DNA of 64,000 nucleotides from Coriobacteriales bacterium (GTDB taxonomy: Bacteria; Actinomycetota; Coriobacteriia; Coriobacteriales; CADBOM01), in contig JBMNUM010000003.1 of the NCBI GenBank assembly GCA_050946275.1, forward strand, positions 17,170 through 81,169, given 5' to 3'. The notes beneath the pieces were generated by a model. That model was not told the DNA's origin and made no database searches. It was given only the letters and a program-made list of their open reading frames with translations. The translations under genes and the position numbers were made by a program. This document shows, in pieces, positions 1 to 64,000 of the stretch; the stretch's first letter is position 1, and the number at the start of each line of letters is the position of its first letter.

Positions 1-104
1 TCGCCGAGAAGACTGCCGCGACCGGCCTCGAGGAGGGGCTGCCGCAGGTCGCCGCCGAGGAGATCGAGCTCGACGAGCCGGAGAATTCGAAGGAAAGCGC
101 ATAG
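1..104 (+). CDS. 3' end of an unidentified CDS cut by the window edge (tail ...EEIELDEPENSKESA)
   Basis: Frame 3 is open from the window edge to TAG at 102-104. Codons are GC3-rich. The product cannot be identified from 33 aa. Confidence 0.3.
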   Translation, partial: AEKTAATGLEEGLPQVAAEEIELDEPENSKESA

Positions 105-132
105 CGCGAGCGCATGCGAGCTGGAGGTTGCA

Positions 133-2805
<2,673 letters not shown>

Positions 2806-2811
2806 CGCGTT

Positions 2812-2841
2812 TTGGAACGGCTCCCCCGGGTAGCGTTCCAA
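2812..2841. repeat. REP-like palindrome, family A (TGGAACG-CTCCCCGGG-AGCGTTCCA type)
   Basis: Imperfect palindrome ttggaacggctcccccgggtagcgttccaa lies just after the valS stop. Related copies are at 9742, 42091, 42163, 44594 and 50184. Confidence 0.8.
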
Positions 2842-2890
2842 CTGTAGATCAGATGCAAGAAGCGGGACGCCTCCGGGCGCCCCGCTTTCT

Positions 2891-3211
2891 TTAGGACTGG
2901 GTCGTGAGGCGCAGGCCGACGATACATCCGAGCAGGCCGGCGAGCAGGAGGACGCGGACTACGGAGATGGGCTCGCCTCCCGTGGCCATGCCGTAGACGA
3001 TGGTGATCGCCGCGCCGATGCCGACCCAGATGGCATACGACATGCCGATCGGCAACGTGCGCACCGCATAGGCCAGCCCCAGCATGCTCGCGATGAGCGC
3101 GACGATGAAGACGATGGTGGGGACGGGGTGCGAGAATCCCTCGGACTTCCCGAGGGCGATGGCCCAGATGGACTCCAAAACTCCCGATGCGAACAGGACA
3201 ACCCAATTCAT
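2891..3211 (-). CDS. sugE: SMR-family small multidrug resistance / guanidinium exporter (SugE/Gdx-like), 106 aa
   Basis: MNWVVLFASGVLESIWAIALGKSEGF... has four TM segments and the conserved membrane Glu (LESIW), typical of SugE. I chose the start at the ATG (cat at 3209-3211) preceded by GGGAGG. The longer 162 aa ORF extension is Arg/Pro-rich junk. Confidence 0.85.
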   Translation of the reverse strand: MNWVVLFASGVLESIWAIALGKSEGFSHPVPTIVFIVALIASMLGLAYAVRTLPIGMSYAIWVGIGAAITIVYGMATGGEPISVVRVLLLAGLLGCIVGLRLTTQS

Positions 3212-3214
3212 GAT

Positions 3215-3342
3215 GCACCTCCCAGGCGACATGCGCGCCCGTTGCGCGGACACGCGATTCGGCCGCACCGCCGTGGTGCGGGCGCCGTCTTTGCGAAACC
3301 TGGTACGGCTGCCCTCGTCAGGGCTTCGAGAAGCACTAGCAG
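3215..3342 (-). promoter_or_regulatory. candidate ykkC-type (guanidine-I-like) riboswitch leader of sugE
   Basis: The minus strand reads GCUAGUGCUUCUCG...CAGGUUUCGCAAAG...ACCACGGCGG...GCCUGGGAGG. The blocks are in the same order as the guanidine-I blocks CUAGGGUUCCG / CUGGUCCGAGAG / ACACGGCGGGA / GCCCGGGAGA, and the last block overlaps the SD. The match is divergent and there is a roughly 38 nt insertion in the 3' part. The SugE context supports the call. Confidence 0.35.
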
Positions 3343-3392
3343 TATAGCGCAACGCAAGGTACGGATGCGGCGGTGCCATCCGATGCTTCGGG

Positions 3393-3398
3393 TATACT
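3393..3398 (+). promoter_or_regulatory. putative -10 box (GGTATACT) for folC
   Basis: ggTATACT lies directly upstream of the family B hairpin and the SD GGGAGG. The same GGTATAAT context recurs at 19943, 36844 and 48294. Confidence 0.4.
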
Positions 3399-3400
3399 CG

Positions 3401-3433
3401 ATGAGTCGATAACGACGGTCATCATCGACTCAT
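3401..3433 (+). repeat. hairpin repeat family B, subtype a (ATGAGTCGAT-N13-ATCGACTCAT)
   Basis: Perfect 10 bp inverted arms atgagtcgat / atcgactcat. A near-identical copy lies at 48298-48330 upstream of cbiC. Confidence 0.85.
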
Positions 3434-3451
3434 TTCGAGGGAGGGCGCGAT

Positions 3452-4843
3452 ATGGAGACTGGCGAGGAGCGGTACGAGCGGGCTATCGGAATCCTGATGG
3501 ATTCGCTGAAATTCGGGATCCATCCGTCTCTCGACGGCATCTGCGCTCTCATGGAGCTGCTCGGCGACCCCCAGACGAAGTACCCGGCCATCCAGGTCGC
3601 GGGCACGAACGGCAAGACGTCGACCGTGCGCCAGATCGCAGGCCTGCTGCGCGCTCACGGATATCGGACCGGCTTGTACTCGAGCCCGCACCTCGTCGAG
3701 TATCCCGAGCGCATCGAGATCGACGGCAAGGTCGTCAGCCACGAGCAGTACGCCGATGCGGTCCTGCGCGCCAAGGATGCCGCAGACCATCTCGAGAAGC
3801 AGGGCATCACCATCACGGAGTTCGAGCTCGGCACCGCGGCCGCGTTCCAGATCTTCGCCGAGGAGAACGTCGACGTCGCCGTGCTCGAGTGCGGCATGGG
3901 CGGCCGATGGGACACGACGAGCATCGCCACGAGCGGCATCGGCGTCGTGACGGGCATCGGGCTCGATCACATCGGCATCCTCGGCAACACGGTGGAGGAG
4001 ATCGCCTTCGAGAAGGCCGGCGTCATCAAGCCCGGCCGCAAGGTCGTGCTCGGCCCGGGCACGCAGAGCACGCTGCGCGTCTTCCTCGACCGTTGCGAGG
4101 AGGTCGATGTCGAGCCGTGGCTCGTGCGCTCGCGCCTCGATATCGCCGACTGCATCGACGACATGGAGGCAGCCAAGCCCACCGTCGACGGCTCGCCCCT
4201 GGCGGGAACCGTGCTCTACGATGCGGGATACGCGGGCAACGAGGCGACGATCGATGTGGATGTCGAGGGGTGCTTCGAGTCGTATGGCGACATCATCATG
4301 GAAGCCCCGCTCTACCAGGCGCAGAACATCTCGACGGCCATCGCGGCCGCCGAGCTCTACATGGGCCATCCGCTCGATCCCGAAAAGGTGAGGCACGTGA
4401 TGGCGCACTTCGCCATCCCGGGGCGCTTCGAGACGCTCATCGAGGAGCCGGCGCTCATCATCGATGCGGCGCATAACCCGCAATCGGCCTTGAACCTGGC
4501 CACGGCGATCGCGCACCGCTTCCCCAAGGGGGATTTCCAGCTGCTGCTCGCCGTGCTCGCCGACAAGGACGCCGACGGCATCATCGAGGTGCTTGCGGGA
4601 TTCACGCCCGACATCGCCGTGACGCAGACGAGCTCGCACCGCGCGCTCTCGCGCTTCGAACTGGCGGACAAGGTGGAGGCGAAGACGGGCACGAGACCCG
4701 AGATCTTCGACACGCCCGCCGCTGCGCTCGACGAGCTGCTCGCACGCCAGGTCAACGTGATCGCCTCGGGTTCCATCACGCTGGCAGGCGAGGTGAAGGC
4801 CGCATGGCTGGAGCGGCAGCGCAAGGGCAAGTCGCTGCTTTAA
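3452..4843 (+). CDS. folC: bifunctional folylpolyglutamate synthase / dihydrofolate synthase
   Basis: 463 aa with the Mur-ligase P-loop VAGTNGKTST. It lies in a valS-folC neighbourhood and has the typical FolC length and motifs. Confidence 0.9.
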   Translation: METGEERYERAIGILMDSLKFGIHPSLDGICALMELLGDPQTKYPAIQVAGTNGKTSTVRQIAGLLRAHGYRTGLYSSPHLVEYPERIEIDGKVVSHEQYADAVLRAKDAADHLEKQGITITEFELGTAAAFQIFAEENVDVAVLECGMGGRWDTTSIATSGIGVVTGIGLDHIGILGNTVEEIAFEKAGVIKPGRKVVLGPGTQSTLRVFLDRCEEVDVEPWLVRSRLDIADCIDDMEAAKPTVDGSPLAGTVLYDAGYAGNEATIDVDVEGCFESYGDIIMEAPLYQAQNISTAIAAAELYMGHPLDPEKVRHVMAHFAIPGRFETLIEEPALIIDAAHNPQSALNLATAIAHRFPKGDFQLLLAVLADKDADGIIEVLAGFTPDIAVTQTSSHRALSRFELADKVEAKTGTRPEIFDTPAAALDELLARQVNVIASGSITLAGEVKAAWLERQRKGKSLL

Positions 4844-4855
4844 AATGAACACCAA

Positions 4856-4873
4856 GGGCGATTGGCGCAGTGG
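4856..4873 (+). repeat. duplicated 5' fragment of tRNA-Val (acceptor plus D-arm)
   Basis: gggcgattggcgcagTgg matches the first 18 nt of the tRNA at 5023 (gggcgattggcgcagCgg) with one mismatch. GCGCAGGT recurs about 100 nt later. The 3' half is not tRNA-like. Confidence 0.6.
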
Positions 4874-4886
4874 GGCCGAGCGCCCG

Positions 4887-4911
4887 GGAAACGCGCCGGT
4901 GGCGCGTTTCC
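4887..4911. repeat. palindrome GGAAACGCGCC-GGT-GGCGCGTTTCC (variant of family A)
   Basis: Perfect 11 bp arms. It lies inside the tRNA-like fragment region. Confidence 0.7.
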
Positions 4912-5022
4912 AGCGAAGGCCGGGACGGCTTCAGCCGGCCCCCGGAACGCGCAGGTACTGCGCTGCCGCCTGCTCGGTTGTGGGTTGGTGGCGCTTGAAG
5001 GTTTTTGATAATTGTGGGGTAT

Positions 5023-5097
5023 GGGCGATTGGCGCAGCGGTAGCGCAGGTGCTTTACACGCACAAGGTCAGCGGTTCAAATCCGTTATCGCCCACCA
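5023..5097 (+). tRNA. tRNA-Val (anticodon TAC), CCA encoded
   Basis: The cloverleaf reads GGGCGAT/ATCGCCC acceptor, GGCG/GCGC D-stem, GGTGC-TTTACAC-GCACA anticodon arm and AGCGG-TTCAAAT-CCGTT T-arm, with ACCA at the 3' end. Confidence 0.9.
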
Positions 5098-5231
5098 TGC
5101 AAACACGGGGCCGTCGCGAGACGGCCCTTCTTGCTGATGGTCGAGTGTGGCAAACGCGACAAGCAGCCACGCCTTGCTTGTCAGGTTTGGCATCACTCCC
5201 TTGGCTGGCCGGTGTATGCTGTTGCGTGGAC

Positions 5232-6074
5232 ATGATGCGGGAGAGAACGGGGCGGGTTTTGGCAGCTTCCGAATTTGAGAACGAGAACGATCGGCTCGTC
5301 GAGCGCGAGGCGGTGCGCGAGCATTACAAGCAGACCGCCTGCAGCGTCACGAGCGGCTGTTGCATCACCAACGAGTCGGCGGTCTACGATCCGGCGAAGC
5401 TCGCCGACCTGCCTCTCGACGCGATCCGCGCGTCGCGCGGCTGCGCCGACCCGCATGCGTTCGCCAACTTCCAGCCGGGCGAGACCGTGCTCGACCTCGG
5501 TAGCGGCGGCGGCATCGACTGCTTGCTCGCGGCGCGCGAGGTGGGGGAGTCGGGCAGCGTCATCGGCCTCGACATGACTGACGAGATGCTCGAGCTCGCC
5601 GAGAAGAACCGCGCCGAGGCCGGTTTCGACAACGTTCGCTTCGTGAAGGGCTACCTCGAGGACATCCCGTTGCCCGACGACAACGTCGACGTCGTGATCT
5701 CCAACTGCGTTATCAACCTATGTCCCGATAAGACTGCCGTGCTCTCCGAGGCTGCGCGCGTGCTCAAGCCGGGTGGCCGCTTCATCGTGGCCGATATCGT
5801 GATGACCAGGCACGTCTCGGATGACAACCGGGCCAAGATGTCGCGGTTCCTCGGTTGCGGGACGGTAATCCACGAGGAGGGGCAGTACCGCGCAGCGCTC
5901 GAGGCCGCGGGATTCTTCCACGTCTCCATACAAGCGCACAATGCGTATACGCGCGGCATGCTTCAGGCGCGCGCTTGGAGCAAGGGGACGCATGAGCTGC
6001 TCGACAGCATGGATATCGACGAGGTCGACGGCGCCTTCGCCGGAGCGCTCGTCGTTGCATGGATGCCCCGCTAA
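5232..6074 (+). CDS. ArsM-like class I SAM-dependent methyltransferase (arsenite methyltransferase family)
   Basis: The SAM motif [12 protein letters not shown] is present. Cysteines fall at ArsM-like positions (SGCC, SRGCADP, SNCVINL, LGCG). I trimmed the start to ATG 5232 because the longer ORF overlaps the tRNA. Confidence 0.8.
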
Positions 6075-6218
6075 CGATTGTAATCGGACGGGACGAGCCA
6101 GATTGCAGGCCGTCGGATTCGTTCTCAAAATAACAAGATATTGTGTCTGATTCCCGCTCTCATCCCCTCATATTGCGCTATCATGGTTTGCGATAGCTAA
6201 TCAGGCCGAGGGGGAGCA

Positions 6219-6848
6219 ATGGGCAAAATCCTGATCATGGACCATCCGCTGATCCAGCATAAGATCGGCATCATGCGCAAGAAGGATACGAAATCCAAGG
6301 AGTTCCGCGAGCTGGCGAGCGAGATTGCGATGCTCATCTGCTACGAGGCGACGCGTGACCTCGAACTCGAGGACATCGAGATCGAGACGCCGATTCGCAC
6401 GTGCATGGCCAAGCAGCTCAAGGGCAAGGACCCGGTGTTCGTTCCCATCCTGCGCGCGGGCCTCGGCATGGTCGACGGCATGCTCGCCATGGTCCCCTCC
6501 GCGAAGGTCGCCCACATCGGGCTCTACCGCGACGAGAAGACGTTCGAGGCGCACGAGTACTTCTGCAAGATGCCCGACGACATCACCGATCGCAGGGTCT
6601 TCGTGCTCGACCCGATGCTTGCCACGGGCGGGTCGGCCATCGCCGCCTTCGACCTGCTCAAGCGCCGCGGCGTGACCAACGCGTGCTTCGCCTGCATGAT
6701 CGCCGCCCCCGAGGGCATCGAGGCGTTCACGGCGGCGCATCCCGACATCGACATCTACGTCGGCGTCGTCGACGAAGGTCTCAACGAGAACAAGTACATC
6801 GTGCCCGGTCTCGGTGACGCGGGCGACCGCATCTTCGGCACCAAGTAG
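6219..6848 (+). CDS. upp: uracil phosphoribosyltransferase
   Basis: 209 aa beginning [20 protein letters not shown], with the PRPP-binding loop [11 protein letters not shown] and [13 protein letters not shown] at the C-terminus. Confidence 0.95.
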
Positions 6849-6977
6849 TTTTCCGGCAAGACCGAGTGCTCCAACGCACCGCAATCGCAGCAACGGCGCT
6901 CGCATGACCTGATGGAACGATCGGGCGGGTTGGCCGCCCACGGGCAAGCGCCTGCGATGAGGGTGAGGGGAGCTGGC

Positions 6978-8477
6978 ATGGCAAAGGGCTATAGCGGCAA
7001 GGATTATGTCAAGAAGGCCGATACGGGCATCTTGGGCGAGGGCGTGTACGATGCGCGCGTGCTCGGCGTTCCGAAGATGGGCGTGCTGGGGCTGCAGCAC
7101 ATGTTCGCGATGTTCGGCGCGACGGTGCTCGTCCCGATTCTGACGGGCCTGAGCGTCTCGGCCACGCTGCTGTTCGCCGGCATCGGCACGCTCATGTTCC
7201 ATTTCATCACGAAGCGCAACGTGCCGGCGTTCCTCGGCTCGTCGTTCGCGTTCCTGCCGGGATACTTCGCCATCGCGCCCGACGGCGATCCCGCGCTGCT
7301 GCCCTACGCATGCCTCGGCGTGTTCTGCGCGGGCTTCATCTACCTGATCCTCTCCGCGATCTTCCGCGGTGCCGGAGCCAAGCGCGTAATGCGCTACTTC
7401 CCGCCAGTCGTCACGGGACCGATCGTCATCGCCATCGGCCTGATCCTCTCCGGCTCGGCGATCACGAACTGCTCGACGAGCTGGCCGATTGCCATCGTCG
7501 CGATCGCGGTCATCATCTTCTTCAGCCTCTTTGGGCGCGGCATGCTCAAGATCATCCCGATCCTTCTGGGCGTCGTCGTGTCCTACATCGTCGCGGCGCT
7601 GTGCGGCATGGTCGACTTCTCCGGCGTCGTCGCGGCTCCCTGGATCGGCCTGCCGGTGCTGTGGGAGAACACGGCGCTGTCGCTGTTCGGCGGCAACTTC
7701 GACGCCGGCATCGCCATCACCGCGATCATCACCATCGTGCCGCTGGCCTTCGCCACCGTGGTCGAGCATATCGGCGATATCTCGGCGATCAGCTCGACGT
7801 GCAACCGCAACTACATCGCTAAGCCCGGCCTGCACCGCACGCTGCTCGGAGACGGCCTCGCGACCATGGTCGCGTCGCTGTTCGGCGCGCCGGCCAACAC
7901 CACCTACGGCGAGAACACCGGCGTCCTCGCGCTCACGCGCGTGTTCGACCCGCGCGTCATCCGCATCGCCGCGTGCTTCGCGATCGTCTTCTCGTTCTGC
8001 CCGAAGTTCGCGGCCATCATCTCGGCCATGCCGGCGGCCACCATCGGCGGCGTGTCGCTCGTGCTCTACGGCATGATCTCGGGCGTCGGCATCCGCAACC
8101 TCGTGGAGAACAAGACCGACCTCACCAAGAGCCGCAATGTGCTCATCTGCGCGCTCATCCTCGTGCTCTCGCTCGGCATCTCCTACACGGGCGACGGCAA
8201 TGTCATGCTCTTCACGAACGGCGAGATCTCCATCGCGCTCTCCGGCTTGGCCATCGGCTCGCTCGTGGGCATCCTGCTCAACGCGTTCCTGCCGGGCAAG
8301 GACTACGTGTTCGACGATTCGCCGCATTCCGAGGGGACGCTCTTCGAGGCGCCCGGCGTCGTGGGGATGGTCGAGCAGGTGGAGCTCGCACGCGAAATAG
8401 CATCCGCCGGGCCCGAAGAGAGCGGAGGCGCCTCCGACGACGATGATGCCGTCGGACCGGTTGAAAAGCTGAAGTAG
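6978..8477 (+). CDS. uraA: NCS2-family uracil/xanthine permease
   Basis: LQHMFAMFGATVLVP and NTTYGENTGV are NCS2 signatures and there are many TM segments. The gene lies immediately downstream of upp. The start is taken at MAKGYSG. Confidence 0.88.
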   Translation: MAKGYSGKDYVKKADTGILGEGVYDARVLGVPKMGVLGLQHMFAMFGATVLVPILTGLSVSATLLFAGIGTLMFHFITKRNVPAFLGSSFAFLPGYFAIAPDGDPALLPYACLGVFCAGFIYLILSAIFRGAGAKRVMRYFPPVVTGPIVIAIGLILSGSAITNCSTSWPIAIVAIAVIIFFSLFGRGMLKIIPILLGVVVSYIVAALCGMVDFSGVVAAPWIGLPVLWENTALSLFGGNFDAGIAITAIITIVPLAFATVVEHIGDISAISSTCNRNYIAKPGLHRTLLGDGLATMVASLFGAPANTTYGENTGVLALTRVFDPRVIRIAACFAIVFSFCPKFAAIISAMPAATIGGVSLVLYGMISGVGIRNLVENKTDLTKSRNVLICALILVLSLGISYTGDGNVMLFTNGEISIALSGLAIGSLVGILLNAFLPGKDYVFDDSPHSEGTLFEAPGVVGMVEQVELAREIASAGPEESGGASDDDDAVGPVEKLK

Positions 8478-8779
8478 GCTTCAACCGGGTCGGGATGGGG
8501 CTTTTGACAGCAGAAATCTCAAAAGTGGCACGATTTGACAAATCCTTACCTGTTGGAGCCATTGATTTGAACTCTGCAGCACCAATGGTATGGTTCTAGA
8601 GCGGAAACAGCTTGATTTGAGGCTGGTTGAGGCAGAATCAGGGCCTTTGGCTATCAGGAATTTGTCCAAACATGCCATTTTTTCGCGGTTGCGTGTCATC
8701 GGGGTGCGGATGGCGCGGTGGATGAGGCGGGGGCTCGAATAAAGGCAGCTCGCACCCAGCTCTTCGAGGAGGGGCTTAC

Positions 8780-9271
8780 ATGGTCATTCGTCCTGCAGGT
8801 GAGGCGGACCTTCCCGAGGTTGACCGCGTGTACGCGCATGGCCGCGCGATCATGCGCGAGAGCGGCAATCCCACGCAATGGTGGCCGACTTACCCCGAGC
8901 GAGAGATTCTCCTCGACGACATCGCCCGCTCGCAGCTCTACGTGGTGTGCGATGACGGGCGGATCTGCGGTGCCTTCGTCTACGCGCTCGACCCCGACCC
9001 GACGTACGCCGTCATCGAGCAGGGCGCGTGGCTCGACGACGAGCCGTACGGGACGATCCACCGCATCGCGACGGACGGCACCCGCCGGGGACTGTTCGAT
9101 GCCGTGCTCGCGCACTGTCGAAGCATCAGGTCCAATGTGCGCATCGACACGCACGAGGACAACGCCATCATGCGCCATCTTATCGAGAAGGCGGGCTTCG
9201 AGTACTGCGGCATCATCTACATATCGGACGGCACGCCGCGTCTGGCCTATCAGCTGCCGGCCGACCGGTGA
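8780..9271 (+). CDS. GNAT-family N-acetyltransferase
   Basis: 163 aa with an acetyl-CoA-binding-like segment (HRIATDGTRRGLFDAVL) and a C-terminus typical of small GNATs. Confidence 0.75.
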   Translation: MVIRPAGEADLPEVDRVYAHGRAIMRESGNPTQWWPTYPEREILLDDIARSQLYVVCDDGRICGAFVYALDPDPTYAVIEQGAWLDDEPYGTIHRIATDGTRRGLFDAVLAHCRSIRSNVRIDTHEDNAIMRHLIEKAGFEYCGIIYISDGTPRLAYQLPADR

Positions 9272-9325
9272 TTCGGGCTGCCGCGCGAGCAGCCGGGCGG
9301 CACGCCGCGCCGGGAAGGAAGAGAG

Positions 9326-9718
9326 ATGCAGACTTTCGAGATTCGCACGAATGCATTCGAGATGATCGACGTCACCGCGCAGGTGCGTCAGGCCGTCCGC
9401 GAGTCGGGTGTGCACGAGGGTTTGTGCACGGTGTACTGCCCGCACACGACGGCTGCAATCACGATCAACGAGAACGCCGACCCCGACGTGCAGCGCGACC
9501 TGCTGCTCGCGCTTGGCGACATCTTCTCCGACCGACGGGAGTTCCGCCACTGCGAGGGCAATAGCCATGCTCACCTGAAATCGAGCGTCGTCGGCGCGTC
9601 CGAGACCATCCCCGTGGAGAACGGCCGTCTCGCTCTCGGCACCTGGCAGGGCATCTACTTCTGCGAGTTCGACGGCCCGCGCGTACGCAGGTTCCACGTG
9701 CAGGTCGTCGGGAGCTAG
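9326..9718 (+). CDS. yjbQ: YjbQ/UPF0047 family protein (secondary thiamine-phosphate synthase-like)
   Basis: 130 aa with HTTAAITINENADPDV and NSHAHLKSS motifs, which are characteristic of UPF0047. Confidence 0.85.
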   Translation: MQTFEIRTNAFEMIDVTAQVRQAVRESGVHEGLCTVYCPHTTAAITINENADPDVQRDLLLALGDIFSDRREFRHCEGNSHAHLKSSVVGASETIPVENGRLALGTWQGIYFCEFDGPRVRRFHVQVVGS

Positions 9719-9741
9719 CGGGAACCGGAGCACTCTCTTTC

Positions 9742-9765
9742 GGAACGTCCCCCGGAGGGCGTTCC
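9742..9765. repeat. REP-like palindrome, family A
   Basis: ggaacgtcccccggagggcgttcc lies between yjbQ and the Fic/HipA-like gene. Confidence 0.8.
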
Positions 9766-9790
9766 AGTTTTGCTCTGCTATCCTTTCGAT

Positions 9791-11869
9791 ATGGTTGCGA
9801 ACAACGAACAGAACGAGGCTCCGCAGGCACCCGTGCCCGTCGACTTGAACGAGGACGGCTACGCCACGCGCGCCGCCGTCTGGCGTATGGCGCTCGGCAT
9901 GCAGGAGCTCGTCGAGCTCGAGCGTTCCAGCGCACGCGAGCTGCCCTCGCGCGGCACCTCGACGTGGCTCGGAGAGCTGGCGGCCCAGCATGCCCATGGC
10001 GAGGTCGAGACCGGGGCGCTCCTCGACGCGGTCGAGCTCCACTACCTCGGCGAGACCGACGACGCCCGTCTGGTCGAGCGGCGTTCCGACATCCTCGTCA
10101 CCGGCATCGTGCTGCTCGTGCTCGGCGAACCCGGGAACCTCTCGGTGCGCTCGCTGGCGCATATCCACGAGACGCTCTTCGGCACTGGTTCGGCGGCCTT
10201 CCGCACGGCCGACATCGAGGAGCCCGAGCAGATCCTGGGCGGCAGGTCCGTCCAGTACATCCCGCATGGCATCATCGAGGACGTGGCGCATCATGAGCTC
10301 GCATCGTTCTCGCAGGTCCTCGAGCTGCCGGGCCTGCAGGGCCAGCGCAACCTCGGCCGTGCCATCGTGAAGCTGCTCGCCGGCTTGTGGCGCACCCGTC
10401 CATTCGGGCGCAATGACGCGCTCGTGCTCGCGGTGTTCCTCCTGCAGGTTCTCAAGCGGCATTCGATCCTCATCCAGCCCGATCCTCTCGCGCTGCACGC
10501 CCCGTATCTCCGCAACGCGCTCGTGCGGTCGTGCTACTCGAGCGTCGACCCCTGCGTCGGCGAGACGTTGCGCTTCCTCGAGCTCTTCTGCTCGAATCTG
10601 TTCGCCGGGGGAGCGTTTCCCCTGCGCGCCGACGAGACCATCTGTCACGAGCTCATGGACAAGTCGTTCGAGCTGCAATACGTCATCCACTCAGCCGACC
10701 GCGGCTTCTACCTGTTGAAGATCCACGACACGCCCCTGGCGACGATTCACTTCGAACCGCATCGCATGGGTGACATCACCATAGAGGGGATGGGTGTCGA
10801 GGGGAGCCAGGCGCACCTGTTGCCGCTGAATCTCATGGCGCGCTGCGACCAGATGGAGCTCGAGCGCTTCGTGAAGTCGCGCGTACTGGCGCGTGGTCGC
10901 GCCCACCGCGGCGACATTCTCGGCGCATATGGCATCTCGGGCGCGCGGACCTGGCCCATCGTGCATTTCTCCCATGGCGCGTGTGCCATGGATGCGTATT
11001 CGCTCGTCCGCAGCAACAACGGCGAGCCGTATCGCGGACACAGCCTCTTCGGCAACGAGCTCGACCCGACGCTCCAGCGCATCGCGCTCACCGGCGGGCT
11101 GCTCCGCGAGGAGGTGCGGCGCGTCGGCGTTCCCGGCGAGTTGACTAGCGGCGGCAAGGTGCCGAAGGCCTGGCGTGCCGATGGCGAGGGCGGGCTTGCG
11201 CTCTACAAGGCATCGCCCCGCTCGGGAGGGCATGGCCCGGGAACCGAGCACCTCGCCTCGCTGATCGCGCAGGCGATCGGGGCCGGCGGCGTGAGCTACG
11301 GTATGGGGGAGTGGCACGGCAAGACGTGCTCTACCTGCAAGGCTTTCACGTCCGGGGACATCTCGTTCACCCCATTCGGCCTGTGCATGGACCGCGATGC
11401 GCTCGGGTCGATGACGTTCCCCGCGGCGCTCGCGTTCTACGACGGTCTCGGCGAGCAGGCGGGGGAGGCGTTCCGCACGATCGTCGTCCTCGACTACCTG
11501 CTCGCGAATCCGGGGCGCGGCGTCACGGACCACGGTGTCATGCGCGACACGCATTCGGGGGAGATCCTGGGCACCGCCCCGGCGTTCGACTTCGAGGAGG
11601 CGCTCTTCTCCCGCGAGGAGGGGCTGCCCGGCGTCGAGGGCCTGCTCACCCGGGCATCGCGTCTCCCCGGCATGTTCCGCGGCAGCCTCGCCGAGCAGGC
11701 CGACCTGGCATGCGGCGATGCGCAGCGGGTTATCCTCGAGCGAGCGGCGACGCTCGATGCGGGCGACCTCGACGTGCACCTTCTCGAGGGGCACGACCCG
11801 ACGATGCTCGAGCGCCTCGAGGTGCTCGTCGCCTTCGTCCGCGCCCGAGCCGACCAGCTCCTCCGCTGA
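9791..11869 (+). CDS. large fusion protein with an N-terminal Fic/Fido-like region and a HipA-like (N and C) kinase-like region; both catalytic motifs are degenerate
   Basis: IHETLF...(72 aa)...RPFGRNDAL mimics the Fic spacing IHxxLF...HPFxxGNGR, but His is replaced by Arg. The C-terminal LDYLLANPGRGVTDHGVMRD...APAFDF mimics the HipA_C pattern DyLigNtDRHxxNxG...APxYD. The start could be 9770 or 9791. Confidence 0.6.
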   Translation: MVANNEQNEAPQAPVPVDLNEDGYATRAAVWRMALGMQELVELERSSARELPSRGTSTWLGELAAQHAHGEVETGALLDAVELHYLGETDDARLVERRSDILVTGIVLLVLGEPGNLSVRSLAHIHETLFGTGSAAFRTADIEEPEQILGGRSVQYIPHGIIEDVAHHELASFSQVLELPGLQGQRNLGRAIVKLLAGLWRTRPFGRNDALVLAVFLLQVLKRHSILIQPDPLALHAPYLRNALVRSCYSSVDPCVGETLRFLELFCSNLFAGGAFPLRADETICHELMDKSFELQYVIHSADRGFYLLKIHDTPLATIHFEPHRMGDITIEGMGVEGSQAHLLPLNLMARCDQMELERFVKSRVLARGRAHRGDILGAYGISGARTWPIVHFSHGACAMDAYSLVRSNNGEPYRGHSLFGNELDPTLQRIALTGGLLREEVRRVGVPGELTSGGKVPKAWRADGEGGLALYKASPRSGGHGPGTEHLASLIAQAIGAGGVSYGMGEWHGKTCSTCKAFTSGDISFTPFGLCMDRDALGSMTFPAALAFYDGLGEQAGEAFRTIVVLDYLLANPGRGVTDHGVMRDTHSGEILGTAPAFDFEEALFSREEGLPGVEGLLTRASRLPGMFRGSLAEQADLACGDAQRVILERAATLDAGDLDVHLLEGHDPTMLERLEVLVAFVRARADQLLR

Positions 11870-11969
11870 CCTGTCAAACAAGGCGGGACTGTTTGACGGG
11901 TCAGGTCGGCGTTGCGCGGTTGCGTTAAGATATTGATGCAATCTCAACCCAGACAGTGAGGAGCAACCA

Positions 11970-12485
11970 ATGGACCAGCATGTGTACGATCTGATCAACG
12001 ACCAGATCAACAAGGAGCTCTACTCCGCGTACCTGTACCTGTCGTTCGCGGACTATTACGAGGATGAGGGCCTGTCCGGCTTCGCCAACTGGTACTTCAT
12101 CCAGGCGCAGGAGGAGCGCGACCATGCGCTGATCTTCCGCAACTACCTGCTCGACAACGACTGCAAGATCCAGCTCAAGGCCATCGACCAGCCGGACAAG
12201 ACCTTCACCGACCATCTGCAGCCCCTCGAGGCCGCGCTCGAGCACGAGAAGTACGTCACGTCGCTCATCAACGGCATCTATGCGGCAGCCGACGAGGTGA
12301 AGGACTACCGCACCATGAAGTTCCTCGATTGGTTTATCGACGAGCAGCTCGAGGAGGAGGCCAACGCGACGGAGCTCATCACGAAGATGAAGCTGTTCGG
12401 CTCCGATGCCAAGGCGCTCTACGACCTCGACCGCGAGTACGCCGCGCGCAGCTACTCGACCCCGTCCCCGCTCGCGCAAGCCTAG
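11970..12485 (+). CDS. ftnA: ferritin (non-haem, Ftn type)
   Basis: 171 aa. The ferroxidase-centre residues fit the pattern ELYSAYLYLSF...QAQEERDHA...LEHEKYVT...FLDWFIDEQLEEE. Confidence 0.9.
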   Translation: MDQHVYDLINDQINKELYSAYLYLSFADYYEDEGLSGFANWYFIQAQEERDHALIFRNYLLDNDCKIQLKAIDQPDKTFTDHLQPLEAALEHEKYVTSLINGIYAAADEVKDYRTMKFLDWFIDEQLEEEANATELITKMKLFGSDAKALYDLDREYAARSYSTPSPLAQA

Positions 12486-12551
12486 GAGACGCGACGACGA
12501 CGGTCACCGTGACCGTCACGTGTGACGGGCGTTCAAGCCCGCATCGACCAT

Positions 12552-12594
12552 GGCGGCTCACCCCGTTCAAACGGGATGAGCCGCCACTCATTTT
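12552..12594 (+). terminator. Rho-independent terminator after ftnA
   Basis: A 14 bp GC-rich stem ggcggctcaccccg / cgggatgagccgcc with one mismatch is followed by actcatttt. Confidence 0.6.
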
Positions 12595-12762
12595 CCGTAT
12601 GAACGGATACTCGACCCTTTAATCTAGTATGGCCGTCCCAACTTATCTTAAAGCGGTAGTTTCAAAAGGCTCCTATTAGTTCTGTCATAATAAAACGAAT
12701 GCTCAATCTGAGCGTAAGAGGAGTTTGTACGGATTGGCAGGGATTGTAGGAATCAAGAGGAG

Positions 12763-13272
12763 ATGAGGATGGCAAAGCTGCAAGAAGCAGCGGTCGAGCA
12801 GATTACGGAAATCTGCAACCGCTACACCAATGAGAAAACGCCTCTCATGATGATCTTGAGCGATATCCAGAATGAGTATGGATATATCCCGCTCGAGGTC
12901 CAGGAGCTCGTTTCGGAGCTCACGGGCATTTCCGTGTCGGAGATCTACGGAGTGGTCACGTTCTACTCCTTCTTCTCCCTCGAGCCCAAGGGCAAGTACG
13001 TTGTCGGTTGCTGCATGGGCACCGCCTGCTACGTCAAGGGCGCCCAGCAAGTCATCGACAAGTTCGCCGAGATCCTGCAGGTCGAGCCGGGTGGAACCAC
13101 GGCCGACGGCCTGTTCACCCTCGACGCGCTCCGTTGCATCGGCGCCTGCGGCATCGCGCCCGCGGTCACCATCAGCGGCAGGGTGTTCCCGAAGGTGAAG
13201 GTCGATCAGGTCCAGACCATCGTCGCGACCCTGACCGAGGAAGCAGCCCAGGAAGGTGGTGCAGTGGCATGA
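12763..13272 (+). CDS. hydC: [FeFe]-hydrogenase gamma subunit, NuoE-like thioredoxin-fold [2Fe-2S] protein (HydC/HndA type)
   Basis: The Cys pattern CMGTACYVKG...CIGACGIAP matches the NuoE/24 kDa family. The alternative ATG at 12769 has better SD spacing. Confidence 0.88.
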   Translation: MRMAKLQEAAVEQITEICNRYTNEKTPLMMILSDIQNEYGYIPLEVQELVSELTGISVSEIYGVVTFYSFFSLEPKGKYVVGCCMGTACYVKGAQQVIDKFAEILQVEPGGTTADGLFTLDALRCIGACGIAPAVTISGRVFPKVKVDQVQTIVATLTEEAAQEGGAVA

Positions 13273-15152
13273 TCGATACCGTAGAGAAGCTTGATAGCAC
13301 GATTGCTAGTTGCACCGAGGCCCTCGAGGCCAAGATCAAGGGCACCGATGGCAAGCGCCACATCGTCCTGTGCGGCGGTACCGGCTGCCTGTCGTCCCGC
13401 TCCGCCGAGATCAAGGAGCGTTTCGACGTCATCCTTGAGCGCATGGGCGTTGCCGACAAATGCACCGTCAACCTGGTCGGTTGCTTCGGTTTCTGCTCGA
13501 TTGGCCCCTTCGTCAAGATTTATCCGGAGGATACCCTCTACCGTCTTGTGACCATCGAGGACGTCGAGGAGATCGTCGAGAAGGACATCATCGGCGGCGA
13601 GATCGTCGAGCGCCTGCTCTACGAGGATCCCGCGACGGGCGAGAAGGTCACCAAGCAGGATGACATCAACTTCTACAAGAAGCAGCGCCGCGTCGCGCTG
13701 CATGGCTGCGGCGTCATCAACCCCGAGGACATCAACGAGGCCCTCGGCATGGGTGCCTACCAGGGCCTGAAGCGCGCCCTGACCATGACCCAGCAGGAGG
13801 TCATCGACGAGATCCTCGCGTCCGGCCTGCGCGGCCGTGGCGGCGGCGGATTCCCGACCGGCCGCAAGTGGCAGTTCGCCTACAACGTGCAGAACGACAC
13901 CAAGTACGTCGTCTGCAACGGTGACGAGGGCGACCCCGGCGCGTTCATGGACCGCTCCATCCTCGAGGGCAACCCGCTTGCCGTCATCGAGGGCATGGTC
14001 ATCGCCGGTTACGCCATCGGCGCTCAGAACGGTTACTTCTACGTGCGCGCCGAGTACCCGATCGCGGTCAAGCGCCTCAAGATCGCCATCCAGCAGGCCC
14101 GCGAGATCGGCCTCCTCGGCGAGAACATCTTGGGTTCCGGCTTCAGCTTCGACTGCCACCTGCGCCTCGGCGCCGGCGCGTTCGTCTGCGGCGAGGAGAC
14201 GGCCCTGCTCAACTCCATCGAGGGCAAGCGCGGCCAACCGCGTCCGCGTCCGCCGTTCCCGGCCATCTCCGGTCTGTGGGGCAAGCCCACGATCGTCAAC
14301 AACGTCGAGTCCCTCGCCTGCGTCGCCTACATCATGCGCAACGGCGCGGAGGACTTCGCCTCCGTCGGCACCGAGCGCTCCAAGGGCACGAAGGTGTTCG
14401 CCCTGGGCGGCAAGGTCAACAACGTCGGCCTGGTCGAGGTTCCCATGGGCACCACGCTGCGCGAGCTGATCTACGACATCGGTGGCGGTATCCCGGATGG
14501 CAAGAAGTTCAAGGCCATCCAGACCGGCGGCCCCTCGGGCGGCTGCCTCACCGAGGAGTTCCTCGACGAGCCGATCGACTTCGACAACCTCGTCGCCAAG
14601 GGCTCGATGATGGGCTCCGGCGGTGCCATCGTCATGGACGAGGACAACTGCATGGTCGACGTCGCGAAGTTCTACATGGGCTTCATCTGCGACGAGTCCT
14701 GCGGTAAGTGCACCCCGTGCCGCATCGGCACGCAGCGCATGGTCGAGATCCTCACCCGCATCACCGAGGGCAAGGGCACGCTCAAGGACCTCGACGAGCT
14801 CGACGAGCTGTCCGACATCGTCAAGACCAACTCGCTGTGCGCGCTCGGCAAGACCGCGGCGAACCCGATCAACTCGACGCTCGCCCGCTTCCGCGACGAG
14901 TATCTCGCGCACATCGAGAGGCAGGAGTGCCCGGCGCACGTCTGCAAGAACCTCATGCAGTACGTCATCGACCCGGAGACCTGCATCGGTTGCGGCGTCT
15001 GCAACAGGTCGTGCCCGGCGAACTGCATCGTGAGGACCGATTACATCGCCGAGGGCCACAAGCTCGCGTCGATGGAGATCGACCAGAGCGCCTGCCTCAA
15101 GTGCGGCGCCTGCATCAGCACCTGCAAGTTCGGATCCATCTCGAAGCGATAG
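13269..15152 (+). CDS. hydB: [FeFe]-hydrogenase beta subunit, NuoF-like NAD(P)H/FMN-binding iron-sulfur protein (HydB/HndC type)
   Basis: GRGGGGFPTGRKW (FMN), CNGDEGDPGAF, ESCGKCTPCR (N3 cluster) and two C-terminal CxxCxxCxxxCP ferredoxin motifs are present. The ATG overlaps the hydC stop. Confidence 0.9.
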   Translation: MIDTVEKLDSTIASCTEALEAKIKGTDGKRHIVLCGGTGCLSSRSAEIKERFDVILERMGVADKCTVNLVGCFGFCSIGPFVKIYPEDTLYRLVTIEDVEEIVEKDIIGGEIVERLLYEDPATGEKVTKQDDINFYKKQRRVALHGCGVINPEDINEALGMGAYQGLKRALTMTQQEVIDEILASGLRGRGGGGFPTGRKWQFAYNVQNDTKYVVCNGDEGDPGAFMDRSILEGNPLAVIEGMVIAGYAIGAQNGYFYVRAEYPIAVKRLKIAIQQAREIGLLGENILGSGFSFDCHLRLGAGAFVCGEETALLNSIEGKRGQPRPRPPFPAISGLWGKPTIVNNVESLACVAYIMRNGAEDFASVGTERSKGTKVFALGGKVNNVGLVEVPMGTTLRELIYDIGGGIPDGKKFKAIQTGGPSGGCLTEEFLDEPIDFDNLVAKGSMMGSGGAIVMDEDNCMVDVAKFYMGFICDESCGKCTPCRIGTQRMVEILTRITEGKGTLKDLDELDELSDIVKTNSLCALGKTAANPINSTLARFRDEYLAHIERQECPAHVCKNLMQYVIDPETCIGCGVCNRSCPANCIVRTDYIAEGHKLASMEIDQSACLKCGACISTCKFGSISKR

Positions 15153-15165
15153 GAGGGAGGGCGTT

Positions 15166-16947
15166 ATGTCAATGGTCAACATCAAGATCGAGGGAATTCC
15201 CTATCAGGTTGAGGAAGGACTGACGATCCTCGAGGCCGCCAAGCAGTGCGGTTACGTCATCCCCTCGCTTTGCGCGTTCAACCATGGCGAGTGCAACCGC
15301 GGTTCGTGCCGCGTCTGCCTCGTCGAGGCCACCGGCGCCCGCGGCCTCGTCGCCGCCTGCGTCTACCCGGTGAACGAGGGCATGGAGATCACCATCTCGT
15401 CTCTCGTCGCCACGACGGCCCGCCGCCGCAGCGTCGAGCTGCTGCTGTCGGACCACAACCCGCATTGCCAGCAGTGCCGCAAGAACGGTTTCTGCGAGCT
15501 CCTGCACGTCGCGCGCCTCACCGGCGTCCGCGTCGAGGCTTTCCAGGGCGAGCAGTCGCCGAACTACGTCGACACCGAGGCCCCCGCGCTCATGCGTGAC
15601 ACGTCGAAGTGCATCAAGTGCGGCCGCTGCGTCGCCCGTTGCGCCAACGCTCACGGCAAGGGCATCCTCGGCTTCGAGAACCGCGGCTTCCAGACGATCG
15701 TCGCGCCTGCCGAGAATCGTAGCTTCGCCAAGTCGCCCTGCATCCAGTGCGGCCAGTGCGTCAGCGTCTGCCCGACCGGCGCCCTCATGGAGCGCACGCA
15801 GATCCCGAGGATCGACAAGGCGATGCAGGCCGGCAAGCATGTGGTCATCCAGGCCGCTCCGGCCGTCCGCGCCGCCATCGGCGAGGAGTTCGGCTACAAG
15901 ATCGGCACGCCGTGCACCGGCAAGATGATCGCCGCGATGCGCCGCCTCGGCTTCGAGCGCGTCTACGATGTCAACTTCGGCGCCGACCTGACGATCATGG
16001 AAGAGGGCACCGAGCTGCTCGGCCGTATCCAGAACGGCGGCACGCTGCCCATGATCACCTCCTGCTCGCCTGGCTGGATCAACTACGCCGAGTACAACTA
16101 CGGTGACCTGCTCGACCACCTGTCGAGCTGCAAGTCGCCGCACGAGATGCAGGGTGCGATCATCAAGTCCTACTGGGCAGAGCAGATGGGCTATGACCCC
16201 GAGGATGTCTTCGTCGTGTCCGTCATGCCCTGCATTGCCAAGAAGGACGAGCGCCAGCGCGATCAGCTGAAGAACGCCGCTGGCCTGCCCGATGTCGATG
16301 CCGTCATCACCACGCGCGAGCTCGCTCACATGATCACGCGCGCCGGTATCATCTTCGACCGCCTGCCGGACGAGGAGTGGGACCAGGACATCATGGGCGA
16401 GTACTCGGGCGCCGGCGTCATCTTCGGCGTCACGGGTGGCGTCATGGAGGCTGCGCTCCGCACGGTCTACTACAAGCTGACCGGCAAGGAGTACGACTGG
16501 ATCGTCTTCAAGGATGTCCGCGGCCACGATGCCGGCATCCGCGAGGCCTCGATCGATATCGACGGCACCACGGTCAACGTCGCGGTGGCTTCCGGCATGA
16601 AGTCCGCCAAGGTGCTCCTCGACGAGATCCGCGAGGGCAAGTCGAAGTACCACTTCATCGAGATCATGGGCTGCCCGGGCGGCTGCATCAACGGCGGCGG
16701 CCAGCCGTACGTCAAGCCGTGCTTCCTCCCGAACGAGGACGACGACATCCTCGACACCTACAAGGAGAAGCGCGCCAAGGCCCTGTACAGCGAGGACGAG
16801 CGCCAGGTCGTGCGCCAGTCGCACAACAACCCGCAGATCATCGAGCTCTACGAGAAGTACCTCGGCGAGCCGAACTCGCACAAGGCCCACGAGCTGCTGC
16901 ACACCACGTATGCGGCGCGCGAGCAGTATCCGGCGCTTGTCGACTAA
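15166..16947 (+). CDS. hydA: [FeFe]-hydrogenase catalytic subunit with M3-type N-terminal FeS domains
   Basis: H-cluster motifs L2 MPCIAKKDE and L3 EIMGCPGGCINGGGQP are canonical. L1 reads TSCSPGW, a deviation from TSCCPxW. An N-terminal 2Fe-2S domain and 4Fe-4S ferredoxin domains are present. Confidence 0.92.
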   Translation: MSMVNIKIEGIPYQVEEGLTILEAAKQCGYVIPSLCAFNHGECNRGSCRVCLVEATGARGLVAACVYPVNEGMEITISSLVATTARRRSVELLLSDHNPHCQQCRKNGFCELLHVARLTGVRVEAFQGEQSPNYVDTEAPALMRDTSKCIKCGRCVARCANAHGKGILGFENRGFQTIVAPAENRSFAKSPCIQCGQCVSVCPTGALMERTQIPRIDKAMQAGKHVVIQAAPAVRAAIGEEFGYKIGTPCTGKMIAAMRRLGFERVYDVNFGADLTIMEEGTELLGRIQNGGTLPMITSCSPGWINYAEYNYGDLLDHLSSCKSPHEMQGAIIKSYWAEQMGYDPEDVFVVSVMPCIAKKDERQRDQLKNAAGLPDVDAVITTRELAHMITRAGIIFDRLPDEEWDQDIMGEYSGAGVIFGVTGGVMEAALRTVYYKLTGKEYDWIVFKDVRGHDAGIREASIDIDGTTVNVAVASGMKSAKVLLDEIREGKSKYHFIEIMGCPGGCINGGGQPYVKPCFLPNEDDDILDTYKEKRAKALYSEDERQVVRQSHNNPQIIELYEKYLGEPNSHKAHELLHTTYAAREQYPALVD

Positions 16948-16975
16948 GGCGTCATAGGCATACAACGCACGCGAG

Positions 16976-17012
16976 AGCGGCGGCGGGCATCAAGCCCGCC
17001 GCCGCTTGCATT
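16976..17012 (+). terminator. GC-rich hairpin after hydA (probable terminator)
   Basis: agcggcggcgggc-atcaa-gcccgccgccgct is followed by tgcattg, which is only a weak U-tract. Confidence 0.5.
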
Positions 17013-17014
17013 GT

Positions 17015-17083
17015 GCGTGTCAAATGGACAGGTCGTTTGACACGGTGCCTGTCACGCAATCGACCCGGTCACTTTCGTGACAG
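17015..17083. repeat. nested-palindrome repeat family C (left arm plus core)
   Basis: cgtgtcaaatggacaggtcgtttgacacg plus ctgtcacg...cgtgacag. This closely matches the left two-thirds of the element at 51022-51128. Confidence 0.8.
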
Positions 17084-17272
17084 AAACCGTCCCATTATGG
17101 GACAAGAGGGGACTGGCTCCAACTGTTCCACCTGCTGTTTCACCAGTCTGCACGACTCTAGTTGCTTAATGTAAACATTAGGTTTCGAAATACGCCGTTT
17201 CATTGCACGGGCACTCCAATTGGAGGATACTTTTACTGTATGTGCTGAAAGAGGAAGCGGGGAAAATCTACA

Positions 17273-18109
17273 ATGCACGAGATTCTTGAGAAGACCCAAT
17301 TCTCGGAGAAGGTCTTCATGTTCAGGGTGCATGCGCCCAAGCTCGCCAAGCATGCGCACGCGGGGCAATTCCTCATCGTGCGCGTGAACGAGACGGGCGA
17401 GCGCGTGCCGTTCACGTTTGCAAACTGGAACCCGGAAGAGGGCTGGATCGAGTTCATCTTCATGAAGATCGGCAAGACGACCACGATGCTGTCGGAGCTC
17501 GAGCCGGGCGACCACATTCTCAACATCGCGGGCCCGCTGGGCAATCCGACCGACCTCTCGGGAGACAACTGGTGCGTCCTCGGCGGCGGCGTCGGCCTGG
17601 CGATCGCCTATCCGATTGCACGCCAGCTGTGCGAGCAGGGCAAGAAGGTCCACGTCATCATGGGCGCCCGCACGAAGGACCTGCTCCTGCTGGTCCCGCA
17701 GTTCGAGGAGCTGCCCCTAGCCGGCCTCCACATCACGACCGATGACGGCTCCTGCGGCGAGCAGGGCGTCGTCACGGCGCCGCTCGAGCGTCTGGCCGAC
17801 GAGGGCAAGATCGAGCGCGCGGTCGCCATCGGCCCCGTGCCCATGATGAAGTTCTCGTCTCTCACGTGCGAGAAGAAGGGCGTGCCGATCACCTGCTCGC
17901 TCAACCCGATCATGGTCGACGGTACCGGTATGTGCGGCTGCTGCCGCGTCGAGGTCGACGGGCAGACGAAGTTCGCCTGCGTCGACGGCCCCGAGTTCGA
18001 TGGAACGAAGGTCAACTGGGATGACCTGCGCAGGAGGCAGGCCGCCTATCGCGACGAGGAGGCCGTCTCTCTCGAGGCTTTCAAGGAGGGAGGCTGCAAA
18101 TGTCACTAG
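17273..18109 (+). CDS. nfnA: NfnA-type ferredoxin-NADP+ reductase small subunit (sulfide dehydrogenase SudB / PyrK-like FAD and 2Fe-2S protein)
   Basis: 278 aa with an FNR-like fold (RVPFTF, GGGVGLA) and the C-terminal cluster GTGMCGCCRVEVDG...FACVDGPEF. Confidence 0.82.
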   Translation: MHEILEKTQFSEKVFMFRVHAPKLAKHAHAGQFLIVRVNETGERVPFTFANWNPEEGWIEFIFMKIGKTTTMLSELEPGDHILNIAGPLGNPTDLSGDNWCVLGGGVGLAIAYPIARQLCEQGKKVHVIMGARTKDLLLLVPQFEELPLAGLHITTDDGSCGEQGVVTAPLERLADEGKIERAVAIGPVPMMKFSSLTCEKKGVPITCSLNPIMVDGTGMCGCCRVEVDGQTKFACVDGPEFDGTKVNWDDLRRRQAAYRDEEAVSLEAFKEGGCKCH

Positions 18110-19524
18110 ACGAGAAGAAGGAGCGCTACATCCCGCGTCCCAAGGACCCGCGCGTGCCCGCCAATGAGGAGGATCCCGCCGAGCGCATCAAGGACTTCCG
18201 TCCCGTCGATAACGGCTACACAGAGGAGATGGCGCTCGCAGAGGCGAACCGCTGCCTCAACTGCCCGAAGCCCAAGTGCATCGACGGCTGCCCGGCCGGC
18301 ATCGACATCCCCGGCTTCATCGCTGCGATTCGCGATAAGGACTACGGCCGCGGTCTCGACATCATCCGCGCCGACTCGCTGCTTCCCGCCATCTGCGGCC
18401 GCGTGTGCCCGCAGGAGAGCCAGTGCGAGAAGCTGTGCGTCGTGGGCGTCAAGAACGAGCCCGTCGCCATCGGCCAGCTCGAGCGCTTCCTCGGCGATAT
18501 GCCCGAGGTCGGCACGGAGCTTCCGGCCGCCGCTCCCAACGGCAAGAAGGTCGCCGTCATTGGTGCCGGTCCGTCCGGCATCACCTGTGCTGCCGAGCTG
18601 GCGCGCTACGGTTTCGACGTGACGGTCATCGAGGCCTTCTTCACCGGTGGAGGCGTGCTCGTCTACGGCATTCCGGAGTTCCGCCTGCCCAAGGACGTCG
18701 TCCGCCGCGAGCTCGACGTGCTCGCCGACCTGGGCGTCAAGTTCGAGTACAACTCGGTCGCCGGCCGCGTCACCAACGCGGAGGAGCTCTTCGACGAGGG
18801 CTACGACGCGATCTACATCGCCACCGGCGCCGGTGCCCCGAAGCTCATGAACATCCCGGGCGAGAACCTGCCCAACGTGTTCTTCGCCAACGAGTTCCTC
18901 ACGCGCGTGAACCTCATGAAGGCCAACAGGTTCCCGGAGTACGACACGCCCACGAAGCATGCCAAGAACGTCGTCGTCTTCGGCGGCGGCAACGTCGCCA
19001 TGGATGCCGTGCGCACGGCGCTGCGCCTCGGTGCGGAGAGCGCGACCATCGTCTACCGCCGCACGCGCAACGAGATGCCCGCCCGTGCTGCCGAGATCGA
19101 GCATGCGGAGGCCGAGGGAATCAAGTTCATCGAGCTCGCCGGCCCGCTGCAGTTCATCGCGGGCGAGGACGGCAAGGTCGCGGCTGTCGAGGTCCAGCAC
19201 ATGGAGCTCGGCGAGCCCGACGAGTCCGGACGCCGTCGTCCGGTGCCGATCGAGGGCGATACCGAGATCATCGAGTGCGACCTGGCCATCTCGGCCATCG
19301 GCACAAACGCCAACAAGATCAGCCCGCTCATCGGCGGCGTGGAGCTCGACAAGCGCGGCTACATCATCGCCGACGAGAAGACCGGGCGCACGTCCAATCC
19401 GCGCATCTGGGCCGGTGGAGACATCGTCACCGGCGCGGCCACCGTCATCCTGGCGATGGGTGCCGGCAAGGACGCCGCGCGCGATATCGCGAAGTCGCTT
19501 CTCGGCGAGGACGCTGTCAAGTAG
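18100..19524 (+). CDS. nfnB: NfnB-type NADPH-dependent oxidoreductase large subunit (GltD / glutamate synthase small-chain family)
   Basis: CLNCPKPKCIDGCP and CGRVCPQESQCEKLC are FeS motifs, and VAVIGAGPSG and VVVFGGGNVAMD are dinucleotide folds. The gene overlaps nfnA by 10 nt. Confidence 0.85.
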   Translation: MSLDEKKERYIPRPKDPRVPANEEDPAERIKDFRPVDNGYTEEMALAEANRCLNCPKPKCIDGCPAGIDIPGFIAAIRDKDYGRGLDIIRADSLLPAICGRVCPQESQCEKLCVVGVKNEPVAIGQLERFLGDMPEVGTELPAAAPNGKKVAVIGAGPSGITCAAELARYGFDVTVIEAFFTGGGVLVYGIPEFRLPKDVVRRELDVLADLGVKFEYNSVAGRVTNAEELFDEGYDAIYIATGAGAPKLMNIPGENLPNVFFANEFLTRVNLMKANRFPEYDTPTKHAKNVVVFGGGNVAMDAVRTALRLGAESATIVYRRTRNEMPARAAEIEHAEAEGIKFIELAGPLQFIAGEDGKVAAVEVQHMELGEPDESGRRRPVPIEGDTEIIECDLAISAIGTNANKISPLIGGVELDKRGYIIADEKTGRTSNPRIWAGGDIVTGAATVILAMGAGKDAARDIAKSLLGEDAVK

Positions 19525-19548
19525 GGATGCGGACATACGCGTATGCGA

Positions 19549-19583
19549 ACGGGGTGCGGCTCTGACGAGTCGCACCCCGTTTC
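19549..19583 (+). terminator. Rho-independent-type terminator after nfnB
   Basis: The stem acggggtgcg / cgcaccccgt is followed by ttc, a short U-tract. Confidence 0.55.
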
Positions 19584-19942
19584 ATGTGATGCGGGATGGG
19601 GGTGCGGATGCTTGATGCCGTCTGCGTTGCCAACATCAAGCCATGGGCGGCGGATGGCTCAGGGCGCATCTCCCCGACTCCGGCCCTTTTGTTCGAAAAA
19701 GGACGTTTCTGACGTACCTTTTCGAACGAAATGGTCGAGAAACTCCCTTTTTTGCGTTTTCGGACGTCCTGTTTCGAACAAAATGGTCGGCCTGCTTCCG
19801 TGCGGAGGCCGGGGTGCTGCGGGCATGGTCGTTTTCCTCGGACCTCATGCCTTCGCGCGGCCTCGCAGCTTGTCTGATGACACGGTGGGCGATTGTCGGG
19901 CACCGCTTCCAATCGCTCCGATGCGCCTGCGGCACCCGCCGG

Positions 19943-19948
19943 TATAAT
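19943..19948 (+). promoter_or_regulatory. putative -10 box (GGTATAAT) for the ABC exporter gene
   Basis: A perfect TATAAT lies 47 nt upstream of the ATG at 19995. Confidence 0.4.
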
Positions 19949-19994
19949 CAAGTGCGTCGAATCACGGGGAGAGAACCGCGGGAAGGAAGATGGT

Positions 19995-21800
19995 ATGGCC
20001 GAGAACGCGCTGGGCAGGGAGCAGCGGTCGACGACGCGGCGCACGCTGCACCACTACTGGGCGGTCACGAAGACGCAGCCTGGCATGGTGGCGCTCTCGC
20101 TCATCTCCACGCTCGGATTCGTCTTCCTGCTCTCGTACGCGAACCCCTACATCATCGGCCTCATCGTCGACCGCATCGCGGCCGGCTCCATCGCGGCCAA
20201 CCAGGTGTTCGAGATCTTCGGGCCCTACATCATCGCGCTCATTCTCGTCAACGTCGTGGGCCAGGTGTGCTCGAAGCTCCAGGACTACACCGTCTGGAAG
20301 CTCGAGATCCACGCCGCCTATGACCTTGCGACGTTTTGCTTCGACACGCTGTCGGACCAGTCGATGACATTCCACTCCAACCGCTTCGGCGGCTCGCTCG
20401 TGAGCCAGACGACGAAGTTCATGAACGCATATTCGCTGCTCGTGGAGAACGTCATCTACGCAGTGATTCCCATCTTCGCCTCGGCCGTGTTCGCCGTGTG
20501 CCTGCTCGCGCCGCTCGTGCCGGCCTATGTGGTCGTGCTCATCGTGCTCATGGTCATCTACGTGATCGTCGCCTGGGTGCTGTTCAAGCGGCTTCTCCAT
20601 ATGAACGAGGATGCCGCGGGCGCGCAGAACTCGCTTTCCGGCGAGCTGTCCGACGCCATCACGAACATCCTCACGGTGAAGACCTACGGTCGCGAGGATT
20701 ACGAGCGCGGGCTCTTCGACAAGGCCAACCGCAACGTGGTGCGCGCGGACTCGCGCCGCATGCGCTCGTCGGTGCTGCGCGGAGCGGTGTGCTCGGCGAT
20801 CATCGTCGTCATCATGGTCGCCGCCTCGGTCTTCATCGTCGGCGGCAACGCGTGGTTCGGCATCAGCGCGGGCACGCTCGTCATGATGTTCACGTACACG
20901 TACTCGGTGACGATGCAGTTCAACCGCATCAACACGCTGCTCCAACAGATCAACCGCGTCTTCGGCGATGCACACGACATGACCGAGATCCTCGACGAGC
21001 CGCGCCTCGTGGCCGACGTGCCCGGGGCGGGGGAGCTCGCCGTGACGACGGGCGACATCGAGATCGAGCACCTCAACTTCTGGTACACGGACGGTGACGC
21101 GCAAAGCGACGTGTTCGACGACTTCTCGCTGAGCATCCGCGCCGGCGAGCGCATCGGCCTCGTGGGCAAGTCCGGCTCCGGCAAGACGACGCTCACGAAG
21201 CTCCTGCTACGCCTGTCGGACATCCAGGACGGCCGCATCCTCATCGACGGCCAGGATATCTCGCAGGTGACGCAGACGAGCCTGCGTCGCCAGATCGCCT
21301 ACGTGCCGCAGGAGCCGTTGCTCTTCCATCGCACGGTGCGCGAGAACATCGCCTATGGCAGGCCGGATGCGACCGAGGAGGAGATCGTCCGCGCCGCGAC
21401 GGAGGCAAACGCGATGGAGTTCATCGAGCATCTGCCGCAAGGACTCGACACCATCACGGGCGAGCGCGGCGTGAAGCTTTCGGGTGGACAGCGCCAGCGC
21501 ATAGCGATCGCCCGCGCGATCCTCGCCGACCGTCCCATCCTCATCCTCGATGAGGCGACGTCCGCGCTCGACTCCGAGAGCGAGCGGCTCGTTCAGGAGG
21601 CGCTCGCCAACCTGATGCGCGACCGCACGTCGATCGTCGTGGCGCACCGCCTCTCGACCGTTGCCAGCATGGACCGCATCGTCGTGCTCGACGAGGGGCG
21701 TCTCGTCGAGATGGGCACGCACGCCGAGCTCACCGAGGGCGACGGCGTCTACGCGCAGCTCTGGAACCGCCAGACCGGCGCCTTCCTCGAGATGGAATGA
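19995..21800 (+). CDS. ABC transporter, fused permease/ATPase (type I exporter, MsbA/multidrug-like)
   Basis: A six-TM N-terminal domain is followed by Walker A GKSGSGKTT, the signature LSGGQRQR and Walker B ILILDEATSALD. The start is taken at MAENALG, preceded by GGAAGGAAG. Confidence 0.9.
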   Translation: MAENALGREQRSTTRRTLHHYWAVTKTQPGMVALSLISTLGFVFLLSYANPYIIGLIVDRIAAGSIAANQVFEIFGPYIIALILVNVVGQVCSKLQDYTVWKLEIHAAYDLATFCFDTLSDQSMTFHSNRFGGSLVSQTTKFMNAYSLLVENVIYAVIPIFASAVFAVCLLAPLVPAYVVVLIVLMVIYVIVAWVLFKRLLHMNEDAAGAQNSLSGELSDAITNILTVKTYGREDYERGLFDKANRNVVRADSRRMRSSVLRGAVCSAIIVVIMVAASVFIVGGNAWFGISAGTLVMMFTYTYSVTMQFNRINTLLQQINRVFGDAHDMTEILDEPRLVADVPGAGELAVTTGDIEIEHLNFWYTDGDAQSDVFDDFSLSIRAGERIGLVGKSGSGKTTLTKLLLRLSDIQDGRILIDGQDISQVTQTSLRRQIAYVPQEPLLFHRTVRENIAYGRPDATEEEIVRAATEANAMEFIEHLPQGLDTITGERGVKLSGGQRQRIAIARAILADRPILILDEATSALDSESERLVQEALANLMRDRTSIVVAHRLSTVASMDRIVVLDEGRLVEMGTHAELTEGDGVYAQLWNRQTGAFLEME

Positions 21801-21908
21801 GATCGGACGCTGCGATGAGGGCTTCCAGGCGACGCGCCAGCCTGCGTCCATGCCCGTCCGTTTCGCGCTACAATCCTTTCAACGGACTATGTGCAAGGAG
21901 GAATCCCC

Positions 21909-23108
21909 ATGGCCAACATCATCGATTACGTGCGTGCTTGCGACGAGTCGTTCGCTGCGAGCGCCCCAAGCCGCGTCGATAGCCTTGTGTTCTCGGCTAT
22001 CGCGTATGCGAGCATTCCTGAAATGGTTCCTGCGGCTTGTTCTTCGGAGGGCGTTGCATTGTCTGAGCTACGTGCAAGCGGGGATCCCGCGCTTCTCGCG
22101 CACACGGCAAACGACGAGGTGGCAACAGCCCTGCTGCTGTCGGCCTGCACCTCCAGCTCGCGCTATTCCGGCGTTCGCATGTGCTGGGGTGCCTCGGAGT
22201 CGTCGGGTACCGCCGAGAAGCAGTTCAGCGCGCTGTCGTTCGTCCTGCCCGATGGCGCAGGCACGTTCGTCGCGTTCCGGGGCACGGATGACTCGCTCGT
22301 GGGTTGGAAGGAGAATCTCAACATGGTGTTCATGGATGCCGTTCCCTCCCAGGAGTCGGCACGGGCCTATCTGGAGTCGGTTGCATCACAGACCGAAGGG
22401 CCGCTGTGGGTCGGCGGTCACAGCAAGGGCGGCAACCTTGCCATGTACGCGACGGCAACGTGTGCGCCGGTCGTCCGAGACCGCGTCGTCCGCTGCTTCG
22501 CCCATGATGCCCCGGGTCTGCTGGATAAGGTCCTGGCAACCCCCGGTGGCGTGAAAGCCGAGCTGCTCTTCGACAAGACAATGCCTCCGGAGTCGTTCAT
22601 CGGGCTGCTGTTCGACGCTCCCAAGAACGAGAGGACCATCGTGCGAAGCGAGAAGAAGGGCCTCAGGCAGCACGACCCGTTCTCGTGGCAGGTTGACGGG
22701 AACGACTTCGTCCCGGCCCGCGCGCTCAGCTACGATGCGTACCGCAACGGAAAACGCATGGGAGCCTGGCTCTCGTCGATGCCGACTGCTGACCGGGAGC
22801 GCTTCATCGAGGTGCTGTACCAGCTCATGACGAGCTCGGGTCACGACAGCATGTCCGATCTGCTCAACGGCTTGGTGAGCGGGTCCTTCTCCGATCTCGT
22901 GCAGCATGTTGGTGCGCTGCCGCCCGATGACAAGGCTTTCTTCCTCTCCTGCATCGCCGAGCTTGCTGCGACCATGCTGTTCGGGCCCGCTCCCACGAAT
23001 CCGCAGACGCCTGCGGAAAAGGTCGATGTGGTGATGGATAAGGTCGAGGATGCTGCCGCACGCCTCGATGACGGTCTTTCGAAGCTTGACAAGTATGCGG
23101 GCCTCTAG
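21909..23108 (+). CDS. DUF2974 (Mbeg1-like) alpha/beta-hydrolase family protein
   Basis: The nucleophile-elbow-like GGHSKGGNLA and the preceding AFRGTDDSLVGWKEN are typical of DUF2974 and lipase-class-3-like proteins. Confidence 0.7.
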   Translation: MANIIDYVRACDESFAASAPSRVDSLVFSAIAYASIPEMVPAACSSEGVALSELRASGDPALLAHTANDEVATALLLSACTSSSRYSGVRMCWGASESSGTAEKQFSALSFVLPDGAGTFVAFRGTDDSLVGWKENLNMVFMDAVPSQESARAYLESVASQTEGPLWVGGHSKGGNLAMYATATCAPVVRDRVVRCFAHDAPGLLDKVLATPGGVKAELLFDKTMPPESFIGLLFDAPKNERTIVRSEKKGLRQHDPFSWQVDGNDFVPARALSYDAYRNGKRMGAWLSSMPTADRERFIEVLYQLMTSSGHDSMSDLLNGLVSGSFSDLVQHVGALPPDDKAFFLSCIAELAATMLFGPAPTNPQTPAEKVDVVMDKVEDAAARLDDGLSKLDKYAGL

Positions 23109-23118
23109 GTTGCCGAAG

Positions 23119-24117
23119 ATGGAGCTTCTCGCACCAGCCGGCGGGTTCGGACAGCTCGAGGCGGCCATTCATTTCGGCGCCGATGCGGTGTATCTGGGCG
23201 GCGAGCGCTTCGGCATGCGCAAGCGTGCCGATAACTTCTCGGACGCCGATATCGTCCGCGCTGTGCAGCTCGCCCATGCGCATGGTGTGAAGGTCCACGT
23301 GACCGTGAACGTGCTGATGCACGAGGGCGACCTCGAGGGCGGCTCTCTCGAGTCGTATCTGCGCCACCTTGGCGATGCCGGCGTCGATGCCATCATCGCC
23401 GGCGACCTCGCGACAATCGCGATCGCCCGCCGCGTGATTCCCGATGTTGCCGTGCATGCGAGCACGCAGCTTTCCTGCGCGAACCACGAGGCTGCGCTTG
23501 TGCTCCACGAACTGGGGGCGAGGCGCATCGTCCTCGCACGCGAGCTCACGCTCGACGAGATCGCGGCAATCAGGAAGAGGGCGCCGGCCGATCTCGAGAT
23601 CGAGGTGTTCGTCCACGGTGCGATGTGCATGGCGATTTCCGGACGCTGCCTCATCAGCAACCACCTTGCAGGGCGCGATGCGAACAGGGGGCACTGCGCG
23701 CAGTCGTGCCGTTGGATGTACACGCTCGAGGAGGAGAAAAGGCCCGGCGCGCACATTCCAATCGAAGAGGGGGAGCGGGGCACGGCGATCATGTCGAGCA
23801 AGGACCTCATGATGCTCGACCATCTTGACGAGCTCCGCGATGCCGGCGTGGACAGCATCAAGATCGAGGGGCGCGTCAAGGGTGCATACTACGTCGCGAC
23901 GGTCGTCAACGCCTACCGGCGCGTGCTCGACGGTGCGGATCCCGCGGAGTACCTGCCGGAGCTCGATGCAGTGAGCCATCGTGCCTATCACGCGGGTTTC
24001 TTCTACGGTCAGCCCGACCAGACCGGGGCGGAGATCGCCTACGAGCAGACTCGCATCCTGACGGCCGATATCATCGCCTGCGAGCCCATCGAGACGAATG
24101 GGGGAGAGCGGCGCTGA
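23119..24117 (+). CDS. U32-family (peptidase U32 / prephenate-dependent hydroxylase-like) FeS protein, catalytic part, ending at an in-frame TGA
   Basis: MELLAPAGG... and the conserved E-x-F-x-HGAMC-x-SGRC-x-S block, with a downstream CAQSCRW. The TGA at 24115-24117 is in the same frame as the following ORF. Confidence 0.85.
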   Translation: MELLAPAGGFGQLEAAIHFGADAVYLGGERFGMRKRADNFSDADIVRAVQLAHAHGVKVHVTVNVLMHEGDLEGGSLESYLRHLGDAGVDAIIAGDLATIAIARRVIPDVAVHASTQLSCANHEAALVLHELGARRIVLARELTLDEIAAIRKRAPADLEIEVFVHGAMCMAISGRCLISNHLAGRDANRGHCAQSCRWMYTLEEEKRPGAHIPIEEGERGTAIMSSKDLMMLDHLDELRDAGVDSIKIEGRVKGAYYVATVVNAYRRVLDGADPAEYLPELDAVSHRAYHAGFFYGQPDQTGAEIAYEQTRILTADIIACEPIETNGGERR

Positions 24118-24354
24118 CGCATCACCTTCGCAGCGCGCAACCGCATGGAGAGGGGTCAGCTGGTCGAGGTGCTCCGTCCGGGCCAGCCGGTTCGCACGTT
24201 CGAGATGGGTGAGATGGTCCACGTGGAGACGGGCGAGCACGTTGCGGTGGCCGACAGGACCCCGGAGGCATATGCGTGCGAAACGCCGTTTCCCCTCGAG
24301 CCGGGAGACATCCTCCGCAGGGAGATCGAGCCCAAGGAACGTCGCTGCGGCTAA
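24118..24354 (+). pseudogene. U32 C-terminal beta-barrel domain segment, separated from the upstream CDS only by one in-frame TGA
   Basis: RITFAARNRMERGQLVEVLRPGQPV...GDILRREI resembles the Peptidase_U32_C domain. Frame continuity was verified by position arithmetic (24145-23050 is divisible by 3). Confidence 0.55.
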
Positions 24355-24465
24355 TCTGGCGATGTCTGCATGTGACCGCGACGGCAGCCGAGACCACCCC
24401 ATCGGCGCATCGAATACCGTTCAATCTCATTAGTTACCATTAGTAAACTTTTTGGCGCCTCCCTC

Positions 24466-24495
24466 TTGACGTTGATAGTTAGACATAGTTAACAT
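24466..24495 (+). promoter_or_regulatory. putative sigma-70-type promoter of the feo operon
   Basis: TTGACG (24466-71), an 18 nt spacer, then TAACAT (24490-95), within an AT-rich stretch. Confidence 0.4.
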
Positions 24496-24504
24496 ACCTT
24501 GAGA

Positions 24505-24523
24505 TTAGGCAAGGCTAACTTTG
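24505..24523. promoter_or_regulatory. DtxR/IdeR-like operator candidate
   Basis: TTAGGCAAGGCTAACTTTG against the consensus TWAGGTWAGSCTWACCTWA gives about 16 of 19 matches by eye. It lies just downstream of the putative -10 and upstream of feoA. Confidence 0.45.
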
Positions 24524-24539
24524 ATGGCAGGGTGGCATC

Positions 24540-24755
24540 GTGGGCGTTCCGCTTTCATTTCTCAAACCGGGCGAATCTGGTCTGGTCACGCGTATCGGGG
24601 GGAAACCCGAGATGCGCAAGCACCTTGAGGATCTCGGTTTCGTCGTGGGAACGCCGATCACGGTCGTGAGCAAGATGGGCGACAACGTCATCTGCTCGGT
24701 CAAGGACTGCCGCGTGGCCATCAGCAAGGAGTTGGCGCAGAAGATCTCGGTTTAG
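24540..24755 (+). CDS. feoA: FeoA-family protein (GTG start)
   Basis: 71 aa SH3-like FeoA pattern: LKPGESGLVTRIGG...LEDLGFVVGTPITVV. Confidence 0.85.
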   Translation: MGVPLSFLKPGESGLVTRIGGKPEMRKHLEDLGFVVGTPITVVSKMGDNVICSVKDCRVAISKELAQKISV

Positions 24756-24805
24756 CGACAGGCCGCATCAAGGCGATGCAAAACCAATGGGAAGGAGTTG
24801 GCAGC

Positions 24806-25054
24806 ATGAACCTATCGGAGGTTCGAGTGGGGGACACCGTCGAGGTCCTCAAGCTGCGGGGGACGGGAGCCGTCCGTCGCCGCATCATGGATATGGGAAT
24901 CACCAAGGGACAGAAGGTCTATGTCCGCAAGGTCGCGCCCCTCGGCGACCCCATGGAGGTGACGGTGCGCAACTACGAGCTTTCCGTCCGCAAGGCCGAC
25001 TGCGAGATGATCGACGTCGTGCCCGTCGATGTGGCCGACGCGGAAGCGAGGTAG
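24806..25054 (+). CDS. feoA: FeoA-family protein (second copy)
   Basis: MNLSEVRVGDTVEVLKLRGTGAVRRRIMDMGITKGQKVYV... The SD GGAAGGAG lies upstream. Confidence 0.85.
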   Translation: MNLSEVRVGDTVEVLKLRGTGAVRRRIMDMGITKGQKVYVRKVAPLGDPMEVTVRNYELSVRKADCEMIDVVPVDVADAEAR

Positions 25055-25058
25055 CATC

Positions 25059-27365
25059 ATGGCGGAATCGAAGATCACCATCGCCCTCGCGGGCAATCCC
25101 AATTCGGGCAAGACGACGTTGTTCAACGCGTTGACCGGCTCCAACCAATATGTGGGCAACTGGCCGGGCGTCACGGTCGAGAAGAAGCACGGCAAGCTGA
25201 AGGGCCATTCCGATGTGGTCATCGCCGACCTGCCCGGCATCTACTCACTGTCGCCCTACACGCTCGAGGAGGTCGTCGCGCGCGACTATCTCGTCAACGA
25301 GCGCCCCGATGCCGTGATCAACATCGTCGACGGCACCAATCTCGAGCGTAACCTCTATCTCACCACGCAGATTGTCGAGATGGGCATTCCCGTGCTCGTC
25401 GCGGTGAACATGGCCGACATTCTCGCGAAGAACGGCGACGAGGTGAACATCCAGGCGCTCTCAAAGGCGCTCGCTTGCGAGGTCATGGAGGTCTCGGCTC
25501 TCAAGGGCACGGGCGTCAAGGAGGTTGCCGAGCGTGCCGTCGAGCTCGCTCGCACAGGCGTGAAGCCCATCCCCCAGCATCGGTTCGCAGGAAGCGTCGA
25601 GCATGCGCTCGCGCACATCGAGGAGGTCGCCGTGCACGGGCTGCCCGAGGAGCAGCAGCGCTGGCACGCCATCAAGCTCTTCGAGCGCGACGAGCGCGTG
25701 GCTGCGCGGCTCGGCTTGAGTACCGAGCAGCTCGCCCACATCGACGGCGACATCAAGGCCTGCGAGAAGGAACTTGACGACGATGCGGAGTCGATCATCA
25801 CCGGGCAACGATACGAGTACATCACGTCGATCATCGACGACTGCATCAAGCATGGGGCGAGGAGGGAGAAGCTCTCCGTGTCCGACAAGATCGACCGCGT
25901 GCTCACCAACCGCATCGCGGCGCTCCCCATCTTCGTCGTCATCATGTTCGTCGTCTACTGGATCGCCATGGGTCCGTTCGGCTCGTTCCTGACGGATTGG
26001 ACGAATGACGTGCTCGGCGGTGCCTGGATGATCGAGGGCTCGCGGAGCCTCCTCGAAGGGGCGGGGTGCGCCAGCTGGCTCACCGGCCTCGTTTCCGATG
26101 GTATCGTCGCGGGCGTGAGCGCCGTCATCGGCTTCGTGCCGCAGATGCTCGTGCTGTTCCTGCTGCTCGCGTTTCTGGAGTATTGCGGCTACATGTCGCG
26201 CGTCGCGTTCATCATGGACCGCATCTTCCGCAAGTTCGGTCTCTCCGGCAAGTCGTTCATTCCGATGCTCGTTGCCTCGGGCTGCGGCGTGCCCGGTGTC
26301 ATGGCTTCGCGCACCATCGAGAACGAACGCGATCGCCGCATGGCGGTCATGACGACGTGCTTCATCCCCTGCGGGGCGAAAATGCCCATCATCGGCCTCA
26401 TCGCCGGTGCGCTCTTCGGGGGCTCGGCGCTCATCGCGACTTCCGCCTACTTCATCGGCATCGCGGCGATCGTCATTTCCGGCATCATGCTGAAGAAGAC
26501 GCGCATGTTCGCTGGCGATCCGGCTCCGTTTGTCATGGAGCTGCCCGCGTACCATCTTCCCACGGTTGGCAGTGTGTTGCGCAGCATGTGGGAGCGCGGT
26601 TGGTCATTCATCAAGCGTGCAGGTTCCGTTATCGTCATCGCATCGATTATCATCTGGGGTCTCTCGAGCCTCGGCGTCGTTAATGGCCACTTCGGCATGG
26701 TCGACGATTTGTATGCCGATGAGGCCATCGTCACGACCGAGTACCAGCAACAGGTCGCCGACCGCATGGGCATCCCCGTCGACGAGGTAACGCCCATGGA
26801 CGACTCGCTGCTCGCCGGTGTCGGCAACACCGTTTCCCCGATCTTCGACCCGCTTGGATTCGGCAGCTGGAAGCCCACCGTCGCGACTGTCACGGGTCTC
26901 GTGGCGAAGGAGGAGGTCATCGGCACATTCGGCGTCCTCTACAACTATGATGATCAGGACGGAGAAGCCGAGCTCTCGGAGGAGGGCGACGAGATCTGGG
27001 CGAACGTCGCCGCCGATTTCAACGCATTCTCTGGCGGATTCGGAGCGCTTGCAGCCTTCGCGTTCATGATCTTCAACCTCCTGTGCGCACCGTGCTTCGC
27101 GGCCATGGGAGCCATCAGGCGCGAGATGAACAGCGGCAAGTGGACGGGCTTCGCCATCGGTTACATGTGCGTGTTCGCCTACTGCGTCGCGCTGATCGTC
27201 TACCAGGTTGGCCGTGCAATCGCGGGGGCTCCGAACCCGATCGGTCTGGCCGTGGCCATCGCGCTGATCGTATTCGCCATCTACATGCTGTTCATCAAGA
27301 AGTACAAAGAGGCGGACAAGCTGACGGTCAAGGTCGGCAAGGCAGGCAAGGTGGCCGCCGAGTAG
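25059..27365 (+). CDS. feoB: ferrous iron transporter FeoB
   Basis: N-terminal G-domain motifs GNPNSGKTTLFN and DLPGIYSL are followed by a polytopic membrane domain. The protein is 768 aa from MAESK. Confidence 0.95.
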   Translation: MAESKITIALAGNPNSGKTTLFNALTGSNQYVGNWPGVTVEKKHGKLKGHSDVVIADLPGIYSLSPYTLEEVVARDYLVNERPDAVINIVDGTNLERNLYLTTQIVEMGIPVLVAVNMADILAKNGDEVNIQALSKALACEVMEVSALKGTGVKEVAERAVELARTGVKPIPQHRFAGSVEHALAHIEEVAVHGLPEEQQRWHAIKLFERDERVAARLGLSTEQLAHIDGDIKACEKELDDDAESIITGQRYEYITSIIDDCIKHGARREKLSVSDKIDRVLTNRIAALPIFVVIMFVVYWIAMGPFGSFLTDWTNDVLGGAWMIEGSRSLLEGAGCASWLTGLVSDGIVAGVSAVIGFVPQMLVLFLLLAFLEYCGYMSRVAFIMDRIFRKFGLSGKSFIPMLVASGCGVPGVMASRTIENERDRRMAVMTTCFIPCGAKMPIIGLIAGALFGGSALIATSAYFIGIAAIVISGIMLKKTRMFAGDPAPFVMELPAYHLPTVGSVLRSMWERGWSFIKRAGSVIVIASIIIWGLSSLGVVNGHFGMVDDLYADEAIVTTEYQQQVADRMGIPVDEVTPMDDSLLAGVGNTVSPIFDPLGFGSWKPTVATVTGLVAKEEVIGTFGVLYNYDDQDGEAELSEEGDEIWANVAADFNAFSGGFGALAAFAFMIFNLLCAPCFAAMGAIRREMNSGKWTGFAIGYMCVFAYCVALIVYQVGRAIAGAPNPIGLAVAIALIVFAIYMLFIKKYKEADKLTVKVGKAGKVAAE

Positions 27366-27406
27366 CGGTGCCGGTAGTCTAGGTGGCGGAATAGGAGGAG
27401 GACGAC

Positions 27407-27637
27407 ATGGTATGGATTGCGGGAAACGGCGCCACCATCGTCGTCCTCCTCATCGTTCTAACCGTGGTGTGCCTGATCGTGCGCAATATGGTGCGGAACA
27501 AGGGGGTCGGGTGCGACGGATGCTCGGGTGAATGCTCGGGCTGCAAGGGTGCATGTCCCACGAAGCCCATCGAGCTCACCGAAGAGCAGCGCGCATGTCT
27601 CCTTGCGCATTCCATGGAAGGAGATGATGGCAGATGA
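27407..27637 (+). CDS. FeoB-associated Cys-rich small membrane protein
   Basis: One TM helix is followed by GCDGCSGECSGCKGAC. The gene lies immediately after feoB. Confidence 0.7.
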   Translation: MVWIAGNGATIVVLLIVLTVVCLIVRNMVRNKGVGCDGCSGECSGCKGACPTKPIELTEEQRACLLAHSMEGDDGR

Positions 27638-27852
27638 TCCGCACGACGCTGGGTATCGAGGGCATGGCCTGCTCGATGTGCGAGGCGCATATCAACGATG
27701 CTATCCGCAGGAATTTCGATGTGAAGAAGGTCAAGGCGAATCGCCGCAAGCGCACGTGCGTCATCGAATCCGCCAGCCCGCTTGACGAGGAGAGGCTTCG
27801 CGGGGTCATCGCAGAGATCGGCTACACGCTCACATCCATTCAAGCTGGCTAA
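27634..27852 (+). CDS. heavy-metal-associated (HMA) domain protein, CopZ-like
   Basis: 72 aa with the GMACSMC metal-binding motif (GMxCxxC). Its start overlaps the previous stop. Confidence 0.75.
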   Translation: MIRTTLGIEGMACSMCEAHINDAIRRNFDVKKVKANRRKRTCVIESASPLDEERLRGVIAEIGYTLTSIQAG

Positions 27853-27878
27853 ACCCAACAGCCTTAGCAAGCAAAGAG

Positions 27879-27910
27879 GCGGCCCCCGATTCACCTGAAT
27901 CGGGGGCCGC
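27879..27910. terminator. bidirectional hairpin between the convergent HMA gene and Fe-ADH gene
   Basis: gcggcccccgat / atcgggggccgc forms a 12 bp stem. A near-identical hairpin lies at 29421-29453. Confidence 0.6.
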
Positions 27911-27955
27911 TGTTGCGGGAGAGCCGCGTACTTGGGCGGCTCTCAAGATCATTTC

Positions 27956-29146
27956 TTACTGGTAGTTGTCGAAGACCTTGCCGCAGAACTCTTCCATCTG
28001 CCCGTAGGAGACGTCGCCGGGCGCGCAGATGTGGAACCAGTTGTGGTCGATGGCGCCATGTGCCAGCGCGACGCACATCTCGCGCGTGATCGGCTCGCCC
28101 GAAAGCTTGTCCTTCATGTCCTTCAGCGGAATCGTGCCGATCTCGCGCATGAAGACGCGAATCCAGTTGGAGACGAGCTGGCCGGCGGCGACATCGCCCA
28201 TGCACTCGGGAATCTCGATGCCGATGCATTTGGCGACGAGGCGGACGGTTTGCGGGCTCTTGTCGGCAACGAAATCGATGACCTCGGGAAGGGCGATGCC
28301 GCTGGCATAGCCATGGGTCAGATGGAAATGCAAGCCCGCCTCATGGCCGAAGCAGTGGCCGATGTGGACGGACATGTTCGCCAGGCCGTCGCCGGCGGCG
28401 TTGGCCGCATACAGCATCAGCGACCGCGCCTCGTAGTTCTCGGGCTCTCTCACCGCAATCGGCAGGAACTGGGTGATGATCTGGAGTGCATCCTTGCAAA
28501 GCGCGGTGCTCCAGGGGTTGTACCGATTCGAGGTAAGTGCCTCGATGGAATGCGCCATGGCGTCGAGGCCGGAGCTGATGGTCACGAATTCCGGGCAGGT
28601 GTACGTCATGGTCGGATCGAGGACGGCGAGGTCGGCGTAGCGCTCGACGGTTTTCTTGGAATCCGTCTGGAGCTCGTGGATTATGCACATCGGCGAGCCC
28701 TCGGATCCGGTTCCGGAGCTTGTCGGGACCAAGAAGACCGGAACGGTGGTCTTGAAGGTGCCCGCGCCGCCGTTCTCGGTCATGCACTGCCTGATCTTCT
28801 TAGCGGGGTTGGCGAGCAGGACGCTCGTTCCCTTCGCCGTATCCATCGCAGAGCCGCCGCCAACGCCTATGACGACATCGGCTCCATACAGCTTGGCTGC
28901 GTCGCCGGCACAGTCGACGGACTCGTCGGTGGGATCCAGGAACACGTCGGTGTAGACCATGAAGTCAAGGCCCGCCCTTTCGAGCGCATCCTCGACCCGC
29001 TGGACACCCCCAGCTGCCTCGACGCCCTTATCGCATACGAGGAACGCTTTCTTCTTGCCGGCTTCCGCCGCCATCTCGCCCATCTGCAGGAGGACGCCTT
29101 CACCGAAGATAGTGGGAACATGGCGTGAGTATGGCTTCTGCACCAT
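27956..29146 (-). CDS. iron-containing (group III) alcohol dehydrogenase, copy 1
   Basis: 396 aa from MVQKPY, with a GGGSAMDTAKG motif and His-rich metal site (HxxxH: HIGHCFGHEAGLHFHLTHG). The SD GGAAGGAGA lies upstream. Confidence 0.9.
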   Translation of the reverse strand: MVQKPYSRHVPTIFGEGVLLQMGEMAAEAGKKKAFLVCDKGVEAAGGVQRVEDALERAGLDFMVYTDVFLDPTDESVDCAGDAAKLYGADVVIGVGGGSAMDTAKGTSVLLANPAKKIRQCMTENGGAGTFKTTVPVFLVPTSSGTGSEGSPMCIIHELQTDSKKTVERYADLAVLDPTMTYTCPEFVTISSGLDAMAHSIEALTSNRYNPWSTALCKDALQIITQFLPIAVREPENYEARSLMLYAANAAGDGLANMSVHIGHCFGHEAGLHFHLTHGYASGIALPEVIDFVADKSPQTVRLVAKCIGIEIPECMGDVAAGQLVSNWIRVFMREIGTIPLKDMKDKLSGEPITREMCVALAHGAIDHNWFHICAPGDVSYGQMEEFCGKVFDNYQ

Positions 29147-29414
29147 AATCGTCTCCTTCCTCGTGTCTCGGCTGCCGCTTGGCGGTTGATATGGTGCGTG
29201 TCGACCCGGATATTCCAGACGGAAAGCGCATGCTGGCTTGCGGATTGGCGTCTGCCTTCCGTATGTAAATAAATGTACTACGTAAGGCGTTGAAACTAAT
29301 CTCTCGCGCACATGTGATGAGTGACTGGGATGATATGTAGAGAAATGTGATGCGGGCAGAAGAGCTGGAGAGAGGGTGCGGATAGCTGCCAAACAGCCCG
29401 GGCTGTTTGGCAGC

Positions 29415-29453
29415 AAAAAAGCGGCCCCCCGATGCAGGTGAATCGGGGGGCCG
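29415..29453 (-). terminator. Rho-independent terminator of Fe-ADH copy 2
   Basis: The minus strand reads gcggccccccgat-tcacctgc-atcggggggccgc followed by TTTTTT. Confidence 0.75.
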
Positions 29454-29501
29454 CCGTTGCGGGAGCGCCGTGTCTCTAGGCGGCGCTCATAAGGTTATCT
29501 C

Positions 29502-30701
29502 CTACTGATAGTTGTCGAAGACCTTGCCGCAGAACTCCTCCATCTGCTCGTAGCTGACGTCGCCAGGAGCAGCAATGTGGAACCAGTTGTGATCGATCGC
29601 GTCGTGAGCCAGGGCAACGACCTTCTCGCGGGTGATCGGCTCATCATTGACCCTGTCCTTCATGTCCTTGATCGGGACCATGCCGATCTCGCGCATGAAG
29701 TTGCGCAGCCAGTCGGAGACGAGCTTGGCGGCGGCGATGTCATCGGTTCCCTCGGGAATCTCGATACCGATGCAGTTGGCGATGGCCTTGACGCTCTGCG
29801 GGTTCTTCTCGGCGACGAAGTCGATGACCTCGGGGAGAGCGATACCGCAAGCATAGCCATGGTTCAGGTGGAACTGCATGCCGGCCTCGTGACCGAAGCA
29901 GTGGCCGATGTGGACGGACAGGTTGGCAAGACCGTCACCAGCAGCGTTCGACGCATACAGCATCTTCGCGCGAGCCTCGTAGTTCTGGGGCTCCTTGACT
30001 GCGACGGGCAGCCACTTGGTGATGATGCGGACAGCATCCTCGGAGAGCGTGGTGCTCCACGGGTTCCAGTTGAAGTTGTAGTCAGCGGTCAGAGCCTCGA
30101 TGGCATGAGCCAGAGCGTCGAGACCGGAGTTGACGGTCACGAAGTCCGGGCAGGTGTAGGTCATCGTGGGCTCGAGGACAGCGAGGTCGGCGTAACGCTC
30201 GACGACCTTCTTGCCGTCGCTCTCCAGCTCGTGGATAACGCACATCGGCGAGCCCTCGGCGCCGGTGCCGGCTGCCGTCGGAATAAGGTAGACAGGAACG
30301 TCGATCTTGTAGGTGCCATTGCCGCCGTTCTCGGTCATGCACTCCTTGATCTTCTTCTCCGGGTTGGCAAGAAGAACGCTCGTGCCCTTGGCGGTATCCA
30401 TCGGGGAGCCGCCACCGCAGCCGACGACGACGTCCGCGCCAAACTCCTTGGCAACGTCGCCAGCGTGGTCGATAGCCTCATCCGTGGGATCCGGGAACAC
30501 GTCAGAATAGATCATGACCTCAAGACCAGCATTCTTGAGAGCATCGGCAACCCTCTGGGCACCACCCGACGCCTCGACGCCCTTGTCACAGACAAGGAAG
30601 GCGCGCTGCTTGCCACTTTCCTTGGCGATCTTGCTCATCTCGTCCAGGGCGTCAGCGCCGAAGATCGAGGGAACTCTACGCCAATACGGTTGATGTGCCA
30701 T
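29502..30701 (-). CDS. iron-containing (group III) alcohol dehydrogenase, copy 2 (tandem paralogue)
   Basis: 399 aa, collinear with copy 1 and highly similar along the whole length by eye. It has GGGSPMDTAKG and the same His cluster. Confidence 0.9.
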   Translation of the reverse strand: MAHQPYWRRVPSIFGADALDEMSKIAKESGKQRAFLVCDKGVEASGGAQRVADALKNAGLEVMIYSDVFPDPTDEAIDHAGDVAKEFGADVVVGCGGGSPMDTAKGTSVLLANPEKKIKECMTENGGNGTYKIDVPVYLIPTAAGTGAEGSPMCVIHELESDGKKVVERYADLAVLEPTMTYTCPDFVTVNSGLDALAHAIEALTADYNFNWNPWSTTLSEDAVRIITKWLPVAVKEPQNYEARAKMLYASNAAGDGLANLSVHIGHCFGHEAGMQFHLNHGYACGIALPEVIDFVAEKNPQSVKAIANCIGIEIPEGTDDIAAAKLVSDWLRNFMREIGMVPIKDMKDRVNDEPITREKVVALAHDAIDHNWFHIAAPGDVSYEQMEEFCGKVFDNYQ

Positions 30702-30964
30702 ACTGAATCACTTCCTTTTGTAAAACGTCCTACTTTCCAAAAAACAACCTGCAGACCTATCCTAGGTTTTGAACGGCTTTCGCGCAATGGGAAAACATTG
30801 AAAGCCATCAAAAATAAAGAATGAAGTCGTTCATTAAAACAACGAGAAGTTGACGGAAGGGGTCTGTGCACGACGGATCCGGGCGACTTCCGGGCCTCGG
30901 GCGCGGCCGATGGTACCATGGCTCCAAGAGCCAAAGGACCCGCTGGAGCGAGGATGGGTTGAGC

Positions 30965-32128
30965 ATGCCATTGGAGAGCTACGTTTACGCCGGCACCACG
31001 CGGCTGCGCCGCGGCTACACCACGGGAACGTGCGTGGCCCTCGCGGCGAAGGCGGCGGCCATCGAGCTGTTGTCTGGTGAGCCGGTCGCGTCCACGTCGC
31101 TCATGACACCGGCGGGCATCCCCGTCGAGGTGGACGTCGAACGGGTTTGCAATGCCGGCGATTCCGGTTTCCCGGGCGGTACGCCATGTGTTGCGTATGT
31201 CGTGCGGAAGGATGCCGGGGATGACTACGACGTGACCGACGGCATATTGGTACGCGCGAGCGTCGCCCTGGCGGACGAGGGAATCTCCATCGATGGGGGC
31301 GAGGGCGTCGGGCGCGTGACGTTGCCCGGGCTCGATCAGCCCGTCGGTGCGTCGGCGATCAATTCCGGACCGCGCGCGCAGATCGCCGCGGTTTTGGAGG
31401 ACGTGGCGGCGCAGCTCGGTTACGAGGGCGGATTCTCGGTCCTCGTCGAGGTGCCCGGCGGCGCCGAGGTCGCGACCAAGACGTTCAACCCGCAGCTCGG
31501 CATCGAGGGCGGCATCTCCATCCTCGGCACGTCCGGCATCGTCGAACCCCAGAGCATCGAGGCCCGCAAGGACGCGCTCGCCGTCGAGATTCACGCGCGC
31601 GCGGCGTGCGGTGCGAAGCGCCTCGTCATCACGCCGGGCAACTACGGGGCCGATTTCGTCGAGGCTCGGGGAATCGCGCCCGGCATCCCCATCGTGAAGT
31701 GCGCGAACTTCATCGGCTTCGCGCTCGACCGCGCCGTCATCGAGTGTTTCGACGAGGTCTTGCTCGTCGGACACATCGGAAAGCTCGTGAAGGTGGCGGG
31801 CGGCATCATGGACACGCACTCGCGCGTGGCCGACTGCCGATGCGAGATCTTCGCGGCGCATGCCGCGCTCGCCGGCGCTTCCCGCGAGGCCATCGAGCTC
31901 TTGTTCGAGGCACCCACGAGCGATGCGTGCCTCGACGTGCTCGAGCGCTTCGGCCTGCTCGACGAGGTCTGCGGCAGCATCGGCGATGCCGTTGCGGAGC
32001 GGGTCGCGCACCGGGTCGCGGGTGCCTACGAGGTCGGTACGGTCATGTTCTCGAACGCGCGCGGATTGCTGCATGCCAGCTCGACGGGCGCGCGCATGCT
32101 GCAGGATTGGGAGGTCGAGCGGCCATGA
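30965..32128 (+). CDS. cbiD: cobalt-precorrin-5B (C1)-methyltransferase
   Basis: LRRGYTTGTCVALAAKAA..., GISILGTSGIVEP and GHIGKLVKVAGG are typical CbiD blocks. Confidence 0.9.
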   Translation: MPLESYVYAGTTRLRRGYTTGTCVALAAKAAAIELLSGEPVASTSLMTPAGIPVEVDVERVCNAGDSGFPGGTPCVAYVVRKDAGDDYDVTDGILVRASVALADEGISIDGGEGVGRVTLPGLDQPVGASAINSGPRAQIAAVLEDVAAQLGYEGGFSVLVEVPGGAEVATKTFNPQLGIEGGISILGTSGIVEPQSIEARKDALAVEIHARAACGAKRLVITPGNYGADFVEARGIAPGIPIVKCANFIGFALDRAVIECFDEVLLVGHIGKLVKVAGGIMDTHSRVADCRCEIFAAHAALAGASREAIELLFEAPTSDACLDVLERFGLLDEVCGSIGDAVAERVAHRVAGAYEVGTVMFSNARGLLHASSTGARMLQDWEVERP

Positions 32129-32886
32129 TTCACTTCGTCGGAGCGGGAAGCGGGGCGGTCGATCTCATCACGGTTCGCGGGGCGCGGCTCCTCGGCGAGG
32201 CGGATGTCGTCGTCTATGCCGGCAGCCTCGTGAATCCCGAGCTGCTCGACCTGGCGCAAGACGGTGCCGAGCTGCACGACAGCGCCCGGATGACGCTGGA
32301 GGAGGTGCTCGACGTCATGGTCGCCGCCGATCGCGCGGGGCGCGAGGTCGTGCGCCTGCACACGGGCGACCCCTGCCTGTACGGTGCCATCCGCGAGCAG
32401 ATGGACGCGCTCGACGATCAGGGCGTGGATTACGACTACACCCCGGGCGTCTCGAGCTTCAGCGGCGCGGCCGCCGCGCTCAGGGAGGAGTACACGGTAC
32501 CCGGGGTCTCGCAGAGCGTCATCATCACGAGGATGGCAGGACGTACGCCCGTCCCCGCAGGGGAGGACATGGCCTCGCTGGCGGCCCATGGCTGCTCGAT
32601 GGTGGTGTTCCTCTCGACCGGCCTGCTCGATGAGCTGACCGCCGAGCTGGTCAAGGGAGCGTACGACGCCGATACGCCGGCCGCGCTCGTGTACAAGGCG
32701 ACGTGGCCCGAGGAGCGCGTCTTCCGCTGCACGGTGGGGACGCTCGCGCAAACAGCGCGCGACAACGGCATAACCAAGACGGCGCTCGTGTGCATCGGCG
32801 ATTTCCTCGCCGATGGCGGGGGCTACGACCGCTCGAAGCTCTACGACCCGGCCTTCACGACCGGTTTTCGGGAGGGATCGTCGTGA
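32125..32886 (+). CDS. cbiF: cobalt-precorrin-4 C11-methyltransferase
   Basis: MIHFVGAGSGAVDLITVRG...LHTGDPCLYGA...TPGVSSF indicates the tetrapyrrole methylase family, with CbiF/CobM-type length. The ATG overlaps the cbiD stop. Confidence 0.88.
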   Translation: MIHFVGAGSGAVDLITVRGARLLGEADVVVYAGSLVNPELLDLAQDGAELHDSARMTLEEVLDVMVAADRAGREVVRLHTGDPCLYGAIREQMDALDDQGVDYDYTPGVSSFSGAAAALREEYTVPGVSQSVIITRMAGRTPVPAGEDMASLAAHGCSMVVFLSTGLLDELTAELVKGAYDADTPAALVYKATWPEERVFRCTVGTLAQTARDNGITKTALVCIGDFLADGGGYDRSKLYDPAFTTGFREGSS

Positions 32887-33893
32887 GGATCGCGTTGATC
32901 TCGTTCACGGACCGCGGCGCCTCTGTCGCCGACCGCATCGCCATGGCGTTGCGCGCCGGGGGACACGAGACCGCATGCGCGCGCGGCTCGGGACCGGACA
33001 AGGTCGACCGCACCGTCTGGGCCGAGGAGGCGTTCGCGGCGTGCGATGCGCTCGTGTTCGTCGGAGCCGCGGGCATCGCGGTGCGCACCATCGCCCCGCT
33101 CGTGGAGTCGAAGCTGACCGATCCGGCTGTCGTCGTGGTCGACGAGGGATGCGCGCATGCCATCCCGCTCCTTTCCGGCCATGTGGGAGGGGCCAACGAT
33201 CTCGCCGCGCTCATCGCGGGGGCCATCGGCGCCGTGCCCGCGATCACCACCGCGACTGACGTCGCCGGCGTGTTCGCGGTGGACTCCTGGGCCGCGCGTC
33301 ACGGGTTGGAGATCGTGCATCCCGAGCGGATCAAGCATGTCTCGGGGACGCTCCTCGCGGGAGGTCGCGTCCGCGTGCGCGCCGAGCAGGCCGTGGAAGG
33401 TACAGTCCCGACCGGTATCGAAGTTGCGCCGGCGGGCGACGGTGCCGATCCCGACGTGCTGATTGGCATCGGGGCGGTTCCGTCCGGAGCGCTCGGGCTC
33501 GTCCCCCGCAAGGCCGTCGTCGGAATCGGCTGCCGCCGCGGCACGGGAACAGGCAAACTCGCTGCCGCAGTCGATGCGTTCCTCGAGCGCCATGGAGTCG
33601 AGCCGGCGGCCGTCTGCATGCTCGCGAGCATCGACCTGAAGGCCGATGAGCAGGGGCTGTTGGAGCTTGCAGCCGAGAGGGGCTGGGACTTCCGCACGTT
33701 CAGCGCGGCCGTGCTCGTCGCTCAGGAGGGTGATTTCTCCCCGTCGGCGTTCGTCCGCGAGGTGACGGGGGTGGACAACGTGTGCGAGCGCAGCATCGTG
33801 GCCGCTGGAGCCGAGCTGCTCGCAGGCAAGGAAGCAGCCGATGGCGTGACCCTCGCCTTGGGCGTCCTCCCGTTCGACCTCGCCTGGGACTAG
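32883..33893 (+). CDS. cbiG: cobalt-precorrin-5A hydrolase
   Basis: It has the CbiG N, middle and C domain pattern (FVGAAGIAVRTIAPL...IPLLSGHVGGAN...GIGCRRG...ASIDLKADE). The GTG start overlaps the cbiF stop. Confidence 0.85.
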   Translation: MRIALISFTDRGASVADRIAMALRAGGHETACARGSGPDKVDRTVWAEEAFAACDALVFVGAAGIAVRTIAPLVESKLTDPAVVVVDEGCAHAIPLLSGHVGGANDLAALIAGAIGAVPAITTATDVAGVFAVDSWAARHGLEIVHPERIKHVSGTLLAGGRVRVRAEQAVEGTVPTGIEVAPAGDGADPDVLIGIGAVPSGALGLVPRKAVVGIGCRRGTGTGKLAAAVDAFLERHGVEPAAVCMLASIDLKADEQGLLELAAERGWDFRTFSAAVLVAQEGDFSPSAFVREVTGVDNVCERSIVAAGAELLAGKEAADGVTLALGVLPFDLAWD

Positions 33894-33899
33894 CCCTGG

Positions 33900-33928
33900 A
33901 TGAGTCAAAGGATTGTCCTTCGACTCAT
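33900..33928. repeat. hairpin repeat family B, subtype b (ATGAGTC-AAAGGA..TCCTT-CGACTCAT)
   Basis: atgagtcaaaggattgtccttcgactcat lies directly after cbiG. Confidence 0.85.
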
Positions 33929-34026
33929 TTTCTACCGTTGCATTTGCAACCGACTGCCACGCCGCTCGTGCATATACTTATATAAATAGGCGCGAGGGTA
34001 CGAGACAGAAGGGCGGCCGGATAGTC

Positions 34027-34794
34027 ATGGCGAGCGTATCTGGTAAGTGGGAGCTGTACGATCGATTAATCGAGGGCGTACCCGCTGGCATCGGGGTTCT
34101 CGATTGCTGCCTGGGCCTGCACTGGTCGTACGTTGAGGCCGAGTGCGGGATGGGCATCAGCCACACGCTGCGCGATGGGGCCCGCGCATCGAGCGGGGCA
34201 GACCCGCGCGAGCTCGACCTCAAATCGCTGTGCGCTCTCGCCAAGTCGTGGAACTTCACCGAGGCGACGCTCGGCGTGGCGGCGCTCAACGCGTGGTACA
34301 CCCAGCCGGAGCGCATCGAGGCGCTCGGCGGATCGTGGGACGACGAAACGGAGTCCGGCAAGGGGAGCAACCCGTTCTGGTCGATGCGGGATCGATGCAC
34401 CGGCAAGAAGGTCGCGATCATAGGTCACTTCCCGAACGTGAACGCCATGGCGCAGATAGCCGACGTCACCGTGCTCGAGCGCAACTGCTCGTCGGGACTC
34501 GACACGCCCGACTCCGCGTGCGAGTACATCCTGCCCGAGCAGGACTACGTGATGATGACGGGAACGACGCTCACGAACAAGACGATGCCCCGGCTGCTCG
34601 AGCTCTCGAGCGACGCGGTCGTGGTCGTGACGGGTCCCTCGGCGATTCCCGCGCTCCCGATGGCCGAGGCAGGCGTCGACATCATCGCCGGCAGCATGGT
34701 CGCCGACCCCGAGCTGGCCGCGTGGGCAATCCGCAGCTACACGAAATCCGTCTGGCGAGGCGGCATCCGCAAGTTCTTCTTGGAGTTCGCGTAG
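34027..34794 (+). CDS. DUF4213/DUF364 (Rossmann-like, putative heavy-metal chelation) domain protein
   Basis: The N-terminal LIEGVPAGIGVLDCCLGLHWSYVEAECGMGISHT fits the DUF4213 pattern. The C-terminal KKVAIIGHFP...MTGTTLTNKT fits DUF364. Confidence 0.72.
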   Translation: MASVSGKWELYDRLIEGVPAGIGVLDCCLGLHWSYVEAECGMGISHTLRDGARASSGADPRELDLKSLCALAKSWNFTEATLGVAALNAWYTQPERIEALGGSWDDETESGKGSNPFWSMRDRCTGKKVAIIGHFPNVNAMAQIADVTVLERNCSSGLDTPDSACEYILPEQDYVMMTGTTLTNKTMPRLLELSSDAVVVVTGPSAIPALPMAEAGVDIIAGSMVADPELAAWAIRSYTKSVWRGGIRKFFLEFA

Positions 34795-35284
34795 TGCGGG
34801 CAACGGGGGGCTCCGGCAATCCCGCGTTAGTGGGAGGATTGGCCGATTCGCCATCGGCCCGACCTCGTTTCGTCGCACGGGCTTGGCCGGGTCCATCGTC
34901 AAACGTGCCGCTTGAGCGGGAAAAACGCTGTTTCCAACGTCATAGTTCTGACGTATGTATTCGAATCCCGTATCAATCTCGCACCACCTTTCTTACCTAT
35001 CAAATTCATTGGTTTTTAAACAATCTCGCATTTGTCCGAACTACATTTTTTAAATGATAATGCGAGAAGAAACACCTGTAAGTAAACTTATCTAGAACAA
35101 CTTGTATTAAGTGGAATTAAATTTGAGCAAGTACGGGAATTCTGGATTATTTGTGAATTTGTAGCGGTATTCTATCGGCTATGACCAATTGATAAGCCTA
35201 TGCGCTGATGCGCAGCGGCGTCGTTTGAAGATATAGGCGCGACTGCGCAGGAAAAGATTTCACGCATATTGGTCAATGCAAAAA

Positions 35285-35371
35285 GGAGAGGGATTTGGAA
35301 GAAAGGGAGGGTCGCGATCGGAAAGTTAACTTGCGTGTTTTAGGTAGTATCCGTTTAGGATGGAGGTAGAA
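35285..35371 (+). promoter_or_regulatory. conserved 5' leader of MFS cassette 1
   Basis: ggagagggatttggaagaaagggaggGtcgcGatcggaaagttAacttgcgtgttT... is almost identical to 46789-46850. It ends in a small hairpin (ATCC/GGAT) abutting the SD GGAGG. Confidence 0.55.
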
Positions 35372-36664
35372 ATGACTACTGAAGTCAACTCTGGTGCTTC
35401 TCTGCAAGTGCCGAAGATGGGCAAGGGTGCCTGGGCGGTCATGATTTCCGTCTGGATCGTCGGCATCGTGCTCGCCATCGCACAGTACAAGGCCATGGCT
35501 ACCACGACGTACATCGCCGAGGACATGGGCCTGACGGCCTCCGAGGCTGGTTGGATTTCCGGCGTTTTCACGTTCACCGGCATCATCCTGGCCTTCCCGG
35601 CTGCTAACGTTCTCAAGAAGCTCGGCCCGAAGATGTCGCTGATTCTCTCCTGCGCCTTCGCCATCGTCGGTGGCGTGATCGGCTTCTTCGCCGCTGGCTA
35701 CGTCCCGATGCTCATCTCCCGTGTCATCGAGGGTATCGGCCTCAGCTTCGTCGGTGTCGTCGGTCCTGCGACGATCGCCATGTGGTTCCCGATCGAGAAG
35801 CGCGGTCTGCCGATGGGCATTTGGTCCAACTGGCAGATGGTCGGTATCTCGATCTGCTTCTACAGCAGTGCTCCGATGACCATGGCCTGGAGCTGGCGCT
35901 CCCTGTGGCTGTTGGGCGTCGTCTGCTGCATCATCGGCCTGGTTCTGGCCGCTATCGTCGTCAAGGCTCCGCCCAAGGAGTTCAACCATGCTGACGTCCA
36001 GGACGAGGGCACCAAGCTCACCAAGGTCTTCAGCATGCGCGATGTCTGGCTGGTCGCTCTGGCCGGTCTGGCCTTCGGTCTGTCCAACTCCGTCGTCATC
36101 CAGTGGGTCGCTCCGTACTGGATCAACAACACTGGCATGGATCCCGGAATGGCCGGTAACCTCACTGGTGCTCTGTTCACGACTGAGTGCGTGTTCACCA
36201 TCATCTTCGGCTTCATCTTCAACAAGATGAAGAGCCGCAAGAAGGCCATCGTTATCGACTCCGCTCTGTACTCGGTGACCTTCCTGGTTATCTTCTCGAT
36301 GACCAACGTCCCGGCAGCTATCTTCTCGCTGTTCTTCTATGCTATCGTCGAGGCCTTCTTCTGCATGGCCATGTGGACCCTCGTCGGCCAGACCGTCACG
36401 GATCCGCGTGTCGCCGCTGGCGCGATCGCCCTCTACACGATCATGATTGACGTTGGAATGTGGCTCGGCCCGATCTTCTCCGGCATGATCCTCGACCACG
36501 CTGCCGTGGCGGCTGGCGTCGATCCCACCGGTGGTGCCGGTGCTGGCGTGCCTGGCGCGTTCTTCGGCGTCATGTGCTTCACCATCGCCGCTCAGGTCGT
36601 TGCGACCATCGCTTGGGGCCTCCTGAGGCTCTACAACGAGCAGGGCGAGAGGGTCAAGATGTAA
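35372..36664 (+). CDS. MFS transporter (paralogue 1), substrate unknown
   Basis: About 12 TM segments and an MFS loop motif (LKKLGPKMSL; EKRGLPMG). The start was chosen at the second ATG, 5 nt after GGAGG. About three-quarters of residues are identical by eye to 46879-48168. Confidence 0.85.
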   Translation: MTTEVNSGASLQVPKMGKGAWAVMISVWIVGIVLAIAQYKAMATTTYIAEDMGLTASEAGWISGVFTFTGIILAFPAANVLKKLGPKMSLILSCAFAIVGGVIGFFAAGYVPMLISRVIEGIGLSFVGVVGPATIAMWFPIEKRGLPMGIWSNWQMVGISICFYSSAPMTMAWSWRSLWLLGVVCCIIGLVLAAIVVKAPPKEFNHADVQDEGTKLTKVFSMRDVWLVALAGLAFGLSNSVVIQWVAPYWINNTGMDPGMAGNLTGALFTTECVFTIIFGFIFNKMKSRKKAIVIDSALYSVTFLVIFSMTNVPAAIFSLFFYAIVEAFFCMAMWTLVGQTVTDPRVAAGAIALYTIMIDVGMWLGPIFSGMILDHAAVAAGVDPTGGAGAGVPGAFFGVMCFTIAAQVVATIAWGLLRLYNEQGERVKM

Positions 36665-36737
36665 GACGGGTTGTACCCGCTACGATCTTGTGAGTATGGA
36701 TATCGCATAGATTTCATAACTCAATGAACCTCAAGGT

Positions 36738-36771
36738 CTCGGCTCCGCTTCGGCGGGGCCGAGGCTTTTTT
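36738..36771 (+). terminator. Rho-independent terminator of MFS cassette 1
   Basis: ctcggctccgc-ttcg-gcggggccgag is followed by gcTTTTTT. The core ggctccgcttcggcggggcc is the same as at 48239-48275. Confidence 0.8.
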
Positions 36772-36843
36772 ATGGGCACAAATGTATGTGACGACTCGGC
36801 TGGCCGGGCGGTCTGCCGGCGCATCCTTCTCACGGCAAGCCGG

Positions 36844-36849
36844 TATAAT
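36844..36849 (+). promoter_or_regulatory. putative -10 box (GGTATAAT) for cbiH
   Basis: A perfect TATAAT lies 26 nt upstream of the ATG at 36875. Confidence 0.4.
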
Positions 36850-36874
36850 CGATTCATTGCCAGAAAGGGGAGCC

Positions 36875-37648
36875 ATGGGCAAGCTGAGCGTTGTGGGCAT
36901 AGGGCCGGGGAATCCGGCTGGCATGACCGCCACTGCAGTCGAGGTGCTGCACGAGGCGGACCTCGTGTGCGGCTACACGCGCTACATCGAGCTCGTCTCC
37001 GAGGCGATCGGGGATACCGAGACGCTTGCCACGGGCATGACGGGCGAGGTCGAGAGGTGCCGGGCTGCGCTCGAGGCGGCCGCGCAGGGGCGTACGGTGG
37101 CAATGGTGTGCAGTGGCGATGCCGGCGTCTATGGCATGGCGAGCCTCGTGTACGAGCTTGCCGGCGAGTTCCCGCCCGTCGAGATTCGCGTCATTCCCGG
37201 CGTGACGGCGGCGCTCTCGGGCGGCGCACTGCTCGGCGCACCGCTCTCGCATGATTTCTGCATCATCTCGCTCTCCGACCTTCTGACTCCCTGGGAGACC
37301 ATCGAGAAGCGCCTCGATGCCGCCGCTGCGGGGGATTTTTGCATTGCGCTCTACAACGTCGGAAGCAGGCATCGTTTGGAGCACCTGCGCCGGGCGTGCG
37401 ATATCCTGCTCGCGCGCAAACCGGCAGACACGGTCTGCGGCATCGCGCGCAATATCGGGCGCGAGGGCGAGGAGAGTCGCACCTGCACGCTCTCCGAGCT
37501 GCGGGATGTCGAGGCGGATATGGGCATGACCGTGTTCGTTGGCAACGCCGAGACGCGCCTCGTCGATGGCAAGATGGTGACGCCGCGCGGCTACGATGTG
37601 GGCGATCTCGTCGACACGGACTCCCGTGACGGGGGTGCCTCCTCGTGA
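36875..37648 (+). CDS. cbiH: cobalt-factor III / precorrin-3B C17-methyltransferase
   Basis: MGKLSVVGIGPGNPAGMT..., VCSGDAGVYGMAS and IPGVTAA indicate a tetrapyrrole methylase of CbiH/CobJ type. Confidence 0.88.
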   Translation: MGKLSVVGIGPGNPAGMTATAVEVLHEADLVCGYTRYIELVSEAIGDTETLATGMTGEVERCRAALEAAAQGRTVAMVCSGDAGVYGMASLVYELAGEFPPVEIRVIPGVTAALSGGALLGAPLSHDFCIISLSDLLTPWETIEKRLDAAAAGDFCIALYNVGSRHRLEHLRRACDILLARKPADTVCGIARNIGREGEESRTCTLSELRDVEADMGMTVFVGNAETRLVDGKMVTPRGYDVGDLVDTDSRDGGASS

Positions 37649-38433
37649 CGAAGCGCGTGCTCATCTTCGGCGGGACGATCGAGGGACGCGAGCTCGCCTG
37701 TGCGCTGGCCGATCGTGGCCACGGCGTATGCGTGAGCGTCGCAACCGAGGCGGGTGTGCGGGCGATGCCGGATGACAGTCGCATAACGGTGCGCTGCGGC
37801 GCCCTCGAGCATGGCGAGATGCTCTCGCTCATGGCATCGTTCGATGTGGTGGTCGACGCCACACATCCCTATGCACGCGATATCAGCGAGCATGTCGCCC
37901 GCTCCGCGCGGGAGTCGGAGGTCGCATGCATTCGAATCGTGCGCCCGCCGAGCGACACCGCCGGGTGCACAGTCGTCGGCAGCGTTGAGGAGGCCGTGCG
38001 CGTGGTGGGCGAAGAGGGCAACGTGCTCGCGACGACGGGGAGCCGGCAGATCAGCACCTACGCGGCGCTTTCCGGCTTCGAGCAGCGGCTGTTCGCCCGT
38101 GTCCTCGACGAGCCGTCTTCTGTCGAGGCGTGCCTGGAGGCGGGGATTCCCCGCTCGCATATACTTGCCAAGAGCGGGCCGTTCTCCATCGAGGAGAACC
38201 TTGCGGATATCGACGCCTGCGCGGCGTGCTTCCTCGTAACGAAGGACAGCGGTGACGCGGGCGGCTATCCGGAGAAACTCGCTGCATGCCGTGCACGCGG
38301 CATCGAGATGATCGTTGTCGAGCGCCCCCACGAGGAGGGCGTGAGTGTCGACGAGGCCATCGATTTGATATCTGGGGCACTTTTGACCGGGTCGAAACTG
38401 TCCCAGGGCTCGATCTGTTCGAAGGAAGGTTGA
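37645..38433 (+). CDS. cbiJ: cobalt-precorrin-6A reductase
   Basis: VLIFGGTIEGRELA...VDATHPYA...ATTGS is the CbiJ/CobK pattern. The GTG start overlaps the cbiH stop. Confidence 0.85.
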   Translation: MTKRVLIFGGTIEGRELACALADRGHGVCVSVATEAGVRAMPDDSRITVRCGALEHGEMLSLMASFDVVVDATHPYARDISEHVARSARESEVACIRIVRPPSDTAGCTVVGSVEEAVRVVGEEGNVLATTGSRQISTYAALSGFEQRLFARVLDEPSSVEACLEAGIPRSHILAKSGPFSIEENLADIDACAACFLVTKDSGDAGGYPEKLAACRARGIEMIVVERPHEEGVSVDEAIDLISGALLTGSKLSQGSICSKEG

Positions 38434-39734
38434 TGGGGATGATTGGCGTTTCCATTGTCGGTATCGGGATGGGGGTTCCCGGTTCGGAGACCGTGCGGGC
38501 GCGCGAGGCGATCTGCGGGGCCGACGTGCTCGGCGGCGCCCGTCGCATGATCGACGCCGCCCAGGCCATCCGTGCGGCGCAGGGTGCCGGCGAGGCCGAG
38601 GCGGTCGAGCTGGGCATGCCCGCCAAGGTAGCCGCGTTCATCATCGATTGCGCGGCTCGCAATGAAGGCCGTCCGGACCCCCTCGGCATCGCGGTCATCT
38701 GCTCGGGCGACACCGGATTCTACAGTTTGGCGACGCCCCTTCGCGAGGAGCTGCGGTCGTCGGGTTTCGAGCAGGATATCGAGATGATCCCCGGCATCAC
38801 GACCGTGCAGCACCTTGCGGCGAAGCTTGGCAAACCCTGGCAGGATTGCCGCCTCGTGAGCGCGCATGGCCGCACCGTCAACGTCGTCGGCGAGGTCCTC
38901 TCGTCACCTGAGACGTTCTTCCTCGGTGGCGGGACCGAGATGCCGGACTCCATCGCGCGCAGGCTCGTCGATGCGGGTCTCGGCTTCGTGGACATGGCGG
39001 TGGGAGTGAACCTCTCGTATCCCGACGAGCTCATCGTTCGGGGGACGGCGGACGAGATCGCGCAGACCGAGTTCAGCCCACTCGCCGCAGTCTGGGTCTC
39101 GCGCGGGAGGCTGTGCGCCCCCGAGGTCGAGGAGTGCGTCGGGTTCCCGGGCATTCCCGACGATCTGTTCCTCCGCGGCGACGTGCCGATGACCAAGCGC
39201 GATGTGCGTGCGGCCATCGCGGCGCGCGTGCGCCCGCGGGACAACGAGCGGATCGTCGACATCGGCGCCGGCACGGGATCGGTTTCCATCGAGCTGGCCT
39301 GCCTGAATCCACGCGCGTACGTCGTGGCCGTGGAGGAGAATCACGGGGCATGCGAGCTCATCCGGGCCAACCGCGAGCGCTTCGGCGCATACAACGTCGA
39401 GGTGGTCGAGGGTCGCGCACCAGAGGCGCTCGGGCCCATGCCCGTCGCGGACACGGTCTTCATCGGGGGGAGCACGGGAGAGCTCGAGTCCATCCTCGAT
39501 GCATATGCATCGAACAGCGGCTGCCGTCGCATCATCATGACGGCAGTCACGCTCGAGACGCTCGCGCGGGCGACGACGGCGCTCGAGCGGCTCAGGGGAC
39601 AGGGTTGCGTCGAGTCATACGACGTCACCGAGGTCTCCGTCGCGCGCACGCGCGAGCTGGGATCGCACCATCTACTTCGCGCGGAGAATCCCGTGTTCAT
39701 CATCGAGGCATCCGTCAGGGTGGTGATCATGTAG
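38433..39734 (+). CDS. cbiET: fused cobalt-precorrin-7 C5-methyltransferase / cobalt-precorrin-6B C15-methyltransferase (decarboxylating)
   Basis: The N-terminal half is tetrapyrrole-methylase-like (CSGDTGFYS, IPGITTVQ). The C-terminal half is a class I SAM methyltransferase (MTKRDVRA...VDIGAGTGSVSIE), as in CobL/CbiE-CbiT. Confidence 0.85.
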   Translation: MGMIGVSIVGIGMGVPGSETVRAREAICGADVLGGARRMIDAAQAIRAAQGAGEAEAVELGMPAKVAAFIIDCAARNEGRPDPLGIAVICSGDTGFYSLATPLREELRSSGFEQDIEMIPGITTVQHLAAKLGKPWQDCRLVSAHGRTVNVVGEVLSSPETFFLGGGTEMPDSIARRLVDAGLGFVDMAVGVNLSYPDELIVRGTADEIAQTEFSPLAAVWVSRGRLCAPEVEECVGFPGIPDDLFLRGDVPMTKRDVRAAIAARVRPRDNERIVDIGAGTGSVSIELACLNPRAYVVAVEENHGACELIRANRERFGAYNVEVVEGRAPEALGPMPVADTVFIGGSTGELESILDAYASNSGCRRIIMTAVTLETLARATTALERLRGQGCVESYDVTEVSVARTRELGSHHLLRAENPVFIIEASVRVVIM

Positions 39735-39736
39735 CC

Positions 39737-41119
39737 ATGCGCGCGTCGATTCCCCGATTCATGATCGCCGCGCCCTCGAGCGGGGCGGGCAAGACCACCG
39801 TGGTGGTCGGGCTCCTGCGCTGCCTGGCGCGGCGCGGGCTCGACGTGCGCGCGTTCAAGTGCGGACCCGACTACATAGACTCGATGTTCCACGAGACGGT
39901 GCTGGGCATCCCGTGCGGCAATCTCGACCTGTTCCTCTCGACGCCCGATGAGGCGCGCGCCCTGCTCGCGGAGCGGGTGGCTGGCGCCGACCTCGCGCTC
40001 GTCGAGGGCGTGATGGGGTTCTACGACGGCATCGGCGGCACGAGTGACGAGGCCTCGTCGTATGCCGTTGCGACCGCCACGGACACGCCGGTCGTGCTCG
40101 TGGTGGACGGCTCGGGCGTGTCGCTCACGCTCGCGGCCGTCGTGGGCGGTATCCGGGAGTTCCGCGCCGATTCGCACATCGCCGGCGTGATCGTCAACAA
40201 ATGCAGGAAGGGCGTGTTCGACATGCTCGCGCCGGTCATCGAGGCCGAGTGCGGCGTGCCCGCGCTCGGCTACGTGGAACGCGACGATGCGATCGCGCTC
40301 GAGAGCCGTCACCTGGGGCTCGTCACAGCCGCCGAGGTCGAGGACCTGCAGGAGCGGGTCGACGCCCTGGCCGATGCCCTGGAGCGGACGGTCGATGTCG
40401 ATGCGCTGCTCGCGCTGGCGGGCACGGCGCCCGATGTGGAGTGCGAGCCGGCGGCAGTCGCGCCGGCGTGCGAGCCGGACGGATGCACGATTGCGGTCGC
40501 CCGCGACGAGGCGTTCTGCTTCTACTACGACGAGAGCCTCGAGCACCTGCGGAGGCTCGGCGCTCGGCTCGCGTTCTTCTCGCCTCTGCGGGACGAGGCC
40601 CTGCCGGCCGATGCCGACGCACTCTACCTCGGCGGCGGCTACCCCGAGCTGCATGCGGCCGAGCTCGCTGCAAACGAGCCGATGCTCGTCGCGGCCCGCG
40701 CGGCGCACGCGGCCGGTATGCCGGTCTTCGCCGAGTGCGGCGGCTTCCTCTATCTCAAGGAGTGGCTGGAGGACGTCGAGGGAACGCGCTGGCCGATGGC
40801 GGGCATACTCGCCGGTGGCTCGCGCTACACCGGCAAGCTCTCGCGTTTCGGTTACATCGAGATGACTGCGCGGAATGGGGGCATGGGCATCGCCGCGGGC
40901 GACGCGCTCCGCGCGCACGAGTTCCACTACTACGACAGCGACGACAACGGCTCCGCGTTCCGTGCCGAGAAGCCGCGCTCCGCCCGGGCGTGGGATTGCA
41001 TGGTGGTTCAGCCGCGTCTCGTCGCCGGTTTCCCGCACCTGTACCTGCCGTCGTGCCCGGACTTCGCGCGCGGGTTCGTCGAGGCGGCCCTCGCGTATCG
41101 CGGAGAGCGCCGCGCATGA
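39737..41119 (+). CDS. cbiA: cobyrinate a,c-diamide synthase
   Basis: P-loop APSSGAGKTTV, FKCGPDYID, and a C-terminal glutamine amidotransferase with ECGGFLYL. Confidence 0.9.
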   Translation: MRASIPRFMIAAPSSGAGKTTVVVGLLRCLARRGLDVRAFKCGPDYIDSMFHETVLGIPCGNLDLFLSTPDEARALLAERVAGADLALVEGVMGFYDGIGGTSDEASSYAVATATDTPVVLVVDGSGVSLTLAAVVGGIREFRADSHIAGVIVNKCRKGVFDMLAPVIEAECGVPALGYVERDDAIALESRHLGLVTAAEVEDLQERVDALADALERTVDVDALLALAGTAPDVECEPAAVAPACEPDGCTIAVARDEAFCFYYDESLEHLRRLGARLAFFSPLRDEALPADADALYLGGGYPELHAAELAANEPMLVAARAAHAAGMPVFAECGGFLYLKEWLEDVEGTRWPMAGILAGGSRYTGKLSRFGYIEMTARNGGMGIAAGDALRAHEFHYYDSDDNGSAFRAEKPRSARAWDCMVVQPRLVAGFPHLYLPSCPDFARGFVEAALAYRGERRA

Positions 41120-42093
41120 CCATCGCGTTCAACATCACGGCCGCCTGCCTCATCGGCTTCGTGCTGGACCTGGTGCTCGGCGAGCGCCTGCCCGCCGCAT
41201 CGCCGGCCGTGCTGTTCGGGAAGCTCATCGCCGTGCTCGAGAAGGCGCTGCGGGCGATCTTCCCCAAGTCGAAGACGGGTGAGCGCATCGGCGGCACCGT
41301 GCTCGTCGTGATCGTGTGCGCCGTCGCGTTCCTCGGCAGCATGCTCGTGCTGTGGGTATGTTGGCTCGCGCATCCGATCGCCAACCTCGCCGTGCAGGCG
41401 TTCGCGTTCTACATGATCATGGCGACGCGCGGGCTACGTGATGCGAGCATGAAGGTCTATCGTGCGCTGAAAGCGCGCGACCGCGATGCAGCGCGCGCTG
41501 CGGTGGGCGAGATCGTCGGCCGCGACACGGCGCGCCTCGGCCCGGCGGGCGTGACCCGCGCTGCGGTCGAGACGGTCGCGGAGAACACGAGCGACGGAGC
41601 CATCGCGCCGCTGTTCTACTTCCTCATTGGAGGCGCTCCGCTAAGCCTGCTCTACAAGGCGATTAACACGATGGATAGCATGCTCGGCTACCGTAACGAG
41701 CGCTACCGGTACTTCGGCACGGCTGCGGCGCGCCTCGACGATGTGGCGAACTTCATCCCCGCGCGCCTCGCCGCGCTGCTGCTCGTGGCGGCCGGGTGGC
41801 TCCTACGCTATGACGCCCGTGGTGCCGCGCGGGTCTGGCGCCGCGACGCCCGTAAGCACGCCTCGCCCAACGCCGGGCACTGCGAGGCCGCGGTGGCCGG
41901 CGCGCTCGGCGTGCAGCTCGGCGGCGACGCGGTCTATTTCGGCGAGCTCGTCCACAAGGAGACTCTCGGCGACCCAACGCGGCCCATAGCCGCAAGCGAC
42001 ATCCTCCGCGCGAACCGGCTGCTCTACGCTTCCACCACGCTCTGCTGCGCCATCGGCCTCGCCGTGCGCATCGCGCTCATGATTCTTCTGTAG
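41116..42093 (+). CDS. cbiB: adenosylcobinamide-phosphate synthase (membrane protein)
   Basis: AENTSDGAIAPLFYF, MLGYRNERY and SPNAGHCEAAVAGALGV are characteristic CbiB/CobD blocks. Confidence 0.9.
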   Translation: MTIAFNITAACLIGFVLDLVLGERLPAASPAVLFGKLIAVLEKALRAIFPKSKTGERIGGTVLVVIVCAVAFLGSMLVLWVCWLAHPIANLAVQAFAFYMIMATRGLRDASMKVYRALKARDRDAARAAVGEIVGRDTARLGPAGVTRAAVETVAENTSDGAIAPLFYFLIGGAPLSLLYKAINTMDSMLGYRNERYRYFGTAAARLDDVANFIPARLAALLLVAAGWLLRYDARGAARVWRRDARKHASPNAGHCEAAVAGALGVQLGGDAVYFGELVHKETLGDPTRPIAASDILRANRLLYASTTLCCAIGLAVRIALMILL

Positions 42094-42146
42094 TGGAACG
42101 CTTCCCGTGTAGTGGAACGCTCCCCGGGGGAGCGTTCCAACTGCTA
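42091..42146. repeat. REP-like family A: half-copy plus full palindrome
   Basis: tagtggaacgcttcccgtg is followed by tagtggaacgctccccgggggagcgttccaactgctag. Confidence 0.85.
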
Positions 42147-42162
42147 GGCGGACGCAACTCCT

Positions 42163-42185
42163 GGAGCGCCCCCGGAGAGCGCTCC
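42163..42185. repeat. REP-like palindrome (GGAGCGCCCCCGGAGAGCGCTCC), family A variant
   Basis: Palindrome adjacent to the previous element. Confidence 0.7.
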
Positions 42186-42306
42186 GATTGGGGGTGGCGG
42201 CCGCGACTTGGAGTCAAGCAATTAACGTACATAGTTTCGGAAAAGGGAGCTGATTTCATCTGTTTGAGGCTCTGTTTTCGAAAAAATGTACGTTAATCGG
42301 TGAGGC

Positions 42307-42356
42307 GCGATGACAGCGACGGCGAGGTGCGATGACAACGACGGCGAGGTGCGATG
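42307..42356 (+). repeat. 22 bp tandem repeat, about 2.3 copies
   Basis: gcgatgacagcgacggcgaggt / gcgatgacaacgacggcgaggt / gcgatg... Confidence 0.8.
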
Positions 42357-42442
42357 GCGGTGGGCTGATTATAGATAGGATTCGCGGTCTGCCGGCCCGC
42401 TCGCCCTTGTGCTACAGTCGTGGGACTTGTGGTTGGCGATGG

Positions 42443-43513
42443 ATGCGGAGGCGTGCTGTGGAGTTCGGACACGGGGGAGATGTGAGGAGCTTCGAGGAGG
42501 AGTTCGGGTATCGGCCGATCGACTTCTCATCGAACGTCTCGCCGCTCGGGGCGCCGGAGGCGGTGGTGCGCGCTGCCACCGAGGCGCTCGACCGCGTGTA
42601 CGAGTACCCGGATCCCGCGTGTCACGGGCTCGTGGCGGCCATCGCGCGGCATGAGGGCGTTGCGCCCGCGCAGGTCGTCTGCGGCAACGGGAGCGCCGAC
42701 ATCATCTTCCGCATCGCGGCCGCCGTGCGCCCGAGGCGGGCGCTCATCTGCGCGCCGACGTTCTCCGAGTACCGCAGGGCGCTCGAGGCCGTCGGGTGCC
42801 AGGTGGACGTGCACCTGCTCGACCGCGGGAGCGGCTACCGGGTGGATTGGCGCCTCGTCGATGCCATCACCGGCGGCACCGACCTCGTGTTCCTCTGCCA
42901 GCCGAACAACCCCACGGGTCTCGCCGCATCGCGCGCGCTGGTCGAGCACGTGCTCGAGCGCTGCCGGGAAGTGGGCGCACGGCTTGTGGCCGACGAGTGC
43001 TTCGTCGACCTGCTCGACGACCCGGGCGCCGTGACCGCCGTGCCGCTGCTGGACCGCTGGCCCGAGCTCGTCATCGTGAAGGCGTTCACGAAGCTCTACG
43101 GGATGCCGGCGCTGCGCCTCGGCTACGCACTGTGCGCGGACGCGATGCTCCTCGAGGGCATGGGTCGCGTCGCGCAGCCGTGGAGCGTGTCGGGAATCGC
43201 GCAGGCCGCTGGCATCGCGGCGCTCGAGTGCATCGACCACGTGCAGGAGACGCGCGCCCTCGTGCGCGCGGAGCGGCAGTTCCTCCGCACCGTGCTCGCC
43301 TCGCGCGGCATTGAGGTACAGGGCGAGGCGAACTACCTCTTCTTCGAGCTCGACGACGGGGGAGCGCTGGCGGCGAAGATGCGCGAGCGCGGCATCCTCA
43401 TCCGCGACTGCTCCAACTACGAGAGCCTCGCGCCTGGAGCCTACCGCATCGCGGTGAAGACCCATCCCGAGAACATGAGCCTGCTGCGCGCCCTCGACGC
43501 CTGCCTGCGATGA
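42443..43513 (+). CDS. cobD: threonine-phosphate decarboxylase (class I/II aminotransferase fold)
   Basis: HGGD...IDFSSNVSPLG at the N-terminus, NPNNPTG-like QPNNPTG and the KAFTKLYGMPALRLGY PLP-lysine region. The start is uncertain (ATG 42443 or GTG 42458). Confidence 0.8.
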   Translation: MRRRAVEFGHGGDVRSFEEEFGYRPIDFSSNVSPLGAPEAVVRAATEALDRVYEYPDPACHGLVAAIARHEGVAPAQVVCGNGSADIIFRIAAAVRPRRALICAPTFSEYRRALEAVGCQVDVHLLDRGSGYRVDWRLVDAITGGTDLVFLCQPNNPTGLAASRALVEHVLERCREVGARLVADECFVDLLDDPGAVTAVPLLDRWPELVIVKAFTKLYGMPALRLGYALCADAMLLEGMGRVAQPWSVSGIAQAAGIAALECIDHVQETRALVRAERQFLRTVLASRGIEVQGEANYLFFELDDGGALAAKMRERGILIRDCSNYESLAPGAYRIAVKTHPENMSLLRALDACLR

Positions 43514-43538
43514 GTCGCAGGACTGTCCTTTGACTCAT
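43510..43538. repeat. hairpin repeat family B, subtype b
   Basis: atgagtcgcaggactgtcctttgactcat overlaps the cobD stop codon. Confidence 0.85.
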
Positions 43539-43579
43539 TTGATTCAAAGAGGGCTGCCTACGCGGCCGCGGCCTCCCCG

Positions 43580-44482
43580 CTACGACCTCGGGCCGTACAC
43601 GTACACCTCGTGAATCTCGTGGTCGTAGCCGTCGTAGAAACCGACCGGCATGCCCTGCACGATCTTCGCGCCACGGTTGTAGAGCACGAGCATCTCGCCC
43701 GAGTCCTCATCGAAGGTCAGTCCCTCAATCTCGCCCTGGAGCTGGACGTCGTCGAGCGTCTTCGCGGGCACGACCTCCACCTCGGTTGCCCCGTCGGCGA
43801 GCTCGAAGCGGTACGCGTGGTCGGGGGCGTTCTTGTCAGCGTCGCCGTCATCGGCGGTGACGTAGTAGCCGCCATCGTGGTAGGCGATTCCCTGAATCCA
43901 CTTGGGGGCGGGGGAGAGGAGCACCTTGCCCAGGTACTCACCCGACTCGAGGTCGTAGTTGTAGATATACTCGCCGGTGTCGGTCCATGCGCACATCGAG
44001 ACGACCTTCGTGTCGGGGTTCACGCAGATGCCGCTGCACTCGTCCTGTCCGCTCTCCTTATCGAAGTTGAATGTGCGCTTGAGCTGCAGCGTGTCGCCAT
44101 CGTAGACGGCGATCTGGATGTTCGAGGCGACGCCGTCCTCGAACAGCTCCACGCCGCAGTACACCTCGTTGTCGTGCACGTCGATGTCGCCGATGTGGTT
44201 CACCTCGAGTTCGTAGCCCTTCTCGAAGGGGGAGTCGTTCGTCGCGACGAGGTTCCAGTCCTTGTCGTATTTGGAGAGCGTGGTCGAGCCGCTCACCCAG
44301 TAGCTTCCGTTCTCGGCCGCAACTCCCTGCCGGCCGTCGACCTCCACGACCTTCGCCAGCTCTCTCGACTCGTCGTTTCCGCTCTCCGCCGAACCGGCGT
44401 CCTGCGCGCAGCCTGCCAAGGGCAAGACCAGGACCAGCGAGGCGGCGACGGCGATCAATGCGTTCCTGAGTTGCTTGTTCAT
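43580..44482 (-). CDS. lipoprotein of unknown function, repetitive beta-strand (propeller-like) pattern
   Basis: The signal peptide has the lipobox LPLAGC. Short motifs of aromatic and Asp residues recur (YWVSG, VYCGVE, IAVYDG, ICVNPD, IYNYD, GIAYHDGGYYVTADDG, IEGLTFD). It is the only minus-strand gene inside the cbi locus. Confidence 0.7.
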   Translation of the reverse strand: MNKQLRNALIAVAASLVLVLPLAGCAQDAGSAESGNDESRELAKVVEVDGRQGVAAENGSYWVSGSTTLSKYDKDWNLVATNDSPFEKGYELEVNHIGDIDVHDNEVYCGVELFEDGVASNIQIAVYDGDTLQLKRTFNFDKESGQDECSGICVNPDTKVVSMCAWTDTGEYIYNYDLESGEYLGKVLLSPAPKWIQGIAYHDGGYYVTADDGDADKNAPDHAYRFELADGATEVEVVPAKTLDDVQLQGEIEGLTFDEDSGEMLVLYNRGAKIVQGMPVGFYDGYDHEIHEVYVYGPRS

Positions 44483-44593
44483 CGGGGTTTCCCTTCCATA
44501 ATTGCCTGCTGGCGCGAAGGCCGTTGGTGCAGAGGCACTCAATGTGCGCTAAAGGCATCGTACACCAGATACGGCGCTGGCATCATCCGTCAA

Positions 44594-44622
44594 CTGGAAC
44601 GCTCCCCGGGGGAACGTTCCAG
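44594..44622. repeat. REP-like palindrome, family A
   Basis: ctggaacgctccccgggggaacgttccag. Confidence 0.85.
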
Positions 44623-44663
44623 TCTGGGCCGAATCATTCCCCTGATGCGGCAAACCTCGCCGA

Positions 44664-44692
44664 ATGAGTCAAAGGACAGCCCTTCGACTCAT
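44664..44692. repeat. hairpin repeat family B, subtype b
   Basis: atgagtcaaaggacagcccttcgactcat lies upstream of cbiP. Confidence 0.85.
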
Positions 44693-44774
44693 TCGGCCGC
44701 GCGGGTGGCGGATGGCGGTCCATTATGTGAGAAGATACGGAGGAACAATCTTCTTGAAGAACAAAGGGGCGCGC

Positions 44775-46373
44775 ATGGCGAAGTCGATCATGATCCAGGG
44801 AACCACCTCCAACGCGGGCAAGAGCCTACTCGTCACGGCTTTGTGCCGCATCCTCGCGCAAGACGGCTACCGCGTCGCGCCCTTCAAGAGCCAGAACATG
44901 GCGCTCAACAGCTTCGTCACCAACGAAGGCCTCGAGATGGGCCGCGCGCAGGTCGCGCAGGCCGAGGCCGCCGGCGTCGAGCCATCCGTGCTCATGAACC
45001 CCATCCTGCTCAAGCCCACCGGCGACACGGGCAGCCAGGTCATCGTGCGCGGCGAGGTCGTCGGCGACATGGAGGCAGCCGCGTACTACGACTACAAGCA
45101 GACCCTGCGCCCCGTCATCCAGGAGTGCTACGACGAGCTCGACTCGCGCAGCGACATCGTCGTGCTCGAGGGTGCCGGCTCACCGGCAGAGATCAACCTC
45201 AAGGCCAACGACATCGTGAACATGGGCATGGCCAAGATGGCCTCCGCGCCCGTGCTGCTCGCCGGCGACATCGACCTTGGCGGCGTGTTCGCGAGCCTCT
45301 ACGGCACCATCGCGCTGCTCGATCCCGACGAGCGCCCGTATGTGAAGGGCACGCTCATCAACAAGTTCCGCGGAGACGTCTCGCTGCTCGAGCCCGGCCT
45401 CGTGCAGCTCGCCGCGCTCACGGGTGTGCCGACGCTCGGTGTCGTGCCCTGGCTCGACGTGGCCATCGATGCCGAGGATTCGCAATCGTCGGACATCCCC
45501 GTCTCGTCGATCCCGAACTCCGCGGTCGACATCGTCATCATCAAGCTCCCGCACATCTCGAACTTCACCGACTTCGCGCCGCTTGCGCACTACCCGCATG
45601 TGTCGCTTCGCTATGTGGAGTCGCCCTCGCAGGTCGGGCGCCCGCACATGATCGTCGTGCCCGGCACCAAGAACACCATGGCCGACCTCGCGTGGCTCAA
45701 AGAGCATGGCTTCGGCAATGTGCTGCGCGCCAGCTCCATGAGCGGCACGCTCGTCATGGGCATCTGCGGCGGCTATCAGATGCTCGGCGAGCGCATCGCC
45801 GACCCGCATGGCGTCGAGGGCGGCGGCGAGGTGCTCGGCCTGGGGCTCCTGCCCGTGCAGACCGTCTTCACCGGCGAGAAACGCCGCACGCGCGTCATCG
45901 GCCGCGTCGGCGACCTCGGCACGGACAGCCCGTTCGCGGGGCTCTCGGGCACGACGTTCTCCGGCTACGAGATCCACATGGGCGAGACGGAGCCGCTGCC
46001 GTGCGCCGCTTCCGGCAACGAGCCGGGCGCGGGCGCGTTCTCTCGCCTCGCGCTCGCGGGTGACGGCCTTGTCCCGCTCGGCAACGGCGGGGAGGGGAGC
46101 GCTGCGGCCACGGGCGCGGGCGCCGACGCCGCGCCCGATGGCTTCGTTCGAGGCAATGTGCTCGGCACCTATTGTCACGGCATCTTCGAGGACGGCACGT
46201 TCCCCGATGCCTTCGTGGAGTTCATGTCCGTCCGCGCGAACATCATGAAGCGTGGCTTTCCGAAGGAGACGTTCGCGGCGTTCAAGAACCGCCAATACGA
46301 CGAGCTCGCCGCTGCGGTCCGCGAGGCGCTCGACATGGACGCTGTCATGCGCGTCATCGAGCAGGGAGTGTAG
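44775..46373 (+). CDS. cbiP: cobyric acid synthase
   Basis: IMIQGTTSNAGKS, EGAGSPAEINL and a C-terminal GATase domain with ICGGYQMLG are typical of CobQ/CbiP. Confidence 0.92.
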   Translation: MAKSIMIQGTTSNAGKSLLVTALCRILAQDGYRVAPFKSQNMALNSFVTNEGLEMGRAQVAQAEAAGVEPSVLMNPILLKPTGDTGSQVIVRGEVVGDMEAAAYYDYKQTLRPVIQECYDELDSRSDIVVLEGAGSPAEINLKANDIVNMGMAKMASAPVLLAGDIDLGGVFASLYGTIALLDPDERPYVKGTLINKFRGDVSLLEPGLVQLAALTGVPTLGVVPWLDVAIDAEDSQSSDIPVSSIPNSAVDIVIIKLPHISNFTDFAPLAHYPHVSLRYVESPSQVGRPHMIVVPGTKNTMADLAWLKEHGFGNVLRASSMSGTLVMGICGGYQMLGERIADPHGVEGGGEVLGLGLLPVQTVFTGEKRRTRVIGRVGDLGTDSPFAGLSGTTFSGYEIHMGETEPLPCAASGNEPGAGAFSRLALAGDGLVPLGNGGEGSAAATGAGADAAPDGFVRGNVLGTYCHGIFEDGTFPDAFVEFMSVRANIMKRGFPKETFAAFKNRQYDELAAAVREALDMDAVMRVIEQGV

Positions 46374-46788
46374 CGGGCTGATGGCGTGACAGGTGAAGCC
46401 CGTTGACCTGCCCGCGTTCCGACCGTAAGCACTCTTAACGAGATGTCGTTATCAATTGTTCTTCGAATGTCAAGGGCAGTGCTTGCATCTGGCAATTTCA
46501 TCATTTTCGTACTTTATTTCACTACTTTTTAGCATGCTTTTTACGTAAAATCGCAGTCTAACGCACTACATATTTCACTAATCAAAAACAAACAAAATAG
46601 GCATAAGTAAAACAACATACAAAAGAACATATTTATTACTGGCTATTTAAAGCAAATTATGGATTATTTGTGAATTTTTGAAAAAGGCGTACTGACGCTT
46701 GCAGAACGCGGGCCGTTCCAACGTACGTCTTGGCTATGGTTTGAAATTGCAGACGCATGTGCGAACGCGTATGAGTCAGGCATTTAAC

Positions 46789-46878
46789 GGAGAGGGATTT
46801 GGAAGAAAGGGAGGTTCGCTATCGGAAAGTTGACTTGCGTGTTCTAGGTAAGTGTTCCTTGCAGGAATGGAGGTAGAA
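46789..46878 (+). promoter_or_regulatory. conserved 5' leader of MFS cassette 2
   Basis: Near-identical to 35285-35346. Its SD-proximal hairpin TTCC/GGAA (46855-46867) replaces ATCC/GGAT of copy 1, so the change is compensatory. Confidence 0.55.
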
Positions 46879-48168
46879 ATGACTACAGAAGTCACTGGCT
46901 CTGGAGTCCAAGTCCCGAAGATGGGCAAGGGCGCATGGGTAATCGCGATCACCGTGTGGATCATCGGTATCGTGCTCGCCATCGCCCAGTACAAGGCCAT
47001 GGCGACGACGACGTTCATCGCCGAGGACATGGGCCTGACGGCCACCCAGGCTGGTTGGATTTCCGGTATCTTCACGTTCACCGGCATCATCCTGGCCTTC
47101 CCTGCCGCAGGTATTCTCAAGAAGCTCGGTCCGAAGATGGCCCTGATCCTCTCCACCGGCTTCGCGGTCGTCGGCGGCATCGTCGGCTTCTTCGCTCCCG
47201 GCTTCGCTCCGATGATCGCCTCCCGTATCGTCGAGGGTGTCGGCCTCGGCCTCGTCGGCGTTGTCGGCCCGGCCACCATCGCGATGTGGTTCCCGATCGA
47301 GAAGCGCGGTCTTCCGATGGGCATCTGGTCGAACTGGCAGACGGTCGGTATCTCGATCTGCTTCTTCACCTCGGTCCCGATGACCATGTCGATGGGCTGG
47401 CGCTCGCTGTGGATCATGGGCGTCATCTGCTGCGCCGTTGGTCTGATTCTGGCCGCGATTATCGTTAAGGCTCCGCCCAAGGAGTACAACCATGCCGACG
47501 TCCAGGACGACGATGCCAAGCTCTTCAAGGTCTTCGGCATGCGCGACGTCTGGCTGGTCGCCCTGGCCGGTCTGGCGTTCGGTCTCTCGAACTCCGTCGT
47601 CATCCAGTGGGTTGCCCCGTACTGGATCAACAACACCGGCATGGATCCCGGACTTGCCGCCAACATGACCGGCATCCTGTTCACCATCGAGAGTGTCTTC
47701 ACCATCGTCTGGGGTGTCGTGTTCAACAAGATGAAGTCCCGCAAGAAGGGCATCGTTACCTTCTCCGGCCTCTATGCCGTTAGCTTCATCTTCATCTTCT
47801 CCACGAGCACGGTTTCTCTTGCCTGGGCTTCGATGTTCTTCTATGCCATCGTCGAGGCGTTCTTCATCATGGCGATGTGGACGCTCGTCGGCCAGACCAC
47901 TCCCGACCCGCGCGTTGCGGCTGGCGCGATGGCCGTCTACACGATCGTGGTTGACCTCGGCATGTGGCTCGGCCCGATCTTCTCCGGCATGATCCTCGAC
48001 CACGCTGCTATCGCGGCTGGTATCGATCCCACCGGTGGTGCAGGTGCTGCCGTGCCCGGCGCGTTCCTCGGCTGCATGGCCTTCTCCGTGACCTTCCAGG
48101 TCATCGCGACGATTGCCTGGGCGGCTCTGAGGCTGTACGACGAGCAGGGCAATAGGGTCAAGATGTAG
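46879..48168 (+). CDS. MFS transporter (paralogue 2), substrate unknown
   Basis: Collinear with 35372-36664 and shares the same N-terminus MTTEV and C-terminus RLY(N/D)EQG(E/N)RVKM. Confidence 0.85.
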   Translation: MTTEVTGSGVQVPKMGKGAWVIAITVWIIGIVLAIAQYKAMATTTFIAEDMGLTATQAGWISGIFTFTGIILAFPAAGILKKLGPKMALILSTGFAVVGGIVGFFAPGFAPMIASRIVEGVGLGLVGVVGPATIAMWFPIEKRGLPMGIWSNWQTVGISICFFTSVPMTMSMGWRSLWIMGVICCAVGLILAAIIVKAPPKEYNHADVQDDDAKLFKVFGMRDVWLVALAGLAFGLSNSVVIQWVAPYWINNTGMDPGLAANMTGILFTIESVFTIVWGVVFNKMKSRKKGIVTFSGLYAVSFIFIFSTSTVSLAWASMFFYAIVEAFFIMAMWTLVGQTTPDPRVAAGAMAVYTIVVDLGMWLGPIFSGMILDHAAIAAGIDPTGGAGAAVPGAFLGCMAFSVTFQVIATIAWAALRLYDEQGNRVKM

Positions 48169-48238
48169 GACTGGCGTACGCCACGATCTTGAAAGCACGA
48201 GTGCTTGATTAGCTTCGAATAACTCGTGCGAACCCAAG

Positions 48239-48275
48239 GCTCCGGCTCCGCTTCGGCGGGGCCGGAGCTTTTCTC
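48239..48275 (+). terminator. Rho-independent terminator of MFS cassette 2
   Basis: gctccggctccgc-ttcg-gcggggccggagc is followed by ttttctc. Confidence 0.75.
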
Positions 48276-48293
48276 ATGCCCTCGCGCGCTCGG

Positions 48294-48299
48294 TATAAT
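48294..48299 (+). promoter_or_regulatory. putative -10 box (GGTATAAT) for cbiC
   Basis: A perfect TATAAT overlaps the first bases of the family B hairpin. Confidence 0.4.
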
Positions 48300-48330
48300 G
48301 AGTCGATAATGACAGCCATCATCGACTCAT
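48298..48330 (+). repeat. hairpin repeat family B, subtype a
   Basis: atgagtcgataatgacagccatcatcgactcat. The arms are the same as at 3401-3433. Confidence 0.85.
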
Positions 48331-48351
48331 TCGGGGAGGAGGGACGCGGAG

Positions 48352-48999
48352 ATGGCCGACGTGGAGCGGGTGCTTCCCGCCGACATCGAGCGGCGGAGCA
48401 TGGAGATCATCGACGCCGAGCTTGCCTCGCGCGGCATCGTGCTCGATGTGCGCAATGCGGCCGTCGTCAAGCGCGTCATCCACACCTCGGCGGACTTCGA
48501 CTACGCGGGTAACCTGCGCTTCTCGCCCGGTGCCGTCGATGCGGGCGTCACCGCGCTCAAGGCCGGCGCGACCATCCTCACCGACACGAACATGGCCCGC
48601 GCGGGCGTGAGCAAGCCGGCGCTCGCCAAGCTCGGTGGTGACGTCGTCTGCTACATGGCCGACGAGAACGTCGCCCGCACCGCCCGCGAGCAGGGCACAA
48701 CGCGCGCCGTCGCCTCCATGGAAAAGGCCGCCCGCACACTCGATGCGCCTGTCGTCGCCATCGGGAATGCGCCCACCGCGCTCATCCATCTCGTCGAGCT
48801 CATCGACGCCGGCGCCATCGCGCCGCGGCTCGTCATCGGCGTCCCCGTGGGGTTCGTGAACGTCGAGGCGAGCAAGGAGCTCATGATGGAGCGCGCCGAC
48901 GTACCGTGGATCGTCGCGCGCGGCCGCAAGGGCGGCTCGAACATAGCGGCCGCCATCTGCAACGCGCTGCTCTACGAGGCCACGGGCCGCCAGTTGTGA
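48352..48999 (+). CDS. cbiC: cobalt-precorrin-8 methylmutase
   Basis: VIHTSADFDY, ILTDTNM, AIGNAPTAL, PVGFV and GGSNIAAA are hallmark CbiC/CobH blocks. Confidence 0.92.
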   Translation: MADVERVLPADIERRSMEIIDAELASRGIVLDVRNAAVVKRVIHTSADFDYAGNLRFSPGAVDAGVTALKAGATILTDTNMARAGVSKPALAKLGGDVVCYMADENVARTAREQGTTRAVASMEKAARTLDAPVVAIGNAPTALIHLVELIDAGAIAPRLVIGVPVGFVNVEASKELMMERADVPWIVARGRKGGSNIAAAICNALLYEATGRQL

Positions 49000-49004
49000 A
49001 AACG

Positions 49005-49058
49005 TGACAAACGCGTCAGACGTAGTTGTCACGACAATCACGTCTGACGTGTTTGTCA
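49005..49058. promoter_or_regulatory. 19 bp-arm inverted repeat between cbiC and btuC-like gene
   Basis: tgacaaacgcgtcagacgt ...16 nt... acgtctgacgtgtttgtca, with one mismatch and no U-tract. Confidence 0.5.
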
Positions 49059-49109
49059 GATTGCATGCGGTAGTATGGAACGGTCAGCCGATCAGGCGGG
49101 GAGAGGCCG

Positions 49110-50156
49110 ATGACCCCAGAGGTTCCAAGCGATATCAGGAGGCGCAAGCGCACGCGGTACACGGTCGCGTTCGTTGTGCTCGCCGTGCTGCTGCTCGTGT
49201 TCCTGGTGCTCAACATCTGCCTCGGCAGCGTGGGCGTGCCGCTCCCGGACGTGCTCGCGGCGCTCTCGGGCAGCTCGGCGGACGAGCTCTCCCGTGACAT
49301 CGTGCTCAACATGCGCTTCCCGCGCGCCGTCGCCGCCATCATCCTCGGCGGGGGCCTGTCGCTCGCCGGCTACCTGCTCCAGACGTTCTTTCACAACCCC
49401 ATCGCCGGCCCGTTCGTGCTCGGCATCTCGTCGGGCGCGAAGCTCATCGTCGCCATCGTGATGGTGGTCTTCCTCGGCGCGGGCATCCACATCGGCTCGG
49501 TTGTCATGATCCTCGCCGCGTTTGCGGGTGCGATGATGTCCATGGGCTTCGTGCTGCTCGTCTCCAAGCGCATCCCGGGCATGGCCATGCTCATCGTCGC
49601 CGGCATCATGATCGGTTACATCTGCTCGGCCATCACCGACTTCGTCATCACCTTCGCGGACGACTCCGACATCGTGAACCTACACAACTGGTCGCTCGGC
49701 AGCTTCTCGGGCATCACGTGGGGCAACGTCGGCGTGATGGCCGTCGTCATCCTCGCCGCCACGGTGTGCGTGTTCCTGCTGGCCAAGCCCATCTCGGCCT
49801 ATCAGCTTGGCGAGAACTACGCGGAGAGCCTCGGCGTTAACATCAAGCGCTTCCGCGCGCTGCTCGTGCTGCTGTCTAGCCTGCTCTCCGCCTGCGTGAC
49901 GGCGTTCGCCGGCCCCATCTCGTTCGTGGGTATCGCCGTGCCGCAGCTCGTGAAGAACATCTTCAAGACCTCCCGACCGCTGCTCATGGTCCCCGCGTGC
50001 TTCGTGGGCGGAGGCGTCTTCTGTCTGTTCTGCGACCTGCTCGCGCGCGTGGCCTTCGCGCCCACGGAGCTCTCCATCTCGACCGTGACGGCGATCTTCG
50101 GCGCACCCGTCGTGATCTGGGTGCTGTTGCGCCGCAAGAAGGGGAGGGTGGAGTAG
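49110..50156 (+). CDS. FecCD-family ABC permease (BtuC / iron-siderophore/cobalamin type)
   Basis: 348 aa with about 9-10 TM segments. It shows the FecCD signature region and a C-terminal GAPVVIWVLLRR. Confidence 0.9.
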   Translation: MTPEVPSDIRRRKRTRYTVAFVVLAVLLLVFLVLNICLGSVGVPLPDVLAALSGSSADELSRDIVLNMRFPRAVAAIILGGGLSLAGYLLQTFFHNPIAGPFVLGISSGAKLIVAIVMVVFLGAGIHIGSVVMILAAFAGAMMSMGFVLLVSKRIPGMAMLIVAGIMIGYICSAITDFVITFADDSDIVNLHNWSLGSFSGITWGNVGVMAVVILAATVCVFLLAKPISAYQLGENYAESLGVNIKRFRALLVLLSSLLSACVTAFAGPISFVGIAVPQLVKNIFKTSRPLLMVPACFVGGGVFCLFCDLLARVAFAPTELSISTVTAIFGAPVVIWVLLRRKKGRVE

Positions 50157-51014
50157 ATGTCCGAGCGCTTCCCGACACCCGGGCTGGAACGCTCCCCCGA
50201 GGACCGTTCCAATTGGAACGCTCCCCCGAGGAGCGTTCCAGAACCCTACTTCCGCACCGAGGGCCTGGCCGTGGGCTACGATGGCAAGCCGCTCATCTCC
50301 GGCATCGAGATGAACGTCGAGCGAGGCGAGATCCTCACGCTCATCGGACCCAACGGCGGCGGCAAGTCGACGATCCTGAAAAGCATCACCGGGCAGCTCG
50401 AGCCCATCGCCGGCACCGTGTTCCTCGGCGGGCGCGATATGCGGGCGATCGACCGCAAGGAGCTCGCGCGCGAGATGGCCGTCATGCTCACGGAGCGCAT
50501 CAGCCCCGAGCTCATGACGTGCGCGGATGTGGTCGGGATGGGTCGCTATCCCTACACGGGCAGCCTCGGCATCCTCGCGGAGGAGGATCACGCGATCGTG
50601 CTCGAATCGATGGAGGCCGTGCACATCGCCGACCTCGCGGAGCGCGACTTCACCGCCATCAGCGACGGCCAGCGCCAGCGTGTCATGCTTGCGCGCGCCA
50701 TCTGCCAGCAGCCCGAGCTCATGATCCTCGACGAGCCCACGTCGTATCTCGACATCCGCTACAAGCTCGAGCTGCTCGCGACGCTGCTCGACATGTCGCG
50801 CGACCGCGGCCTCACCGTCATCATGTCGCTGCACGAGATCGACCTCGCGCAGCATGTCTCCGACAAGGTCATGTGCGTCGCCGAGGGTCGCATCGACCGT
50901 TTCGGCACGCCCGACGAGGTGTTCACCCCGGGCTACATCGACCGCCTCTACGGTCTCACGGTCGGCTCTTACGACGAGGCGACCGGTCACGTCGAGCTCC
51001 CCATCCGGAGATGA
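50157..51014 (+). CDS. ABC ATPase of the FecE/BtuD type with a repeat-encoded N-terminal extension
   Basis: Walker A GPNGGGKST, the signature-like SDGQRQR and Walker B LMILDEPTSYLD are present. The ATG abuts the permease stop. Codons 10-28 are encoded by two family A palindromes. Confidence 0.88.
   Translation: MSERFPTPGLERSPEDRSNWNAPPRSVPEPYFRTEGLAVGYDGKPLISGIEMNVERGEILTLIGPNGGGKSTILKSITGQLEPIAGTVFLGGRDMRAIDRKELAREMAVMLTERISPELMTCADVVGMGRYPYTGSLGILAEEDHAIVLESMEAVHIADLAERDFTAISDGQRQRVMLARAICQQPELMILDEPTSYLDIRYKLELLATLLDMSRDRGLTVIMSLHEIDLAQHVSDKVMCVAEGRIDRFGTPDEVFTPGYIDRLYGLTVGSYDEATGHVELPIRR
50184..50241. repeat. two tandem REP-like family A palindromes inside the coding sequence
   Basis: ctggaacgctcccccgaggaccgttccaa plus ttggaacgctcccccgaggagcgttccag. 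Confidence 0.85.
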
Positions 51015-51021
51015 GCCGACC

Positions 51022-51128
51022 ATGTCAAATGCGTGTCAAATGGACAGGTCATTTGACACGCTGTCACGGAAGTCGCCCGGTCACTTGCGTGACAGTAGCC
51101 GTGTCAAGTGACCTGTCCATTTGACACG
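51022..51128. repeat. nested-palindrome repeat family C (complete copy)
   Basis: The arm cgtgtcaaatggacaggtcatttgacacg, the core ctgtcacg...cgtgacag, and the inverted arm cgtgtcaagtgacctgtccatttgacacg. Each arm is itself a hairpin (gtgtcaaat/atttgacac). Confidence 0.85.
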
Positions 51129-51159
51129 GGTCCGTTTGTCTACTCGTGGTACGATGGGT

Positions 51160-51330
51160 TCGCATACAGGTAATGGCTAGGCGGAGCCGCCTGCTCGCAG
51201 GCGGGGCCGGACCGGATGTCCGGCAAGGGGAATGCGGGTGAGAATCCCGCGCTATACCAGTAACCGTAAACGCCGGCGCTGCTGCGCATGGCAAAGTCGG
51301 AATGCCTTTCCGCTGAAACGAGACGCCCTG
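51160..51330 (+). ncRNA. cobalamin (B12) riboswitch
   Basis: CAAGGGGAAUGCGGGUGAGAAUCCCGC (51223-51250) matches the conserved AAGGGAA..GGUGAnAAUCC core. AAGUCGGAAUGCC (51294-51306) resembles the B12 box rAGYCMGgAgaCCkGC. It lies upstream of the cbiK-like operon. The boundaries are approximate. Confidence 0.6.
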
Positions 51331-51583
51331 GGAGATTGTATGGATCTGCAGAGAATCACATCGCCATAGCCTTGCCCATGCGGCCCGTGCCCAGCGCACT
51401 GTCGCCTGGAAGACTCGTCCTCCTGTCGATATGCGCGCTCCAGCGGTTGCGGGTTCGTCATGGAGTCATGTGGAGCGCGGCGTCCCGGCGGGCGTTGCGG
51501 TCGTCGGCGTTTGCCCGGGTGGGGACGCCGTCATCGAGTTGCCCGGATGCGAGGCGTGCGGGCGGAAAGGGAGTGGTTGTTCC

Positions 51584-52516
51584 ATGAAGAAGAAGTTCCT
51601 TGCAGTGCTGGTGGCGGCGCTTGCCGCGGCCCTGTGCGCGTTCGCGCTCGCCGGATGCGGTGGGGCGTCGGACGAGGCCGCTCCCGCCGACGACGCTGCC
51701 GACCAGGCCGCCGTGGCCCCGGCTGGCGATCAGGAGATCATCGTCGTGAGCTTCGGCACGAGCTATCCCGAGACCCGCGCCGCCACGATCGAGGCGGTCG
51801 AGAACTCCATCGCAGCCGCGTTCCCCGAGTGGAGCGTGCAGCGCGCCTTCACCGCGCAGACCATCATCGACAAGGTCGCCGAGAAGGAGGGCGTCGAGAT
51901 CATGAACTTCGAGCAGGCCGTCGATGCCGCCGCCGAGGCAGGCGTCACGAAGCTCGTCGTCCAGCCGACGCACCTCATGAACGGCTACGAGTACAACGAC
52001 GTCAAGGATGCCCTCGACAAGGCCGCGCCGCGCTTCGACCAGGTCGTGCTCGGCGATCCGCTGCTCGGCACCGACGCCGACCTCTCCGCCGTCGCCGAGG
52101 CCATGGTCGAGGCCACCAAGCAGTATGACGACGGCCAGACCGCCATCGTCTGGATGGGCCACGGCACCGAGGCCGACTCCAACGGCGTGTACGCCAAGAT
52201 GCAGGAGGTCATGACCGAGGCCGGCCACGACAACTACTACATCGGCACGGTCGAGGCCACCCCGACGATCGATGACATCCTGACCGCCATCGACGGCAAG
52301 GGCTACACGAAGGTCGTCCTGCGTCCGATGATGGTCGTCGCGGGCGACCACGCCACCAACGACATGGCCGACCCGGAGGATCCCGAGTCCTGGTACAGCC
52401 AGTTCAAGGCAGCCGGTTACGAGGTCGAGGCCGTGCTCGAGGGACTGGGCCAGATTCCGGCCATCCAGGACCTGTACGTCGCCCACGCCCAGGCCGCCAT
52501 CGACAGCCTCCAGTAG
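51584..52516 (+). CDS. cbiK: CbiK-type sirohydrochlorin cobaltochelatase homologue with lipoprotein signal peptide (exported)
   Basis: MKKKFLAVLVAALAAALCAFALAGC is a signal peptide with a lipobox. It is followed by an Ala/Asp/Pro linker and then the CbiK fold blocks (VVSFGTSY, VQPTHLMNGYEY, WMGHGTE, PMMVVAGDHA). Confidence 0.85.
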   Translation: MKKKFLAVLVAALAAALCAFALAGCGGASDEAAPADDAADQAAVAPAGDQEIIVVSFGTSYPETRAATIEAVENSIAAAFPEWSVQRAFTAQTIIDKVAEKEGVEIMNFEQAVDAAAEAGVTKLVVQPTHLMNGYEYNDVKDALDKAAPRFDQVVLGDPLLGTDADLSAVAEAMVEATKQYDDGQTAIVWMGHGTEADSNGVYAKMQEVMTEAGHDNYYIGTVEATPTIDDILTAIDGKGYTKVVLRPMMVVAGDHATNDMADPEDPESWYSQFKAAGYEVEAVLEGLGQIPAIQDLYVAHAQAAIDSLQ

Positions 52517-52576
52517 GCTACAATGTCAACTGCGGGCGGAATGCAACGTTCCGCCCGCAAACGACATGATGGTGAG

Positions 52577-52605
52577 ATGAGTCAGAGGGCTTTCCTCCGA
52601 CTCAT
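52577..52605. repeat. hairpin repeat family B, subtype b
   Basis: atgagtcagagggctttcctccgactcat. Confidence 0.8.
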
Positions 52606-52611
52606 TTTCAG

Positions 52612-52644
52612 GTGAGTCGATGACGGAGATCGTCATCGGCTCAT
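52612..52644. repeat. hairpin repeat family B, subtype a-like
   Basis: gtgagtcgatgacggagatcgtcatcggctcat has two mismatches between the arms. Confidence 0.7.
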
Positions 52645-52664
52645 CCCGCTGGCAAGGAGTGCTC

Positions 52665-53705
52665 ATGGAGAAACGAATCAGCTGGTTGAAGGTGATGCTC
52701 GCCGCCGCGCTGTGCGCGTTCGTGATCGCGTGCATGCCGGCCATCGCGCTGGCCGAGGACGAGGCGGCGACGGATGCCGAGCCGGGTGTCGCGAAGGCCG
52801 ACGACTACGGAGAGCGCGAGGAAGTCGGTGCGGACAACCTCGTCCCGATCACGCCCGACATGCTCCCGGACGGCACGTACGACCTCACGGCCGACACCGA
52901 CTCGTCGATGTTCAAGATAACGAAGTGCGAGGTGACCGTCGCCAACGGCGAGATGACCGCGGTCTTCACGCTCGGCGGCACCGGCTACGAGCGCCTCTAC
53001 CGAGGCGAGGGCAAGGATGCCCTCAAGGCCGACGCGTCCGAGTACGCTGAGGCGGTCGAGGATGCCGACGGCGCCTACACCTACACCATGAGCATCCCCG
53101 CGATCAACTACCGCATGGACGTCAGCGCGTTCAGCAAGCGCAAGCAGCTTTGGTATGACCATACCGTCGTGATCGACCCGGCGGGTCTGCCCGAGGGCAC
53201 CATCATGATGGGCGCGTACGCTCCCGAGGCCGGCGACCCGTTCAAGGCCAAGAGCGCCTACACCAAGCTCGAGGACGGCATCTACACGATGGAGGTCGAG
53301 CTCGCCGGCGGCACCGGCAAGGCGTCGATCACCTCTCCGGCCTATGTGAAGGTCGAGGACGGCCATCCGGTCGTCTCGCTCGAGTGGAGCAGCCAGAACT
53401 ACGACTACATGATCCTCAACGGCGAGAAGTACCTGCCGGTCGAGCGGGATAAGAAGAACTACTTCGAGCTGCCGATCATGGTGTTCGACGAGCCGATGGA
53501 CGTCATCGCCGACACGACGGCCATGAGCCAGCCGCACGAGATCGCCTATCAGCTCACCTTCAAGGAGGACACGGCCGTCAACGCCTCCCAGGGCATCCAT
53601 GTCCCGTCCAAGGTGGTGTTCCTGGTCATCGTCGTCTTCGCCGCCGTCATCCTCCTGCTCTTCCGCTCGAGGATGCGTTCTGCCAGTGGCAAGGCCAGAC
53701 GCTGA
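52665..53705 (+). CDS. secreted, C-terminally membrane-anchored protein with two internal beta-rich repeats; function unknown
   Basis: The signal peptide is MEKRISWLKVMLAAALCAFVIACMPAIALA. Two DGxY-initiated repeats are present (DGTYDLTADTDSSMFKITKCEVTVANGEM... and DGIYTMEVELAGGTGKASITSPAYVKVEDGH...). The C-terminal TM segment VVFLVIVVFAAVILLLF is followed by a basic tail. The SD AAGGAG lies at 52654. Confidence 0.7.
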   Translation: MEKRISWLKVMLAAALCAFVIACMPAIALAEDEAATDAEPGVAKADDYGEREEVGADNLVPITPDMLPDGTYDLTADTDSSMFKITKCEVTVANGEMTAVFTLGGTGYERLYRGEGKDALKADASEYAEAVEDADGAYTYTMSIPAINYRMDVSAFSKRKQLWYDHTVVIDPAGLPEGTIMMGAYAPEAGDPFKAKSAYTKLEDGIYTMEVELAGGTGKASITSPAYVKVEDGHPVVSLEWSSQNYDYMILNGEKYLPVERDKKNYFELPIMVFDEPMDVIADTTAMSQPHEIAYQLTFKEDTAVNASQGIHVPSKVVFLVIVVFAAVILLLFRSRMRSASGKARR

Positions 53706-54934
53706 TGCCGATCGTCCGGACAAGGACAAACGCGAGGGGGCACGCGCGCCGCACGCTGGTGGCGCGCGTGCCCTTGCTCTTGTGCGCCCTCGCGCTGGCC
53801 GCGCTGCTCGCCGGGTTTGCCACCGGGTGCTCTGCCGGCGGTGCGCAGGGTGAGGGGGCCGGCCACGACTGGGACGTGAGTCCCTCGCTCGTGCTCGTCG
53901 AGGTGGAGGAGCCGGAGTATGCGACAGGCTTCGCCATCGGCAGCTACGAGGGCGGCTACGAGCTCATCGACATCGTGGGGGAGGGCCGCTTCCTCGTGGT
54001 GCCCGAGGGCGCTGCCGTGCCGGACGACCTCGCTGAAGACGTTGTCGTCCTCCGGCGGCCGCTCGACCGCATCTACCTCGTCGCTTCTGCGACCATGGAC
54101 ATGTTCCGCTCGCTCGACGCGATCGACGCCATCCGCCTCTCCGGCACGAAGCAGGGCGACTGGCACATCGCCGAGGCGGCCGATGCCATGGCCTCCGGCG
54201 CGATCGTCTATGCGGGCAAGTACAACATGCCCGATTACGAGCGCATCCTCGCCGAGGAATGCGACCTGGCGGTCGAGTCGACGATGATCTACCACAACCC
54301 CGAGGTGAAGGAGGCGCTCGAGGGCTACGGCATCCCCGTGCTCGTCGATCAGTCGAGCTACGAGAACGAGCCGCTCGGGCGCATCGAGTGGGTGAAGGTC
54401 TACGGTGCGCTGCTCGGCAAGAAGTCCGAGGCCGATGCCGTCTTCGAGGAGCAGCGGGCGCTGTTCGACGCGGTGGTCGCCGACTCGCAGGACATGGCGG
54501 AGCGCAAGTCGGTCGCGTTCTTCTACATCACGGCCAACGGGAGCGTGAACGTTCGCAAGGCCGACGACTACGTGCCCAAGATGATCGAGCTCGCGGGCGG
54601 TTCGTACGCGCTGACGGAGCGCGGCGACCCCGACTCGGCCTCGAGCACGGTCGGCATGCAGATGGAGGAATTCTACGCGGCGGCCAAGGATGCGGACTAC
54701 ATCCTCTACAACTCGACGATTGCCGGCGAGGTTGAATCGCTCGACGAGCTGCTCGACAAGTCGGAGTTCCTCGGCAGGTTCAAGGCCGTGTCCGACGGCA
54801 ACGTCTGGTGCGTCACGCAGAACATGTACCAGGATTCGATGGAGCTCGGCGCCTTCATCTCCGACGTCCACAAGATTCTCGTCGACCCCGCCACCCCCGA
54901 CGACCAGCTCACCTACATGAAGCGCCTGACCTGA
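53705..54934 (+). CDS. ABC substrate-binding lipoprotein, Peripla_BP_2 (BtuF/FhuD-type) family
   Basis: It has a signal peptide with lipobox FATGC and the typical RIYLVASATMDM...YAGKYNMPDYERIL... pattern. The ATG overlaps the preceding stop. Confidence 0.85.
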   Translation: MPIVRTRTNARGHARRTLVARVPLLLCALALAALLAGFATGCSAGGAQGEGAGHDWDVSPSLVLVEVEEPEYATGFAIGSYEGGYELIDIVGEGRFLVVPEGAAVPDDLAEDVVVLRRPLDRIYLVASATMDMFRSLDAIDAIRLSGTKQGDWHIAEAADAMASGAIVYAGKYNMPDYERILAEECDLAVESTMIYHNPEVKEALEGYGIPVLVDQSSYENEPLGRIEWVKVYGALLGKKSEADAVFEEQRALFDAVVADSQDMAERKSVAFFYITANGSVNVRKADDYVPKMIELAGGSYALTERGDPDSASSTVGMQMEEFYAAAKDADYILYNSTIAGEVESLDELLDKSEFLGRFKAVSDGNVWCVTQNMYQDSMELGAFISDVHKILVDPATPDDQLTYMKRLT

Positions 54935-54969
54935 CGAACACATCAGGCGTTTTCGTCGGGCCTCGGTTG

Positions 54970-56766
54970 CTATCCGAGGATGTCGGAGAGCTCGAGCCAC
55001 TCGAGCTCGAGGTCGTCGAGGCGCTCGCGCAGGGCCGCTATCTCGTTCTCGCAGCGGATGAGCTCCTCGTAGTCCGTGGGGTCGGCGTCGCGCAGGGCCT
55101 GCTCGGCTTGCGCGAGCTTCTCCTGCGTCGTCTCGATCTTGCGCTCGGCCGACGAGAGCTTCTTGCGCGCGGCCTGGCGCTCGGCGTTCGTGAGCCCCGG
55201 CGCGTCCTTGGCCTCGCGCTTCCCGCCATCGCCCGTCGGCACGCCGAACTGGCTTTCCGGCTCGCGTTGCGCCGCTATCCGCAGGTACTCGTCCACGCCA
55301 CCTGGCAGGTGGCGGACCTTCCCGCCGACGAGCGCGTACTGGTTGTCCGTGACGCGCTCCATGAGATGCCGGTCGTGCGTCACGAGGATGAGCGTGCCCG
55401 GCCACGTGTCGAGCACGCTCTCGATCTGCCCGAGCATGTCGACGTCCATGTCGTTGCCGGGCTCGTCGAGGATGAGGACGTTGGATCCCTCGAGCAGCGT
55501 GAGCATGAGCTGCAGGCGCCGCTTCTGCCCTCCCGAAAGATGCGAGACGGGCAGCTGGAAGTGCGCGCGGTTGAAGCCGAGCCGCTCGAGCAGCTGCGAG
55601 GACGAGAGCTCCTTGCCGTCGATCGTGTAGTGCGTCTTGTAGCGCGTGAGCACCTCGCGCACCTCGTAGTCCCCGAACTCGTCGAGCTCCTCGAGCCGCT
55701 GCGAGAGCACCGAGATCTTGACGGTCTTGCCGATCTTCACGTAGCCGCTGTCCGGCTCGACCGCGCCCGTGATGAGCTTGAGCAGCGTCGTCTTGCCCGC
55801 GCCGTTGTCGCCGAGGATGCCCACGCGGTCGCCCGGCGCGATGATCCACGAGACGTCGTCGAGCACGCGCTTGCCCTCGAACGACTTGCTCACGTTCACG
55901 AGGTCGACGGCCTGCTTGCCGAGCCGTGCGACGGCGGCGCGCTTCAGCTCGAGCGTGTCGCGCATGGGCGGCACGTCGGCGATGAGGGCCTCTGCGGCCT
56001 CGACGTGGAATTTGGGTTTCGTCGCTCGCGCACGTGCGCCGCGCGACAGCCAGGCGAGCTCGCGGCGCAGCAGGTTCTGGCGCTTCTGCTCGGCCACGCG
56101 CGCGGCCTCCTCGCGCTCGACGCGCTGCAGCACGTAGGCCGAGTACCCGCCCTCGAACGGCTCGACCACGCCGTCGTGCACCTCCCACATGGATGTGCAC
56201 ACCTCGTCGAGGAACCATCGGTCGTGCGTGACGACGAGCAGCGCGCCCCCGTTGCCCGGCCAGCGCCGGTTGAGGTGTCCGGCCAGCCATGAGATGGTCG
56301 CGATGTCGAGATGGTTCGTCGGCTCGTCGAGCATGAGGATCTCGTCGGTGCCGATGAGGACGCGCGCGAGGTCGACGCGCCGGCGCTCGCCGCCCGAGAG
56401 CGTGTCGATGCGCGAGTCGAGCGGCATCGTGCCCACGAGGTGGTCGAGGATGTCTCGGATGCGCGGGTCGGAGGCCCAGACGTACTCCGGCGTGTCCCCG
56501 AAGATGGCACCGACGATCGTGTCGTCCTCGGCGAAGGCGTCGTCTTGCGCGAGCATGCCGATGGCGAAGTCGTTGCGCTTGAAAACGCGGCCCGCGTCGG
56601 GCTCGACGGTCTGGGCGAGGATGCCGAGCAGCGATGACTTGCCGTCGCCGTTGCGCCCCACGATGCCGACGCGGTCCCCCTCGTCGACGCCGAGCGTCAC
56701 CCCGTCGAACAGCGTCTTCACCGCATATTCGAGATGTATGTCCTCGCATCCGAGCGCGAACGCCAT
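54970..56766 (-). CDS. ABC-F family ATPase (Uup/EttA-like, two NBDs, C-terminal coiled coil)
   Basis: Two Walker A sites (GRNGDGKSS, GDNGAGKTT) and two LSGG signatures are present, with no TM domain. The tail is a coiled coil. Confidence 0.9.
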   Translation of the reverse strand: MAFALGCEDIHLEYAVKTLFDGVTLGVDEGDRVGIVGRNGDGKSSLLGILAQTVEPDAGRVFKRNDFAIGMLAQDDAFAEDDTIVGAIFGDTPEYVWASDPRIRDILDHLVGTMPLDSRIDTLSGGERRRVDLARVLIGTDEILMLDEPTNHLDIATISWLAGHLNRRWPGNGGALLVVTHDRWFLDEVCTSMWEVHDGVVEPFEGGYSAYVLQRVEREEAARVAEQKRQNLLRRELAWLSRGARARATKPKFHVEAAEALIADVPPMRDTLELKRAAVARLGKQAVDLVNVSKSFEGKRVLDDVSWIIAPGDRVGILGDNGAGKTTLLKLITGAVEPDSGYVKIGKTVKISVLSQRLEELDEFGDYEVREVLTRYKTHYTIDGKELSSSQLLERLGFNRAHFQLPVSHLSGGQKRRLQLMLTLLEGSNVLILDEPGNDMDVDMLGQIESVLDTWPGTLILVTHDRHLMERVTDNQYALVGGKVRHLPGGVDEYLRIAAQREPESQFGVPTGDGGKREAKDAPGLTNAERQAARKKLSSAERKIETTQEKLAQAEQALRDADPTDYEELIRCENEIAALRERLDDLELEWLELSDILG

Positions 56767-56909
56767 GCTTCCTCCGCCTCTCAGCCGTCGATGCCACTGA
56801 CTGGCATCTGTTAATTGGGATTTAACAAACGGCTTACCCTACTGGCTGTTAGAATATTAAGATATCCCTTAAACATCATAGTAGCCCGAACAACGAGGAA
56901 GGAACTTCG

Positions 56910-58607
56910 ATGTCGCAGATCAACACGGTTCTCGGCGCTATCGACGACCTTGTGTGGGGCGTGCCCCTCATCGTTCTCATCATGATCGGCGGACTGTTGC
57001 TGACCATTCGCCTGCGCGGCCTGCAGGTGCGTCATCTCGGGCGCTCGCTCAAGTACATGTGGCGTAACGAGGAGGGGGCCGAGGGAGAGGTCTCGAGCTT
57101 CGGCGCGCTGTGCACGGCGCTTTCCGCCACGATCGGAACCGGTAACATCGTCGGCGTCGCGACGGCCGTGTGCGCCGGCGGCCCGGGCGCGCTGTTCTGG
57201 ATGTTCGTCGCGGCGTGCTTCGGCATGGCGACGAAGTTCACCGAGGGCCTGCTCGCCGTGAAGTACCGCACCGTCGATCCGGACGGCAGGGTGCTCGGCG
57301 GCCCGTTCTACTACATCGAGAAGGGCTTCAAGGAGCGCTTCAACATCAACTTCAGGTGGCTGGCCAAGCTGTTCGCGTGCTTCGGCATGCTCGCCGGCCT
57401 GCTCGGCATCGGCACCATCACGCAGATCAACTCCGTCAACACGGCTCTCAACGCCGTGTTCGACCCGAACGGCACCGGCATCGCCTTCTCGGCCTTCGGC
57501 CTCGACTACACGTGGACGACGGTCATCGGCGGCCTCATCATCGCCATCCTCGTCGGCCTTGTCGTCATCGGCGGCCTGCGCCGCATCGCGAACGTGACGC
57601 AGGTCGTCATCCCGGCGATGGTCGTGTTCTACATCGTCATCTGCCTGCTCGTCGTCATCTGCAACATCACCGAGATCCCCGGCGCCATCGGCACGATCGT
57701 CTATGCGGCGTTCAACCCGGCCGCGGTGACCGGCGGCGTCGTCGGAAGCCTCATCATCGCCATGCAGAAGGGCGTCGCGCGAGGCATCTTCTCCAACGAG
57801 GCCGGTCTCGGTTCTGCCCCGATTGCGGCGGCGGCCGCCAAGACGAGGGAGCCCGTCCGCCAGGGCCTCGTCTCCATGACCGGTACCTTCATCGACACCA
57901 TCATCGTCTGCTCGCTCACCGGCCTGTCCATCGTGCTCACGGGCGCGTGGGACCCGGCGCTGGGCCTCGAGGGCGCCAACGTCACGATGTACGCGTTCGC
58001 CGAGGGCATTCCGTTCCTGCCCAGCGCGGTGACGTCGATTCTGCTGATGATCGCGCTCGCTCTCTTCGGCTTCACGACGATCCTCGGCTGGAACTACTAC
58101 GCCGAGCGCTGCGTCGAGTACCTGTTCAACCGCAAGATGGGCGCCGTGAAGGTCTTCCGCTGGCTGTACATCATCGCCGTGCTCGTCGGCCCGTACATCA
58201 CCGTCAGCGCCGTGTGGACCATCGCCGACATCTTCAACGGTCTCATGGCCATCCCGAACATGGTGGCGTTGATCTGCCTGTCCGGTGTGGCGGCGCGCAC
58301 CACGAAGGATTACTTCGAGCGCCTGAAGGCGGGCAAGATCATCGAGTTCCCGGAGAAGGAGGCCAAGCGGGCCGCCGCTGCCGCCGCACGGGCGGAGGGC
58401 GTTGTCGGAACCGTCCTCGCCGATGCCGTCATCGAGCCGGTCGGCGAGGCGACGCAGGTTGCGCCGCAGGCTATCCCGTGCGGGTTCGCCGCTCCGCAAG
58501 CCGCGTTCGCGACGGCCGCCGCGGGTGCGGGCTTCGCTGCCGGGACCCCATCCGGGGGAGCTGGTGCCGGGGGCGTGCCGCGGCTACGCCGCCGATCAGA
58601 TAGCTAG
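56910..58607 (+). CDS. alanine/glycine:cation symporter (AGCS family)
   Basis: SSFGALCTALSATIGTGNIVGVATA and FSNEAGLGSAPIAAAAA are AGCS signature blocks. The C-terminal tail is Ala/Gly-rich. Confidence 0.9.
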   Translation: MSQINTVLGAIDDLVWGVPLIVLIMIGGLLLTIRLRGLQVRHLGRSLKYMWRNEEGAEGEVSSFGALCTALSATIGTGNIVGVATAVCAGGPGALFWMFVAACFGMATKFTEGLLAVKYRTVDPDGRVLGGPFYYIEKGFKERFNINFRWLAKLFACFGMLAGLLGIGTITQINSVNTALNAVFDPNGTGIAFSAFGLDYTWTTVIGGLIIAILVGLVVIGGLRRIANVTQVVIPAMVVFYIVICLLVVICNITEIPGAIGTIVYAAFNPAAVTGGVVGSLIIAMQKGVARGIFSNEAGLGSAPIAAAAAKTREPVRQGLVSMTGTFIDTIIVCSLTGLSIVLTGAWDPALGLEGANVTMYAFAEGIPFLPSAVTSILLMIALALFGFTTILGWNYYAERCVEYLFNRKMGAVKVFRWLYIIAVLVGPYITVSAVWTIADIFNGLMAIPNMVALICLSGVAARTTKDYFERLKAGKIIEFPEKEAKRAAAAAARAEGVVGTVLADAVIEPVGEATQVAPQAIPCGFAAPQAAFATAAAGAGFAAGTPSGGAGAGGVPRLRRRSDS

Positions 58608-58620
58608 CGCATGTCAGAGC

Positions 58621-58651
58621 GAGCCGCGATGAGAGTCGCGGCTCGTTTTTT
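58621..58651 (+). terminator. Rho-independent terminator
   Basis: gagccgcga-tgaga-tcgcggctc is followed by gTTTTTT. Confidence 0.8.
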
Positions 58652-58796
58652 CATGGACGCGCAGGTGACAATGACGGTCGCCGTGGTTGTCACATCACCT
58701 TGCGTTCGCCCGGCGCATCCCTTGCTCAACCGGTAGTGATGCTATATTCATAGTCGTTGCATTTGATTTGGAGTATCCGACCCGAAAGGTCTGCAC

Positions 58797-59222
58797 ATGA
58801 AGAAGGGAACTACCGTCCGCGTCCATTACGTCGGCACGCTCGACGACGGTACGCAGTTCGACAGCAGCCGCGACCGCGGCGAGACGCTCGAGTTCCAGGC
58901 CGGCACCGGCCAGATGATCGCGGGCTTCGACAAGGCCGTCATGGACATGGAGGTCGGCGAGGTCCGCACCGTCCGCATCCCCGCCGCCGAGGCGTACGGG
59001 GAGGTCGACGAGAAGAAGATCGCCAAGATCCCGATCGACAAGTTCCCGACCGCGGCGCAGGCGCCCATCGGTGAGCGCATCATGCTCTACGGACCCGGCG
59101 GCATGCCGATGCCGGCCGTCATCAAGTCCGTCGACGTCCAGTTCGTCACCGTCGACTTCAACCACGAGCTCGCCGGCAAGGACCTCACGTTCGAGATCGA
59201 GCTCGTCGAGGTCGTGAAGTAG
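58797..59222 (+). CDS. slyD: FKBP-type peptidyl-prolyl cis-trans isomerase, SlyD-like (with IF insert)
   Basis: VHYVGTLDDGTQFDSS...GQMIAGFDKAV...LAGKDLTFEIELVEV. Confidence 0.88.
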   Translation: MKKGTTVRVHYVGTLDDGTQFDSSRDRGETLEFQAGTGQMIAGFDKAVMDMEVGEVRTVRIPAAEAYGEVDEKKIAKIPIDKFPTAAQAPIGERIMLYGPGGMPMPAVIKSVDVQFVTVDFNHELAGKDLTFEIELVEVVK

Positions 59223-59225
59223 CAG

Positions 59226-59960
59226 ATGCCGCAGCGCGAGGATTATAGCCGCAGTCGTTACGAGGGCGACAGGAGGCGCGACGCAGGCCACGGCCGCGCC
59301 GGTATCTCGCACGCGCGCTCCGCGGGCAACGGACACGGTTCCTCCCATTCGCGCTCCGCGGACCGCGTGCCGCGCGTGAGCGAGGGCGCATCCCGCGTGC
59401 AGGCGGCGCGCGACCAGGCGAGCCGCCAGCAGACGACGCCGACGCGCCGCTACCGCGATGAGGCGACGGGCATGTTCGAGCCCGTTGGCAAGCACGCCGC
59501 AGGACGCTCCCGCAGCGGCATGGACGTCGAGATCACCTACTCGCGCCGTCTCGCGAACGGCGACGCCATCGCGCGCCGCGACCGCGACAGCTACACGCGC
59601 CAGACCTACACCCGCGCCGAGGAGGAGGCCACCGCGTCGCGCAGCATGTTCCGCGTGCTGCTGCTCGTGCTGGCCAGCGTCATCTACTGGCCGATCGCCA
59701 TCGTGGGCGTTACCGCGCCCTTCTCCGAGGGCTTCAATCCAGGCACCCTCTCGATGGGGCAGGTCGTCTTCTCGCGCGTCTGGCTCGCGTTCGTGCTGCT
59801 CGGCGCGTTCTACCTCGCCATCACCAACATCGGCCATTTCCGCGATTGCCCCATCTTCCGCGCGCGCGGCAAGGGGAGCAAACTGGTCAGGATCATCGTG
59901 TTCCTACTCGCGGACATCGCCATCTCGTTCGTCGTTATCCGTCTCGTCTGTCTTTTCTAG
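59226..59960 (+). CDS. hypothetical membrane protein with an Arg/Ser-rich disordered N-terminus and three predicted TM helices
   Basis: The ORF begins 4 nt after the slyD stop and has GC3-rich codons. I recognise no family. Confidence 0.45.
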   Translation: MPQREDYSRSRYEGDRRRDAGHGRAGISHARSAGNGHGSSHSRSADRVPRVSEGASRVQAARDQASRQQTTPTRRYRDEATGMFEPVGKHAAGRSRSGMDVEITYSRRLANGDAIARRDRDSYTRQTYTRAEEEATASRSMFRVLLLVLASVIYWPIAIVGVTAPFSEGFNPGTLSMGQVVFSRVWLAFVLLGAFYLAITNIGHFRDCPIFRARGKGSKLVRIIVFLLADIAISFVVIRLVCLF

Positions 59961-59968
59961 GGGAATAC

Positions 59969-60871
59969 ATGACCACATCTGCAGCCATTTCCGCCCGCGC
60001 CCGTCAGCGTTGGAACGAGCGCGGACATCTCGACGACACCCTCGAGCTCACTCCCGAGCTGGCCGAGGCGGCCAGCCGCTTCCGCATCGCGGACTGCCAC
60101 TGCCACATCTACCCGAGCAAGATCGCGGCCAAGGCCTCCGATGCCGTGGGCGTGTTTTACGAGCTGCCGATGTACGCCAAGGTCGGAGATGCCGACACGC
60201 TCGTGGCCAACGGCTCGAAGATCGGCGTCGAGCGCTACCTCGTGTGCTCCGTCGCCACGACGCTTCCGCAGGTCGACTCGATCGGCAGGTTCATCGCGGC
60301 CGAGTGCGCCGAGCATCCGGAGTTCATCGGCCTCGGCGCCTGGCATGAGGATGTCGAGGACGTCGACGCGCTGCTCGACAGCGTCGAGGAGCTCGGGCTG
60401 CTCGGCATCAAGATCCATCCGGACTTCCAGAAGGTCTCGCTCGACGACCCGCGCATGATGAAGCTGTTCGCCGCCATCGAGGAGCGCGGCATGCGCATCA
60501 TGATCCACATGGGCGACCCGCGCTACGAGTTCTCCGCGCCGGCGAAGCTCGCCCGCATCCTCGAGCGCCACGACAAGCTCAAGGTCGATGCCGCGCACTT
60601 CGGCGGCTGGGGCGAGTGGGACAACGCCGTTCCTGCGCTCGCCGGCTCGCCCGCGTACTACGACCTCTCGAGCAGCCTCGGCTTCCTCGAGCCCGAGGAT
60701 GCCCTCGCGCTCATCGACGCCTACGGTGCGGACAAGATCATGTTCGGCGTGGACTTCCCGATGTGGAACCACGTCGCCGAGTTCTCGCGCGTCCTGGCCC
60801 TCGGCCTCGACGACGCGACGCTGCAGGACATCTTCTACAACAACTTCGCCCGCTTCTATCTCGACGACTAG
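59969..60871 (+). CDS. amidohydrolase-2 (TIM-barrel metal-dependent hydrolase) family protein
   Basis: The CHCHIYP metal-binding start, IKIHPDFQ, IHMGDP, AHFGGWG and FGVDFPMW are typical of PF04909-like proteins. Confidence 0.78.
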   Translation: MTTSAAISARARQRWNERGHLDDTLELTPELAEAASRFRIADCHCHIYPSKIAAKASDAVGVFYELPMYAKVGDADTLVANGSKIGVERYLVCSVATTLPQVDSIGRFIAAECAEHPEFIGLGAWHEDVEDVDALLDSVEELGLLGIKIHPDFQKVSLDDPRMMKLFAAIEERGMRIMIHMGDPRYEFSAPAKLARILERHDKLKVDAAHFGGWGEWDNAVPALAGSPAYYDLSSSLGFLEPEDALALIDAYGADKIMFGVDFPMWNHVAEFSRVLALGLDDATLQDIFYNNFARFYLDD

Positions 60872-60891
60872 CGCGCACGCGCCGGAAAGGG

Positions 60892-60920
60892 ACGGGTCGA
60901 AGGACAATCCGCCGACTCAT
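60892..60920. repeat. degenerate family B hairpin
   Basis: acgggtcgaaggacaatccgccgactcat. The right arm is intact and the left arm is decayed. Confidence 0.5.
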
Positions 60921-61269
60921 GGTCCCGGGGATCGCCCGGTCGGCTTTCCTCGCTTCCGCACGCACCGCTTGCCGCCCGCGGTCGCTCTCGCGGCCGCGTG
61001 CTTGCCCCGTGCGTGTTTTAGGTTATGATGAACGGGTAATCCCGAGGCGGGTTCTCCCACCTCAAGCAATCCCCTAGAGCATCGAGTACGCGCACGCGCC
61101 TTTGGCTTGCAGGGGGCTCGCACCATTCCAAGCACGCACGGTTTTTCGCATAGGGACTTTCAGGCTTGCACATTTTCACGGCGAATCGGCATGAGGTGCG
61201 GTTCTTGCTTTCGCGGGATTGGTCTTGCTGGACAATCGTTCGAATATGCAGTGCGGAAGGAGTTTTTCT

Positions 61270-61950
61270 ATGAAGTTCTTCGTGGATACCGCCGATCTCG
61301 ACGAGATCGCCGAGGCAGCCTCGTGGGGAGCGCTCGCGGGCGTGACCACCAATCCGAGCCTGTACGCCAAGATCGGCGGCAAGGTTGAGGATTTCCCGAA
61401 GCACATCAAGAAGATCTGCGACATCGTCGACGGGCCGGTCTCGGCCGAGACGATGGCCGAGGATGCCGAGGGCATGATCGCCGACGGCCGCGAGCTCGCC
61501 AAGATCGCCGACAACGTCGCCGTCAAGATCCCGGTGACGCCGGCCGGCCTCGCCGCGACGCGCGTGCTCTCGCATGAGCACATCCCGGTCAACATGACGC
61601 TTGTGTTCTCCGTGCCGCAGGCCATCATGGCCGCTCGCGCGGGCGCCCGCTACATCAGCCCGTTCATCGGCCGCTTCGATGACATCGGCGAGGACGGCCT
61701 CGCGCAGGTCGCCGATATCGTCACCGCCATCAAGAACTACGACCTGACCGACGTGGGCATCGCCGGCGAGGAGGTCGAGATCATCGCCGCCTCCATCCGC
61801 AGCGTCAACCACGTGACGCAGGCCGCCCTCATGGGCGTCGACATCGCCACGGTTCCGTTCGGCGTGCTCGCGAAGTGCCTCAAGCACCCGCTGACCGACA
61901 ACGGCATCGAGCGCTTCAAGAAGGACTGGGAGAAGGTCGTCGGCGCATAA
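61270..61950 (+). CDS. fsa: fructose-6-phosphate aldolase / short transaldolase (TalC/Fsa family)
   Basis: MKFFVDTADLDEI...GVTTNPSL...VKIP...NMTLVFS...YISPFIGR. Confidence 0.9.
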   Translation: MKFFVDTADLDEIAEAASWGALAGVTTNPSLYAKIGGKVEDFPKHIKKICDIVDGPVSAETMAEDAEGMIADGRELAKIADNVAVKIPVTPAGLAATRVLSHEHIPVNMTLVFSVPQAIMAARAGARYISPFIGRFDDIGEDGLAQVADIVTAIKNYDLTDVGIAGEEVEIIAASIRSVNHVTQAALMGVDIATVPFGVLAKCLKHPLTDNGIERFKKDWEKVVGA

Positions 61951-61987
61951 CCGCCGCGGAACCCTACGTGTAGAAAGCAGAAAACGC

Positions 61988-63433
61988 ATGAGCGAAAACG
62001 AAGAAAAGGCCAAGGGAGCCCAAACGCAGCGCAAAACGCAGAAGCAGTCGAACTCGCGTAACCAGGGCAAGCAGCAGGGCGGCAAGGGCCAGCAGAACCG
62101 CGGCCGCCGCCCGCGCAGGCACCATAACCAGCAGCAGGAGGTCGCGCCGCAGGCCAATCGCGAGGACCTCGCGAAGCTCAAGGTCGCCGAGCTCAAGGAG
62201 AAGGCGGCAGAGCTCGAGCTCACCGTCAAGCCCGGCACGAAGAAGGACCAGCTGATCGACCTCGTGCTCGAGGCCCTCATCAAGGCCGAGGGCTTCGTGG
62301 AGTGCGAGGGCGTGCTCGACCTGTTCTCCGAGGGGTACGGCTTCCTCCGCGCGAAGGGCTACCTGCCGTCCGAGAACGACGTGTACGTGGGCGTGTCCAT
62401 GATCAGGCGCAACGGCCTGCGCAAGGGCGATTGGATCCGCGGCCAGGTGCGTCCCGCCAAGGACAACGAGAAGTACGCGGCGCTGCACCGCATCGACACC
62501 GTCAACGACCTGCCGCTCGAGGTGATCGCGCATCGCCCCAAGTTCGCCGACCTCACGCCGATCTTCCCGGACGAGCGTCTCACGATGGAGCATGGTCAGA
62601 ACACGATCACCGCGCGCACGATCGACCTCGTCGCGCCCATCGGAAAGGGCCAGCGCGGCCTCATCGTCTCGCCGCCCAAGGCCGGTAAGACGACGATCCT
62701 CAAGGACATCGCCGCCGCCATCACGGCCAACGACCCCGACGTGCACCTGATGTGCTTGCTCGTGGACGAGCGTCCCGAGGAGGTCACCGACATGGAGCGC
62801 TCGATCAAGGGCGAGGTCATCTCGTCGACGTTCGACATGCCGTGCGAGAACCACATCGCCGTCGCGGAGCTCGTCATCGAGCGCGCGAAGCGCCTCGTCG
62901 AGGTGGGCAAGGACGTCGTCATCCTCCTCGACTCGATCACGCGCCTCGCGCGCGCGTACAACCTCGGGCAGCCCGCATCGGGACGCGTGCTCTCCGGCGG
63001 CGTCGATTCCACCGCGCTCTATCCGCCGAAGCGCTTCCTCGGCGCTGCGCGCAACATCGAGGGCGGCGGCTCGCTGACCATTCTCGCCAGCGCGCTCATC
63101 GACACCGGCTCGAAGATGGACGAGGTCATCTTCGAGGAGTTCAAGGGCACGGGCAACATGGAGCTCAAGCTCGACCGCAACCTGGCCGACCGCAGGATCT
63201 TCCCGGCGATCGACCCGGTCACGTCGGGCACGCGCAAGGAGGAGCTGCTGCTCGACCCGCAGGTCGCGCCGCTCATCTGGGGCGTGCGCCGCGTGCTCGC
63301 CAACCTCAACAACACCGAGCGCGCGATGGAGATGCTCATCAAGAGCCTCAAGTCCACCCGCGACAACACCGAGTTCCTCATCCGCACGGCCAAGAAGGCC
63401 CAGGAGCGACAGGGACAGGGCTTCGAGCTGTAG
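61988..63433 (+). CDS. rho: transcription termination factor Rho with a basic, Gln/Arg-rich N-terminal insertion
   Basis: The Rho N-terminal SAP-like segment (LKVAELKEKAAELEL), the RNA-binding GYGFLR, Walker A SPPKAGKTT and LLVDERPEEV are present, with the Q- and R-loops. Confidence 0.95.
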   Translation: MSENEEKAKGAQTQRKTQKQSNSRNQGKQQGGKGQQNRGRRPRRHHNQQQEVAPQANREDLAKLKVAELKEKAAELELTVKPGTKKDQLIDLVLEALIKAEGFVECEGVLDLFSEGYGFLRAKGYLPSENDVYVGVSMIRRNGLRKGDWIRGQVRPAKDNEKYAALHRIDTVNDLPLEVIAHRPKFADLTPIFPDERLTMEHGQNTITARTIDLVAPIGKGQRGLIVSPPKAGKTTILKDIAAAITANDPDVHLMCLLVDERPEEVTDMERSIKGEVISSTFDMPCENHIAVAELVIERAKRLVEVGKDVVILLDSITRLARAYNLGQPASGRVLSGGVDSTALYPPKRFLGAARNIEGGGSLTILASALIDTGSKMDEVIFEEFKGTGNMELKLDRNLADRRIFPAIDPVTSGTRKEELLLDPQVAPLIWGVRRVLANLNNTERAMEMLIKSLKSTRDNTEFLIRTAKKAQERQGQGFEL

Positions 63434-63458
63434 GCGTTTCCGAGAAGAGATGCAAGCG

Positions 63459-63493
63459 GCGGGCCGGCGCGAATGATGCGCCGGCCCGCTTTC
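63459..63493 (+). terminator. hairpin terminator after rho
   Basis: gcgggccggcgc-gaatgat-gcgccggcccgc is followed by tttcg. Confidence 0.6.
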
Positions 63494-63499
63494 GTGTGC

Positions 63500-63720
63500 A
63501 GGGGGGGTGCGGCCGTGGAAGCCGGGGCGGGCGCGGGACGCGGGGCGGCAGCGGGCGTGGTGCGGACCGGTAGCGGGCGCGGGGTGCGGGCGCGGGGCGA
63601 GGACGCGAGGGCGGCGGGGCGCGAGGTGCGGCGCGAGGGCGTGGCGCTGCCGGGGCGGCACGGCGCGAGGTGCGGCGCGAGGGCGTGGGCGGCACGGCGC
63701 GGGCGGAGTATGAATGCCGG
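63500..63720 (+). repeat. strongly G-skewed low-complexity tract containing a perfect 27 nt direct repeat
   Basis: There are many GGG/GGGG runs on the + strand. ggcgcgaggtgcggcgcgagggcgtgg occurs at 63618-63644 and again at 63662-63688. Confidence 0.8.
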
Positions 63721-63743
63721 GCCAGACTCTGACTGTCTGCCCT

Positions 63744-63994
63744 AAAATGCGGGGATGTCGAAAAACGGGGTGCCCGTGCACGTTTGCGCGGCCCGCCTGT
63801 CCCAAATTGCGGGGTTGTCGAAGTCGGATCGGTCCAGCCTGTCCAGAAATGCGGGGTTGTCGAAAAATCCTGTCCCAAATTGCGGGGTTGTCGAAAAATC
63901 CGGAGCGTTCCGCTTTCGACAACCCCGCGTTTTGGGACACGGGAGGGCGTTTTCCGTGCACGGCGGGCCTGGTTTTCGACAACCCCGCATTTTG
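63744..63994. repeat. cluster of six copies (4 direct, 2 inverted) of a roughly 24 nt repeat, family D (AAATGCGGGGTTGTCGAAAAA)
   Basis: Copies lie at about 63744, 63798, 63839 and 63871 (direct) and at 63914 and 63973 (inverted). Flanking ccgtgcacg segments are also inverted. Confidence 0.85.
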
Positions 63995-64000
63995 CTCGGT

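Follow-up and report, generated by a model that had tools for sequence, protein, structure and literature searches.

Paralogous MFS permease cassettes within the cobamide operon of an uncultured gut Coriobacteriales bacterium: possible accessories of the locus

Cobalt importers have been reviewed as members of the ABC, ECF, NiCoT, HupE and CorA types, usually regulated by B12, and MFS-type transporters are not among these (PMC7689651). MFS genes that lie beside catechol dehydroxylases, on the other hand, are 'thought to transport substrates' (10.1101/2025.01.17.632430). Our search of the literature on MFS transporters in cobamide loci found nothing specific. How cobamide producers acquire cobalt, lower-ligand bases and tetrapyrrole precursors is poorly covered by known transporters, above all in gut anaerobes.

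The stretch of DNA analysed here (64 kb; hereafter the window) comes from the metagenome-assembled genome (MAG) of an uncultured gut actinobacterium of the Coriobacteriales. Its B12 synthesis operon contains two MFS genes:

35372..36664, + strand: MFS_A, a 430-aa MFS permease with 12 predicted helices, the faster-evolving paralog (Pfam MFS_1, AF2 model, dN/dS)
46879..48168, + strand: MFS_B, a 429-aa MFS permease, the ortholog of the relatives' single MFS (identity to loci L094 and L096-L098)

Both proteins score well above the curated Pfam MFS_1 cutoff of 33.4 bits (140.2 bits for MFS_A and 128 bits for MFS_B), and the AF2 model of MFS_A (pLDDT 91.6) folds into 12 long helices and matches hundreds of MFS structures, which places the pair in the MFS superfamily. 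An earlier note on this DNA had described two collinear genes about three-quarters identical, in good agreement with the 329 of 430 identical residues (77%) and 1053 of 1290 identical CDS nucleotides (82%) found here at the same two ORFs. Both ORFs are intact and the MFS unit is kept under purifying selection: dN/dS is 0.33 between MFS_A and MFS_B and 0.15 between MFS_B and the MFS gene of L094, and the non-synonymous rate of MFS_A is about three times that of MFS_B-type genes. Synonymous divergence (dS) between the window and L094 ranges from 0.2 to 0.9. A recent foreign origin of the MFS genes was rejected because their GC3 (0.82-0.83) is that of the adjoining genes, the AT-richness of the region being confined to non-coding islands.

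The subfamily classification called for in the earlier note yielded generic MFS only, whether by NCBIfam, PDB sequence search or Foldseek. CynX/NimT (TIGR00896), which is the GenBank name of the protein, was rejected at 38.9 and 37.3 bits against a curated cutoff of 406, as was the D-galactonate-type anion:cation symporter family (TIGR00893) at 59.1 and 52.8 bits against 395. The window permeases belong to a small MFS family, so far found almost only in Coriobacteriia, with an invariant Lys in TM1 and invariant Arg/Glu in TM4. Other members of this family flank molybdopterin (catechol-dehydroxylase-type) gene clusters; homologs at 40-58% identity have a molybdopterin oxidoreductase, a Trigger_C-type protein and a 4Fe-4S subunit as neighbours, and four of these loci also encode LuxR-type regulators.

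That the cassettes are insertions in a cobalamin locus, as had been proposed, is supported by comparison with other genomes. cbiG adjoins cbiH in 40 of the 41 other scorable cbi loci, including L006 (Eggerthellaceae) and L103 (Coriobacteriales), two MAG loci whose cbi operons are collinear with that of the window, and in most of the scorable loci cobQ adjoins cbiC as well. Neither this MFS nor DUF364 was found within 10 kb of cbiB in any of 80 cbiB-anchored loci. In three closer lineages (L094, L095 and L096-L098), an MFS gene lies directly upstream of cbiH, at the junction of cbiG/DUF364 with cbiH. Site A (cbiG/cbiH) is occupied in four lineages and site B (cobQ/cbiC) in the window genome only; in the relatives, 3 nt separate the cobQ stop from the cbiC ATG. 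The picture of two duplicated insertions stands in that both paralogs are present, but the two differ in distribution. MFS_B lies in a 1978-bp insert immediately after the cobQ stop codon, and the insert brings with it a copy of the terminator, a GGTATAAT box and the motif ATCGAYTCATT. MFS_B shares 93% of its residues with the MFS of L094, above the 66-88% of the flanking Cbi enzymes, and 95-96% with the partial MFS of L096-L098; it is MFS_B, rather than MFS_A, that is the conserved ortholog of the relatives' single MFS.

The occurrence of the cassette in four related lineages and its absence from distant ones suggest that DUF364 and one MFS unit were inserted once a narrow clade of Coriobacteriales had begun, in its ancestor, and the linkage, being confined to that clade, reflects a single event. 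A CbiB search of the GTDB species representatives returned no close relatives (best match 57%, the source genome not being among the matches), and a metagenome scan for the MFS added six loci, of which five are distant and one, L085 on a 2-kb contig, is close. The L085 homolog is 78% identical and lies directly upstream of an Fe-ADH2 ortholog (93%), not beside a cbi gene. The earlier note had associated a chance insertion with close relatives lacking the cassettes and the same genes in unrelated contexts; L094, L095 and L096-L098 each carry one, although homologs at 37-58% identity do occur in unrelated contexts. A mobile element or gene cassette (IS, transposon, integron) was rejected, with no flanking or terminal repeats and no plasmid match, and no transposase or integrase was found in the cbi locus or the other scanned ORFs of the window.

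Between cbiG and cassette A lies a gene that the earlier note left out:

34024..34794, + strand: DUF364/DUF4213 gene, between cbiG and cassette A (Pfam DUF364 and DUF4213)

Its protein matches PDB entry 3L5O (E=1e-34), and the L094 homolog, 82% identical, adjoins the MFS as in the window. DUF364, missing from the 80 cbiB-anchored loci, is absent from L006 and L103 too. The gene appears to be co-transcribed with cbiG and is part of the same clade-specific insertion as cassette A. Elsewhere the family has been tied to metal-uptake or metal-transport loci (PMC2954201; 10.1101/2024.03.05.583561), and its one characterised member makes an azetidine amino acid from a SAM derivative (PMC12930334). 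A Pfam scan of the locus genes found no cobalt transporter family. The locus does hold a FecCD/ABC/binding-protein importer, also present in L006, where DUF364 and MFS are both lacking. Nucleotide-loop genes, the expected companions of a lower-ligand importer, are not in the locus, and a third insertion in the same operon is a minus-strand lipoprotein gene with no evident link to B12.

The downstream boundaries of the two cassettes are marked by the following features:

36733..36771, + strand: intrinsic terminator A, 16-bp hairpin and T-run (-29.8 kcal/mol, z -5.8; terminator scan)
48236..48275, + strand: intrinsic terminator B, 16-bp hairpin and T-run (-32.5 kcal/mol, z -6.0; terminator scan)
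36842..36849, + strand: GGTATAAT box A, -10-like, before cbiH and followed by ATCGATTCATT, which is common to cassette B
48292..48299, + strand: GGTATAAT box B, -10-like, before cbiC, with TTCTCA 17 nt upstream
48297..48331, + strand: 15-nt inverted repeat (I7) between the -10 box and the cbiC start, 93% complementary
36875..37648, + strand: cbiH, corrected start with Shine-Dalgarno and ATG (Pfam TP_methylase; homologs found)
48352..48999, + strand: cbiC (Pfam CbiC), its first ~8 codons unlike those of relatives

The terminator core and T-run reported as common to both cassettes were recovered: GGCTCCGCTTCGGCGGGGCC occurs exactly twice, in hairpins of -30 to -32 kcal/mol. Together with three versions from other loci, these hairpins have the stems of intrinsic terminators (15-16 bp, about -30 kcal/mol, z from -4.6 to -6.9), and their structure is kept although the stem sequences vary between lineages. 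The duplicated unit does not stop at the terminator but takes in GGTATAAT and ATCGAYTCATT as well; the right arm of I7, ATCGACTCATT, is likewise common to cassette A. The window contains three copies of GGTATAAT, where 0.16 would be expected, and two of them, at 36842 and 48292, lie just upstream of cbiH and cbiC, where -10 boxes had been proposed. As read from the sequence only, TATAAT is perfect at both putative restart sites and a -35-like TTCTCA at 17 nt is present for cbiC only. The TATAAT box upstream of cbiH is kept in L094, L095 and L098 despite diverging flanks. The box of the supposedly restarted cbiH was thus correctly placed, but the ORF start given for that gene (36782) was wrong, the real ATG at 36875 being downstream of the box. 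At the other end, the terminator scan found no intrinsic terminator between DUF364 and MFS_A or between cobQ and MFS_B. The cassettes, once described as self-contained units, are closed at their 3' ends but open at their 5' ends, and read-through into the MFS genes from the upstream cbi genes is possible.

Upstream of each MFS gene, three kinds of element recur:

34895..35284, + strand: AT-rich island A, presumed regulatory region (40% GC against 64% for the window)
46410..46788, + strand: AT-rich island B (39% GC against 64% for the window)
35143..35160, + strand: copy A of the 18-mer TGGATTATTTGTGAATTT, a candidate protein-binding site (exact match in both islands)
46660..46677, + strand: copy B of the 18-mer TGGATTATTTGTGAATTT (exact match in both islands)
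35285..35371, + strand: leader A, with a purine-rich core beginning GGAGAGGGATTTGGAAGAAAGGGAGG and then the Shine-Dalgarno GGAGG
46789..46878, + strand: leader B, the counterpart of leader A

The islands, whose AT-richness had been correctly described, contain the only 400-nt stretches of the window below 45% GC. Outside the 18-mer they are about 49% identical to each other, and the distal part of island A is 64-65% identical to the L094 island. The 18-mer, absent from the earlier note, has two sites in 64 kb, one per island, with 0.01 expected, and its 13-nt core TGGATTATTTGTG is present in L092 and L094 too. The similarity said to cover a leader of about 60 nt was found as a 62-nt core (35285-35346 and 46789-46850) identical at 58 of 62 positions, exceeding the conservation of the CDS. 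The leader is conserved in L091-L094, leader B being about 81-82% identical to that of L094 (in 100-nt windows containing the leader). Island, 18-mer and leader sequences have no further copies within the window.

We considered several modes of control for these upstream regions. Rfam searches of both leaders and upstream regions gave no match even at E<=10, and no cobalamin aptamer (clan CL00101) was found upstream of either MFS gene even at that threshold, so that a transporter controlled by a cobalamin riboswitch was rejected. The sole B12 aptamer of the window lies at 51210-51315, before cbiK; the main cbi unit of the clade likewise has no riboswitch, and the missing riboswitch before the MFS genes is therefore uninformative. 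A new structured RNA in the leader appears unlikely, since neither excess stability (fold z-scores from -0.2 to +0.85) nor covariation was seen, the consensus fold of -13 kcal/mol having an unfavourable covariation term in six sequences too alike for statistical power. A conserved leader peptide was rejected because the TTG uORF at 35295-35369 shifts in frame and length in L094 and L092. For a sigma-54 promoter (GG-N10-GC in a TGGCAC/TTGCA context), the islands gave a best match of 5/12 or nothing, compared with 11/12 in the Gordonibacter homolog locus L101, and a sigma-70 scan yielded only weak, non-conserved matches; neither was accepted. We nonetheless infer a promoter of some kind inside the islands.

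STAB-SD elements are 5' mRNA stabilisers of Gram-positive bacteria, and the leader is reminiscent of them in that it holds, some 60 nt before the true start, a tract (GAAGAAAGGGAGG) that would pair almost completely with the 3' end of 16S rRNA. The tract is almost invariant in six cassettes, one of which has a single mismatch and a one-base deletion.

We favour, at a probability of roughly 0.45, the reading that a solute permease was recruited to an accessory role in the cobamide locus. Because no terminator precedes either MFS gene, each would close a cbi transcription segment (cbiD...DUF364-MFS_A, then cbiH...cobQ-MFS_B, then cbiC...), and the genes after each cassette would rely on the restart boxes. 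The islands would carry their own promoter or operator, and the purine-rich leader would act on the mRNA as a STAB-SD-type ribosome-binding stabiliser or as a protein-binding site, rather than as a riboswitch. The permeases may use proton coupling to import a small organic solute, and this solute would feed the cobamide pathway; in descending order of preference, it might be a cobalt chelate or product linked to DUF364, an aromatic lower-ligand base or a tetrapyrrole precursor.

Several lines of evidence count for this co-option: retention directly upstream of cbiH in four lineages; the dN/dS values of 0.15 and 0.33 together with the 93% conservation of MFS_B; the possible co-transcription with cbi genes that the missing upstream terminators allow; the family habit of lying beside enzymes thought to be fed by its members, with several hundred untranslated bases in between; and the metal-uptake ties and SAM-derivative chemistry of DUF364 in a locus where the Pfam scan found no other cobalt transporter family. 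Against it, the clade-limited position amounts to one inherited event, and the second copy could have arisen by local duplication. Unrelated clusters are served by family members at 37-58% identity, L085 has its homolog beside Fe-ADH, the operon tolerates a third, lipoprotein insertion, and other Coriobacteriales and Eggerthellaceae manage without the cassette. Moreover, reviewed cobalt importers are non-MFS, the nucleotide-loop genes are not in the locus and the nearest folds are generic.

The main rival of the accessory reading is a serious possibility in which the proteins are substrate-induced permeases for a non-cobamide compound, such as a dietary aromatic acid or phenol or the substrate of the neighbouring Fe-ADH, that landed in a permissive junction; the restart promoters would then do no more than mend polarity and the second copy would be a by-product of local duplication. 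Passengers of this kind would fit the molybdopterin oxidoreductase clusters that are the family's usual neighbours, the L085 arrangement, the lipoprotein insertion and the absence of the cassette from all other cbi loci examined beyond the clade. They would also fit the strong terminator after each MFS gene, upstream sequences without other copies in the window, and a divergence of the paralogs that suggests a widening substrate range. Less easily explained are the same junction kept in four lineages across a dS of 0.2-0.9 and the presence of both copies within the cbi locus, as are the lack of a terminator between cbi and MFS genes and the joint insertion with a DUF364 gene apparently co-transcribed with cbiG.

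Siderophore and staphylopine exporters of the MFS type exist, and by analogy the permeases might secrete a chelator or other product made by DUF364, or remove toxic tetrapyrrole by-products. This seems quite unlikely, even though DUF364 adjoins the MFS in both the window and L094 and a FecCD/ABC/binding-protein importer is found in the same locus. Cassette B has no DUF364 partner, L006 has the FecCD system and yet neither DUF364 nor MFS, relatives beside catabolic enzymes are presumed importers, and sequence does not reveal the direction of transport. The azetidine chemistry of the characterised DUF364 enzyme (PMC12930334) and the presence of other DUF364 genes in metal-transport loci (PMC2954201) speak for export of this kind. 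Mis-assembly of a metagenome bin or decay into gene remnants is highly improbable: the source is a MAG and assemblers can be misled by repeated cassettes, but independent contigs from other samples reproduce the MFS/cbiH junction (L095 being 100% identical through the non-coding flank), the 18% DNA difference between the copies is too large for assembler collapse or confusion, and both ORFs are intact under purifying selection.

It is rather unlikely that DUF364 and the MFS permeases constitute a previously unknown cobamide supply route in anaerobic Actinomycetota, based either on a cobalt chelator derived from SAM, which would be synthesised, secreted and then taken up again, or on an MFS-type importer, the first of its kind, for a cobamide precursor such as a lower-ligand base or a tetrapyrrole precursor, with the leader and 18-mer as a new regulatory module. 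A transporter retained in a cbi operon beside DUF364, a family repeatedly tied to metal uptake, is a concrete, testable candidate. The locus is also a natural example of an operon surviving internal insertion, in which a strong terminator closes the segment before the insert, the genes after it would be restarted from a -10 box that the insert bears, and a copy of the whole unit can then arise at another junction. As mere passengers, the cassettes would reflect ordinary genome tinkering.

Among known systems, the dedicated cobalt importers (CbiMNQO, NiCoT, CbtAB/CbtJKL, HupE) are likewise embedded among cbi genes, but the window MFS proteins belong to another protein family and lack riboswitch control. 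The best Foldseek matches (E ~3e-12, TM ~0.72) are SfMCT (6G9X/6HCL/6ZGR/6ZGS), an SLC16-type monocarboxylate transporter of Syntrophobacter fumaroxidans, and DgoT (6E9N/6E9O), an anion:cation symporter that is also the best PDB sequence match (E=3e-6, N-terminal half only). Both are 12-helix MFS proteins like those of the window, but they are only 16-18% identical to them, with VMAT2, sialin, FLVCR and sugar porters close behind in score; such near-equal scores of varied MFS folds indicate that the match shows 'MFS' and says little on substrate. The nearest relatives with a recurring context are the MFS proteins of the catechol-dehydroxylase/urolithin clusters of Gordonibacter, Eggerthella and Ellagibacter. 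Unlike these, the window genes are part of a cbi operon, in a 64-kb stretch with neither molybdenum enzyme nor LuxR genes, and at 75% identity or more they make up a clade of their own; the MFS genes of both groups follow long untranslated upstream regions.

The two MFS permease genes, MFS_A (35372-36664) and MFS_B (46879-48168), are 77% identical in protein and 82% identical in DNA, in agreement with the roughly three-quarters identity that had been judged by eye in the earlier note, and both match Pfam MFS_1 (140 and 128 bits, respectively). They lie in an anaerobic-type cbi locus flanked by housekeeping genes:

Locus order, start: two minus-strand Fe-ADH genes, cbiD, cbiF-like, cbiG, DUF364, MFS_A
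Locus order, middle: cbiH, cbiJ, cbiET, cbiA, cbiB, cobD, minus-strand lipoprotein gene, cobQ, MFS_B
Locus order, end: cbiC, fecCD, ABC ATPase, AdoCbl-II riboswitch, cbiK, anchored surface protein, binding protein
34024-34794: DUF364/DUF4213 gene between cbiG and cassette A, 3L5O homolog (E=1e-34)
43580-44542, minus strand: lipoprotein gene between cobD and cobQ (320 aa, signal peptide, LAGC lipobox)
51210-51315: the window's sole AdoCbl-II riboswitch, before cbiK (none before cbiD)
52620-53705: gene 3' of cbiK, behind the riboswitch; its 361-aa product has a signal peptide and two internal repeats and is membrane-anchored at the C-terminus
3279-3339, minus strand, and 5023-5094: guanidine-III riboswitch and tRNA gene, distant from the cassettes

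The lipoprotein has no Pfam or PDB match, and its gene is missing from an Eggerthellaceae MAG locus (L006) and from the closer relatives L094 and L096. The 361-aa protein matched no family and no solved structure. Since a B12 riboswitch also precedes its homolog in L006, it may bind corrinoids at the cell surface. L006 has two such riboswitches (2145-2281 and 17958-18176); none was detected across the 20 kb of L094, which covers its cbiD-to-ABC region.

Likeness between the cassettes continues past the coding sequence on both sides, as had been claimed. A 62-nt leader core is identical at 58 of 62 positions, exceeding coding-region identity, and the window contains exactly two copies of the terminator core. 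The AT-rich islands preceding the cassettes (40% GC for A and 39% for B, versus 64% window-wide) are likewise borne out and are the sole 400-nt stretches below 45% GC within the 64 kb. Each contains one exact copy of the 18-mer TGGATTATTTGTGAATTT, outside which the two islands are only ~49% identical. Both MFS genes have the same GC3 as adjoining genes (0.82-0.83), so the compositional oddity is limited to the non-coding islands. The leader matched no Rfam family and folded no better than shuffled sequence, and no covariation was found in an alignment of six cassette leaders too similar to give much power. Its near-invariant tract GAAGAAAGGGAGG is reminiscent of the mRNA stabilisers of Gram-positive bacteria that bind ribosomes. 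The leaders also hold a TTG-start uORF of 24-25 codons (35295-35369 and 46799-46875) whose TAG stop lies two bases 5' of the MFS start codon; neither its reading frame nor its length is preserved in L094 or in L092, another locus that keeps the leader.

The terminators are 15-16-bp hairpins (about −30 kcal/mol, z −4.6 to −6.9) whose stem sequences vary between lineages while the structure is kept. The putative −10 box GGTATAAT, proposed to restart cbiH and cbiC, is indeed present just 5' of both genes, these being two of its three occurrences in the window. The true start of cbiH is at 36875, and the TATAAT upstream of it is kept in L094, L095 and L098 despite diverging flanks. Since the right ends of both cassettes have in common the terminator, the GGTATAAT box and ATCGAYTCATT, the restart box would have moved along with the unit. 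A 15-nt inverted repeat (48297-48331, 93% complementary) overlaps the cbiC box and may be an operator or attenuator; its right arm, ATCGACTCATT, also occurs in the cbiH leader. No terminator was found in the DUF364-MFS_A or the cobQ-MFS_B interval, so each MFS gene may have a dual role, as end gene of a cbi segment and as target of a putative island promoter.

Comparison with other cbi loci supports and sharpens the claim of insertion into the cobalamin locus. None of the 80 loci retrieved with a CbiB query against species-representative genomes has a window-type MFS or DUF364 gene within 10 kb. The cbiG-cbiH gap is ≤199 nt in 40 of 41 scorable loci and the cobQ-cbiC gap ≤194 nt in 30 of 47. 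L006 has the window's gene order minus the DUF364, MFS and lipoprotein genes, and cbiG abuts cbiH in a Coriobacteriales MAG locus (L103, 69% CbiH identity). A CbiH search retrieved closer relatives. L094 (CbiH 77%) reads U32 peptidase, two Fe-ADH genes, cbiD-cbiF-cbiG-DUF364-MFS-cbiH, then cobQ-cbiC-fecCD-ABC; an MFS gene is also immediately 5' of cbiH in L096-L098 (74%) and L095 (95%). Because the MFS gene is present at the cbiG/DUF364-cbiH junction in close relatives and absent farther out, site A appears to be an old insertion limited to one clade. At site B only 3 nt separate the cobQ stop codon from the cbiC ATG in L094 and L096, and this site (insert 46374-48351, 1978 bp) is filled solely in the window's genome among the relatives compared. 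The L094 cbiJ match (10762-11645) falls in two pieces, 10762-11229 and 11334-11645, which suggests a frameshift or contig assembly error.

L094 has one MFS, which shares 93% identity with MFS_B and 77% with MFS_A; for the partial MFS sequences of L096-L098 these figures are 95-96% and 74-79%, respectively. Values of dS were 0.45 for A versus B and 0.30 for B versus L094 (dN/dS 0.33 and 0.15). In sliding windows, the L094 leader and coding sequence track cassette B (0.81-0.97), whereas its distal island tracks island A (0.64-0.65, versus 0.40-0.55 for island B). The L092 contig opens (1-30) with a cassette-type terminator tail (GGCGGGGCCGAGGTTTTTTTATG) directly 5' of an AT-rich island, which suggests tandem cassettes in that genome. 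In L095 (1-400) the non-coding flank 3' of MFS_A matches the window at 100% identity, yet over the final 64 MFS residues identity is only 86%, which points to recombination or gene conversion within the gene. We infer an ancestor with A- and B-type cassettes in tandem at the DUF364/cbiH junction; recombination would have merged them into a hybrid in the L094 lineage, the cbiH-cobQ block would have come to lie between them in the window's lineage, and segment exchange between the paralogs may still be ongoing.

Only 65 MFS homologs turned up, and all those with a taxon label are Coriobacteriia. A third type (L085 1-2079; 78% to MFS_A, 71% to MFS_B) lies directly 5' of an ortholog (93%) of the window's Fe-ADH2, which in the window (27956-30701) is the divergent neighbour of cbiD. 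The L085 order, seen on a contig of only 2 kb, is what an inversion of the cbiD-MFS block would yield in a locus like the window's. Two homologs of ~37-38% identity are followed by a ~305-aa ORF, judged from its sequence alone to be nitrilase-like. In a Gordonibacter MAG locus (L101 3840-6000) an rpoN (sigma-54) gene is 5' of an MFS homolog, and a sigma-54 promoter-like sequence close to consensus, TGGCATGGTTCTTGCA, is found at 5478.

We tentatively favour the reading that the permeases are importers linked to cobamide synthesis (probability roughly 0.45). The cassette is kept at its junction under purifying selection, co-transcription with cbi genes is possible, and the cassette and DUF364 were inserted together. 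The DUF364 gene, common to the window and L094 but missing from all other cbi loci examined, could encode a pathway enzyme or chelator maker; its family recurs in metal-uptake loci (PMC2954201; 10.1101/2024.03.05.583561) and its sole characterised member acts on a SAM derivative (PMC12930334). A Pfam scan of the locus genes found no cobalt transporter family. However, the cbi linkage reflects one event passed on by descent, the cassette is missing from all remaining cbi loci examined, other family members occur in unrelated contexts, the minus-strand lipoprotein gene is a third insertion in the same operon without evident B12 role, and no MFS type is among the known cobalt importers of one review (PMC7689651). 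That the cassettes are passengers unrelated to cobamide synthesis is a serious, if somewhat less probable, alternative. Export by the permeases is improbable, and an artefactual arrangement scarcely credible.

The cassette MFS is a clade-specific permease in an arrangement that is unusual yet explicable, of moderate interest that would be greater if a cobamide-related substrate were shown. Neither MFS_A nor MFS_B reached a curated subfamily threshold. Homologs at 40-58% identity adjoin molybdopterin oxidoreductase clusters, beside which MFS genes are taken as substrate importers (10.1101/2025.01.17.632430), and PDB sequence and fold searches placed the permeases among generic MFS neighbours headed by the aromatic-monocarboxylate transporter SfMCT and DgoT.

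Follow-up and report, generated by a model that had tools for sequence, protein, structure and literature searches.

A cobalamin riboswitch-led unit of three exported proteins in a Coriobacteriales genome, apparently part of a previously undescribed system for taking up cobalt tetrapyrroles of the B12 type

Organization of the locus

The window analysed here is a 64-kb stretch of DNA (64,000 nucleotides) from a Coriobacteriales bacterium. It contains a cobalamin riboswitch leader followed by three genes for exported proteins (Table 1). The matching permease and ATPase (49110-51014) lie upstream of the switch and behind cbiC, as the initial annotation had placed them. The cbiC unit is the last part of an anaerobic cbi cluster of 20 kb (30866-51014), and upstream of cbiC are found CbiD, CbiG, TP_methylase, CbiJ, CbiA, an aminotransferase and CobQ; a consensus scan places a terminator-like hairpin (48250-48268) and a promoter-like site (48271-48299) before it. 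The trio, permease, ATPase and cbiC are regarded as real genes because their GC3 is 0.90-0.94. The gene that follows the trio, coding for an ABC-F ATPase (54970-56766), is convergent, and there is a terminator-like hairpin at the end of the third gene; therefore, the switch-led unit consists of exactly three genes.

Table 1. Positions of the genes and regulatory features in the window
Feature	Position	Strand	Basis
cbiC	48352..48999	+	Pfam CbiC, 262 bits; first gene of permease/ATPase unit
FecCD-family permease, cognate membrane component	49110..50156	+	Pfam FecCD, 269 bits; upstream of riboswitch
ABC ATPase, cognate energising subunit	50157..51014	+	Pfam ABC_tran; synteny in related loci
Candidate extended -10 promoter element, TGGTACGAT	51147..51155	+	Inferred from block conserved with L082
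Cobalamin riboswitch leader	51160..51385	+	Rfam RF01689; conserved block beyond aptamer core on each side
Putative expression-platform region	51386-51583	+	Between leader block and CbiK-fold gene
Gene 1, exported CbiK-fold (class II chelatase) lipoprotein	51584..52516	+	Pfam CbiK; lipobox LAGC
Gene 2, tandem NEAT-fold surface protein (predicted)	52665..53705	+	Signal peptide, two beta-sandwich repeats, C-terminal TM anchor
Gene 3, class-III substrate-binding lipoprotein (IsdE/Lmo2184-like, Peripla_BP_2)	53705..54934	+	Pfam; lipobox
Terminator-like hairpin at end of three-gene unit	54930..54947	+	Consensus scan

The cobalamin riboswitch-like leader recognised in the initial annotation is confirmed at the Rfam gathering threshold, but the best model is RF01689 (AdoCbl-II) and not the family then named, RF00174, which belongs to the same clan (CL00101). 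The aptamer occupies 51210-51315 on the plus strand and scores 44.2 bits against a cut-off (GA) of 36.5 (E 2.4e-7, or 3.3e-8 when rescored on 9 kb). A weaker overlapping match from this clan was suppressed in the Rfam scan. L082, a relative that is 70-83% identical, has an orthologous leader with the same aptamer (39.6 bits), near-identical to window positions 51145-51385. The block ACGTGGTACGATGG is common to both, and in pairwise comparison the sequence just upstream of it is unrelated. The candidate -10 element is not among the sites listed by a generic promoter scan.

The exported proteins and the importer

The product of gene 1 scores 261 bits to Pfam CbiK, and its N-terminus (MKKKFLAVLVAALAAALCAFALAGC) has the lipobox and the Ala/Asp/Pro-rich linker that had been noted initially. 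Its matches in PDB are CbiK (1qgo, 3.9e-44), FetB (9b86, 5.5e-41) and CbiK(P) (2xvx, 1.2e-37). The metal ligands H193, E224 and H256 (His/Glu/His) are invariant in all 74 of the 74 exported chelatase family members. A lipobox is found in 67/80 CbiK-like proteins, and the whole arrangement of MKKK, hydrophobic stretch, L(A/S/T)GC signal and low-complexity linker is kept in 67-73 of the 80 homologues. Fused double-CbiK lipoproteins also occur among related loci.

Gene 2 had been described as coding for an unannotatable two-repeat protein with a signal peptide and a TM anchor. The repeats are homologous to each other (hhalign probability 97.5%, E 2.4e-11), and the AF2 model (mean pLDDT 86) contains both the signal peptide and a C-terminal TM helix; “unannotatable”, however, no longer applies, since the confident model and family-level Pfam matches predict a tandem NEAT fold. 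The best Foldseek matches of the model are IsdB, IsdH-N2N3, IsdX1 and IsdX2-N5, and 27 of 32 homologues match Pfam NEAT (best E 1.7e-9). The window protein itself has no above-threshold match in Pfam or NCBIfam, and reaches only 16.3 bits against the NEAT threshold of 32.8 bits. This NEAT-like family comprises 2,595 clusters at 50% identity. The canonical NEAT motif YxxxY is replaced by HxxxY or KxxxY; HxxxY is conserved in repeat 2 and SSMF in repeat 1. Most NEAT-like proteins carry a lipobox or a C-terminal TM anchor (69/79), and in 5/5 long forms tested the NEAT-like module is naturally fused to Peripla_BP_2. L036 has such a fusion as well, together with the riboswitch. A start for gene 2 at 52620 was rejected, the true start being the Met of MEKR at 52665.

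The start of gene 3 overlaps the stop of gene 2. Its product is a binding lipoprotein (Peripla_BP_2, E 9.5e-29; lipobox FATGC), as initially proposed, but the suggested BtuF/FhuD type is not upheld as regards BtuF. The family profile finds Lmo2184 (5joq, 2.6e-10) and IsdE (2q8p, 0.013) in PDB and no match to BtuF, and NCBIfam IsdE matches 22/31 family members; in sequence, the protein is closest to the haem-type IsdE/Lmo2184 and not to BtuF. The fold of the AF2 model (pLDDT 86) does not discriminate, matching binding proteins for siderophores, haem and B12 to the same degree. For the permease the best NCBIfam match is BtuC, at 215 bits and under the 334-bit cut-off, and the ATPase best matches FecE, haem and corrinoid ATPases, each under its own cut-off. 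A Pfam search of the locus gave no match to DUF4465/BtuJ or to other Btu accessory families.

Conservation in related loci

In 78/80 related loci from Clostridia and Treponema the genes follow one another as cbiK-like, NEAT-like, binding protein, permease and ATPase, the permease orthologue standing directly after the binding protein in at least 70. Of the 41 evaluable loci, again from both groups, 40 have a cobalamin riboswitch (RF00174) upstream and on the same strand, which speaks against orthologous trios that lack B12 riboswitches and belong to haem or iron regulons. Outside the window and L082, the switch precedes the whole five-gene set and in some cases cbi ring genes as well. The split layout is a Coriobacteriales rearrangement, and the initial claim that only the extracellular components are B12-gated holds for the window and L082 but not elsewhere.

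In the window, L082 and 28/80 loci, the operon forms part of a cobamide gene cluster. It heads or lies within complete ring-synthesis clusters (cbiD, at least 3 methylases, cbiG, cbiJ-cbiET, cbiA and cbiC), in which the exported CbiK is the sole chelatase seen. No cbiMNQO-type genes were present in the cbi clusters examined.

A proposed B12-repressed surface relay

We consider it probable (roughly 80%) that the locus serves, under the control of B12, to take up some cobalt tetrapyrrole belonging to the cobamide pathway. In Gram-positive bacteria of the gut, the trio and the ABC importer apparently constitute a widespread and so far undescribed system that takes up cobalt tetrapyrroles of the B12 type; no description of it was found in the searchable literature. 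The best explanation of the three-gene unit is that it represents the surface-exposed half, repressed by B12, of a relay resembling Isd that takes up tetrapyrroles for the cobamide pool. When cobalamin is scarce, the riboswitch would permit synthesis of the three membrane-tethered proteins. Two of these, the CbiK-fold lipoprotein and the tandem NEAT-fold protein, might then catch corrinoids outside the membrane, either complete cobamides or incomplete forms (cobinamide, cobyric/cobyrinic acids), and pass them on to the IsdE-like lipoprotein, which would dock on the FecCD-type permease with its ATPase so that they are imported. HxxxY of repeat 2 and SSMF of repeat 1 may form the binding pockets of the NEAT-like protein, and in the chelatase the cobalt tetrapyrrole might sit in the cleft, where the His/Glu/His site is intact.

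The B12-gated surface relay put forward initially, which would capture corrinoids or tetrapyrroles, is strongly supported by synteny, riboswitch linkage and fusions, whereas its ligand and any metalation stay hypothetical. We infer that the ligand is a corrinoid, which way it is transferred and what the chelatase does; within the cobalt-tetrapyrrole reading, corrinoid salvage is put at a little under even odds. It is favoured by the riboswitch linkage, five-gene synteny, NEAT fold, fusions, conserved export signals and location in cobamide clusters, and by BtuC as the best named relative of the permease. Against it, the relatives of the extracellular trio (NEAT, IsdE/Lmo2184, FetB/CbiK(P)) bind haem or porphyrin, not B12, and no NEAT domain is known to bind corrinoids, which are larger ligands and not planar. 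Moreover, a mere binding role leaves unexplained both the invariance of the catalytic triad and the exported enzyme being the only chelatase seen in adjoining complete ring-synthesis clusters. Corrinoids are plentiful and competed for in the gut, where surface capture proteins are known from Bacteroides and the Gram-positive case is “entirely uncharacterized” (PMC13616437).

Comparison with known systems

The Isd system of Bacillota (in S. aureus, IsdB/H/A/C NEAT receptors passing to the IsdE lipoprotein and IsdF permease; in Listeria, the Hbp1/Hbp2-Lmo2184 locus) has in common with the window tandem NEAT-fold surface protein(s), an IsdE/Lmo2184-type class-III lipoprotein and a FecCD permease with ATPase, and its relay logic is supported here by the NEAT-like/binding-protein fusions. 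Control, however, is by iron or Fur in Isd and by a cobalamin riboswitch in the window, where the module is embedded in cobamide clusters. Its NEAT domains have diverged to below the Pfam threshold without keeping YxxxY, its anchor is a TM helix or lipobox instead of sortase and LPXTG, and it lacks an IsdG/I haem oxygenase while having an additional exported chelatase.

Desulfovibrio vulgaris, like the window, has an exported CbiK homologue with an intact metal site beside a FecCD-type ABC importer, under a B12 riboswitch (PMC545781). In contrast to the window, it is Gram-negative and has no NEAT-like protein, and its CbiK(P) is periplasmic, with a role still unsettled; where CbiK(P) has the haem ligand His96, the window protein has Asn. 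The initial annotation knew of no described riboswitch-controlled trio, for which the Desulfovibrio B12 element with cbiK-cbiL-btuCDF, read as a biosynthesis gene plus transporter, is a partial precedent (PMC545781). IhtABCDE of Porphyromonas gingivalis likewise combines a surface CbiK-fold lipoprotein (IhtB/FetB, which has real chelatase activity) with binding protein, permease and ATPase, with an outer-membrane TonB-dependent receptor where the window has the NEAT-like protein. It is known only from haem, iron and Mn-porphyrin studies. The iht operon is unresponsive to iron or haem starvation, and no riboswitch link is reported for it in the accessible literature.

Riboswitch-controlled surface lipoproteins also relay corrinoids in Bacteroides thetaiotaomicron (BtuG/BtuH/BtuJ/BtuK with BtuB and BtuFCD; PMC13616437), but there the folds are unrelated, outer-membrane machinery is involved and B12 binding is experimental. 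E. coli-type BtuFCD resembles the window module in its FecCD permease, ATPase, class-III binding protein and riboswitch. It differs in that the window binding protein lacks a sequence-level BtuF match, NCBIfam scores of the window proteins are all under equivalog cut-offs, and the window module has two additional conserved surface proteins.

Alternative explanations

The exported CbiK might instead be a working cobaltochelatase that metalates an early tetrapyrrole at the cell surface, namely metal-free sirohydrochlorin or precorrin-2, scavenged or self-secreted. The haem-type NEAT-like protein and IsdE-like lipoprotein would bind the planar cobalt isobacteriochlorin, the ABC importer would take it in, and CbiL and later enzymes would continue the anaerobic pathway. 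This would be the uptake route that is missing for “tetrapyrrole precursor salvagers”, and would provide a means of cobalt acquisition as well. We regard it as a tentative alternative, well short of an even chance. The invariant triad, the double-CbiK lipoproteins, the position at the head of or inside complete ring-synthesis clusters and the likeness of the binding proteins to haem binders, which take planar metallo-tetrapyrroles, all agree with it, as does the absence of any signal-less CbiK or CbiX from the 64-kb window and the 82 loci examined. Exported CbiK homologues are real chelatases, FetB making Mn-PPIX (PMC13065792), and in P. gingivalis, which is without precorrin-2 synthesis, the best chelatase homologue is this exported protein. 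In Desulfovibrio, the B12 element and cbiK-cbiL-btuCDF occur without a known cobalt transporter (PMC545781). Furthermore, the operon occurs in clades that have been classed as salvagers of precorrin-2, UroIII or PBG: R. flavefaciens, T. denticola, T. pedis, T. putidum, Roseburia and many Lachnospiraceae (PMC6461909 Table S10). This overlap, however, is at the level of clades and not genomes, and the same clades are simply common gut Firmicutes. Extracellular availability of sirohydrochlorin or precorrin-2 is unsupported, little of either precursor or free Co2+ would be present at the surface, conserved basic residues that could accommodate an octa-carboxylate ligand are few in the NEAT-like protein, and an extracytoplasmic biosynthetic step has a low prior. 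A cytoplasmic chelatase could also be encoded elsewhere in these genomes; D. vulgaris is said, by Lobo et al. in 2008, to have one.

Compared with uptake for the cobamide pool, acquisition of haem, porphyrin or iron of the Isd/Iht type, with the riboswitch incidental or regulating for an unrelated reason, is improbable. The NEAT protein would take haem, the CbiK-like protein would remove or exchange the metal, and the importer would take up haem or iron; each of the three extracellular proteins has haem-binding relatives (IsdB/IsdH/IsdX1, Lmo2184/IsdE, and FetB/IhtB with CbiK(P)). Nevertheless, the cobalamin riboswitch in the window, L082 and nearly all evaluable loci argues against this, as do the embedding in cobamide clusters, the lack of haem oxygenase and sortase B at the window locus, the exchange of YxxxY for HxxxY or KxxxY and the Asn in place of His96. 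Haem, moreover, cannot feed corrin synthesis.

Slighter still is the prospect of cobalt-ion uptake, with CbiK as an extracellular cobalt metallochaperone and the ABC system, importing Co2+ or a small cobalt chelate, in the place that cbiMNQO has beside cbiK in other cbi operons. The intact metal site and the absence of cbiMNQO-type genes would fit, and cobalt transporters are commonly under B12 riboswitches (PMC545781). It would, however, be left unexplained why the binding protein is fused to a tandem fold of the tetrapyrrole-receptor type. The cargo of FecCD-type permeases that work with class-III binding proteins is a bulky chelate and not a bare ion.

A cytoplasmic biosynthetic cobaltochelatase with a mis-called start, beside an ordinary BtuFCD and an unrelated hypothetical gene, is suggested by the NCBI product name (sirohydrochlorin cobaltochelatase) and the location in a cbi cluster, but is hardly credible given the conserved lipoprotein signal and linker, the lack of an alternative start ahead of the conserved domain, a score of 212.9 to the NCBIfam CbiK equivalog (far under its 400-bit cut-off), and a “hypothetical” gene that is syntenic in nearly all loci and in some genomes fused to the binding protein.

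Organization and conservation of the operon

The riboswitch-led module comprises a CbiK-fold lipoprotein (gene 1), a tandem NEAT-like protein (gene 2) and a binding lipoprotein (gene 3), together with a FecCD permease and its ATPase. A cobalamin aptamer precedes the start of gene 1 on the same strand by 269 nt, and the match was reproduced in a second Rfam scan of the region. The initial annotation had proposed an RF00174 riboswitch. A cobalamin switch of Rfam clan CL00101 is indeed present above threshold, but the best model is RF01689 rather than RF00174. RF01689 also matches the orthologous leader of L082, a related Coriobacteriales contig (39.6 bits), and the leader (approximately 51145-51385) is nearly the same base for base in the two contigs, even though protein identity with L082 is only 70-83%.

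Features of the window, with positions, strand and the evidence for each assignment
Feature	Position	Strand	Evidence or remark
Guanidine-III riboswitch match	3279-3339	-	37.9 bits, threshold 36
Arm related to the 51031-51128 palindrome	17018-17042		3' of Fe-hydrogenase gene
Anaerobic-pathway cobamide cluster	30866-51014		Pfam
DUF364/DUF4213 gene	33913-34794	+	"putative heavy-metal chelation"; between cbiG and MFS transporter gene
MFS_1 transporter	35360-36664	+	in cobamide cluster
Predicted lipoprotein, 320 aa	43580-44542	-	no Pfam match; between aminotransferase gene and cobQ
MFS_1 transporter	46852-48168	+	in cobamide cluster
FecCD permease and ATPase	49110-51014	+	5' of switch, behind cbiC
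Palindromic element	51031-51128		between ATPase stop codon and riboswitch promoter
TGGTACGAT, extended -10-like element	51147-51155	+	conserved between window and L082
Cobalamin riboswitch aptamer, RF01689 (AdoCbl-II)	51210-51315	+	Rfam, 44.2 bits, gathering 36.5
Gene 1, CbiK-fold lipoprotein	51584-52516	+	Pfam CbiK (PF06180), 261.3 bits, gathering 26.2
Gene 2, tandem NEAT-like protein	52665-53705	+	AlphaFold model and Foldseek
Gene 3, Peripla_BP_2 lipoprotein	53705-54934	+	Pfam; start overlaps gene 2 stop

Because the conserved element upstream of the aptamer resembles an extended -10 element, the three genes probably form a unit with its own promoter; this unit is closed by a terminator-like hairpin and a convergent neighbouring gene. 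In the leader no convincing expression-platform terminator or anti-RBS was detected, and the leader fold was no better than that of shuffled sequences (z 0.24). The cbiC-permease-ATPase unit has a promoter-like site of its own, and no riboswitch was detected there even with relaxed Rfam thresholds. The palindromic element has a near-perfect stem of ~45 bp (RNA fold -74.4 kcal/mol, z -10.9) and is missing from the same spot in L082. It looks like a MITE- or REP-like insertion, and might act as a terminator or insulator for the cbiC-btuCD transcript.

One genome per species was scanned for relatives of gene 2, and at least 579 loci were found to encode one. The best 80 of these belong mostly to Lachnospiraceae, Ruminococcus, Oscillospiraceae and other Clostridia, with two from Treponema. 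In 78 of the 80 the genes lie on one strand in the order cbiK-like, NEAT-like and binding protein, followed by permease and ATPase if the contig extends far enough. Rfam models were run on 44 of the 80 loci, two of which end less than 410 nt upstream and so cannot be judged. An RF00174 match on the same strand, about 170-220 nt 5' of the cbiK-like gene, is present in 40 loci (40 of the 41 evaluable). The other two of the 44 depart from the usual layout: in L057 the NEAT-like gene stands alone, and in L007 cbiK and NEAT-like genes are found with no transporter. Orthologues residing in haem or iron regulons devoid of a B12 switch, which would have spoken against the proposal in the initial annotation, were not seen among these loci. 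The module is very common, and it is consistently under B12 riboswitch control.

Permease and ATPase genes are located ahead of the switch only in the window and in L082. The split layout therefore reflects rearrangement of a five-gene operon within this lineage and is not a design principle. The suggestion that only the extracellular parts are B12-gated fits the layout of the window and L082, but it does not extend to the five-gene operon found elsewhere.

Aptamer length varies among the leaders. Those of Treponema (related loci L066, 5734-5860, and L080, 464-593) and of the Coriobacteriales (window and L082) have short class-II-like aptamers that score 43-46 bits against RF00174, or match RF01689, whereas those of Clostridia contain full-length RF00174 at 70-113 bits. 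This split hints at differing selectivity for the form of cobalamin. In the related locus L012, a group II intron (3079-4846; RF02001, RF01998, RF00029) lies a few hundred bases 5' of the operon riboswitch.

A tandem NEAT-like surface protein

The product of gene 2 has an N-terminal signal peptide and a C-terminal TM helix. It had been described as an unannotatable two-repeat protein with this architecture; the architecture is supported by the structure model and by the match between repeats, whereas a NEAT fold can be recognized from the model and from matches in homologues. At the sequence level nothing significant was obtained from Pfam, from NCBIfam, from phmmer against PDB, or from a 96-sequence profile against PDB. 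In the AlphaFold model (96 homologues, mean pLDDT 86) the signal peptide and the TM helix flank two beta-sandwich domains. A Foldseek search of PDB with this model ranks the two-NEAT haemophores IsdB and IsdH-N2N3 on top (E 1e-7 to 1e-5), followed by the single NEAT domains IsdX1, IsdX2-N5 and IsdH-N3 (target TM-score 0.62-0.66, probability 1.00, 7-17% identity). The predicted structure thus has the NEAT beta-sandwich fold. The Pfam NEAT model (PF05031) scores the window protein below threshold (16.3 bits, gathering 32.8), and 27 of 32 homologues have sub-threshold or weak matches, the best at E 1.7e-9. In one relative, P0243, a further NEAT domain is present that is bona fide (55 bits).

Comparison by hhalign identifies the two repeats as true duplicates of each other (probability 97.5%, E 2.4e-11). 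Repeat 1 has the conserved motifs SSMF and K..WY, and repeat 2 has GG..P, WSS.NYDYM and AMS.PHE..Y. The last strand of repeat 2 contains H291-x-x-x-Y295, which is invariant or near-invariant, and repeat 1 contains K160-x-x-x-Y164. The HxxxY of repeat 2 resembles the YxxxY with which NEAT domains ligate haem and offers a lead as a candidate ligand motif; alignment of each repeat to the verified IsdA NEAT sequence by hhalign, meant to set the register to IsdA Y166/Y170, was not significant.

A profile search of 1.84 billion representatives places the NEAT-like family at 2,595 clusters at 50% identity. Anchoring differs across the loci: a C-terminal TM helix is present in 27 of the proteins and an N-terminal lipobox in 42, while 10 have neither; all have an export signal. 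Three giant relatives (P0241, P0242 and P0357; 1,965-2,538 aa) match the two-domain unit in five to nine stretches, which suggests high-capacity surface receptors. In all five tested forms of 640-740 aa the tandem module is fused to Peripla_BP_2, and in the related locus L036 such a fusion is found behind a 113-bit riboswitch. These fusions are Rosetta-stone evidence that the NEAT-like and binding proteins act in direct contact.

The binding lipoprotein and its importer

Gene 3 had been assigned to the BtuF/FhuD type. It does code for a Peripla_BP_2 lipoprotein, but its closest relatives by sequence are Lmo2184 and IsdE. A profile of 31 family members run against PDB finds Lmo2184, which serves as binding protein in the Isd-like locus of Listeria, as the best match (2.6e-10) and S. 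aureus IsdE as the next (0.013); BtuF was matched in PDB neither by the sequence nor by this profile. The NCBIfam IsdE model reaches 22 of the 31 members. Fold was ruled out as a guide to the ligand, since siderophore, haem and B12 binders, V. cholerae BtuF included, all score indistinguishably at ~1e-12. Membership of the BtuFCD importers was likewise rejected: there is no recognizable BtuF, and the permease falls short of the NCBIfam BtuC equivalog score (215 bits, cut-off 334).

A NEAT-like protein, an IsdE-like lipoprotein, a FecCD permease and an ATPase together give the composition of an Isd relay. The window proteins nevertheless miss the curated thresholds for NEAT, IsdE, BtuC, BtuF and biosynthetic CbiK, and are relatives rather than members of these families.

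An exported chelatase with an intact metal site

The product of gene 1 is a full-length CbiK-fold chelatase. Its N-terminus is a classical lipoprotein signal (MKKK, a hydrophobic stretch and the lipobox LAGC) followed by an Ala/Asp/Pro linker; lipobox and linker agree with the initial annotation. Among the 80 loci, 67 encode a CbiK-like protein with a lipobox. Residues H193, E224 and H256 align with the metal and catalytic residues H145, E175 and H207 of S. enterica CbiK, and are invariant in all 74 family members. Two related loci, L006 (5161-6912) and L010 (5113-6870), encode a double chelatase, a single lipoprotein of 583-585 aa with two tandem CbiK domains.

Two assignments were considered and rejected. 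The protein is not the biosynthetic sirohydrochlorin cobaltochelatase, as it scores 212.9 bits against a cut-off of 400 for the NCBIfam equivalog NF047852 and the lipoprotein signal peptide is present family-wide. Nor is it of the haem-binding CbiK(P) type, whose axial haem ligand His96 (2xvx, subunit interface) aligns to Asn of the window protein in a hand count of residues. The naming of such lipoproteins as biosynthetic cobaltochelatases is a systematic mis-annotation that can inflate the number of predicted de novo B12 producers.

Association with cobamide biosynthesis

The cobamide cluster of the window codes for CbiD, CbiG, a DUF364 protein, an MFS transporter, a methylase, CbiJ, CbiA, an aminotransferase, CobQ, a second MFS transporter and CbiC. 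A tblastn search of the 64-kb window detected no further CbiK or CbiX, and a CbiK-family HMM detected no signal-less homologue within 7 kb on either side of the module in any of the 82 related loci covered. Ring-synthesis genes are found within 7 kb of the module in 28 of the 80 loci, often directly 3' of the ATPase gene on the same strand and with no second riboswitch. Since their unlabelled genes are methylases and CbiJ-CbiET fusions, these clusters look complete apart from a cytoplasmic chelatase. Over the 7 kb covered on each side, the missing cytoplasmic chelatase is suggestive rather than decisive.

Proposed function

We put at about 0.8 the probability that the module imports some cobalt tetrapyrrole of the cobamide pathway at low B12. 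The evidence is the B12-sensing leader, the three exported and tethered proteins, the Isd-like parts, and the coupling to riboswitch, ABC importer and cobamide genes. Within the module, the ligand would move from the NEAT-like protein to the binding lipoprotein. Our preferred reading, held tentatively, is that this ligand is a salvaged corrinoid, which is consistent with the general rule for riboswitch-controlled FecCD importers and with the abundance of corrinoids in the gut, but leaves the invariant catalytic triad of an exported chelatase poorly explained.

Somewhat more doubtful is a scheme in which the lipoprotein chelatase inserts cobalt into sirohydrochlorin or precorrin-2 outside the cytoplasm, and a diverged NEAT/IsdE-like relay imports the product. 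The early tetrapyrrole would be either scavenged or secreted, and cobalt insertion is the first committed step of anaerobic B12 synthesis. Such precursor salvage accounts for the export and intact active site of the chelatase, for haem-like binding proteins, and for the position of the module at the head of ring-synthesis operons with no other chelatase nearby. The carrier clades match, in an overlap at clade level only, the salvagers of precorrin-2, UroIII or PBG listed by Shelton et al., which include R. flavefaciens, T. denticola, T. pedis, T. putidum, Roseburia intestinalis and 23 "Lachnospiraceae bacterium" entries (PMC6461909 Table S10). P. gingivalis also fits, being without precorrin-2 synthesis (PMC6461909) and having the exported FetB as its best chelatase homologue (PMC13065792), as does Desulfovibrio, where a B12 element is followed by cbiK-cbiL-btuCDF and no cobalt transporter is known (PMC545781). 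Against precursor salvage, the extracellular availability of such precursors is in doubt, and a biosynthetic step outside the cytoplasm has a low prior.

The other readings are disfavoured: uptake of haem or iron, set beside the Isd-like parts on one side and the consistent B12 switch on the other, is improbable; uptake of bare cobalt is more so; and a cytoplasmic CbiK mis-called as exported, set beside the family-wide signal peptide, is the least credible.

Relation to known systems

Isd/NEAT haem relays, like the module, encode together a NEAT receptor, an IsdE-type lipoprotein, a FecCD permease and an ATPase. They differ in sortase anchoring, IsdG/I haem oxygenase and regulation by iron, where the module has a TM or lipobox anchor and a B12 riboswitch; no sortase or haem-oxygenase families were found among the neighbours of the module in the window. 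The Desulfovibrio CbiK(P) and P. gingivalis IhtABCDE/FetB loci combine an exported CbiK with an ABC importer, as the module does, but have no NEAT protein. With the Bacteroides BtuG/H/J/K relay the module has its logic in common, whereas the folds are unrelated: neither the window proteins nor 32 homologues matched the BtuG, BtuH, BtuJ/DUF4465 or BtuK families (Pfam, E up to 1).

Competition for corrinoids shapes gut, rumen and oral communities, and only for Bacteroidota is the machinery of their capture understood. To our knowledge, the NEAT and exported class II chelatase folds have never been linked to cobamides. We found no paper connecting NEAT or IsdE-type proteins to cobalamin riboswitches, a mention in subscription papers being possible, and a 2026 review describes Gram-positive extracellular capture of cobamides as "entirely uncharacterized" (PMC13616437). 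Riboswitch-controlled corrinoid import and NEAT relays are known kinds of system; the categorically new element hidden in the module would be chelation outside the cell, a one-in-three prospect.

If the proteins bind corrinoids, the module would be a Gram-positive counterpart of BtuG/H/J and would extend NEAT domains to a new class of ligand. If instead precursors are salvaged, it would explain how the "tetrapyrrole precursor salvagers" (R. flavefaciens, oral and rumen Treponema, many Lachnospiraceae and P. gingivalis) take up their precursors, cobalt acquisition would be coupled to biosynthesis, and NEAT domains would gain a non-haem ligand. A chelatase working outside the cell would make directly testable the feeding of the ring pathway in "precorrin-2 salvagers", the purpose of exported CbiK proteins such as CbiK(P) and IhtB/FetB, and the cobalt source of the carriers.

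Additional genes and elements

The DUF364/DUF4213 gene might bear on the handling of cobalt in a cluster without cytoplasmic CbiK or CbiX. The two MFS transporters were rejected as a conserved part of the module, being absent from the 80 related loci. The cobamide cluster also contains the gene for the predicted 320-aa lipoprotein, on the opposite strand, and a guanidine-III riboswitch match is located near the start of the window.

Follow-up and report, generated by a model that had tools for sequence, protein, structure and literature searches.

What does a surface protein whose family is annotated as "hypothetical" in databases do between a cbiK homologue and a gene for a BtuF-like binding protein? 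The question is raised by a gene located at positions 52665 to 53705 of the window, the whole stretch of 64,000 nucleotides analysed here. The gene and its surroundings are as follows:

49110-50156, + strand: FecCD-type permease (Pfam FecCD, 4.5e-80)
50157-51014, + strand: ABC ATPase (Pfam ABC_tran, 2.4e-30)
51210..51315, + strand: AdoCbl-II (class II cobalamin) riboswitch aptamer (Rfam RF01689)
51581..52516, + strand: exported CbiK-fold lipoprotein, chelatase domain from residue 52 (Pfam CbiK PF06180, E 1.2e-77)
52665..53705, + strand: tandem-NEAT surface protein (signal peptide, acidic linker, domain 1, linker, domain 2, transmembrane anchor)
53705..54934, + strand: BtuF/FhuD-class substrate-binding lipoprotein, lipobox ..FATGC (Peripla_BP_2 PF01497, E 9.5e-29)

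The first-pass annotation had named cbiK and btuF as the neighbours, and both assignments are borne out by the Pfam matches above. The central gene runs on the + strand from an ATG at 52665 to a stop codon at 53703-53705 and encodes 346 amino acids. An alternative ATG exists at 52620; the start at 52665 is preferred because of the AAGGAG Shine-Dalgarno sequence 7 nt before it. The ATG of the substrate-binding protein (SBP) gene overlaps the stop codon of the tandem-NEAT gene, therefore indicating translational coupling. The encoded protein is laid out as follows:

52665..52754, + strand: Sec signal peptide, residues 1-30, predicted cleavage ALA/ED (sequence reading; AlphaFold2 helix 2-22)
52845..53180, + strand: domain 1 (D1), approximately residues 61-172, NEAT fold (hhalign, HMMER, pLDDT 97-98)
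53265..53582, + strand: domain 2 (D2), approximately residues 201-306, NEAT fold (weak Pfam NEAT match, homology to D1)
53607..53687, + strand: C-terminal transmembrane anchor, residues 315-341, followed by a basic tail (AlphaFold2 helix 315-341)

The signal peptide ends in AIALA, with EDE at the cleavage point, and an N-terminal hydrophobic stretch is found in 115 of 119 relatives. The tail beyond helix 315-341 reads RSRMRSASGKARR. Under a strict rule, at least 102 of the 119 relatives have a C-terminal hydrophobic segment, with about five K/R residues beyond it, and an LPXTG motif is found in none of the 119. The signal peptide and the membrane anchor with a basic tail read by eye in the earlier annotation are confirmed, as are the two repeats (see below). 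A match to lipo_FMN_PplA (NCBIfam) was discarded, as it reaches 14.6 bits against a cut-off of 325 and covers the signal peptide and linker.

The two halves of the protein are homologous domains of about 105 amino acids. A pairwise BLASTP comparison between them was not significant (E = 2.0), so that the repeat is visible by profile-profile comparison only: with profiles made from the alignment of the 119-sequence family, hhalign joins D1 and D2 over 103 columns with 18% identity (Prob 97.7%, E 8.5e-12). The register is that of the alignment initially made by eye, with DGTYDL.. facing DGIYTM.. and GYERLY facing NYDYMI. The AlphaFold2 model, with a mean pLDDT of 86.7, gives each half its own beta-sandwich (strands at residues 70-171 in D1 and 205-306 in D2, with pLDDT mostly above 90).

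What fold is this? When the model was compared with the PDB using Foldseek, the 13 matches at E <= 1e-3 were all NEAT proteins. Among them, IsdH-N2N3 and IsdB align over approximately 313-343 columns, while IsdX1 and IsdX2-N5 show TM scores of 0.64-0.70 normalised to the target; Shp is a weak fold match (E 0.026, rank 41). Sequence evidence points in the same direction. The D1 profile matches IsdX2-NEAT5 over the whole domain (hhalign, Prob 92.6%, E 4.4e-7), and D1 also matches 4h8p by HMMER (E 0.0046). Pfam NEAT (PF05031) is weak and detects D2 only, at residues 201-298 and model positions 2-116 of 119; the score of 16.3 bits (E 0.014) lies below the gathering threshold of 32.8 bits. The same model matches 86 of the 119 relatives at E < 0.01 (best E 1.7e-9), and some relatives already carry a precomputed PF05031 label. 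PDB sequence searches with the full-length protein, as a single sequence and as a profile, yielded nothing relevant, just chance matches to ribosomal protein L6 (E ~1). The protein represents a NEAT subfamily that has diverged strongly and is without the YxxxY motif for haem ligation, rather than a new fold or domain family. The NEAT-like beta-sandwich suspected at first reading was thus a correct guess. Of the accompanying idea of a new family that binds corrinoids or tetrapyrroles, the "new family" part has to be dropped; the corrinoid or tetrapyrrole role is strengthened by a cobalamin riboswitch directly upstream of the cbiK homologue, not noticed at first reading (see below). Two other profiles proposed for comparison, HtaA (PF04213) and DUF4430 (PF14478), gave no Pfam match at E <= 1 and none among the 119 relatives.

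The residues at the NEAT ligand positions differ between the two domains. In D1, K160 and Y164 (KxxxY) align to Y114 and Y118 of IsdX2-N5, which is the YxxxY position of NEAT domains on strand beta-8, made up of the axial Tyr and a hydrogen-bonding Tyr. Where NEAT domains have a 3-10 helix lip with an S/YxxxxY motif, the D1 lip, S78-S-S-S-M-F83, has the form SxxxxF, and its loop is two residues shorter than that of IsdX2-N5; residues Y72, S80, M82, F83, Y108 and W163 are invariant. D2 is characterised by a shortened GGxGKAS lip, 5-6 residues shorter than in IsdX2-N5, and by the motifs WSSxNYDYM and DTTAMSxPHExxY. The latter contains H291 (nt 53535-53537) and Y295 (nt 53547-53549), which form an HxxxY motif. 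P290, H291, E292 and Y295 are kept in 119/119 sequences, and M287 in 118/119. The profile alignment between D1 and D2 places H291...Y295 at the YxxxY position. When the D2 profile is compared with IsdX2-N5 by hhalign, only the N-terminal 39 columns are confident (Prob 37%), and a direct global alignment, itself weak (Prob 17%), shifts the His register by 2 residues. H291 may be the equivalent of the axial Tyr of NEAT domains, an assignment that these alignments leave uncertain by two residues.

The gene immediately upstream is the cbiK homologue. Judging from its signal and lipobox, MKKKFLAVLVAALAAALCAFALAGC, its product is an exported lipoprotein and not a cytoplasmic biosynthetic enzyme, and a canonical lipobox is present in at least 67 of 79 homologues. 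The nearest solved structures are Salmonella CbiK 1qgo (3.9e-44), the P. gingivalis surface protein FetB 9b86 (5.6e-41) and, third, D. vulgaris periplasmic CbiK 2xvx (1.2e-37). H194, E225 and H257 correspond to H145, E175 and H207 of CbiK and are invariant in 80/80 homologues. Neither a cytoplasmic CbiK nor a CbiX was seen within the 64-kb window, despite the cbi pathway of the organism. As for the SBP, comparison with PDB sequences gave no match informative about its ligand, even at E <= 10. The FecCD permease and the ATPase (49110..51014) presumably make up the membrane importer.

A clue to the cargo comes from the control region. The AdoCbl-II riboswitch at 51210-51315 scores 44.2 bits against a gathering threshold of 36.5, covers the full model (1-81) with E 2.4e-07 for the whole window, and precedes a unit of three genes: the cbiK homologue, the tandem-NEAT gene and the SBP gene. 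Among related loci, an RF00174 cobalamin riboswitch was found upstream of cbiK in locus L001 and in 11/11 sampled loci, so that all 12 loci with an Rfam match have this type. An nhmmer profile made from the RF00174 riboswitches of the sampled loci was run on 80 species-representative loci, and a cobalamin riboswitch on the same strand was detected in 72 of them, with a median distance of 366 nt from its end to the CbiK domain match. Recheck with Rfam of 6 loci that lacked an nhmmer match found no riboswitch; five loci without one are untruncated. Several loci without a riboswitch match end just upstream of cbiK.

Conservation extends to the gene order. CbiK, tandem NEAT, Peripla_BP_2, FecCD and ATPase follow each other in 78 of the 80 species-representative loci, and the SBP gene comes after the NEAT gene in nearly all 80. 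The FecCD and ATPase genes are upstream of the riboswitch in the window but downstream in other loci. The operon of the window is embedded in a cbi/cob cluster, and cbiC lies no more than a few kb away in about 10 other loci; among the conserved neighbours of tandem-NEAT loci, a haem oxygenase was not detected. The family is present in at least 560 species, which include Lachnospiraceae, Ruminococcus, Oscillospiraceae, Enterocloster, Coriobacteriales and even Treponema, and it forms 2,590 clusters at 50% identity. Among its cultured carriers are [Clostridium] asparagiforme DSM 15981 (locus L053), Enterocloster lavalensis (L066), Ruminococcus flavefaciens 007c (L049) and Eubacterium sp. MSJ-21 (L035). 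In some relatives the neighbours are fused: P0185, P0227 and P0098 are lipoproteins that join CbiK to the tandem NEAT, and in the lipoproteins P0139 and P0155 the tandem NEAT is joined to Peripla_BP_2 with neither a transmembrane segment nor a lipobox at the junction. P0130, an apparent fusion of the latter kind, still has the transmembrane anchor and the lipobox of the SBP where the two parts meet, so it was left out of the count as a probable artefact of read-through or a frameshift.

We propose that the tandem-NEAT protein serves monoderm gut anaerobes as a corrinoid receptor or relay on the cell surface, supplying a BtuFCD-type importer, a role that we regard as likely on the basis of sequence and structure models. 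Corrinoids are favoured over haem because of the AdoCbl-II riboswitch, the gene order conserved in 78/80 loci, the riboswitch found in 72/80, and the existence of fusions of the tandem NEAT both to CbiK and to the SBP. According to this proposal, low intracellular cobalamin would permit expression of the operon through the riboswitch. Three proteins would then reach the outer face of the membrane: the CbiK-fold lipoprotein, the C-terminally anchored tandem-NEAT protein and the BtuF-class lipoprotein. A corrinoid caught outside the cell would bind in the NEAT-type pocket of D2, the domain nearer the membrane, where the invariant His291 and Tyr295 are predicted to lie on the strand that bears the classical Tyr/Tyr haem ligands. 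The binding protein would subsequently take the corrinoid over for import through the FecCD/ATPase transporter. D1, with its KxxxY and no axial ligand at the NEAT position, might be a capture or docking module. A docking role is suggested by the parallel with IsdB-N1 and IsdH-N1/N2, which bind the haem donor and not haem itself. A counterpoint to corrinoid binding by D2 is one of size: with its nucleotide loop a corrinoid takes up more room than haem, and the lip loop of D2 falls short of that in NEAT domains that bind haem. The five untruncated loci with no riboswitch, and an SBP with no solved relative indicative of its ligand, also count against the proposal.

Could the ligand be haem after all? 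To our knowledge, the NEAT fold and the periplasmic or surface homologues of CbiK have so far been tied to haem and porphyrins. One can therefore imagine an acquisition system of the Isd/Cht type, in which the tandem NEAT binds haem or a haemoprotein and hands it to a haem-type Peripla_BP_2 transporter, and in which the CbiK homologue on the surface works on haem or porphyrin, like FetB and CbiK(P). Haem is among the cargoes of Peripla_BP_2/FecCD importers, and the His, Met and Tyr residues conserved in D2 are typical haem ligands. However, we know of no reason for B12 to repress haem uptake, and it is a cobalamin riboswitch that stands before the operon, both in the window and in 72 of the 80 related loci. 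The canonical YxxxY haem motif is missing, the SxxxxY motif apparently so too, and the association with cbi/cob genes here, and with cbiC in about 10 other loci, also speaks against haem, which we consider decidedly unlikely even though the nearest extracytoplasmic relatives of CbiK bind haem or metalloporphyrins (PMC13065792). If the beta-sandwiches served no ligand at all, the protein could be a structural or adhesive Ig-like surface protein whose place in the operon is accidental. Adhesins often contain beta-sandwich repeats, some relatives are giant multi-repeat proteins (e.g. P0121, 1,965 aa), and a few relatives show weak Pfam matches to Big_13 and DUF4397. Such an explanation is highly improbable in view of a gene order retained in 78/80 species, fusions to both neighbours, the coupling between the NEAT stop and the SBP start, and invariant polar, ligand-type residues on the pocket strand.

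A different matter is whether the cargo is a complete cobamide. Because cobalt import, too, is under the control of cobalamin riboswitches, the presence of a riboswitch does not prove that it is. The invariance of the H/E/H catalytic triad in 80/80 exported homologues would suit an active surface (de)chelatase that loads cobalt onto, or unloads it from, a tetrapyrrole or corrinoid precursor outside the cell, with the NEAT protein shuttling the product, cobalt or an incomplete cobalt-tetrapyrrole, to the importer; a salvage route of this kind would supply the cell's own B12 pathway. The presence of a cbi pathway with no cytoplasmic CbiK or CbiX in the 64-kb window fits the idea, although such a chelatase may sit elsewhere in the genome. 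The H/E/H residues could equally bind a metallated ligand, the operon has neither a conserved exporter nor a cobalt-specific component, and we know of no precedent. We regard cobalt salvage as unlikely, even considering that FetB, a surface homologue of CbiK, has Co and Mn chelatase activity (PMC13065792). A combined scenario is also conceivable: a NEAT domain re-tooled through HxxxY for cobalt corrinoids might work together with an active surface CbiK (de)chelatase, so that Gram-positive gut bacteria would process cobalt-tetrapyrroles outside the cell before import. Processing might consist of metal insertion or removal, or of the trimming of damaged or incomplete corrinoids. Both the scenario and the processing steps are speculative, and we hold them to be doubtful; if true, they would amount to an extracellular enzymatic step in the handling of B12 or cobalt for which no precedent has been described.

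Competition for cobamides shapes gut communities, and the capture machinery of Bacteroides (BtuG, BtuH, BtuJ) has been worked out. In Gram-positive Firmicutes, a 2026 review describes the extracellular capture step as wholly uncharacterized (PMC13616437). We found no paper that connects NEAT domains with B12, and none on the tandem-NEAT family, in a literature search that covered few subscription-journal papers. A Gram-positive CbiK-NEAT-SBP operon is not covered in the searchable papers either, and a study on corrinoid starvation in Dehalobacter mentions neither CbiK nor the family (PMC4285132). The tandem-NEAT protein is probably an undescribed part of the capture of B12-type cofactors by Gram-positive gut bacteria, and the family offers a concrete candidate for corrinoid capture in such organisms. 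If D2 binds corrinoids, they would be the first non-haem class of ligands for the NEAT fold, and the haem and B12 relays of monoderms would share an evolutionary origin. The role of exported CbiK chelatases is also reopened as a question.

Comparison with known systems places the operon between several of them. D. vulgaris CbiK(P) (2xvx) and P. gingivalis FetB/IhtB (9b86) share with the neighbour gene an exported CbiK fold with metal-binding His/Glu/His residues, and in Desulfovibrio cbiK-cbiL and btuCDF share regulation by a B12 element (PMC545781). However, no NEAT partner has been reported for CbiK(P) or FetB/IhtB, and both have been proposed to act on haem or porphyrins. The CR domains of Corynebacterium HtaA/HtaB and the Streptococcus proteins Shp and Shr also belong to surface receptors for tetrapyrroles that are anchored in the membrane and supply a Peripla_BP_2 ABC importer. 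Shp and Shr have NEAT-type folds with non-Tyr ligands (Met/Met). These receptors are haem-specific and iron-regulated, and HtaA (PF04213) has no match here.

Bacteroides BtuG, BtuH and BtuJ, which act with BtuB, are likewise extracellular lipid- or membrane-anchored accessories of uptake operons under B12 riboswitches; they capture corrinoids ahead of the transporter, in gut commensals that compete for cobamides. No kinship in sequence or fold was detected, as the tandem-NEAT protein shows no DUF4465 or DUF4430 Pfam match and its fold matches in the PDB are NEAT only. In the monoderm hosts, transfer would go to a BtuF-like lipoprotein instead of the TonB-dependent outer-membrane channel of Bacteroides.

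The Isd NEAT receptors (IsdB and IsdH of S. aureus, IsdX1 and IsdX2 of B. anthracis) share with the protein the eight-stranded beta-sandwich, the presence of tandem domains in one surface protein and an adjoining Peripla_BP_2/FecCD/ATPase importer; a division of labour between motif-less and motif-bearing domains is likely here too. Differences are found in the axial-Tyr YxxxY motif, which is KxxxY in D1 and HxxxY in D2; in the SxxxxY lip, which here looks shortened or absent; in the sortase/LPXTG anchor, replaced by a C-terminal transmembrane helix; and in control by iron and Fur, replaced by a cobalamin riboswitch. The exported CbiK partner is also a difference from Isd. By analogy, the best reading of the tandem-NEAT system is that of a Gram-positive counterpart of both the Isd and the BtuG/H/J relays.

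The start of the tandem-NEAT gene was placed at ATG 52665 rather than at an alternative ATG (52620) because an AAGGAG Shine-Dalgarno sequence lies 7 nt 5' of the former. The gene and its signal peptide are as follows:

52665 (ATG) to 53703-53705 (stop codon), plus strand: tandem-NEAT ORF, 346 aa
Residues 1-30 of the product (...AIALA/EDE), plus strand: Sec signal peptide, by sequence reading

Beyond the signal peptide come an acidic linker and two beta-rich halves; a hydrophobic segment (residues 315-341) and a basic tail complete the protein. In an alignment of 119 family members (A1), 115 start with a signal-like sequence, at least 102 carry a C-terminal transmembrane (TM) segment followed by ~5 K/R, and none (0/119) has an LPXTG motif. 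The internal repeat is real, as judged by comparing profiles of the two halves built from A1 (hhalign Prob 97.7%, E 8.5e-12, 103 columns), despite the lack of a significant match between the halves in BLASTP (E = 2.0). The first-pass annotation had aligned two repeats by eye, and the profiles reproduce them in identical register. It had also raised the question of whether the repeats fold independently: the AlphaFold2 model obtained from A1 (mean pLDDT 86.7) divides the protein into two distinct all-beta domains, with strands spanning residues 70-171 (D1) and 205-306 (D2) and most of each domain above 90 pLDDT, plus one helix at each terminus. Of the two, D2 lies closer to the membrane, with ~8 residues between it and the TM helix. 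The architecture initially proposed (signal peptide, tandem domains and C-terminal TM anchor) thus agrees with the sequence, the model and the family counts.

When the model was compared with the PDB using Foldseek, all matches at E <= 1e-3 were NEAT proteins. They include the two-domain receptors IsdH-N2N3 and IsdB (E 3e-7 to 3e-5, ~313-343 aligned columns) and the single domains IsdX1 and IsdX2-NEAT5 (target-normalised TM 0.64-0.70). The D1 profile matches IsdX2-NEAT5 end-to-end (HMMER E 0.0046; hhalign Prob 92.6%, E 4.4e-7). Pfam NEAT matches D2 of the window protein with 16.3 bits (E 0.014, residues 201-298), below the 32.8-bit cut-off, and is matched at E < 0.01 by 86/119 relatives (best 1.7e-9). 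Hence, the protein is a strongly diverged tandem-NEAT protein, and its fold is not new. The early comparison with NEAT-like beta-sandwiches was therefore correct, while the idea of a new domain family has to be abandoned; HtaA and DUF4430, also suggested at that stage, found no Pfam match in the window protein or among the 119 relatives.

In classical NEAT domains (IsdA, IsdC, IsdX), the first Tyr of the strand beta-8 YxxxY motif ligates iron, and the second forms a hydrogen bond with the first. At this position D1 has K160...Y164, with K in 114 and Y in 118 of the 119 members. D2 has H291...Y295, as placed by D1-D2 profile alignment; P290, H291, E292 and Y295 are invariant (119/119), and M287 is found in 118/119. 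Aligned directly and globally with IsdX2-N5, D2 gives a weak match in which the register moves by two residues; H291 and Y295 lie on one strand face under either register, and may be the exact equivalents of the axial-Tyr positions. The lip loop of haem NEATs bears SxxxxY. D1 has SSSSMF there, in a loop shortened by two residues, and D2 has GGxGKAS, with five to six residues fewer. At the level of sequence, the haem-binding YxxxY signature is absent from both domains.

The gene upstream encodes a CbiK-fold protein (Pfam CbiK E 1.2e-77) whose lipoprotein signal, ..FALAGC, indicates export. Its closest solved structures are Salmonella CbiK, P. gingivalis surface FetB (9b86) and D. vulgaris periplasmic CbiK (2xvx). 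Downstream lies a gene for a Peripla_BP_2 binding lipoprotein (SBP), whose ATG overlaps the tandem-NEAT stop codon. A cbi/cob cluster (CbiD, CbiG, methylases, CbiB, CobD, CobQ, CbiC) occupies the surrounding 20 kb. Two features precede the cbiK-like gene:

49110-51014, just upstream of the riboswitch-led unit: FecCD permease and ABC ATPase genes
51210-51315, between the ATPase and cbiK-like genes: AdoCbl-II cobalamin riboswitch (Rfam 44.2 bits vs gathering score 36.5)

The family is widespread. A word-indexed search returned 1,262 matches; among 50%-identity cluster representatives, 2,590 matched at E <= 1e-3, 971 of them at E <= 1e-30. At least 560 species-representative genomes carry it, mainly Lachnospiraceae, Ruminococcus, Oscillospiraceae and Enterocloster. 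In 80 related loci from other genomes searched by tblastn with the window proteins, the order CbiK, tandem-NEAT, SBP, FecCD, ATPase is found in 78. A cobalamin riboswitch (RF00174) lies directly 5' of cbiK in locus L001 and in 11/11 sampled loci according to Rfam, and an nhmmer profile built from these 12 riboswitches detected a same-strand riboswitch in 72/80 loci (median distance from its end to the CbiK domain match, 366 nt). Among the eight negative loci, L051 and L054 are cut just 5' of cbiK, the L076 sequence does not begin until the NEAT gene and L058 lacks a match to cbiK; an Rfam recheck of six (L011, L054, L056, L058, L070 and L082) found no riboswitch. The exported CbiK homologues retain the His/Glu/His triad of Salmonella CbiK (H145, E175, H207) in 80/80 cases; at least 67/79 have a canonical lipobox, and most others have another signal peptide. 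The three extracellular proteins are linked by natural fusions: P0139 and P0155 are lipoprotein-NEAT2-Peripla_BP_2 fusions whose junction contains neither TM segment nor lipobox, and P0185, P0227 and P0098 are lipoprotein CbiK-NEAT2 fusions (NEAT2, the tandem-NEAT protein). P0130, an apparent NEAT2-SBP fusion, was discounted as a probable read-through or frameshift artefact, as anchor and lipobox are both retained.

The features directly supported here (fold, topology signals, riboswitch control, synteny and fusions) are most economically read as a surface relay by which monoderm anaerobes acquire corrinoids, a reading that we consider fairly probable. Low cobalamin would de-repress the operon, and its three extracellular products (the tandem-NEAT protein and the CbiK-fold and BtuF-class lipoproteins) would be displayed on the external side of the cell membrane. 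The corrinoid would be captured, held in D2 by the HxxxY strand and handed to the binding protein for import. In D1 the axial position offers no ligand residue, and this domain might serve for capture or docking, as IsdB-N1 and IsdH-N1/N2 do for haemoglobin.

Uptake of haem or porphyrin would fit the NEAT fold and the partners known for exported CbiKs; however, the B12 riboswitch is near-universal and YxxxY is lost, and we regard this explanation as quite unlikely. Cobalt or precursor salvage by an enzymatically active surface CbiK is also unlikely. The invariant catalytic triad speaks for it, as does the window's cbi cluster, with no cytoplasmic cbiK or cbiX seen within the 64 kb; yet the triad could just as well bind a metallated ligand, and the genome may encode a cytoplasmic chelatase elsewhere. 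Co/Mn chelatase activity of FetB (PMC13065792) is a further point in favour of salvage. An unrelated adhesin would conflict with the synteny, the fusions and the invariance of pocket residues, and is highly improbable.

Additional observations concern the locus and its relatives. In the window, the FecCD and ATPase genes (49110-51014) lie 5' of the riboswitch that opens the unit 51210-54934; in 78/80 other loci both come after the SBP gene, 3' of the riboswitch. At Rfam gathering thresholds, the window shows no further riboswitch 5' of cbiC or FecCD. A near-perfect hairpin of ~105 nt (51028-51132; RNA MFE -75.4 kcal/mol, z = -10.4 vs shuffles) separates the ATPase stop codon from the riboswitch, and could be a terminator/insulator between two transcription units or a repeat element; plant miRNA-precursor model matches on both strands only mirror the long inverted repeat. 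About 10 loci have a lone homologue of cbiC (precorrin-8X methylmutase), on either strand, no more than a few kb 5' of the cbiK-like gene:

48352-48999 in the window; also L011, L046, L048, L057, L059, L061, L063, L075, L083: lone cbiC

The cbi cluster includes a DUF364/DUF4213 gene ('putative heavy-metal chelation', 33913-34794) between cbiG and an MFS transporter gene, whose product could be an alternative cobalt-handling protein of the pathway. Two MFS transporter genes (35360-36664, 46852-48168) lie inside the cluster. The 630-aa CobD/CbiB homologue (40201-42093) has its Pfam domain on residues 317-607 only, leaving a ~316-aa N-terminal extension without assignment. Within the cob cluster, the opposite strand carries a 320-aa ORF (43580-44542, minus strand) whose GC3 of 0.88 resembles that of coding sequence; Pfam gives no match to it at E <= 1e-5. 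A Guanidine-III riboswitch (RF01763, 37.9 bits vs gathering score 36) is found at 3279-3339, minus strand.

P0121 (1,965 aa), P0236 (2,538 aa) and other relatives are giant surface proteins with up to nine D1/D2-like modules, some ending in a Peripla_BP_2-like region. Some of their D2-like copies lack the His; for instance, one copy in P0121 reads ..GYSAKMNAWITYTV.. and another ..GMTTAMSAAHEITYTIY... Two rumen Treponema sp. MAGs (L064, L080) carry the CbiK, NEAT2, SBP, FecCD, ATPase operon with a cobalamin riboswitch; as Treponema are diderm spirochaetes, this suggests horizontal transfer from Clostridia or contig mis-binning.

Altogether, the tandem-NEAT family is real, widespread and unannotated: source names, as far as inspected, are all "hypothetical protein". 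Its role is directly testable in cultured carriers, which include [Clostridium] asparagiforme DSM 15981, Enterocloster lavalensis and R. flavefaciens 007c. Extracellular cobamide capture by Gram-positive Firmicutes was described as "entirely uncharacterized" in a 2026 review (PMC13616437). A B12 element was linked with cbiK and btuCDF in Desulfovibrio in 2004, with no NEAT partner reported (PMC545781), and in the literature searched no paper linked NEAT domains with cobalamin. The Bacteroides BtuG/H/J relay is the nearest counterpart in proposed function, with no detectable homology. In fold and architecture the closest are the Isd family NEAT receptors, from which the tandem-NEAT family differs in ligand motif, regulation, anchor and partner.
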